Position numbers and translations under genes: made by a program
The notes under the pieces: model-generated
What the model saw: only the letters and a program-made list of their open reading frames with translations
What the model was told of the DNA's origin: nothing
Databases searched by the model: none
In this document: piece by piece, positions 1 through 24,456 of the stretch
Layout: each line of letters starts with the position of its first letter
How positions within the stretch are numbered: the stretch's first letter is position 1
IMG/VR virus record: IMGVR_UViG_3300043442_000977
Location: 1 to 24,456 of that record
Strand: one strand, 5' to 3'
DNA from: a virus
Taxonomy: Duplodnaviria; Caudoviricetes
Length of the DNA: 24,456 nucleotides

Positions 1-1
1 T

Positions 2-658
2 CTCCAATATGCCACTGGCACTGTTAAGGCTGCGTTTCCTGGCGCTAACCACACCATCTACTCAAAAGAAAGCTTGAGACAGTTCATAGCCGACAACTAT
101 GACACTGAAGTGCTCTGGGCTTACGATACGCTTCGTCCTTATTCGTACAAGGCAGACCTTGGGCGCTTTTGCTTGCTGAACAAGCTTGGCGGATGGTACA
201 TGGATATTGCCATCAGAATGGTAAACCCAGTGGAGATCGGCCCTCGTATTAAGATGCTTGCCTTTCGCGACATTCAGCGCTTTAGCTTCACTTCTTGGGC
301 CTGTGCCACCACTGTCCTCTATTCACAACCGGGCAATGCCGCACTGTCCACGGCAATTCAACTGATTGTTAAAAATTGCCACGAACAGTACTACGGCATC
401 ACTCCATTGTGCCCAACTGGACCAACTCTTCTGGGGCAAGCGCTTGCAATGAATGCAGGGCAGGCAGATTTTATTTATGGTGACTATCTCGAACTCACTC
501 CCACTCATGAGCAGAAGAATCGAGCCTTTGTCTTGCCGGATGGCACGATCATGGCATGGAGCAAGCCTTCTGGCGGTGGCGACCTGACCGGCGTAGGCGC
601 AAAAGGCGTTAACAATTACAATGAGCTGTGGGCGCAACGCAAGGTTTATGAAGCCTGA
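2..658 (+). CDS. Glycosyltransferase, GT32/Och1-like sugar-binding (DXD-type) family; 5' partial
   Basis: The frame is open from base 2 (LQYATGTVKAAFPGANHTIYSKESLRQFIADNY...), so the gene starts before the window. The motifs 'YSYKADLGRFCLLNKLGGWYMDI' and 'PTGPTLLG' match the xSDxxRxxxLxxxGGxYxD / TGP pattern of this family. The DxD position reads DIA. Confidence 0.8.
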   Translation, partial: LQYATGTVKAAFPGANHTIYSKESLRQFIADNYDTEVLWAYDTLRPYSYKADLGRFCLLNKLGGWYMDIAIRMVNPVEIGPRIKMLAFRDIQRFSFTSWACATTVLYSQPGNAALSTAIQLIVKNCHEQYYGITPLCPTGPTLLGQALAMNAGQADFIYGDYLELTPTHEQKNRAFVLPDGTIMAWSKPSGGGDLTGVGAKGVNNYNELWAQRKVYEA

Positions 659-1361
659 AGACTGGACCATTTACACGGCAAAACTCAAGCATCAAGCCAT
701 CACATATTCATCGCCAGCAACCATCGTTCCCATGGTTGTCAATGCTCATTCTCTGAGCGATGAGGAACGTCTTGCTCTGGCGAATGAAGGACACGCTTTT
801 GATGACGAAGGTTATCACATTTCGCAACTAAACCCTTTCTTTTGCGAACTTACTTCTGTATACTGGGCAATCAATAATTCAACTGAAAGTTACATTGGCA
901 ATGCTCATTATCGACGCAAGTGGAAAGATGCTGACATTGAAAACTCTGAGGACAATGTTTTATATGTGAGCGATCCCGCCTATTTTTCCTGCACATTGGC
1001 AGAGCAATTTCTTGGCGGCCATAACGGCTTTGATGCTCCTGCAATGACAGTCGGGCTAGCCGAGCGTGGCATGTTGCCGTTTTCTCCCAGCGAAATGCGT
1101 GCTGTATGGAACCAGAAGGTCTTCCATGGTTGCGAAATGGCTCGTGGTCCCGCCTCTCATTACAAAGCTTTTATGAATCTGCTTTTTGATTGTTTGTGGC
1201 CTTTCTGGTACGAGCACCGTGATGAAATAGAGGCGATGGAAGGATACAACAGAAGAATGATGGGCTTTGTTGGCGAGCGAATGATGACGGGGCTTATTCT
1301 GATGAGGGAAAAGTTCTTTGATTTCAATATCATGACTTCAGTCGTTGAATACAAGCCATGA
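648..1361 (+). CDS. DUF4422 (GT111-like, WbbM N-domain type) putative galactofuranosyltransferase
   Basis: The motifs 'ISQLNPFFCELTSVYWAINN', 'YIGNAHYRR' and 'RRMMGFVGER' match the DUF4422 pattern (NPxxCELTxxYW, GxxHYRR, RxxGFxxER). ATG 648 overlaps the end of the previous gene and is preferred over 621. Confidence 0.8.
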   Translation: MKPEDWTIYTAKLKHQAITYSSPATIVPMVVNAHSLSDEERLALANEGHAFDDEGYHISQLNPFFCELTSVYWAINNSTESYIGNAHYRRKWKDADIENSEDNVLYVSDPAYFSCTLAEQFLGGHNGFDAPAMTVGLAERGMLPFSPSEMRAVWNQKVFHGCEMARGPASHYKAFMNLLFDCLWPFWYEHRDEIEAMEGYNRRMMGFVGERMMTGLILMREKFFDFNIMTSVVEYKP

Positions 1362-1990
1362 TTTCGCAGCAGACTCTGGACGAAGTAAAGAGCCTTAAAC
1401 AGCTTTCGAAGGAGCCTTTGTTTTGGGTGATGGAGAATTGCAAGCCCACAGATGGCGACGATTTACTATGGCTTGAATTTGGCGTGTGGAAAGGAGCAAG
1501 TATCAATTATTTTGGCCAATTCACTCGACAAATTGTTTATGGGTTTGACAGTTTTGAAGGGCTGCCGGAAAAGTGGCGCACTGGTTTTGGAGAGGGGCAT
1601 TTTTCCATGGACGGAAAATTTCCAAATGTCAGGGACAACGTGACATTGATTAAGGGATGGTTCGACCAATCGTTGCCAGTTTTTCTGGCTGATCAGCAAA
1701 ATCGAAGCATTTCATTTGTGCATTTTGATGCTGACCTTTATTCATCTACGGCGTTTGTTCTTTCGTCCATCGCCCTTCGGCTAGCTCCAGATGCAATTTT
1801 CGTGTTTGACGAGCTGATCAACTATGAAGGTTTTGATGGGGAAAACGGAGAGCTAAAGGCCTGGGATGAATTTATTCAAAAGTACGATGTCCAATATTCC
1901 TGGATCGGAGGGCATGGAGAATTCGGAGACCATAAAACTTGCAATGAAAAAGCAGCCGTGAGGATTCACAGTGTCAAGCCCAAAGTATGA
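1358..1990 (+). CDS. Class I SAM-dependent O-methyltransferase, TylF/MycF-like
   Basis: Motifs LEFGVWKGAS, YGFDSFEGLPE, LIKGWFDQSLP, FVHFDADLYSST and FVFDE. ATGA overlap with the upstream stop. Confidence 0.85.
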   Translation: MISQQTLDEVKSLKQLSKEPLFWVMENCKPTDGDDLLWLEFGVWKGASINYFGQFTRQIVYGFDSFEGLPEKWRTGFGEGHFSMDGKFPNVRDNVTLIKGWFDQSLPVFLADQQNRSISFVHFDADLYSSTAFVLSSIALRLAPDAIFVFDELINYEGFDGENGELKAWDEFIQKYDVQYSWIGGHGEFGDHKTCNEKAAVRIHSVKPKV

Positions 1991-3098
1991 TTTCTTGATT
2001 GTCGGAAGTGGCATGTTTGGGGCAGTCTTTGCTCGCCTTGCCACCAATGCTGGCTATCGCTGCTTGGTTATTGACCGAAGAAAGCACATAGGAGGCAATT
2101 GCTACACTGAGAACAGGGAAGGCATTGATGTGCATTTGTACGGTCCTCATATTTTCCACACAAGCAACGAAACAGTTTGGCAATTTGTCAATCAATTTGC
2201 ACGCTTCAATGGTTTTGTCAATTCTCCTAAGGCCTTTGTAGACGGAAAATTGTATTCACTTCCGTTCTCAATGAATACGTTTCATGAGCTATGGGGACCA
2301 GCGGTAATCTCCCCTGAAGACGCAATGCAAATGATTGAAAAGGAGCGATGGAAAGGAGTGCCCACCAATCTTGAAGAGCAAGCGCTGTCAATGGTTGGCC
2401 AGAGTATCTACGAAAAGCTGATCAAGGGGTACACGGAAAAGCAATGGGGAAGAAAGGCCGTTGATTTGCCTTCATCGATCATTAAGCGATTGCCATTGCG
2501 CTTCACGTTTGATAGTAATTATTTCAACGATAAATATCAAGGGATACCCACGGAAGGATACACTTGCATGTTTGAACGCATGCTTGACGGCATCGAAATA
2601 GTCCTTGATACTGATTTTTTGGCTGCTCGCAGTTTTTGGAGAGATCAAAGTAATTACATTGTGTACACAGGGTGTATCGACGAATTTTTTGACTACAGGC
2701 TTGGACGGTTAAATTATCGCACGCTTGATTTTGCGCATCGCACAATAGATTGTGCAAATTATCAAGGAAATGCCGTTATCAACTTTCCATCCGTGAGGGT
2801 GCCATTTACTCGTCGAATAGAGCACAGGCATTTCAACGAGACGAAGAGCGCTGTAACGATCGTCACCAAGGAAACGCCCAGGGAATGCGAACCAGGAGAC
2901 ATTCCCTACTATCCCATCGCTACTGAAGACAATCTTTCCATTCATCGTCAGTATCAAGAACTAGCGAAAGAGGAGAGGGGTGTTATTTTTGGCGGAAGAC
3001 TTGCCGAATACAAATACATGGATATGCATGTTGTCATTGAAAGCGCCATGAACAAATGGCGAACATGGCAAAAAGCAAATGCTACGATGGTGGAATAA
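1971..3098 (+). CDS. glf: UDP-galactopyranose mutase
   Basis: FAD-binding IVGSGMFG, HIGGNCY, HLYGPHIFHTSN, GYTEKQWG, RLPLRFTFDSNYFNDKYQGIP, PYYP and GRLAEYKYMDMH. The 375-aa length is typical. Confidence 0.97.
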   Translation: MSSPKYDFLIVGSGMFGAVFARLATNAGYRCLVIDRRKHIGGNCYTENREGIDVHLYGPHIFHTSNETVWQFVNQFARFNGFVNSPKAFVDGKLYSLPFSMNTFHELWGPAVISPEDAMQMIEKERWKGVPTNLEEQALSMVGQSIYEKLIKGYTEKQWGRKAVDLPSSIIKRLPLRFTFDSNYFNDKYQGIPTEGYTCMFERMLDGIEIVLDTDFLAARSFWRDQSNYIVYTGCIDEFFDYRLGRLNYRTLDFAHRTIDCANYQGNAVINFPSVRVPFTRRIEHRHFNETKSAVTIVTKETPRECEPGDIPYYPIATEDNLSIHRQYQELAKEERGVIFGGRLAEYKYMDMHVVIESAMNKWRTWQKANATMVE

Positions 3099-3111
3099 GA
3101 TTGTTCCGACC

Positions 3112-3372
3112 ATGACTAAGAAGCAAAAGCAAGCGAAAATCTCCAAAGTCATGAAAGAATTCAAGGCCGGTACCTTGAAGAGCAGCAGCGGACAGCCAAT
3201 CACCAATTACAAACAGGCAGTTGCAATTGCATTGTCTGAAGCTGGCATGACCATGAAAAAGAAAGATGCCAGCGAGGAATACATGCGTGCATTCATTCGC
3301 CAAGTGCTTCAAGAAGAAGAAGCAATGGAAGAGGAAGAGGGTTGCATGGAAGACTCAATGGGAAAGTCCTGA
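3112..3372 (+). CDS. DUF6496-like small protein (basic N-half, acidic C-half); short product of a putative -1 frameshift gene
   Basis: 'KISKVMKEFKAGTLKSSSGQPITNYKQAVAIALSEAG' resembles the DUF6496 pattern. ATG 3112 follows the glf stop. The gene ends ATG GGA AAG TCC TGA. Confidence 0.7.
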   Translation: MTKKQKQAKISKVMKEFKAGTLKSSSGQPITNYKQAVAIALSEAGMTMKKKDASEEYMRAFIRQVLQEEEAMEEEEGCMEDSMGKS

Positions 3373-3719
3373 GGGGGGACGCTGAATCGTTCTCCCCTCC
3401 ATCGTCTGTTCGGTCTGCAGCGCGTCGCGGCCTTGAACTACGCAAGAAGCATGGCAAAGGCGGTCTAACCACGCAGGAAGCCGGCAAACAAGGCATTGGG
3501 AGCGGAGTGGCAAGAGCTTCGGACCTGGCCAGTGGCAGCGCATTGAGCTACGCCACAATCAAGCGCATGTCAGCATTCTTTTCTCGTCACGAGAAAAACA
3601 AGAGCGGCGGAGAAAATGATGCTGGCTACATTGCTTGGCTCCTTTGGGGCGGAGATGCTGGTAGGGCTTGGGCAAATCGCATCATTAAGATGGTTGAAAG
3701 CCGCGAAAAGGGCCAATGA
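3342..3719 (+). CDS. Phage head-region domain of unknown function ('WLLWGGDAG' motif); probably expressed as the -1 frameshift extension of 3112-3372
   Basis: The PPxxVRxAARRGL...GVARAxDL...TIKRMxxFFxRHE...IAWLLWGGDAGRAWA pattern resembles a domain I recall from phage head-morphogenesis proteins. The only start upstream of the domain is TTG 3342. Confidence 0.7.
   Translation: MHGRLNGKVLRGDAESFSPPSSVRSAARRGLELRKKHGKGGLTTQEAGKQGIGSGVARASDLASGSALSYATIKRMSAFFSRHEKNKSGGENDAGYIAWLLWGGDAGRAWANRIIKMVESREKGQ
3360..3399 (+). other. Putative programmed -1 ribosomal frameshift signal (G_GGA_AAG plus downstream hairpin)
   Basis: In-frame heptamer GGGAAAG at 3360-3366, 4-nt spacer, then hairpin GAGGGGGGACG-CTGAAT-CGTTCTCCCCTC (3371-3399, about 11 bp with one G-U pair and one bulge). 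The -1 frame is the open 3342-3719 ORF. Confidence 0.7.
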
Positions 3720-4027
3720 GCGAATACGTCCGTGTGATTGAAGAGGAAGAAGAAGATGGCATCGGCCTCCTGAAGGCTCTGGCAATCCTTTCGGCTCACG
3801 AGCATCGCAGCACTTCGCACTGGCGTCTTGTCGAGCGACAGCATTTTAAGAATGGTCGCCTTGACGAAACGCATATTTTTGTCGAAAGCTTTTACGAAAA
3901 GCCGGACGAGCATTTCGAGCCAGTCAAGATGCTCACCTTCGAGGCCGAGGCTATTGCCAAGGCTTATGTAATGGAAAGCATCGAAAATCAAATTCGCGAC
4001 ATTCAAGAAGAAGACGACGAAGATTGA
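3716..4027 (+). CDS. Hypothetical acidic protein (103 aa)
   Basis: ATGA coupling to the previous stop. Acidic ends (EEEEED, EEDDED). No family recognised. Confidence 0.7.
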   Translation: MSEYVRVIEEEEEDGIGLLKALAILSAHEHRSTSHWRLVERQHFKNGRLDETHIFVESFYEKPDEHFEPVKMLTFEAEAIAKAYVMESIENQIRDIQEEDDED

Positions 4028-4299
4028 GCCGCATTGACAACAAAGTTGGGCATTCCCAGCATCCACAGGACGGATATTCCATACAATCCGCTTAAAGTGG
4101 CTAGCTGAACCGCTGATGGCTCGGAATCGCCGCGCTCCATTCTGCAATAAGTCGCTTGCGAAACGTGCAGTGTGCTTGCTACGTGGCGCTGAGACAGTCC
4201 GCTGTTTTCTCTTAAGTTTCGCATCCTTGATGCAACCAACAATCTTCGCTCTGGATGCGGCATTTTTAGCGCGTTGGTTTTTTCTGTGAAAAGTTTCAT
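4003..4299 (-). CDS. XRE/Cro-C1 family helix-turn-helix transcriptional regulator (98 aa)
   Basis: 'RMRNLRENSGLSQRHVASTLHVSQATYCRMERGDSEPSAVQLATLSGLYGISVLWMLG' is a classic HTH_3 pattern. ATG at 4299 overlaps the TGA of the upstream endonuclease (ATGA), so it is preferred over 4398. Confidence 0.9.
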   Translation of the reverse strand: MKLFTEKTNALKMPHPERRLLVASRMRNLRENSGLSQRHVASTLHVSQATYCRMERGDSEPSAVQLATLSGLYGISVLWMLGMPNFVVNAAQSSSSSS

Positions 4300-4826
4300 G
4301 GCAAAAAGTGTTTGGTTATCGTCCATCCAGCGGCATTTTCCCGCTCGCCCTTTAAAACCTTTTGAAGGTTCGCTCGTTGCAACCCATGACTGCGACACGT
4401 TTTTCGTAAATTTTGAGTGACAATAATTTTTCCATCGGGGGATCGAAGGCAGAAATAGAAGCCTCGGGCACCTCCGGACATTGATCGACTGATTTTGGAC
4501 GCCCTGATAAGCTTTTCTTTTTCACCCATCCTCGAATACCATTCTGGATCGCATTGAAACTTTGCGCTTGTTTGCTTTGCCCGATTCGCAAAGTGCGGAT
4601 TTTTGTGCACTTCGTAGAAATCATGCAATACAATTTCTGCCTCTAAAGCTTCTTTGCTTGTCTCAAAAGTTGCAAGAACAATTTTTTGCGTGGGCCTGAA
4701 AGTTTTATCGCTAAAGCTTCCGAGATAAGGGTCGTCGTCGGGAGCACAGGAGGAGCTGCGCTTCCCGATGTAGCCCCTTCCCCACTCTTCGTAAGAGTAA
4801 TAGACGTAGTGCCAAGTCGCCGTCAC
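4296..4826 (-). CDS. Free-standing GIY-YIG (Seg-like) homing endonuclease with a C-terminal DNA-binding helix module
   Basis: HYVY...GYIGKR, DPYLGS, EALEAE (catalytic Glu helix) and HFAN. The C-terminal 'NLRKTCRSHGLQRANLQKVLKGER...GW' resembles NUMOD1/HTH tails. Confidence 0.8.
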   Translation of the reverse strand: MTATWHYVYYSYEEWGRGYIGKRSSSCAPDDDPYLGSFSDKTFRPTQKIVLATFETSKEALEAEIVLHDFYEVHKNPHFANRAKQTSAKFQCDPEWYSRMGEKEKLIRASKISRSMSGGARGFYFCLRSPDGKIIVTQNLRKTCRSHGLQRANLQKVLKGERENAAGWTITKHFLP

Positions 4827-4885
4827 CGATTCGCCTATGAATCACAGCTTGTAGTTTAATACATTTTTCTCTTTAGTATGTGACT
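4827..4885. promoter_or_regulatory. Divergent promoter region with candidate -10 boxes and an imperfect palindrome
   Basis: AT-rich gap between divergent genes. TAGTAT (+, 4874-4879), TAAACT (-, 4858-4853), TGTA-N6-TACA at 4850-4863 and GATTC-N6-GAATC at 4828-4843. Confidence 0.5.
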
Positions 4886-6082
4886 ATGGATTCACGCTCC
4901 TGCTTTCGCTACGACGTATCCCAAATCAGTGATTATCAAATCACGGAGGAGGGCTACCTAAAGGTTCGTGCTCGCATTGCGCGCACGGGTATTCAGTCGT
5001 ATACGGATGCAAGTGGTGGCATCCGCTTGGAATACCGCCCTGAAACTGAAGTTGCTTCTCAAGAGGCTCTTGATAGTTTCAAGGAAAAGTGTTTAACCAA
5101 AGAGCATCCCCCGGTGTTGCTCGATGCGTCAAACACAAAGGATTATGCAGTTGGCTTTACAAGTGCAGATGTCTCGTATTCCGATGGCTTCGTTGAATCC
5201 ACTTTAACAGTCACTGACAAGGACACCATTGAGGAAATCATGCGCGGCGACGTTCGCGAGGTTTCCTGTGGATACAAGGTCGATTATGTTGACGAAGCTG
5301 GCATTACGCCAGACGGTCAACATTACGACGGTTACCAAAGAAACATTCGCGGTAACCATGTGGCCATTGTCAAAAGAGCCAGAGGCGGTCCAAGTGTTCG
5401 TCTCATGCTCGACTCAGCGGATGCCGCTGTGACCGAATTGCTTACCTCTATTCAAGGAGAAATTATGTCGGCAAACATTGTGTTTGACGGCGTTTCTTTT
5501 GAGGCAGATTCCGCCCTTGCAGCCGCCATTACGGCTGAGCGTGAAGACGCGAAGGCGACTTATGCTGATATGAAACGCAAATATGATGAAATGATGGCCG
5601 AAGCTTCCAAAATGAAGGAAGAAATGGACGCCATGGGCAAGGAAATGAAGGGCAAATGCGACGCTGCCGAAGGTCGCGCTGACGCCCTCGAGCAAGAGCT
5701 TGAATCAATGAAGCTTGAGCTTGATGCTGCTAAGGAAGTGAATCTCGATTCGCTTGTTGAAGAGCGCGTTGCCTTGATTGATAAAGCTCGCACCACCCTG
5801 GATAGCGAGTTTGATTTTGCTGGCAAGAGTGCCCGCGAAGTCATGGAGGCTGCCATCAAGGCAGTTCGTGGCGATGCCCTGGATCTGTCGGAGCGTTCCG
5901 ACGATTATGTGCAAGCCATGTTCGACACGCTGGCTGAACTGCCCCGCGCTGATTCTGCTGCCACTGACGAACTCCGTAAGGCAGTGGCTTCCATTGCCAC
6001 TCCGGCTTCTGCTCCTTCTTCCTATATGGAGAAGATTCAGAACGCTTGGAAATCTCCCCTTTCTGTTACTAAGGAGCGCTGA
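4886..6082 (+). CDS. DUF2213 prohead protease fused to a coiled-coil scaffold domain
   Basis: N-terminal 'TEEGYL...IARTGIQ.Y...YRP..EV...LTKEHP...EVSCGY...QRNIRGNHVAIVKRARGG' is the DUF2213 signature. The C-half is acidic and heptad-like. The start could be GTG 4880 or ATG 4886. Confidence 0.88.
   Translation: MDSRSCFRYDVSQISDYQITEEGYLKVRARIARTGIQSYTDASGGIRLEYRPETEVASQEALDSFKEKCLTKEHPPVLLDASNTKDYAVGFTSADVSYSDGFVESTLTVTDKDTIEEIMRGDVREVSCGYKVDYVDEAGITPDGQHYDGYQRNIRGNHVAIVKRARGGPSVRLMLDSADAAVTELLTSIQGEIMSANIVFDGVSFEADSALAAAITAEREDAKATYADMKRKYDEMMAEASKMKEEMDAMGKEMKGKCDAAEGRADALEQELESMKLELDAAKEVNLDSLVEERVALIDKARTTLDSEFDFAGKSAREVMEAAIKAVRGDALDLSERSDDYVQAMFDTLAELPRADSAATDELRKAVASIATPASAPSSYMEKIQNAWKSPLSVTKER
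5465..6082 (+). CDS. Putative nested in-frame scaffold protein (205 aa) from an internal start
   Basis: AAGGAG at 5454-5459 lies 5 nt before the in-frame ATG 5465, at the protease/coiled-coil boundary. Confidence 0.55.
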   Translation: MSANIVFDGVSFEADSALAAAITAEREDAKATYADMKRKYDEMMAEASKMKEEMDAMGKEMKGKCDAAEGRADALEQELESMKLELDAAKEVNLDSLVEERVALIDKARTTLDSEFDFAGKSAREVMEAAIKAVRGDALDLSERSDDYVQAMFDTLAELPRADSAATDELRKAVASIATPASAPSSYMEKIQNAWKSPLSVTKER

Positions 6083-6084
6083 TT

Positions 6085-6645
6085 ATGGCCGTCACCTTTA
6101 CCACTTCGGGGACCGCTTCTGCTGGTGGTGTGCAACAGAGCTATGCTCTGACTCACACGGCTCTGCTGGAAGGTCAGCTCTCCGACATTCGCGACAACAC
6201 CATTGGCACCTACGTCAACCAGACCAGCGCTGTGCTGGCTTTTGGTAATGTGGTTGTCTACAACTCTGGCGGCACTGTCGCCAACTCGGCAGCTACCATT
6301 TCGGGCACTGGCGACGTTGTTCTTGGTATTAACGTCCTCACCTATGTTGACGAAACCGCTCTTGATTCCAACAGCCGTCCCGGCGTGAAGGACAAGCAAG
6401 TGGCAAACATTGCCAACGAAGGTGCTGTTGCCGTTTATGTTACTGGCGCCGTCACCCCTGCTTCGCCTGTTCGCGTGCTGTATTCGGCAAGCGGCACTGG
6501 CAAGGCTGGTCAGTTCAGCCATGCTTTCGCTTCTGGCAAGACTCTCCGCCTGTCCAATGCTCGTTTCCTCACCTCTACCACTGGTAGCGGCCTGGCCATT
6601 CTCGAGCTGAATGGTCCCAGCTTCACCCTTTCCGCTGATTCCTGA
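6085..6645 (+). CDS. Capsid decoration/cement protein
   Basis: Lies between the protease and the major capsid gene. G/T/S/A/V-rich beta-type sequence, AAGGAG RBS and strong codon bias. Confidence 0.7.
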   Translation: MAVTFTTSGTASAGGVQQSYALTHTALLEGQLSDIRDNTIGTYVNQTSAVLAFGNVVVYNSGGTVANSAATISGTGDVVLGINVLTYVDETALDSNSRPGVKDKQVANIANEGAVAVYVTGAVTPASPVRVLYSASGTGKAGQFSHAFASGKTLRLSNARFLTSTTGSGLAILELNGPSFTLSADS

Positions 6646-6659
6646 TAGGAGGCATCACA

Positions 6660-7577
6660 ATGACGACTGATTTTCGTATGGATGAGGCGGGGCTGTTTCT
6701 TGAGCGTCAGCTTGAGTACATCCGCCCTCAGGTGTTTGAAGTTGAGTATGCCGACATCAAATACCCCACCATTCTGCCTGTGACCAGCGAGGCTGGTAAC
6801 GCTGCGCAAACCTTCACCTACCGCATCATGGACTCCACTGGTGAGTTCCGTCTGATTGCGGATGCTGCTGACGATCTGCCCCGTGCTGACGTTAGCCAAG
6901 TGGAGAAGAGCATCAACATTCGTTCCTTTGGCGGCAGCTTCGGCTACACCGTTCAGGAACTGCGTGCTGCTCAAATGGCCAATGTCGCCCTAGAGCAGCG
7001 TCGTGCTGCTGCTGTGCGTCGTGCCTATGAAGAGAAAGTTGAAAACGTCGCCATGTTTGGCGAAAGCTCAGTTGGTCTGGCTGGCTTCTTCAACAACAGC
7101 ACTGTTGACGTGATTGCCACTGACCGTTGGTTCACTGGCACCACTGCTAGCGGCACCGCTCAGGACATGCTGGAACTGCTGAACTATGGCGTGAGCGCCA
7201 TCATCAGTGCTTCCAAAATGAAGGAGCAGCCCGACACCATCCTCATGGCCTATGAGGACTACAACAAGGTGAGCACCACTCGTAACAGTGACTCTTCGGA
7301 CGTGACTGTTCTCGAGTATTTCCTGCGCACCAACCCCTACATCCGCAACGTTGAGCCCATCAACCAGCTTGACGCGGACAATAGCGTGCTCAACACCAAC
7401 CGCATGGTTGTGTACAAGCGCGATCCTCAGAAGGTGCAACTGCACATTCCGCAGCCTCTCGAGCTGTTCCCCCCGCAACAGCGTAGTCTGGAATTCATCG
7501 TTCCCGCTCATGCCCGCGTGGGTGGTGTCGCTCTCTACTACCCCAAGAGCGTCATCTACCTTCAGGCTTCTGCCTGA
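6660..7577 (+). CDS. Major capsid protein, DUF2184 (HK97 fold)
   Basis: FLERQLEYI, GYTVQELRAAQ...EQRRAAAVRRAYEE, GLAGFFNN and RVGGVALYYP are DUF2184-type motifs. GGAGG RBS and strongly C/T-ending codons. Confidence 0.9.
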   Translation: MTTDFRMDEAGLFLERQLEYIRPQVFEVEYADIKYPTILPVTSEAGNAAQTFTYRIMDSTGEFRLIADAADDLPRADVSQVEKSINIRSFGGSFGYTVQELRAAQMANVALEQRRAAAVRRAYEEKVENVAMFGESSVGLAGFFNNSTVDVIATDRWFTGTTASGTAQDMLELLNYGVSAIISASKMKEQPDTILMAYEDYNKVSTTRNSDSSDVTVLEYFLRTNPYIRNVEPINQLDADNSVLNTNRMVVYKRDPQKVQLHIPQPLELFPPQQRSLEFIVPAHARVGGVALYYPKSVIYLQASA

Positions 7578-7627
7578 GCCTAGGCAAGCGAGGGGCGTTA
7601 AGCTTGAAAACAGTTCTTCCGAACATT

Positions 7628-8014
7628 ATGTTGATTGCTTATCGCCCTGAGCTTGAAAATCCGCCTCGCGAGGGTGGGTTTGGTGTTATTACAGACGCTG
7701 GAATGATTCAGCTCAGCCCTGGCGTCAACGCAGACATTCCTGAAACTAAGTGGGCTCAAGCACGAAACAATGGCACAGTCAAGCGCCTCATGGCAATTGG
7801 TGCCATTGAAGAACTGAAAGAAGCCCCAACAGTGCAAGAGATTCCTCAAAAAATTTCTACACTGGCCGCTATGCCCTTGACTGATTCATTGCGCATGATT
7901 GAAATCATGCACGACGAAGATCAATTGCAGGGCTGGAAAAAGGTTGAAGGACGTATTCGCGTTCGTAATGCCATCAACAAGCGGCTTGAAGCCATTCGCA
8001 CGGGGAACGCCTGA
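7628..8014 (+). CDS. Hypothetical post-capsid protein (128 aa)
   Basis: Fills the gap between the major capsid gene and the adaptor. ATG 7628 is preferred over TTG 7604. Confidence 0.65.
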   Translation: MLIAYRPELENPPREGGFGVITDAGMIQLSPGVNADIPETKWAQARNNGTVKRLMAIGAIEELKEAPTVQEIPQKISTLAAMPLTDSLRMIEIMHDEDQLQGWKKVEGRIRVRNAINKRLEAIRTGNA

Positions 8015-8016
8015 TC

Positions 8017-8331
8017 ATGGCAGTTACCTACGCAACGTTTCTTGATCGCTTCCCTGAATTCACTCCCCATCCATCGGGAATTGTGAACGGGGCCATTGAC
8101 GAGGCAACGGCAGATGCAAGCGCTGATGTGTTTGGCAGTCAAACCGACAGAGCTGTTAAGCATCTTGCTGCTCACATTATTGCCATTCAACTTGCTCAAA
8201 TGGGCATCCAAATTGGAGCTACAGAGGGCAAGGTTTATGGCAAAGGGCTCGAAGCCACGCAATATGGCCAAGAGTTCAAACGAATGCTTGAAACCGTCGC
8301 TGGTGCTTCTTCCATTGGTTTCGTCGTATGA
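8017..8331 (+). CDS. DUF4054 head-to-tail adaptor
   Basis: FLDRFPEF, HLAAH and ATQYGQEF motifs, plus position after the capsid gene. Confidence 0.8.
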   Translation: MAVTYATFLDRFPEFTPHPSGIVNGAIDEATADASADVFGSQTDRAVKHLAAHIIAIQLAQMGIQIGATEGKVYGKGLEATQYGQEFKRMLETVAGASSIGFVV

Positions 8332-8717
8332 CTAACGTGCTGGCTCCTCTTGCTAATGCCACTCTGGTTTGGCAAGTTGCGTCTGGCTACGTTATTGATA
8401 GCGAAAATGGCAATTACGTGGCCGTCTCTACTGGCATCACGTACTATGCAAGCCTGAAGCAAAAGCAGAACCCACGGTTTGATTATTTGCTCGGCGCAGA
8501 TAATACAGCCGTTTACATGGAGGGACGACTGACTGGGCCATTGGCCCTTTCTGGCATCACTCCTGGAAGCTCTGCTGCTGCAACAATCAATGGAAGAGAA
8601 GGACGGTTTGAGCTATTACCAAACGAGCAAATTGCTGAACATTATTGGCAATTTCTCGGCACGCCAATCAGAGGCATTTTTAGACTGGTTGGCAAGGGAA
8701 GCGTACAGAACGTCTGA
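8328..8717 (+). CDS. Putative head-closure (stopper) protein
   Basis: Size, beta-rich pattern and position directly after the adaptor (ATGA overlap). Function is inferred from synteny. Confidence 0.5.
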   Translation: MTNVLAPLANATLVWQVASGYVIDSENGNYVAVSTGITYYASLKQKQNPRFDYLLGADNTAVYMEGRLTGPLALSGITPGSSAAATINGREGRFELLPNEQIAEHYWQFLGTPIRGIFRLVGKGSVQNV

Positions 8718-8753
8718 CGCTAAACACACTTTCTCTCCATTGAGGATCTTCAA

Positions 8754-9332
8754 ATGCTCTATCATCCCACTGAGCTAGTGAAAAGCCAGGACGTTATTGT
8801 GCGTGTTGGCTCCATCGACGGCACTGCTCGCCCTGTGATCACCCAGAGCGGCGCTACATTCACCGTTAGCGGCGCCCCCACTCTCTACACCTTGCAAGCC
8901 GCTACGACGGCCTCTGTGGCCTTTAACGACGGCAACACTGAGTTCTACCTCCTGGGCGGCGGCGGCTTCTCTGATAGCGTTATCGTCACCTCTCAGGCGA
9001 CCGCCTCGATCACTTCCTACTTCCAGAAAGATGTCGATGGTACGGTGTTCCTGCCGAACAGCTTTGACGAAGCCTTCCAGGTGATCAGTGCTTCGCGCTA
9101 CAACAAGAACAGCGAAGTGTATGTGGAGATCAATAAGCAACTGGGCGCTTCCGGTACCACCTATTACTACGATCGCGTGGCTTACACGGGTCGTGTGATG
9201 AACTACAACGAAAGCTATCCTGCTGACAATCTTGTCGAAGTAACTTTTGACATTATTAGCCGTGGTCGCATTGGCATCCACCAGAACGCTGAAAACACTG
9301 GAAGCCTGATTCCTTCGGCTCCTAATAGCTGA
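8754..9332 (+). CDS. Major tail tube protein
   Basis: Capsid-like high-expression codon bias, tube-like C-terminus 'GRVMNYNESYPADNLVEVTFDIISRG', and a terminator immediately after. Confidence 0.72.
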   Translation: MLYHPTELVKSQDVIVRVGSIDGTARPVITQSGATFTVSGAPTLYTLQAATTASVAFNDGNTEFYLLGGGGFSDSVIVTSQATASITSYFQKDVDGTVFLPNSFDEAFQVISASRYNKNSEVYVEINKQLGASGTTYYYDRVAYTGRVMNYNESYPADNLVEVTFDIISRGRIGIHQNAENTGSLIPSAPNS

Positions 9333-9358
9333 TTCCTCTTTCCCATTGTTTCTTTGCT

Positions 9359-9384
9359 AGCCTGCCTATACGGCAGGCTTTTTT
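9359..9384 (+). terminator. Rho-independent terminator
   Basis: AGCCTGCC-TATAC-GGCAGGCT 8-bp stem followed by TTTTT. Confidence 0.85.
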
Positions 9385-9387
9385 ATT

Positions 9388-9795
9388 GTGAACATTTCAC
9401 AGTTGCGAGATGTAATTACAACGCTCTTGAGCGCTAGCCCTAATTTAATCGGCTCGTATATTTTTCCGAATGGCACCACTGTTCCCGCCGTATATGTGGT
9501 GGGACAAAAAAGCGTGCCTTCTGAATGGAAGGTGACGGGGCTGGAGGTGACAATGCGGCAATACCCAGAAGTGCTGCCGAGGGCCGCCGTGGGCGTAGTA
9601 GACGTACTCCAGCAATGGGAAGTGGTGCTCATGCAGTACAACCCTGATGGCTCCGAAATTGCTTCCGCAATGGATCGAATGAGTAGGCGCTTTCCAGACG
9701 CAAGCTTTCGCTATCTGCCTGGTGATGACGTGGCCTACGAACGCTGCCGTATCATAATTCCAGATAGAGAGATTCGGCGCCTAATTACATCATGA
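9388..9795 (+). CDS. Putative tail terminator/completion protein
   Basis: GTG start, 135 aa, N-terminal helix followed by 'PAVYV'. The call rests on size and context. Confidence 0.5.
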   Translation: MNISQLRDVITTLLSASPNLIGSYIFPNGTTVPAVYVVGQKSVPSEWKVTGLEVTMRQYPEVLPRAAVGVVDVLQQWEVVLMQYNPDGSEIASAMDRMSRRFPDASFRYLPGDDVAYERCRIIIPDREIRRLITS

Positions 9796-10235
9796 CACGT
9801 TTTGTCAATCCAGGCAGGATAGTGGCCGCGCTGTCTCATGCTTTTGAAAAATGGGCAACAGAGGATATCGATGACGCGCACTGGGACGACCAGTTCAGGG
9901 ACATGGATAGATGGGACTGGTCAGGAGAAACGCGTCGCAAAAATGGAGAAGTGGTCGATAGCCCTCGGGATATTTACGACTTAGGCGCCTTGTATCGAAG
10001 CAAAGAATATACAATCATTCAGACTACGAACAGAGCGCAGGCCAAATGGAGATGGACTGCAACCAATTCGTCCGGACAAGAATATGCTTACTACGTCCAC
10101 TATGGCACAGGAGCGACTGATGCTCGTCCTTTCACTGACGACATTGCCATTGCTTCTTCTTTCTTTAGAAAAACACCGGGTATGGCATTGGTTCGTCAAA
10201 TGCAAGCTGCTTTAGACTCGCTCAATGCAAATTGA
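9792..10235 (+). CDS. Neck/tail-completion protein (HK97 gp10-like)
   Basis: 'DLGALYRS', 'YAYYVHYGT' and 'ARPF' resemble the DTGxLxxS / YAxxVExGT / RPF motifs. Confidence 0.65.
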   Translation: MTRFVNPGRIVAALSHAFEKWATEDIDDAHWDDQFRDMDRWDWSGETRRKNGEVVDSPRDIYDLGALYRSKEYTIIQTTNRAQAKWRWTATNSSGQEYAYYVHYGTGATDARPFTDDIAIASSFFRKTPGMALVRQMQAALDSLNAN

Positions 10236-10464
10236 TCTACTGAAAAGTGACGATGGCAGGGTCCATGCCATCAATTGTACTGTCGAAGACTCAGCCTTAG
10301 AGGTGGGCATTCTTTGTCTTGTTTCCTGCAGGGATAGCACCATTAGAATCTGCAATGAAAATCACGATTTCGTGGTGGAACTACCCACTGAGGTGCGTTC
10401 GAGCCATGAAAGAGTGAAAGCCTTTAACGTTGTTCTAAACATTCTGAGCCATGAGCAAATATAG
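10225..10464 (+). CDS. Hypothetical protein (79 aa)
   Basis: Tiles the gap with short overlaps on both sides. No family recognised. Confidence 0.55.
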   Translation: MQIDLLKSDDGRVHAINCTVEDSALEVGILCLVSCRDSTIRICNENHDFVVELPTEVRSSHERVKAFNVVLNILSHEQI

Positions 10465-10999
10465 CTTTCTTCTTGAAACTAAGGCAACTGATTATTTTGA
10501 ACTGCTGCCAGATATTCGCATGAAGAAGTATGGTGGCTGGCTGGTTGCTGAGGCTATCGAACAGGAGGAAATCAGCAAATTGCAAAGCCAAGCTACCATC
10601 CGCGCCGTGCAACTTGCCAAGCGCATTGCTGCCGCCAAGGATATTCCGCTTGACGAGGCATTTGGTTTGCTGCAAGGAGGCGGCGCCATCACTGAAGCTG
10701 AGCTCTTGTCAGATTTCACCGAAGAAACCCTGAGTATGATCACTAGTGGCACTTCAGTGGAAGCTACTAATGCTCGCATGGTCACTGCTTTTATTCGCTC
10801 GCGGGGGCAGGGCTTGATCGATGGCGAGTGGCAAGATTTGCTTGATTGGGAAACGGAAGATACCAAAGGACTCCCTCGTTCCATTGTTTCCAAGATTGTG
10901 GATTTCATTTCCGCTGAACAAGAAGCCGAAATGAAGGAGGCCAATGACACGGCAAAAAAAGCTTCGAAGAGGAGTTCTCCTCAATCGCAGAACGGTTAG
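10451..10999 (+). CDS. Tail assembly chaperone (gpG-equivalent)
   Basis: Lies between the tube and tape measure genes. Acidic and helical, with a slippery A-run near the 3' end. Confidence 0.75.
   Translation: MSKYSFLLETKATDYFELLPDIRMKKYGGWLVAEAIEQEEISKLQSQATIRAVQLAKRIAAAKDIPLDEAFGLLQGGGAITEAELLSDFTEETLSMITSGTSVEATNARMVTAFIRSRGQGLIDGEWQDLLDWETEDTKGLPRSIVSKIVDFISAEQEAEMKEANDTAKKASKRSSPQSQNG
10934..10982 (+). other. Programmed -1 frameshift signal of the tail chaperone
   Basis: AAGGAGG at 10934-10940, in-frame A_AAA_AAA at 10954-10960, and hairpin GAGGA-GTTC-TCCTC at 10969-10982. Confidence 0.78.
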
Positions 11000-11427
11000 A
11001 GCACAATGCTCGCGTCTTCCTAAAAGGGCTTACCAATTGGAATGATCTTTATTTTCGCTTAAACGCGTCGGATTTCAACGATGATCGATGGAACGCGAAA
11101 AATTTTGGGAGACAAAGACTTGCCGACGTTAAGACTGCGCTGAAATATTTAGATAAGCACGATATTGCCAAGCACAATGTCGAGAGCATCGCCATTGCAA
11201 AGCTTGGCACAATGGTGGCTGGGATGATGGCGGGAAAAAATAGCAGGGTTAAGCCCACGGACTTCTTGCCATTTGATACAAAACTTGTCGAAAAAGAAAA
11301 AGGTATTACGCCACAAACCTTAGCCGTTCTTCATCGTCTTCTTAGAACTCAGAAGATGGATGGTAGGGTTATTGGCATGTTGGCTGATGAAATTAAAATG
11401 GCGTCGATGCGTGAACAGTCGCAATAG
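10960..11427 (+). CDS. -1 frame extension of the tail chaperone (gpT-equivalent; fused product about 325 aa)
   Basis: The frame is stop-free from 10960 (SFEEEFSSIAERLEHNARVFLKGLTNWNDLYFRL...) to TAG 11427. The first ATG is at 11212, which is why the ORF track shows only 71 aa. Confidence 0.78.
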   Translation, partial: SFEEEFSSIAERLEHNARVFLKGLTNWNDLYFRLNASDFNDDRWNAKNFGRQRLADVKTALKYLDKHDIAKHNVESIAIAKLGTMVAGMMAGKNSRVKPTDFLPFDTKLVEKEKGITPQTLAVLHRLLRTQKMDGRVIGMLADEIKMASMREQSQ

Positions 11428-11462
11428 TAGCTAAACTGCAAAATAATAGGCTTTGAAATACA

Positions 11463-14400
11463 ATGGCAGGGGAAGCTGGCGCAAGCAATGTTGGCCTTCA
11501 GCTTAGCGTTACGCTTGACTTAGCGGCATTTAGAAAGCAGCTAGGACTGGCTGCACAGGCCGCTGCCGCTTATTATTACCCAATCAATGTTTTTATTGAT
11601 AAAAGAAACTTTGATCGACAGCTAGACAATATTGATCGGCAGTTTGCGCGGAGAAATTACAGGCTAGAGGTCATTACAAATTTTGCGGCAGAAATTGACT
11701 ACGCCGATAAGTTAATCACTAAGATTCAACAAGTTAAACAGGCTGCCAATGGGGGCCAAACGGCCGGCAAAGTTCCACCGGTAGGACTTGTAAACGCTTC
11801 GAATCTAAACCTTACGAAAAAGGATCAAGGCGTATCGGTCGGCGAAATCAAGGCTCTTTACGAGAGCTTGGCAATTGCTGGTGTTGAGGGATTTGAAAGG
11901 GGCAGCAAAAAAACGCGCCTTCAAATGATTGCGCAAATTCAAACGGTTGGCCAAGACGTTATGGCTGGCCTTCTTAACGGACTGGGAAGTGGAGACGCAG
12001 CCCTTGAAGCTGCGGCAAAAAATCTTGGAACAGTATTGATTACCACTTTTAAGCGCTTGCTTGGCATTGCATCTCCATCGCGAGTGTTTCGTGAACTAGG
12101 ACGAAATATTGGAGAAGGCTTTGAGCAAGGCGTTATTGCTTCAATGGACAAGGCTTTTGACGCCTTGGAGCGACAACTTCGACAGCGTCTTGCAGTTTTA
12201 CAGGGCATGATGAGCGGAGGCAGGGGAGCCTTTCCCTTTGTTGCCAAAACTGGACCGATTGAACAAAAAGCTTTATTCGCAGAATCGGCAAATCTTGCTC
12301 GTAAAATTGATCAAACTCGCGCTGAAATTAGCCAAATTCAAGCGCGTCGCGAATCGCGCATGTCTTTACAGCGCGAATCATTAGCCCAATCGGCCGGAAG
12401 GATTTTACCTCCAGCACGAGACCGATCTTTGCCGGCGGCTCGTGGAGCGATTTTTCCCCAGGACACTGCCACTGAGCAGGTTCTGCAAGGGTTCTTCCGT
12501 TCCTTGAGGAATGCGCAAGATTTTTTTGCAAGAAATTTCTCTGCCAATACCTACCTATCGAAAGCTAGTTATCAATTTGCAACTTCAATGAACGAAGCCT
12601 CGCGGCTATTGCGAGAGCAAAGAATTGCAGGACTGCTTCCTTCGCTGGAAATGCTTGAGCCGTTGAAATTTCAACGCGCTATTCAAGCGGCTCAAAAAAT
12701 AGACGCCGCCAACGCCTTCAAGGGTTTGCTATCGACACCTTTGCTTCCTGGCGTCGGGATGACCGGCTCGACCGCTGCGGCACGAGCCACGCTTTCAGGA
12801 CAGCAATTTCGAGCACCAAGTCTCGGACGCACAGAAGCCGGCCAGCCAGGCGCTGCAATGGCTGAATCCGGCCCTATTGCTGACAGGCTTCGGCAGGCGG
12901 CGGTTAACTTCTCGAAAAATGCTCCTTCGGTCATTAAGTACCTAAACCTTTTTAGCACTGCTGGAGGAATCAACATTGGCGACCTTCCGGGGCCGGGAGA
13001 GTCTCCGGGGCAATATATTCGTCGAATTCAACAATCATTACAGCTTCAGCTTAAGCAGGGTGGCTTTGGAGCTGGAACGGTGCCGTCAAGGACGGAATTT
13101 TTTCAACCAGGAAGAGGGCCTCAGCTCCCCGGCATGCCTATTCAGCCATTGCTCCCACCGGGTGGCGGCACGGGTGGCGGCGATCGCGTGAGGGGCGTTG
13201 AACCGGATCGCGGTGGAGCGCTTGCTCTTGCAAAATCACCGTCTACCGATTTACCGAAAAATTACTTTGAAAACGCAAAGAAATATTCGGCAGCTCTTGG
13301 AATGGCGCGGGCTACTATGGACAAATTTTCGGCAGCTCAAGTGCCATTTATTGGAGGCTTACAAGGGTTGGCCGCAGAATTTGGAATGGCAACGAAGCAA
13401 GTGTTGCTGTATGGCACAGCTTATAAGGGGCTCGCTTTTGTTACCAGTCTTCCTGGACAGCTACTAAATGCCGCTAAAGGCCAACAACAATATAACAATG
13501 CTTTGAAAACTGCCACGCAAGACACTGGCACCTATGCGAAGGAGCTTCTGTATGTAGACGGCGTCCAAAGAGCTTTCGGTCTAGATCTTGAAATAACAAG
13601 ACAAGGGTTTGCTCGGCTTTATGCGTCGATGGGACCAGCAGGATTCGATTCTGGCTCTATTGAAAAACTTTTTACAGGCATTAGCGCGGCGACAGCCGCC
13701 TTGCAACTTACTCCCGACAAGGCGGAACGAGTGATTTATGCCTTTGGTCAAATGGCCAGCAAAGGGCAAATTATGAGCGAAGAGCTAAAGGGACAGTTGG
13801 GAGACGTGCTTCCCGGCGCTTTGGCCATCTTCGCCAAGGCGGCTGGAATGTCCGTGAAAGAATTTAACAAGGCAATGGAAGACGGGGAATTCGTTGGCAA
13901 ACGTTTTCGCGAAGTATTTGCTCAAGTGAGTGATCAGCTCATGACTCGCTTTGGAACGGGAGCGCAAGCAGCGGGCAGATCCCTGCAAGGCTTGCTCAAT
14001 ACGGTCAGAGGCGAGTTTCTTCGCACTTTGGAAGCATTGTCTCCCTTGGCCGATGCGGCTGCAAAAGCCGTTTTGGCTCCACTAGGAGAAGGCCTTAAGA
14101 CAATGGCCGTAGGCGCTCAAATTGCAACAGGAGAGATGGGGAGGGTTGCAAAACAAGTGCAAGAAGCACAGCAAGTTGTTGCTGATCTAAAAAAACAAAA
14201 TGCTGACCAAAAGGATATTGATGCAGCAAGTCAAAGTTTGGTAGCACTGGAGGCACGTCTTAGAAGTTTGCAGTTGGCGTCAACAGATCCGGCCATCATG
14301 GATGCAGCCAAAAACATTGACGCATTCACAAAAGAGCTAGCCAAAGCGGGCCAGTTTGTTATGACCGTTGCTCAGGGCATAGGCAGGGTTCTTGGGCCGG

Positions 14401-17282
14401 CCGTCGCACTGCTTGGCGGAAATTTCACAACTCTCGTCACTTCTGCTGTGCTTGTTTACGGAGCATTTCAAACTCTCAGGCTTTCCGTGCTTGCAGTTGT
14501 TGGCGTGTTTAAGCTTTTGGACATTGCCTCGCAAGTTGTAGGCATGAGCAAAGCGGCGCAGTCTGCAGGGGCGCTGGCCTTGGCTTTGCAAAGTGTAGGC
14601 ATTCAAGCGACGACGGCTCAAGCTGGCATGGTTGGCTTTCGTGCCGCCATTATCGCAGTGGCTGGGGCGACTGGTATTGGACTACTGCTGGTTGGACTGG
14701 GAGCACTGATCACTCATCTCATGAACGTTGGCGCTGCCGCAGACGAAAGCAAAAGAAGGCTGTCTTCTGCAATTATTGAAGCCAAGCGATTGGCGGTGGA
14801 AGGGCAAGTGATGCCGTTGGAAGCGAGAATAGCAGAAATTAAGCGAGTAGAGGCTGCGGACAAGCAAGCAATTGCTCTTTACCAGCAGTTAGAAGGTAAG
14901 CGTAGATTGGCACGGGAGAACGCTCTTCCTCTAACAGAGGAGCAAGTGGACATTTTAGGAGCATCGAAGTTGACAGAAGAGGCGCTGGGAGGACGACCCG
15001 GAGCGCGTACTTTTGAGAGCAGGGGAAACTTGGCTCGCAAATTTGCCGAAGAGAGCGCACTTAGAGCAGAAGAATTGCGAAAGTTTGAGCGACAGGTTCC
15101 AGAAGCGCGTAGGCAGGCTCAAAGAATGGGCTTAAATGTGCCCACTCCCGGACAACTTCCTCCCGATGAGCTAGACGCCAAGGCAGATGCTGCTCGTGTA
15201 AGGGCTGCCGAAAATGCTCGCAAGCTTGCGGATGATCAACGCAAGTACGAAGCTGATCTAATGAAGATGGGCGCCGAGCAAGCCATGGCCCTGGACGACA
15301 TGACCTTTTCCCATTGGAAAGACTTGCAAAAGGCTAAATACGATTTACTGGAAGCCGGTCAAAACGAATGGATGAGTCGAGAGATTAAATTCCAGCGCGA
15401 TCTTCAGGCCATTGAAATTCGTCGCATGGAAGCCGTTCGCGCTGTTCGCGCTGAAACACAAAAAGCAGAAATAGAAGCGCAATCACGAGCATATATTGCG
15501 GGCGGGAAGACTGGCGCCACTGGCCTTCTGCAGGGCAGTACTGGCGTTTCTAGTGGTCCACATTTTGATGTGAGGCGAGCCGATGGAACACGCATTTCAG
15601 AAGCCGAAGCTCGTGCACTGTTTGATGAAAGCGTCAGAAAACGATTGCAAATGACTAGCGGATACGGCCCGCGCAATACTGGTATTCCGGGTGCTAGCAC
15701 CTTCCACCGTGGAATTGATCTTGCTGGACCCGCAAATACACCCCTAAATCTTGCCCCTGGTTATTCAATGTTAAGTGCGGGCATGGAGGGCGGATTGGGT
15801 TATACAGCTAATATTCAGGGTCCTCAAGGTCAAAGATATAAAGTGGGACACCTGCAACAGCCCCAGGGAGGTGCTCCTGCATCACGAGTAAGAGCGGAGC
15901 AGAGAAAGGATAACAATGAAGCACTTGCAATGCAAGCGGCAGTCAACGCAAAGGAGCGAGAGTCGCTCGGAATCAAGCAGGCCAATGCTATGGCTCAGCA
16001 GGAGATAAATATTTTAATTAAAGAGTATGTGGCATCAATGATACCTGTCGAACAACAAAAACTGGAAAATTCCTTGATGCAAGATCGCATCAACTTGATG
16101 TCTTCTGGGGTTCTTGGTGAAGCGTTAAACACTGAAATAGCAATCAACAAGGCTAAGCGGCAAACTGCACTTGGCATTGCGGAGTCGGAAAAGATTATTG
16201 CTGATAACGCTGAGCTTGTTAAAAAAGGAGGGAAGGAAGCCGAAAGAGCGGCAAACAATATTGCCTTTCAAAGACAAAAAATTGATGAAGCCAAAAAGGC
16301 TCTTGAGAACTATTTGCCACTTTTACGAGAGCAGTTGCAGCTCCAGCAACAACAAGCGGAAATGGAGCTTCGAGGGTCAATCCAGCGAGCCACTCCACTA
16401 GGCGGAACAGGATTATCTGGCGGCTTCATTGGAGAAGCGGCATCTCGTTACGAGGAAGCGCTTGGCAGGGGGGCGTCGCAGCAAGACGCAACGCGTTTTG
16501 CAGAGCTTCAGAATCAATTGACCATGCTCGAAACGCGAAATAATGCGGTCAGATCTTCGATTTTGGCCATTGGAGACGCCTTCGGCACTGCCATGACCGC
16601 TGGAGTGGCAAGCCTTGTAGACGGCACCGCGAGCGCCCAGGAAGTGTTTGCTAATTTCTTGAAGGGCGTTGGCGAAGCCCTGTTGCAAGCTGCGCAACAA
16701 ATGATCGCCACTTACATTGCCATTGGCATTGCCCGTATTTTTGCGGGCCTTGGCAGTTCCCTTGGAGGTGCCAACGCTAATCTAAGCGGCACTGGCGCAT
16801 TGGCTTCGCCAGTTTCTGGACTCTCTGTGGGTGGCGCATCTGCCGTAACAAGCTATGCTCCCTCGGCCGTCTCAACTTCTTTCGCCGGCGCTGCATTCCC
16901 GGCGTCTTCCTTCACGCCATTTGCAAATGGTGGAATCGTCAATGGTCCCACTCTCAGTCTTATGGGCGAAGGCAAATACAATGAAGCCATTGTCCCCTTG
17001 CCTGATGGTCGCTCCATTCCCGTGCAACTAAGAGGTTTCTCCCAGGGGTCAAGAGACCTTATTGGCTCTTCTGGTTCTTCTGCAGGATCTCCCGTGCTCA
17101 ATATGAGTTTTGAGACTACGACGATCAATGGAGTGGAATATGTTAGTAGAGACCAGCTCGAGCAGGCTATGATGGAAACACGCAAAAACGCTGCTCGCGA
17201 AGGCGCTGCTCGTGGTGCTTCTCTCGCCATTGACAAGCTTCAGCAGAGTCCCAGCACTCGTCGGAAAGTTGGACTGGCTTAA
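11463..17282 (+). CDS. Tail tape measure protein with an embedded M23-like peptidase domain
   Basis: 1939 aa, Ala/Gly/Gln-rich. Tape-measure domain 'GQMASKGQIMSEELKGQLGD', 'LGIASPSRVF', C-terminal 'FANGGIVNGPT...GEG...EAIVPL', a hydrophobic central stretch, and 'TSGYGPR...HRGIDL'. Confidence 0.93.
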   Translation: MAGEAGASNVGLQLSVTLDLAAFRKQLGLAAQAAAAYYYPINVFIDKRNFDRQLDNIDRQFARRNYRLEVITNFAAEIDYADKLITKIQQVKQAANGGQTAGKVPPVGLVNASNLNLTKKDQGVSVGEIKALYESLAIAGVEGFERGSKKTRLQMIAQIQTVGQDVMAGLLNGLGSGDAALEAAAKNLGTVLITTFKRLLGIASPSRVFRELGRNIGEGFEQGVIASMDKAFDALERQLRQRLAVLQGMMSGGRGAFPFVAKTGPIEQKALFAESANLARKIDQTRAEISQIQARRESRMSLQRESLAQSAGRILPPARDRSLPAARGAIFPQDTATEQVLQGFFRSLRNAQDFFARNFSANTYLSKASYQFATSMNEASRLLREQRIAGLLPSLEMLEPLKFQRAIQAAQKIDAANAFKGLLSTPLLPGVGMTGSTAAARATLSGQQFRAPSLGRTEAGQPGAAMAESGPIADRLRQAAVNFSKNAPSVIKYLNLFSTAGGINIGDLPGPGESPGQYIRRIQQSLQLQLKQGGFGAGTVPSRTEFFQPGRGPQLPGMPIQPLLPPGGGTGGGDRVRGVEPDRGGALALAKSPSTDLPKNYFENAKKYSAALGMARATMDKFSAAQVPFIGGLQGLAAEFGMATKQVLLYGTAYKGLAFVTSLPGQLLNAAKGQQQYNNALKTATQDTGTYAKELLYVDGVQRAFGLDLEITRQGFARLYASMGPAGFDSGSIEKLFTGISAATAALQLTPDKAERVIYAFGQMASKGQIMSEELKGQLGDVLPGALAIFAKAAGMSVKEFNKAMEDGEFVGKRFREVFAQVSDQLMTRFGTGAQAAGRSLQGLLNTVRGEFLRTLEALSPLADAAAKAVLAPLGEGLKTMAVGAQIATGEMGRVAKQVQEAQQVVADLKKQNADQKDIDAASQSLVALEARLRSLQLASTDPAIMDAAKNIDAFTKELAKAGQFVMTVAQGIGRVLGPAVALLGGNFTTLVTSAVLVYGAFQTLRLSVLAVVGVFKLLDIASQVVGMSKAAQSAGALALALQSVGIQATTAQAGMVGFRAAIIAVAGATGIGLLLVGLGALITHLMNVGAAADESKRRLSSAIIEAKRLAVEGQVMPLEARIAEIKRVEAADKQAIALYQQLEGKRRLARENALPLTEEQVDILGASKLTEEALGGRPGARTFESRGNLARKFAEESALRAEELRKFERQVPEARRQAQRMGLNVPTPGQLPPDELDAKADAARVRAAENARKLADDQRKYEADLMKMGAEQAMALDDMTFSHWKDLQKAKYDLLEAGQNEWMSREIKFQRDLQAIEIRRMEAVRAVRAETQKAEIEAQSRAYIAGGKTGATGLLQGSTGVSSGPHFDVRRADGTRISEAEARALFDESVRKRLQMTSGYGPRNTGIPGASTFHRGIDLAGPANTPLNLAPGYSMLSAGMEGGLGYTANIQGPQGQRYKVGHLQQPQGGAPASRVRAEQRKDNNEALAMQAAVNAKERESLGIKQANAMAQQEINILIKEYVASMIPVEQQKLENSLMQDRINLMSSGVLGEALNTEIAINKAKRQTALGIAESEKIIADNAELVKKGGKEAERAANNIAFQRQKIDEAKKALENYLPLLREQLQLQQQQAEMELRGSIQRATPLGGTGLSGGFIGEAASRYEEALGRGASQQDATRFAELQNQLTMLETRNNAVRSSILAIGDAFGTAMTAGVASLVDGTASAQEVFANFLKGVGEALLQAAQQMIATYIAIGIARIFAGLGSSLGGANANLSGTGALASPVSGLSVGGASAVTSYAPSAVSTSFAGAAFPASSFTPFANGGIVNGPTLSLMGEGKYNEAIVPLPDGRSIPVQLRGFSQGSRDLIGSSGSSAGSPVLNMSFETTTINGVEYVSRDQLEQAMMETRKNAAREGAARGASLAIDKLQQSPSTRRKVGLA

Positions 17283-17284
17283 TC

Positions 17285-17671
17285 ATGGCTGATTTTCCTA
17301 CGCTACGACCAACAAGCCGTTCGCTTACCTTCGGGCAGTACCCCATAAAGACTTATCGTGCTTTATCTGGGAAAGTATTGCGTCGCAGCTTTGGCAATAG
17401 GCCCTTTGGTCACACTCTAGATCTCACTTTTGAGAATGTTGTTGACGAGACGGTAAACCAAGTTTTTGATCATTACAATGCTCAACAGGGCGGCACTTTA
17501 GGATTTGCACTACCAGATTCAATCTTCTCTGGTGCCTCCGCCAGTATGATCAGCCGCCTGAAGACTCCCGCTGGCATTGAATGGATTTATGCAGAGCCTC
17601 CATCCGTCGAAAGTGTGTTCGATGGGAGGAGTAGTATCAGTGTGAAATTAGTGGGCGAGATTGTTCCATGA
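17285..17671 (+). CDS. Distal tail protein (lambda gpM-like position)
   Basis: Immediately follows the tape measure. 128 aa, with an 'LDLTFENV...FDHYNAQQG...F.LP' pattern. Confidence 0.6.
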   Translation: MADFPTLRPTSRSLTFGQYPIKTYRALSGKVLRRSFGNRPFGHTLDLTFENVVDETVNQVFDHYNAQQGGTLGFALPDSIFSGASASMISRLKTPAGIEWIYAEPPSVESVFDGRSSISVKLVGEIVP

Positions 17672-18186
17672 GCACTTTGCGCATTGTTCAATACTTCACG
17701 CTTAAGGCGTATGCAAGTGATTTTAATTGGCTCGAGCCTGAGAATTCTGGCAGCAATAAGGACAAGGTGTATCGACACTACTATCAAAACTTTTTCGTAA
17801 ACGAAACGAAAAGGTGGAACAATGAGAACTATCAATTTGCCCCATTTCGAGTGGAAGGCACGTCCTCTGCTCTTGGTGGCGACAATCCTATGGCTCAAGT
17901 GTTGTTTCCAAATGTGGAATACGCCATTCGCTTAGTAGAGCAAGGCAATGGAAACAGGCTTAGTAAGCTAATAATCACGACGGCATGGCTGAACGAAGCC
18001 CTGCAGCCGGATGCAAGGGTTTACCAAGAAAGATACATTGGCCTTGGTGCCGCTTTTTCTGAAACCACTATTGAGCTTCGTTTTAGAAGTGCAATGGACA
18101 GTGTGTCTGGGCGCTTTCCGGCTCGAACATTTTCCCGAAACAATGTTGGTCTTCTCCCATTGAGCGCTGATTTGTCGTTCCGTTAA
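17668..18186 (+). CDS. Minor tail tip protein (gpL-like position)
   Basis: Synteny, ATGA overlap, and the 'YQFAPF' and 'FPARTF' motifs. Confidence 0.55.
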   Translation: MSTLRIVQYFTLKAYASDFNWLEPENSGSNKDKVYRHYYQNFFVNETKRWNNENYQFAPFRVEGTSSALGGDNPMAQVLFPNVEYAIRLVEQGNGNRLSKLIITTAWLNEALQPDARVYQERYIGLGAAFSETTIELRFRSAMDSVSGRFPARTFSRNNVGLLPLSADLSFR

Positions 18187-18196
18187 GGAGCATAAA

Positions 18197-18589
18197 ATGA
18201 CCAACTACAATGACTTAATTGGCTTGAAGCATAAATATGCAGCATCGCCAAGCGATGGAGAAGGATATACAGACTGTTGGCTTTTGTGCATGGAAGTGCG
18301 TCGTCGTCTTGGCTTGAAGCATTGTCGAGAAGCCTTCAATTGGGTGTATGAAGATTATTCGGAGGAAGAGCTAACGATCAAGCGCATTTTGAGATGGCTG
18401 CTGCAGCAAGGGGAGATCATTAAAGAGCCTCGTCCTGGCGCTGTTTTTTACATGCCCTCTTCCCCATCGATCTTGGCTATGGCAGTGGTAACAGACGATG
18501 ACCGTTGCCTGTTCATTGGCCCTAGTAAGATGGTGATTGCAGCGCCATTGTCAATGGTGCGACCAAAGAAATTTTTCTGGGCGGATTAA
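18197..18589 (+). CDS. NlpC/P60-like tail assembly protein (gpK-like)
   Basis: 'LIGLKH...G.TDCWLLCMEVRRRLG' and 'EPRPGAV' motifs, with an AAGGAG RBS. Confidence 0.7.
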   Translation: MTNYNDLIGLKHKYAASPSDGEGYTDCWLLCMEVRRRLGLKHCREAFNWVYEDYSEEELTIKRILRWLLQQGEIIKEPRPGAVFYMPSSPSILAMAVVTDDDRCLFIGPSKMVIAAPLSMVRPKKFFWAD

Positions 18590-21500
18590 ATGAGCGACAA
18601 TCAGCGGCGACTGCTTCCTTACGAGCATCAGCTTATTGAAGCTCTTGGCGTGTCAAAAGAAGACTATTTAAGCTTTGTCGCTCAACAACATATTTACAAC
18701 GACGTTAAGGAAGGCACTGTTCTCGATGTAAGGAATGCAGAAGGGACCGTCGCCCTTGTTTTGGCCATTGTCGGAATGTTGGCGCAAGTGGCATCAATAC
18801 TGCTCATGCCCAGGCCAAGCATTCCCTCTGTTTCTGCTGGTCCCGGACAAGTGTCGTCAAGGGAGGAAGTATTTGCGCCTCGTTTTGGCTTCAATAGCGT
18901 GCAGCAATTGGCGGCCTACGGTGATCCCGTCAATCTTGTCTATACAAATCGCGAGGTCAATCCTCAAGGCGGTGTGCGTATTGCTGGCTCCCTTATTTGG
19001 TCTGCAGTGCAAAGCTATGGGAACAGTCAGTTCGTTCAATTGCTTTTTGTGCTTGGAGCCGGGGGGCTTGGCGCCATCGACTTAAAGCGAAGTGCTTTTG
19101 GTCAAACTGCGCTTCGTGATTTGATTGCGCAAAACTATTGGAACTATTTTGAGTCTCAATACACGGGCGCATTGCGCAATGCAAGCTTGCGCCCTGATCC
19201 CTACGGACAAGTGCAAGGGGCCGACCCCAGTGCCGCTGGAGAAGCCTTTTCTAACCCCTACCGCATTCGCACTGCTCCAGGCTCAGCGCTCGACAGGGTC
19301 GAAGGCTTCAGTCACGCCTATTCTCCATCGACCGCCAACACCTTCGGCATTTACGGCATTCTTCCCATTGCAGTGCAAATTAGAACGCGCAACGAAAAGG
19401 GAGACTTTGAAATTGCCGATAACCGCGTGACAAGCAATTTCAGAACATCGTCCCTTGGCTTCATTGATATTGGACAGGAGATTGAAATTATCATTGAAGA
19501 TCCTGAGTTCGGCGATGATACATTGGCCGGCAAAACAGCAAGCAATCTTCGCTCAAACTATATCAATATCTTTGACAATTCTGGCATCTTCAAGCTGGGC
19601 TCTACAAAATTTCGTCCCATTCGTTTGGAATATGCAGGGCGCAGTTTAGTCGTAAAACTCAAGGCCATCGAAGGGGGGCGCGGAAGTTTTATCCCTTATG
19701 CAGCGCTTGCTCAGCAAGACTTGGGAAACTACAAAGTTGGAGAGGAAGCTGATACCAGCTTAAATGATCTCTCGACAAGACTCAATGCAATCAACTATCA
19801 AGTGCAATCACTATTAAATGAGGACAATCGTAGAGTTGACGATGATGAAGCTCGGAGCTTCAGAGGAACAGGAAGAGAGCTATCTCCATTAGAGCTGGCG
19901 GATAAAGGCAATGTATACAGATGGGAGGCTTTCGTTTCCATGGAACTTTTAAGGCCAGGCGGAGTTGCCAGAGAAGTGCTCCGTGAACGTTTAATTTTTA
20001 TTCGCACATTAAACGCACAAGAGATCAGTGTTTTGCGTGAATACGATAGCTTGCAAAGTGAGTTTCGCAGACGGCGAGATGGCGCTTTTTATGTTAAGGC
20101 TCTCGTCCGCACAGAAGAAGCTGCGTATGAAACAATTTCTCCTTGTAATATTGTTGATTTTTCTATCAAGGCTCGCGTATTTAAGCGTGTAAGCGGCAGG
20201 CAAACCGTCTATGGATCATCACAACGTCCGGGATACCCCGCAAGCGACAATGGCCTAAAAATGCGCAGTGCAATGTTTACTGTGCGCTACAAAAGAACCA
20301 CCGACGCAAACTACACTTATTTTCCAGGCATATTTGTCGTTCGCCGTTCTGCCGATATTGACAACTATGTGTTCCTAAGGTTTCATGCGCCCAACGGTGA
20401 GCAGGCTCATTGGCAGTTTAAGTTTGAGCCAGTATTTGATCCGCCGGCAGAATTCGCCAAGAATCCCACTCTCGTTAGTCCTAATGGCTCTCGCTTGTTT
20501 CATTATCTAGAGAATTTTGGTTCTCCTATTTTCAATGCTCCCTTTGAGCATGTGGGCTCATCCAGTCAAAGCATTGCATCTTTCCCTCCATTGAATGACA
20601 ATCCGGTGGGCATGGATGAATGGGGGCTGTTCACAGTGTCGTCTGACGAGCAGTTGCAGTTTTCGTTTGATAACGGCCCGGAAATGGCTATTGCGGCCGT
20701 GTCCGAGCAAATCGTCACGCCTTTTTCTGGGTTTCCAACGCTCTACAAGAATCTGGCCCTGTTTGGCCTCAATATGTATTCAGGGCGCAATGTTCAAGAT
20801 TTGCGATCGTTTTCAGTGTTTGCCGACAAGGGAAGGCACACGAGGGCGCTGCGAACAGAAGGCGTTGTCAATGGACTTCCATGGGGGCACCCGGATTTTG
20901 AATATTTGACCAATGGAAACGAAGTGTTCGCAAATACGGCTCCCGATATTTTTATTGATACTGTTCTGGACGTTGACGATGGCATTGGAGCGTATGCCGA
21001 CTTAGATGGCACAAACTTGGAGCAGCTCGCGAGGAGCAAGAAGTTTTGCTTGCGCAATAAACTTTTCATGGATGGCATTATTGCAGAGCCAAGTTCATGG
21101 AGGGAGTTCTGGTCTCGGATTGCAGGCTTTAGTTTGCTCGAGCTTGGCAGACAGGGCGGGCAAGATGTGCTAGTTCCGGCAGTCCCCTACGATCGCCAAA
21201 CTGGAGAAATCTCTCGCAATGTCAGCATTAGTGCATTATTCAATGCTGGCAACATTCTGGAAGATAGCTACAAAGAAGAATTTATCGACTATGGAGATAG
21301 CACTCAGGATGTTATTCTGACAATGATTTATCGCACCACGGACGCGGACGCTGCTTTTTCCAGGAACGCAACAGTTGAAGTGAAATTTGCTGACATCATT
21401 GAAAACAATGCGCTTCGCGAGACGATTGACATGTCTGCTTTCGTCACCCGCAAGGAGCAGGCAATTGCAGTGGGCAAGCTTTTGTGCAATATTCGTCGCT

Positions 21501-22021
21501 TTAGTCGTCGCGCCATTGAATTTAAGACTTTCCCCGTGGACGGGCCAGTGTTCCCAGGCGCCTACATCTACATGGAACTGGCGCAGAATCAATGGCAAAA
21601 CATTTACAGCGGATCAATTGAGGAGAATGATTTTCTCAACACTCCATTGACGACAAGCATTCCGAACGGCGACTATTCAATGTTGCTTTATCGTCCCACT
21701 GGCACCACTACTTTTCCGGCCGATTCAGTGAATATTAATAATTTTGTACGCGTCAGAGTGCGCAATGGAAGAGGGTATCGTTTGGAAGGCGGCAACGAGT
21801 ATCCGCTACTAGGAGGACGGGGCTATTTGTTTGTTCTTGGCACCTCTATGGCCAATAAACGAGTGTTTCGCGTGACGGAAGTATTGATGGACGAAGAAGG
21901 AGAAACAACCATTCGTGCAGTAGAACACGGAACAGACGCCAATGGCTTGTCTCTTATTTCTCGTGGCATTGCAAACATAGAGCCAGGCCTGTTTATGATT
22001 GACAGCGAATTAGAGCAATAG
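18590..22021 (+). CDS. Central tail tip / host-specificity protein (gpI/J-like)
   Basis: 1143 aa, following the NlpC/P60 gene. Hydrophobic N-terminal segment, 'LAAYGDPVNLVY', 'GGVRIAGSLIWS', 'ALFNAGNI' and C-terminal 'FRVTEV...TTIRAVE'. Confidence 0.78.
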   Translation: MSDNQRRLLPYEHQLIEALGVSKEDYLSFVAQQHIYNDVKEGTVLDVRNAEGTVALVLAIVGMLAQVASILLMPRPSIPSVSAGPGQVSSREEVFAPRFGFNSVQQLAAYGDPVNLVYTNREVNPQGGVRIAGSLIWSAVQSYGNSQFVQLLFVLGAGGLGAIDLKRSAFGQTALRDLIAQNYWNYFESQYTGALRNASLRPDPYGQVQGADPSAAGEAFSNPYRIRTAPGSALDRVEGFSHAYSPSTANTFGIYGILPIAVQIRTRNEKGDFEIADNRVTSNFRTSSLGFIDIGQEIEIIIEDPEFGDDTLAGKTASNLRSNYINIFDNSGIFKLGSTKFRPIRLEYAGRSLVVKLKAIEGGRGSFIPYAALAQQDLGNYKVGEEADTSLNDLSTRLNAINYQVQSLLNEDNRRVDDDEARSFRGTGRELSPLELADKGNVYRWEAFVSMELLRPGGVAREVLRERLIFIRTLNAQEISVLREYDSLQSEFRRRRDGAFYVKALVRTEEAAYETISPCNIVDFSIKARVFKRVSGRQTVYGSSQRPGYPASDNGLKMRSAMFTVRYKRTTDANYTYFPGIFVVRRSADIDNYVFLRFHAPNGEQAHWQFKFEPVFDPPAEFAKNPTLVSPNGSRLFHYLENFGSPIFNAPFEHVGSSSQSIASFPPLNDNPVGMDEWGLFTVSSDEQLQFSFDNGPEMAIAAVSEQIVTPFSGFPTLYKNLALFGLNMYSGRNVQDLRSFSVFADKGRHTRALRTEGVVNGLPWGHPDFEYLTNGNEVFANTAPDIFIDTVLDVDDGIGAYADLDGTNLEQLARSKKFCLRNKLFMDGIIAEPSSWREFWSRIAGFSLLELGRQGGQDVLVPAVPYDRQTGEISRNVSISALFNAGNILEDSYKEEFIDYGDSTQDVILTMIYRTTDADAAFSRNATVEVKFADIIENNALRETIDMSAFVTRKEQAIAVGKLLCNIRRFSRRAIEFKTFPVDGPVFPGAYIYMELAQNQWQNIYSGSIEENDFLNTPLTTSIPNGDYSMLLYRPTGTTTFPADSVNINNFVRVRVRNGRGYRLEGGNEYPLLGGRGYLFVLGTSMANKRVFRVTEVLMDEEGETTIRAVEHGTDANGLSLISRGIANIEPGLFMIDSELEQ

Positions 22022-22066
22022 TGTGTTTAGAATACTGATAGACTTATTTCAAAAGCTTTGTAGACG

Positions 22067-22867
22067 ATGGCTGTTCTCACTGGAAATGATGGAGTGATGT
22101 ACATCGCTCCCCTGGGAAGCACTGGCCTGAACGGAGTTTTCACTGTCAACGTGGTGGCTTCACTTCTTGTTACTAGGGGAGAGGAGCTGATTGTCGGAAC
22201 CAGTCAAGGAAGTGGAGATGGCGCGAGAGTAAGGGCTCTAGACACAATCACTGCGGCGGCCACTTCCAGGTCGTGTCGGTTTGAAGTGATTTATGGCGGG
22301 GGGGCTGGATACGCGGTTGGAAACAAGCTAGATTTCTTTAGATACGTCAACGGCACAAAGGTATTCGTCACAACTCTTGGTGCAATTACGCTTACCGAGG
22401 CAAACACTGCCGCAGTAGAAAACACTGTTGACATTTGGGAACCCGGCTATCAAGTGGCCAAAATTCGCAGTTGGACACTCAATAGCGCGTCGGAGGTAAT
22501 TGAAACTACGAGTTTGGGAGACCAAACCAAGACTTATGCCCCGTCAATGACATCCAACGACGGATCAGCCACTCTTTTATTTTACGAGCAAGATGCTGAT
22601 AGTGCATATCTAGCTGATATTTATGAATACATGGATATTTTATTCCCCGTGACTAAACCAAGGGAGGTGGCAATGAGTCTGCTGATCAGTCGTGGCACCT
22701 ATACCAGCGATGGCAGTGACTGGTGGAAGACCAACTTTGCCTTCAATGCTTTTGTAACAAGCGCCAGCGTCGGGGTGGCATTTGGAGAAGTTGTCACTGT
22801 TGATGTTAACTTTACAGTGAATGGTCCGCTTCGCGATCGCCCTTGGAAAGGCGGACGCATTTTCTGA
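22067..22867 (+). CDS. Tail-tube-like structural protein with an N-proximal insertion
   Basis: 'LTGNDG', 'KIRSWTL...EVIETTSLGD...GSATLLF' and 'FNAFVTSASVGV...VTVDVNFTVNG' resemble tube-fold proteins. Confidence 0.55.
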   Translation: MAVLTGNDGVMYIAPLGSTGLNGVFTVNVVASLLVTRGEELIVGTSQGSGDGARVRALDTITAAATSRSCRFEVIYGGGAGYAVGNKLDFFRYVNGTKVFVTTLGAITLTEANTAAVENTVDIWEPGYQVAKIRSWTLNSASEVIETTSLGDQTKTYAPSMTSNDGSATLLFYEQDADSAYLADIYEYMDILFPVTKPREVAMSLLISRGTYTSDGSDWWKTNFAFNAFVTSASVGVAFGEVVTVDVNFTVNGPLRDRPWKGGRIF

Positions 22868-22874
22868 TTGCTTT

Positions 22875-23807
22875 ATGACCGTTTTTGCTGGACATTACGG
22901 CCAAGTAGAAATCAAAAGACTTGGCGGTAGCGGTGAATTAAGTCTTCGGCTGAGCCCAGAAAATCTTCTTGTTAGCCGCAAGCGATTTTCGCTGGGCGAC
23001 GCGAATGGCCTTCCCGTGCCCTCTAATGTCATCACCACTGGAGACAGGGTGCGGATCAGCACTAATGACGCGAGAGGGCTTCCTTTTAGGCTCTACACAA
23101 ATGCTGCAAATACAACTTATATAGACAATCCTGGGGCGGGATCTCTTCCCCTTGAATTTTTTGCGAACATCGATGCGATGGGTGGCATTCGCATGTATCG
23201 CAGTTTCAATGATGCAATAAATAATCCTGGCACAGGATATTTAGCGGTGCCGTTAAGCACTGCGGCGTCGTCCCCTCCATGGGACGTGACAGTCACCTTA
23301 GTTCAGGGCGGCTTTCATCGAGTGGGGCAGGTGCAAGGCTTCACTTTTTCCACTGATCGCGAATCCACTGATATCACTTCACTGGGGGACAAGTTTAAGG
23401 ATTTTTCTCAGTCTGCAATTTTTGGGGGCGGAAGTGTAGATTGCTTGTTCAGCTTTAAGAATGTAAGCAGCGAAGAAATCCCCTTGGCACTGTGTGAGCT
23501 TGTTCAGAAGATTGAAATTGGCGCTCGATTTAGTGGTAAATTTTACCTCCTTGAGCCAAGAGTGCAGCAAATTCCTGGCTATGGATCGCTGGAAGGCGTG
23601 TGGTATGAAGTGAATGGGATTATGACGAAAGCTGGGGTGACAGTGCGGGCTGATCAAATTGTGGAATGTAGTTTTGATTTCATTACTGCAGGATCTTTTG
23701 CATTGAAAAGTGGTGTCGCTCCTGTCGAGCTTACAACCGAGAACGATGTTATCATGGGTAATGATAGTGACTTGGCAGAGCTAGGACTCATTCTCGAGAC
23801 TAACTAA
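22875..23807 (+). CDS. Second tail-tube-like structural protein
   Basis: ATG 22875 (MTVFAGHYGQVEI). 'VQGFTF...ESTDITSLGD...GGGSVDCLF' and 'GIMTKAGVTV...VECSFDFITAG' parallel the previous gene. Confidence 0.55.
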   Translation: MTVFAGHYGQVEIKRLGGSGELSLRLSPENLLVSRKRFSLGDANGLPVPSNVITTGDRVRISTNDARGLPFRLYTNAANTTYIDNPGAGSLPLEFFANIDAMGGIRMYRSFNDAINNPGTGYLAVPLSTAASSPPWDVTVTLVQGGFHRVGQVQGFTFSTDRESTDITSLGDKFKDFSQSAIFGGGSVDCLFSFKNVSSEEIPLALCELVQKIEIGARFSGKFYLLEPRVQQIPGYGSLEGVWYEVNGIMTKAGVTVRADQIVECSFDFITAGSFALKSGVAPVELTTENDVIMGNDSDLAELGLILETN

Positions 23808-23809
23808 TT

Positions 23810-24456
23810 ATGACAATTCGCATTTCCGAGCTGAATGAACTGACTGTTGATATTGCACAGTCGGACGTGCTGCCAATTGTCGATCTTAGCGGCGGAGAAA
23901 CAAAGAAAGTACAAGTTGGAAATCTTATCAATATTGGCATTAGCGGGGCGCCATCTTCCTTTATTGATCTTTCAAAACTTAATCAATCTTCTGCGACAAA
24001 GCTATCCTTCACTGCTCTTACTCCCATTGGAGTGGCGTCAGGCACTTATGGCAGTGCGTCAACTGTTCCGCAATTTACTGTTAACAGTCAGGGTCTAGTT
24101 TCGTTCGCCTCTGGCGTGCCTATTGTCATCGCCGCAAGTGGGGTTACAGGTCTAGCGCCAGTTGCCACTAGCGGCACCTATGCCAGCCTTACGGGGCTTC
24201 CAACGCTTGGCACTCTTTCATCGCAAAACGCAAATAGCGTTGTAATCAGCGGCGGAACCATTAGTGGCGTCACCTTTGTTACGGGCAGCGCCACAATTAG
24301 CGGCGGCACCATTACTGACATCACAGACCTGGCGATAACCGACGGAGGCACCGGAGCGTCTACTGCATCCGGCGCACGATCAAATTTGGGGCTGGCTATT
24401 GGCAGTGATGTTCAAGCATATAGTGCTGTCCTGTCAGGCGTGGCCGCGCAATTCAC
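23810..24456 (+). CDS. Tail fibre protein, 3' partial (absent from the ORF track)
   Basis: The frame is open from ATG 23810 to the window end: MTIRISELNEL...DVLPIVDLSGGETKKV...GVASGTYGSASTVPQFTVNSQG...ISGGTI...DGGTGASTASGARSNLGL. These are typical fibre-shaft motifs. Confidence 0.85.
   Translation, partial: MTIRISELNELTVDIAQSDVLPIVDLSGGETKKVQVGNLINIGISGAPSSFIDLSKLNQSSATKLSFTALTPIGVASGTYGSASTVPQFTVNSQGLVSFASGVPIVIAASGVTGLAPVATSGTYASLTGLPTLGTLSSQNANSVVISGGTISGVTFVTGSATISGGTITDITDLAITDGGTGASTASGARSNLGLAIGSDVQAYSAVLSGVAAQF

Follow-up and report, generated by a model that had tools for sequence, protein, structure and literature searches.

The window, 24,456 nt of viral DNA taken as a whole, opens with four overlapping, co-oriented open reading frames on the plus strand at 2..3098, which ORF calls and Pfam matches confirm as real genes. 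The first (2..658, +) encodes a GT32-type glycosyltransferase (PF04488, E 2e-6) with a DXD-like DIA motif; it runs off the 5′ end of the contig and, compared with the relative L001, is missing about 18 codons. Its protein falls in Atlas GT32 clusters at 0.97-0.98 and matches yeast Och1 (9n3s) weakly (E 0.01). An 11-nt overlap leads into a GT111/DUF4422 gene (648..1361, +; DUF4422 E 6e-23), for which alignment of the family gave 648 as the start and whose product is a predicted Galf transferase of the Glf-linked clade. Through an ATGA overlap this gene is joined to that of a TylF/MycF-family SAM O-methyltransferase (1358..1990, +; TylF E 1e-8, Methyltransf_24 E 6e-11), which scores 35.3 bits against the PF05711 cut-off of 23 and matches the solved sugar O-methyltransferase CalS11 (E 4e-7). 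The last gene, overlapping by 20 nt, is an intact glf for UDP-galactopyranose mutase (1971..3098, +; Pfam GLF E 9e-79; TIGR00031). Pfam, fold comparison and TIGR00031 thus uphold the identities given in a first-pass annotation of this DNA (GT32-like, DUF4422, TylF/MycF-like and glf). Third-position GC is 0.46 in the three distal genes, 0.55-0.65 in the GT32, cement and capsid genes and 0.42-0.47 in the tail genes; since the tail genes are equally low, the low value is a weak sign of recent gain.

The same annotation had set the cassette directly upstream of the head genes, which proved incorrect, as glf and the protease gene at 4880 are separated by five genes, three of them small and two antisense. 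The small genes are a conserved DUF6496 gene that closes the variable slot on the right (3112..3372, +; Pfam and relatives), a conserved phrog_2859-like gene of uncertain start (3342..3719, +; family match and relatives) and a conserved gene for a 103-aa product (3716..4027, +; ORF and relatives), the last of a co-oriented block led by the portal gene. It is with this portal-led block upstream that the cassette belongs. The antisense genes encode an HTH regulator conserved as S-CBS4 gp21 (4003..4398, −; Pfam and relatives) and a homing endonuclease with a patchy distribution across relatives (4296..4826, −; family match and relatives). Then come the head maturation protease/scaffold (DUF2213; 4880..6082, +; family matches), the capsid cement protein (6085..6645, +; Pfam), with 23% Ser+Thr and a C-terminal Ser, and the major capsid protein (6660..7577, +; Pfam), 86% identical to its S-CBS4 counterpart. 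The product of 8754..9332 (+), which had no family match, is by its position the probable tail tube protein; it has 20% Ser+Thr and a Pro-rich tail with Ser at its end. Cement, capsid and tube proteins are the candidate acceptors discussed below.

A promoter and terminator scan of the window gave nothing above chance level; the 6 terminator sites, against 7.4 ± 2.9 in shuffles and with none on the plus strand between glf and 4027, are uninformative. RNA contigs (one entry, pooled from 4 runs) span the head genes and 3646-3828, with none over the cassette; because contigs are no proof of absence and the sample may contain DNA, they carry no expression evidence either way.

A hypervariable slot in S-CBS4-like cyanophages

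Judged by its sequence, the source contig is an S-CBS4-like cyanosiphovirus from freshwater. In two near-identical relatives (L001 and L002, cassette proteins 91-98% identical to those of the window), terminase, portal, a 226-aa gene and a GT4 glycosyltransferase gene lie upstream of the cassette. The terminase and portal genes for which the first-pass annotation advised a search are therefore in place, and since they and GT4 stand upstream in such close relatives, the cassette is phage DNA within the head module; a host chromosome flank or a prophage boundary at this point is ruled out. One contig (run X1) matches positions 1-4029 without a difference and extends 8,151 nt further upstream. 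The genes for portal, the 226-aa protein, GT4, GT32, GT111, TylF, Glf and DUF6496 in L001 overlap or are 2-37 nt apart, and of the 89 loci whose sequence reaches 2.8 kb or more beyond GT4 on the upstream side, 87 have a portal gene there (loci not de-duplicated). The cassette had been described as a self-contained pathway of four genes; this has to be amended, because the relatives carry a fifth enzyme, GT4, just outside the contig. The host, moreover, would have to supply UDP-galactopyranose. The Glf profile had no match in S. elongatus, the sole cyanobacterial genome checked for host supply, and a literature search on UDP-Galf in Synechococcus found nothing. The five capsid matches in genome contigs were rejected as pointers to a host: four were short phage-like contigs from unrelated metagenome bins, and the fifth was a match of 20 residues.

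The slot between portal and protease in S-CBS4-like cyanophages is hypervariable. Among 76 complete slots, GT32 is present in 72 and GT111 in 65, and Glf in just 4; GT111 clades other than the Glf-linked one pair with other sugar pathways or with none. In FastTree trees the Glf module sits on three separate GT32 branches, and Glf and GT111 stay together whether or not the TylF-type gene, which is absent from L153, L223 and L251, stands between them. Breakpoints at the GT32 end and in the downstream small genes, together with discordant trees, show that the distal module is exchanged between strains by recombination. By hydropathy, none of the slot enzymes has a membrane segment (maximum 19-residue mean 1.75). 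Searches of isolated phages returned no match for GT32, and for GT111 only 7 unannotated faecal contigs; GT32, GT111, TylF and Glf had no match in the first 42 kb of S-CBS4.

Enzymes of the cassette

Glf scores 387.5 bits against the equivalog TIGR00031 (cut-off 303.75), carries the FAD and active-site motifs, and matches the solved structures 4mo2 (E 7e-131) and 1i8t (E 5e-130, full length). At two positions, which presumably decide GalNAc use, it has His and Lys as in 1i8t, where 4mo2, which we take to be the C. jejuni enzyme, has Arg. The model of GT111 (pLDDT 94) has WbbM 6u4b as its top fold match (E 6e-11, TM 0.71), which places it in the DUF4422/WbbM N-terminal fold, and its CELT...HYRR motifs are those of WbbM. 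All eight Glf-bearing loci fall within one GT111 clade of nine members (support 100), the slot of the ninth member being cut by a contig end; in the other 72 phage GT111 sequences the corresponding motif is QYRR in 71, and the pattern is unmatched in one. Clade, motifs and fold thus sustain the earlier suggestion that Glf is paired with a cognate DUF4422/GT111 transferase, and GT111 is predicted to transfer Galf from UDP-Galf; with only one lineage of GT111 carrying Glf, linkage alone could account for part of the pairing. GT111 and Glf are described as classic lipopolysaccharide/galactan enzymes, in an account that gives the GT111 family one characterised member and leaves the own role of PamA undefined (PMC12269835). 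For such a family, the phage GT111 clades provide a natural series for donor specificity.

The upstream GT4 has chlorovirus B736L as its best solved match, both by sequence (E 2e-25) and by fold (E 5e-24, TM 0.81), at 23% identity. B736L binds GDP-mannose and is uncharacterised; as the capsid glycans reported for NY-2A lack mannose (PMC9614988), it is not tied to capsid glycosylation. The next fold neighbours, BshA, MshA and PimB, are small-molecule and glycolipid transferases. Outside the S-CBS4 group, 46 GT4 loci were placed: 40, of one lineage, adjoin the large terminase gene, 5 lie among virion or tail-fibre genes and 1 is non-structural. In Microcystis phage Mae-JY09 GT4 stands two genes after the capsid gene; in Synechococcus phage S-EIV1, the closest isolate outside S-CBS4 (43%), it adjoins the primase gene; homologues also occur among clustered sugar genes in Flavobacterium phage immuto and away from structural genes in L306.

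The methyltransferase leads to mycobacteriophages. It matches Corndog gp35 (42%, E 3e-32) and the C-terminal part of Che8 gp108 (44%, E 6e-24), and 114 of the 117 matching records in the phage collection are named Mycobacterium; the M. avium chromosomal locus mtfA is one row among the matches listed. In cluster O mycobacteriophages, the region from portal to protease is described as holding one O-methyltransferase and three transferases (PMC4351075), and modification of the capsid and tail tube is attributed to these enzymes (Freeman 2023, via PMC11600133 and PMC12363180). Indeed, the Corndog gene map shows methyltransferase and transferases in the same portal-protease slot, an arrangement that our cassette shares. 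The Che8 transferase genes (gp108-gp110 region) sit at the right end of the genome; the statement that mycobacteriophage glycosylation genes lie among structural genes is thus correct for Corndog but not for Che8, the two phages checked. Corndog gp36-gp38 have no sequence match to the slot proteins, nor to the GT4, GT32 and GT111 profiles, in a comparison that took in Corndog's transferases and not those of Che8. Because none of Corndog's transferases, gp38 included, has a match among the slot enzymes, the initiating chemistry differs.

Discussion

By prediction the cassette makes methylated galactofuranose and attaches it, likely giving the virus particle a strain-specific sugar coat. We propose, as the reading that is probably correct though far from certain, that the five enzymes GT4, GT32, GT111, TylF-type methyltransferase and Glf build a short O-methylated, Galf-containing glycan on the candidate virion proteins. 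In this mechanism, the conserved GT4 would add the first sugar and GT32 would extend the chain; Glf, as its family membership predicts, would turn host UDP-galactopyranose into UDP-Galf; GT111, with its WbbM fold and motifs and its strict co-occurrence with Glf, would transfer Galf; and the TylF-type enzyme, a family member whose target may be one sugar of the chain, would O-methylate it. Module swapping between strains would then produce different virion glycan types, and the likely purpose is to shield or alter the particle surface.

Several lines of evidence support virion glycosylation: Corndog uses this slot too and its methyltransferase is a homologue, the cassette genes are tightly coupled to the portal gene, GT4 elsewhere often lies near terminase or virion genes, and Glf co-occurs with one GT111 clade that bears WbbM motifs. 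Support also comes from slot enzymes without membrane segments, a rare integrase and, in five relatives, the absence of a ThyA-type hydroxymethylase. It is weakened by the lack of a Corndog transferase match among the slot enzymes, by GT4 homologues away from structural genes (S-EIV1, immuto, L306), by the classic role of GT111 and Glf in lipopolysaccharide and galactan, by the proposed part of a phage Glf in DNA galactosylation, and by a capsid C-terminus that is not a conserved Ser. Counted over distinct sequences, the cement protein ends in Ser/Thr in 75 of 87, the tube protein in Ser in 32 of 48 and the capsid protein in Ser in 17 of 70, which is about chance with 12 families examined. S-CBS4 alone matched among cement homologues without the cassette, so there is no control set, and a C-terminal Ser is only a lead as an acceptor sign.

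A rival explanation, which we regard as unlikely, is that during infection the cassette alters the surface of the host cell, its LPS O-antigen or exopolysaccharide, by adding and methyl-capping Galf, thus blocking superinfection or changing grazing. The GT111, Glf and GT32 families normally serve bacterial surface-glycan synthesis, hypervariable modules of donor and transferase genes look like O-antigen loci, the M. avium mtfA locus is a TylF homologue, and cyanomyovirus sugar genes are usually read in this way, as described in PMC12801897. Against this stand the coupling of the cassette to the portal gene and the annotated slot types, which hold no membrane protein, flippase or GtrA-like gene. 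An integrase, in addition, occurs in just one of five near-complete relatives, and none is annotated in S-CBS4. GtrABC serotype conversion relies on a membrane flippase and a membrane transferase in a temperate phage; the slot proteins include no membrane segment and no such family. Soluble enzymes, however, can act on lipid-linked intermediates, so these observations weaken the explanation and do no more.

It is also conceivable, at a low probability, that the target of glycosylation late in infection is a small molecule, a host protein or a non-structural protein of the phage; a defence or receptor protein of the host might, for instance, be inactivated in this way. The slot enzymes are all soluble by hydropathy, the fold neighbours of GT4 act on small molecules and glycolipids, and the acceptor of B736L may not be a capsid. 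Nevertheless, multi-step, strain-variable, methyl-capped glycans would better suit an exposed surface, and both the position and the methyltransferase link to Corndog and Che8 point to virions.

That the cassette glycosylates the DNA of the phage at about the time of packaging, to guard it against nucleases, is improbable. In its favour, a galactosyl-hydroxycytosine pathway proposed for Pootjesviridae includes Glf (PMC13326640), phages of Rhizobium, Agrobacterium and Aeromonas carry Glf homologues, and GT4 adjoins terminase in one lineage and primase in S-EIV1. The phage-encoded Glf of Pootjesviridae (RL38J1) is 41-43% identical, but that pathway is described as needing a thymidylate-synthase-like hydroxylase and as sitting with nucleotide genes (PMC13326640), and none of five near-complete relatives has a ThyA-type synthase/hydroxymethylase (control positive in 10 of 14 genomes) or, in a search without a working control, a Tet_JBP match. 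ThyX, dCTP deaminase and ribonucleotide reductase came up in a Pfam scan of two genomes (G001 and G003, 133/192 ORFs), in which hydroxymethylase, dioxygenase, cytosine methylase and polymerase all lacked a match. The best 50 fold matches listed for GT4 include no T4 DNA glucosyltransferase. Known DNA-glycosylation transferases are described as clustering with base-modification partner genes (bioRxiv 2023.12.21.572611). No hydroxylated-base enzyme of the T4, RL38J1 or 5mYOX type was found in the relatives tested, an indirect test because all five lack Glf. That the genes are passengers from a host glycan locus without phage function is hardly credible: the low third-position GC of the distal genes would fit, but the window and relatives as distant as 63-69% identity keep every one of the four reading frames intact, GT32 is kept in 72 of 76 complete slots, and S-CBS4 retains its own three-gene version.

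Returning to virion glycosylation, we tentatively extend it to a particle serotype system in S-CBS4-like freshwater cyanophages, an extension somewhat more likely to fail than to hold. A fixed GT4-GT32 core would prime virion proteins, and a swappable module of GT111 and donor genes would set the outer sugar (galactofuranose, C-methyl-branched, amino-deoxy or host-supplied); phage GT111 may have radiated into several donor specificities marked by the change from HYRR to QYRR, and this would be the first galactofuranosylated virion. The published cases that we found of demonstrated virion glycosylation in tailed bacterial phages are actinobacteriophages, where it is explained by antibody evasion (PMC11600133, PMC12363180). 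A variable glycan coat on lake cyanophages, if true, would imply a selective force other than antibodies, none of which act there; candidates are grazers, particle binding, host decoys, proteases and receptor use. None of the Glf-bearing genomes is complete. With S-CBS4, an isolate in culture that has the same core GT4, the question can be tested now.

Comparison with known systems

In S-CBS4 the same slot holds gp14-gp16, already annotated in RefSeq: a GT4 with 62% identity, then a transferase and a methyltransferase. It differs in having a GT2 and another methyltransferase there. The GT111 domain of Klebsiella WbbM shares the fold and the CELT and HYRR motifs, and in Kingella pamA-pamB a GT111 is encoded together with Glf (PMC12269835); the phage GT111, by contrast, is a single-domain protein without a GT8 partner, export system or LPS locus. 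Chlorovirus B736L and A546L are the closest solved relatives of the core GT4, and chloroviruses likewise are described as having virus-made capsid glycans with O-methyl caps (PMC9614988), but these are eukaryotic giant viruses, and the B736L acceptor may be something other than the capsid. Corndog has the slot position, a homologous methyltransferase and soluble enzymes in common with this phage; a C-terminal Ser is found there in capsid and tube, and here in cement and tube. Unlike Corndog and Che8, this phage adds the donor-making Glf, likely has a cyanobacterial host and swaps its distal module between strains. From gene comparison, the cassette is predicted to work like the Corndog/Che8 system; as the comparison with the Corndog transferases gave no homologue of the essential one (Corndog gp38/Che8 gp110), it is placed beside that system and not filed as a member of it.

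Organization of the cassette

The 24,456-nt window, which is the complete virus record, opens with four overlapping ORFs on the plus strand (2-3098), and the enzyme families given to them in the first-pass annotation agree with their Pfam matches: PF04488 (GT32-type), DUF4422, TylF/Methyltransf_24 and GLF. The Glf score is above the equivalog cut-off, and solved mutases align with Glf over its full length. WbbM, the Klebsiella galactofuranose (Galf) transferase with a GT111 domain, is the sole PDB sequence match of the DUF4422 protein and the top fold match of its model (pLDDT 94; E 6e-11, next E 1e-4).

The left side is seen in two IMG/VR contigs, L001 and L002, whose cassette proteins are 91-98% identical to those of the window: a minus-strand terminase is followed by one small gene, the portal gene, a gene of 226 aa, a GT4-type GT-B transferase and then the four genes. 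From portal through DUF6496, the genes overlap or are 2-37 nt apart. Considering this left side and this spacing, the cassette is phage DNA coupled to the portal gene, with terminase and portal both upstream, and comprises five enzymes instead of the four first described. The 226-aa gene has no match in Pfam and is presumably ‘MuF-like’; the portal of L001 (L001:3999-6047) has a C-terminal DUF5872 domain, present or absent depending on the relative. On the right, the cassette had been placed directly upstream of the head genes, which is incorrect: three small plus-strand genes (ending at 4027) follow glf, then two antisense genes, an HTH gene and a homing endonuclease; the protease, cement and capsid genes lie beyond these. 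A terminator scan of the window gave chance-level hits only, which leaves the earlier statement that there is no obvious terminator neither strengthened nor weakened.

The capsid protein shares 86% identity with that of Synechococcus phage S-CBS4; of the 1,395 phage records with a capsid match, the other 1,393 are <60% identical. Kinship with S-CBS4, the one pointer to a host, suggests a picocyanobacterium; the sequencing runs best matching the window are freshwater metagenomes. Four S-CBS4-like contigs (L244-L247) are inside metagenome bins labelled Nanopelagicaceae, Gammaproteobacteria, Rhodobiaceae and Polynucleobacter, labels that likely reflect mis-binning.

Module exchange in the portal-to-protease slot

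The slot between portal and protease was compared in 118 GT4 loci, which, after removal of 19 duplicates of contigs already included, gave 99 contigs, 76 of them with a complete slot; the sample is biased, being the best 80 matches per query. The slot is hypervariable, with GT32 in 72/76 complete slots and GT111 in 65/76. After GT4, 42 slots (and one frameshifted copy) have GT32 and GT111 alone, while a small methyltransferase is added in 9, an epimerase and DegT aminotransferase in 3, a sugar C-methyltransferase set in 9 (6 with GT111, 3 with GT2) and Glf in 4 (2 of them with TylF); the other 8 are of other types (GT2, GT-D, FkbM, radical SAM). Three further Glf-bearing slots are on metagenome contigs L251-L253.

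Compared with the window, the near-complete relative G001 (L081) has a protease 97%, a GT32 89% and a GT111 40% identical; TylF and Glf are absent from its slot, and its DNA matches window positions 1-665 and then again from 3148. L001 has the same cassette, and its protease is only 72% identical. Thus, slot modules are exchanged between relatives; the breakpoints fall at the 3' end of GT32 and in the small genes. The N-terminal part of the protease (4880-5580) has two exchangeable alleles: matches to L001 DNA are confined to 1-4095 and to 5537 onwards, and a contig of sequencing run X1 joins 4029 to 5579 with different letters between. Further downstream (11463-24454), the tape measure and tail genes are strongly unlike those of G001 and G003, another near-complete relative (tape measure 29-76%, short stretches only), so the tail module is exchanged as well.

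Other slot contents were also recorded. In G001, a second insertion site between the 226-aa gene and GT4 (L256:14848-17256) holds three extra ORFs, one a xylose-isomerase-like TIM barrel. A recurrent 205-236-aa slot gene (cluster c9; L211:5280-5933 and five more loci) has no Pfam-A or PHROG match and is DUF8361 in Atlas (0.98), where the clusters are mostly viral and one is named glycosyltransferase; it is a candidate new transferase family. One S-CBS4-like contig has an in-frame GT4-GT25 domain fusion (L327:4276-6162), two slots (L121, L139) have a radical SAM/SPASM gene after GT4 instead of GT32 and GT111, and three (L089, L099, L192) have a GT2 gene on the opposite strand, with a GT-D gene in 2/3.

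Pairing of GT111 with Glf

In a GT111 tree of 82 rows, the Glf-bearing rows (8/8) are in a single nine-row clade (support 100), the ninth row being a slot cut at the contig end. Its members carry the WbbM motifs CELT and HYRR; outside the clade, 71/72 phage rows have QYRR and one has no pattern match. C-methyltransferase rows form their own clade of 15 (support 99; two are open slots with no partner seen), as do epimerase-DegT rows (6 rows, support 90). The GT32 tree requires three changes of the Glf module, each forced by well-supported branches, and TylF was gained or lost between GT111 and Glf with the pair kept. This pattern fits a cognate donor-transferase pair, as support and not as proof, because it involves a single GT111 lineage and because neighbouring genes tend to move jointly. 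No glf was found elsewhere in the genome of five near-complete Glf-less relatives. Another 78 viral contigs (L003-L080) have a Glf 50-63% identical; the window's other cassette and head genes are absent there except for a distant GT111 (L056) and an endonuclease (L007).

In titles and abstract starts outside subscription journals, we found no description of a cyanophage virion glycan, of the slot or of a phage GT111-Glf pair. This analysis adds the Galf module, the pairing of GT111 clade with donor, and the relationship of slot enzymes to Corndog gp35, Che8 gp108 and chlorovirus B736L.

Proposed function

The data show the genes, families, folds, synteny, module exchange and clade pairing; beyond these, we propose an order of steps, with donors, acceptor, timing and purpose, in which the cassette probably glycosylates a virion protein late in infection. 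GT4 would prime the protein, GT32 would extend the chain, Glf would make UDP-Galf out of the host pool for GT111 to add Galf, and the methyltransferase would cap a sugar.

Three alternatives were weighed besides a passenger role, which is scarcely credible. First, the enzyme families would also suit editing of the host surface (excerpts of PMC12269835 and PMC12801897); however, coupling to portal is a poorer fit, the slot enzymes include no membrane proteins and only 1/5 genomes has an integrase, so this is unlikely. Second, that the target is another protein or a small molecule is very unlikely. Third, DNA modification has a phage Glf precedent (PMC13326640, in part), but it too is very unlikely: a ThyA-type synthase is in 0/5 relatives (95-100% complete, all without Glf, making the test indirect), and in two of these five a scan of 133 of the 192 listed ORFs found no hydroxymethylase, dioxygenase or cytosine methylase. 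The list comprised ORFs of up to 1,500 aa, and the scan covered those outside the head genes, the slot and part of the tail genes.

The setting of the GT4 family speaks for virion glycosylation: among 46 non-S-CBS4 loci, 40 adjoin terminase and five are among virion genes, and in Mae-JY09 GT4 is inside the head-neck genes. The closest solved relative of the core GT4, chlorovirus B736L, counts on the same side. Against it, the S-EIV1 homologue adjoins primase, and those of immuto and L306 are in non-structural clusters. In TJE1, the homologue has sugar-nucleotide genes for company, and terminase follows a few genes later. The C-terminal Ser signal on candidate acceptors is weak. B736L itself is described in part of PMC9614988 as binding GDP-mannose, with no known acceptor. 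An unrelated phage lineage (L266-L304 and others, 40 loci) has the same GT4 family next to a large terminase that contains an intein, the two genes being divergently oriented; a GT17 and a GH130-like gene accompany them.

Comparison with known systems

The S-CBS4 slot, where RefSeq already has transferase annotation (gp14-16), starts with the same GT4 (62% identical) and continues with GT2 and a different methyltransferase. Glycosylated virions are reported for Corndog, Che8 and Myrna (passages of PMC12363180, PMC11600133, PMC11256854 and PMC12619734, citing Freeman 2023), and in Corndog an O-methyltransferase and three transferases are between portal and protease (PMC4351075, in part). The window methyltransferase shares 42% identity with Corndog gp35 and 44% with the C-terminal region of Che8 gp108, which, like the Corndog gene order, speaks for the virion reading. 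The Corndog transferases have no sequence match to the slot enzymes, which counts against the virion reading. As no essential transferase is shared, we do not class the window cassette as Corndog-type, but apart from this difference, the two cassettes would work alike.

Follow-up and report, generated by a model that had tools for sequence, protein, structure and literature searches.

A conserved signal for programmed -1 ribosomal frameshifting probably joins a DUF6496 protein to a second domain in the head region of a group of tailed phages

Frameshifting by one base backwards at a V_VVA_AAG heptamer followed by a 3' structure has been described in insertion sequences of the IS3 family (IS911 and IS3), where the shift produces a longer fusion protein, and in the E. 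coli dnaX gene (excerpts of PMC4066793 and PMC5009743). According to the same excerpts, A_AAA_AAG, G_GGA_AAG and C_CCA_AAG are the most efficient -1 motifs in E. coli when they are accompanied by stimulators, with values of up to 54%. In phage lambda, one morphogenesis gene yields a short product, gpG, and a C-terminally extended one, gpGT (excerpt of PMC5009743). Frameshifting is also described in capsid genes, in phages T7 and T3, Lactobacillus phage A2 and Listeria phages A118, A500 and PSA, where part of the product carries an additional C-terminal domain (same excerpt), Ig-like in most of them, and recoding outside the tail module therefore has precedent.

In this work we have analysed a stretch of DNA of 24,456 nucleotides from a lake virus, referred to here as the window, in which an earlier note had proposed a -1 frameshift outside the tail module. 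We consider it very probable (about 0.9) that ORF1 and the -1 frame overlapping its end are one gene, expressed by programmed -1 ribosomal frameshifting as products of 86 and 202 aa. We propose that ribosomes would pause at a hairpin with G_GGA_AAG in their P and A sites, and that a fraction of them would slip back one base, by a tandem -1 slippage on the heptamer that the hairpin would promote, giving rise to the 86-aa protein and to a 202-aa fusion bearing a second domain (domain 2). The features involved are collected in Table 1. This mechanism is classic, while the gene family is new for -1 frameshifting. As judged from sequence, the ORF1 site would share with IS3 and dnaX all the features tested except the optional upstream Shine-Dalgarno stimulator, for which the region 9-14 nt upstream in the split loci gave no peak above the background of the purine-rich linker. 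Unlike in those systems, the genes are different ones, no conserved upstream stimulator of this kind was detected, and all three top heptamers are interchangeable within one gene family. Similarly to lambda gpG/gpGT, a short and a C-terminally extended product are predicted here; in contrast to it, the ORF1 site lies in the head region, flanked by the portal side and by the protease gene, and not before the tape measure gene, many ORF1 relatives are fused in frame, and the genome has a separate G/GT-type site. We have rejected an identity with the G/GT tail chaperone, since the ORF1 site is upstream of the head protease gene and not between the major tail and tape measure genes. A shift extending the major capsid protein is rejected as well: the capsid gene is elsewhere, ORF1 being small and accessory, and for the added domain an all-helical rather than an Ig-like fold is predicted.

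Table 1. Coordinates of the features discussed, numbered from the first nucleotide of the window
Feature	Position	Strand	Remarks
ORF1, zero-frame product, 86 aa	3112..3372	+	basic DUF6496 module at aa 4-45, conserved Lys-x-Asp, short helix, acidic linker
TTG, sole in-frame start upstream of domain 2	3342..3344	+	in 2/128, not conserved
Slippery heptamer G_GGA_AAG, in frame	3360..3366	+	V_VVA_AAG in 128/128 distinct split relatives
-1 frame segment, 117 codons	3366..3719	+	Arg-Gly-Asp, then basic, predicted all-helical domain 2; phrog_2859, without Pfam family
ORF1 stop TGA	3370..3372	+	one codon 3' of the heptamer, overlaps the hairpin foot
3' hairpin, predicted frameshift stimulator	3371..3399	+	11 bp, one bulge, -17.2 kcal/mol, 4-nt spacer
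Arg-Gly-Asp, putative head-protease site before domain 2	3372..3380	+	in the -1 frame; putative cleavage
Next gene, 103 aa, function unassigned	3716..4027	+	ATG overlaps the domain-2 stop (ATGA), ordinary coupled junction
DUF2213 head maturation protease/scaffold	4880..6082	+	10 [RK]-x-D against 4.7 expected; C-terminal helix weakly like the ORF1 helix
Major capsid gene	6660-7577		the ORF1 shift is not at its end

ORF1 ends ATG GGA AAG TCC TGA, so that G_GGA_AAG stands in the X_XXY_YYZ register just as the earlier note had it, and the -1 frame is indeed open for 117 codons from 3366, as far as the TGA at 3717-3719. In an HMM search ORF1 was assigned to DUF6496 (PF20106; E 2.6e-8, 34.5 bits for a gathering cut-off of 24), and the -1 segment matches phrog_2859 with an E value of 4.1e-18. 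Over the 7,380 codon positions of the 25 plus-strand genes of the window, a slippery heptamer stands in frame 14 times; among these 14, a long open -1 frame follows only at the ORF1 site and at the tail-chaperone site, and the most stable downstream hairpin is that of the ORF1 site. Contigs of two other studies (runs X3 and X7) span the junction with 26-28 substitutions and no gaps, and the junction is therefore not an assembly error. In RNA run X13, coverage of the window was confined to positions 3646-3828 and does not reach the junction. The Rfam search returned a single match at chance level (E 0.78), and the promoter and terminator scan gave no more than the level of shuffled sequences.

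For the comparative analyses we used a pool of 366 loci plus the window, in which domain 2 is held by 318 of the 367; 4 loci could not be anchored, and the anchored domain-2 loci were collapsed to 169 distinct junctions of 120 nt. These comprise 128 with a -1 overlap, 27 fused in frame, 8 cut by a contig end, 4 without an ORF1 match and 2 with other indels. Counting those in which the two parts are either fused or overlap in the -1 frame, there are thus 155 distinct relatives (128 split and 27 fused), in a pool deliberately enriched in fused forms; a pattern scan favouring neither form found domain 2 in 108 of 120 loci, 86 of them split and 12 fused, and a metagenome scan contributed at least 6 loci. 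The fused state is scattered over the tree, with 10-12 changes. The fused proteins measure 182-216 aa and the predicted transframe products 168-228 aa, a fit in size that supports the frameshift reading.

The existence of in-frame fusions, together with stray indels in a few loci (L093, L107, L174 and probably L036), could suggest that a fusion gene has been broken in the window or that the sequence was misassembled. However, 128 distinct junctions, whose domain-2 nucleotide identity is 70-82% (10th-90th percentile), have the same -1 overlap, as do the cultured phage S-CBS4 and the contigs of the two other studies, and we regard this explanation, ruled out by the conservation of the overlap, as having a practically negligible chance of being correct. 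Some fusions (L036, L242 and L319, from one contig, and P0021) retain a split-type junction with one extra base, and these are either homopolymer errors or very recent fusions.

The conservation of the heptamer in homologues, which the earlier note had proposed as a check, is complete, a shift-prone heptamer being present in all 128 relatives with the -1 overlap. It is A_AAA_AAG in 88, G_GGA_AAG in 31 and C_CCA_AAG in 9, 8 of the latter in register and one (L178) one codon further upstream. GGGAAAG is the slippery heptamer of lambda G/T, and the claim that this heptamer is present here stands as far as the window is concerned, but not for the family, whose signal is V_VVA_AAG and most often A_AAA_AAG. 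The base that precedes XX is X in all 127 in-register junctions, across 8, 6 and 2 different preceding codons. The codons of the heptamer are not simply those preferred in the rest of ORF1, where the shares of GGA, CCA and AAG among the Gly, Pro and Lys codons are only 14%, 22% and 57%, respectively. In 119 of the 128 a single codon separates the heptamer from the ORF1 stop, in 6 the stop follows immediately, and in 3 it is more distant. On two trees the heptamer class changes at least 18-20 times, so it is not one inherited accident. A heptamer of this class is found near just 3 of the 27 fused junctions; two of these heptamers are misplaced, and the third is in L036, represented by a single contig in which an additional A could result from an assembly slip. 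By analogy, slippage at the ORF1 heptamer would be expected to happen and may be efficient, the published efficiencies being E. coli values. A host in which AAG is decoded by tRNA-Lys(UUU) alone would favour the shift.

Runs of A also raise the question of whether the fusion could be made by slippage of the RNA polymerase and not of the ribosome, as at least six consecutive A are present in 88 of the 128 junctions. The other 40, the window included, have only three A, and transcriptional slippage fails for these loci for that reason; ribosomal slippage is also in keeping with the constant codon register and with the presence of the 3' hairpin. We thus find it extremely improbable that the polymerase is responsible.

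Could domain 2 instead be a separate gene, translated by re-initiation or from a start codon of its own? The TTG that the earlier note had singled out as the only upstream start is present in the window, with GAGGA at 3331-3335 ahead of it; a CTG lies over the ORF1 stop in 66 of the 128 split relatives; and RefSeq places the start of the S-CBS4 counterpart, gp019, at a downstream GTG. None of the three is supported by the comparison. The TTG recurs only in the window and its nearest relative, in agreement with the expectation that no start of the second ORF would be conserved, and the ORF1 stop is overlapped by CTA or TTA in 42 of the 128 and by ATG or GTG in only 2 (ATG in 1). The overlap ATGA at the next junction, in contrast, is found in 85 of the 128 split and in 24 of the 27 fused loci. 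The GTG chosen for S-CBS4 is present in 29 of the 128 relatives and would remove the invariant Phe-x-Pro-Pro, which is the first invariant motif of domain 2. In 87 of the 128 there is no ATG, GTG or TTG between the upstream stop and this motif, in 52 there is none even 20 codons into the domain, and the earliest conserved Met is 58 codons inside it. Since two separate genes would also leave the heptamer unexplained, we judge this arrangement to be very unlikely, and frameshifting remains our preferred reading.

A GC-rich hairpin of about 11 bp, starting 4 nt past the heptamer, had likewise been described, and folding of the window yielded 11 pairs. Against shuffled sequences its stability gives z values of -2.7 (30 nt), -2.1 (44 nt), -0.2 (64 nt) and 0.0 (76 nt); because the segments of 64-76 nt fold no better than shuffles, stability alone is only suggestive, and the strong evidence is comparative and does not come from the stability of a single sequence. 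The mean hairpin energy is -15.9 kcal/mol in the 128 split loci versus -6.6 kcal/mol in the 27 fused ones, and the native hairpin surpasses at least 95% of its synonymous recodings in 101 of 127 split loci versus 1 of 27 fused loci. The compensatory changes that the earlier note had suggested looking for were found. One pair of the stem is A-U in 50, C-G in 36, U-G in 14, G-U in 4 and unpaired in 9 of 113 distinct split sequences, and it joins the wobble base of a Gly codon to a Ser/Ala change in the protein. The covariation score was above those of 500 out of 500 shuffles and of every slid control, although this one pair accounts for most of it and the sequences tested also served to derive the structure. 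With relatedness controlled by the use of tree-independent pairs, the two sides of the stem changed together 10.3 times and oppositely 0 times (p ~0.002), and fusion accompanied the loss of the hairpin in 5.8 independent pairs versus 0 (p ~0.03); L036 and two short rows were left out of these tests. A weak hairpin (above -10 kcal/mol) is seen in 9 of 126 split loci, and in one split locus with C_CCA_AAG it reaches only -2.6 kcal/mol. In the C_CCA_AAG clade formed by L178, L226, L245 and L493, Ser/Ala-Leu-Asp replaces Arg-Gly-Asp and the 5' arm of the standard hairpin is altered, with L178 folding weakly; this clade may have another stimulator or none.

To which of the two parts does the signal belong? 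In two relatives (L361 and L362) ORF1 has shrunk to about 25 aa and lacks DUF6496, yet G_GGA_AAG and the hairpin are kept, and in another (L170) ORF1 has gained an extra internal domain with the frameshift signal retained. As the signal survives both events, it belongs to domain 2. Similarly, in unrelated phages the DUF6496 genes (L126-L160, distinct proteins among these) have no frameshift signal at their end, which ties the signal to domain 2 and not to DUF6496 in general. Some relatives of ORF1 (P0243, P0244 and P0248) have an additional Cys-rich N-terminal domain, ending in [RK]-x-D, ahead of DUF6496, and in L341:4591-6234 this Cys-rich extension is in frame with a further upstream domain, for a total of 548 aa.

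Domain 2 is very widespread (at E up to 0.001, 3,783 representatives remain after clustering at 50% identity), basic (pI 10.4) and predicted to be all-helical in the structure model of a fused relative (mean pLDDT 78). Comparison with solved structures gave no match, whether by sequence (E up to 1), with Foldseek (E up to 0.001) or with VIA-align (Z >=5, 48,161 chains), and the ESM Atlas search gave unnamed viral clusters only; these results do not establish a new fold. Elsewhere domain 2 is fused to portals, XkdF, DUF2213 and Mu-I proteases, capsid, ChaB, InPase and 2H domains. In 43 of 114 longer homologs its start lies at most 12 aa from the N-terminus, and [ILVM]-x-K-[AGS], a putative protease motif with a background of 4%, precedes 28 of 61 distinct internal copies; the N-terminus of domain 2 would thus usually be free or freeable.

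What could be the role of the two products? A [RK]-x-D motif precedes domain 2 in 125 of the 128 split and in all 27 fused relatives, and Lys-x-Asp follows DUF6496 in ORF1 of 118 of the 128 split relatives. The motif is also found ahead of DUF6496 where the extra N-terminal domain is present, at the N-terminus of the capsid protein and, about twofold enriched, in the scaffold. In the one testable clade with an x-Leu-Asp junction (L388), [RK]-x-D is kept in scaffold and capsid and the predicted covariation is absent; a loose DNA pattern scan for this clade gave 121 loci, only 2 of them with domain 2. The ORF1 helix shows a weak likeness to the C-terminal helix of the scaffold (window 5890-5940; hhalign 54.5%, E 1.2e-4). 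An HMM of this helix had a best match of 8 bits, with an unrelated ORF at 8.5, and its top matches outside ORF1 among 4,167 ORFs were mostly scaffolds, all of one family. The helix, which comes after Lys-x-Asp, is the sole piece of ORF1 retained in L361 and L362 after the loss of DUF6496.

The fixed ratio of products and the part in head assembly put forward in the earlier note are not readable from the sequence itself, and a head role is suggested by context. From this context we tentatively suggest, at somewhat under even odds, that both products are associated with the head and that the head protease cuts at Arg/Lys-x-Asp, freeing two small basic modules in the capsid. The ORF1 helix would target both products to the prohead, cleavage would release the modules inside the capsid, and the frameshift would set the dose of domain 2. 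The complete version of this model is a frameshift-dosed cassette of head cargo, in which the helix mimics the scaffold, the DUF2213 protease does the cutting, the shift sets the number of domain-2 copies per virion and lineages toggle between split and fused forms; as a whole we consider it doubtful. Precedents for packaged proteins are the polyvalent proteins, described as likely packaged (excerpt of PMC5512222), and the internal head proteins of T4, whose targeting propeptide is removed by the head protease (excerpt of PMC5694885). As in polyvalent proteins, domain 2 can share a polypeptide with InPase, LPD1, ddrB-ParB, 2H, portal and protease domains. In contrast to both groups, here there would be two small modules with no recognised enzyme, the proposed cut would be after Asp rather than Glu (T4-type), and packaging and cleavage are putative.

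It is also possible, although we think it unlikely, that the frameshift is real and only throttles domain 2, the short product being a by-product, with no need for packaging or protease cutting. The retention of heptamer and hairpin in L361 and L362 would fit this proposal, as would the fused relatives, which yield no short product; the fused lineages indicate, besides, that a partial ratio is not essential. The gene sits between glycosyltransferase-type genes and the protease gene, so its position alone is no proof of a head role. Against a mere throttle, most split loci show good conservation of DUF6496, ORF1 retains Lys-x-Asp at the frequency given above, and [RK]-x-D also stands ahead of DUF6496 behind the extra N-terminal domain.

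Downstream of the cassette follow the DUF2213 head protease/scaffold, a cement protein, the major capsid protein and the tail module. Upstream of ORF1, positions 74-3098 of the window contain a block of genes for glycosyltransferase, DUF4422, methyltransferase and UDP-galactopyranose mutase proteins, a content that varies among relatives. On the minus strand, at 4003-4826, an HTH gene and a homing-endonuclease-like gene lie between the cassette and the protease gene. Near the end of a 182-aa gene before the tape measure gene there is an in-frame A_AAA_AAA at 10954-10960, with a -1 frame that stays open over 155 codons as far as 11427; this is probably the expected tail-chaperone shift of the G/GT type, separate from the ORF1 site.

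The nearest cultured phage is the Synechococcus siphovirus S-CBS4 (NC_016766.1), which shares 78% identity in domain 2 and the gene order from gp018/gp019 through the tail. Its signal consists of A_AAA_AAG at 13169-13175 of the record and a hairpin of -20.7 kcal/mol. In contrast to our prediction of a transframe product of 217 aa, RefSeq gives two separate hypothetical proteins, gp018 and gp019, without a frameshift. An HNH gene is placed directly upstream of ORF1 in S-CBS4. Because S-CBS4 is the closest cultured relative, the host of the window virus is presumably a cyanobacterium; cassette contigs are also present in assemblies labelled as other taxa, which may be misbinned.

In our literature search we found no paper describing a frameshift in the gene family of DUF6496 and domain 2, in a search with poor coverage of subscription journals, and none on DUF6496 itself. 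Nothing was found on a frameshift in the S-CBS4 gene by title or start of abstract, nothing relevant on programmed frameshifting in cyanophage capsids and no virion proteomics for S-CBS4; the excerpts of the PRFect paper (PMC10885494) make no mention of cyanophages. Frameshifting at ORF1 would correct the annotation of gp018/gp019 in a cultured phage and in a common freshwater phage group, and this group would then probably have a -1 frameshift in the head region in addition to that of the tail. The family also offers a natural experiment, with three interchangeable heptamers, a hairpin that covaries at an amino-acid cost and repeated switches between split and fused forms, and it would provide, in a culturable phage-host pair, a testable handle on a very widespread phage domain without a Pfam family or a clear match to a solved structure. 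In S-CBS4, the C-terminal region of the portal protein (L367:7099-9003) contains a near copy of the N-terminal arm of the capsid protein and a basic module preceded by Arg-Gly-Asp.
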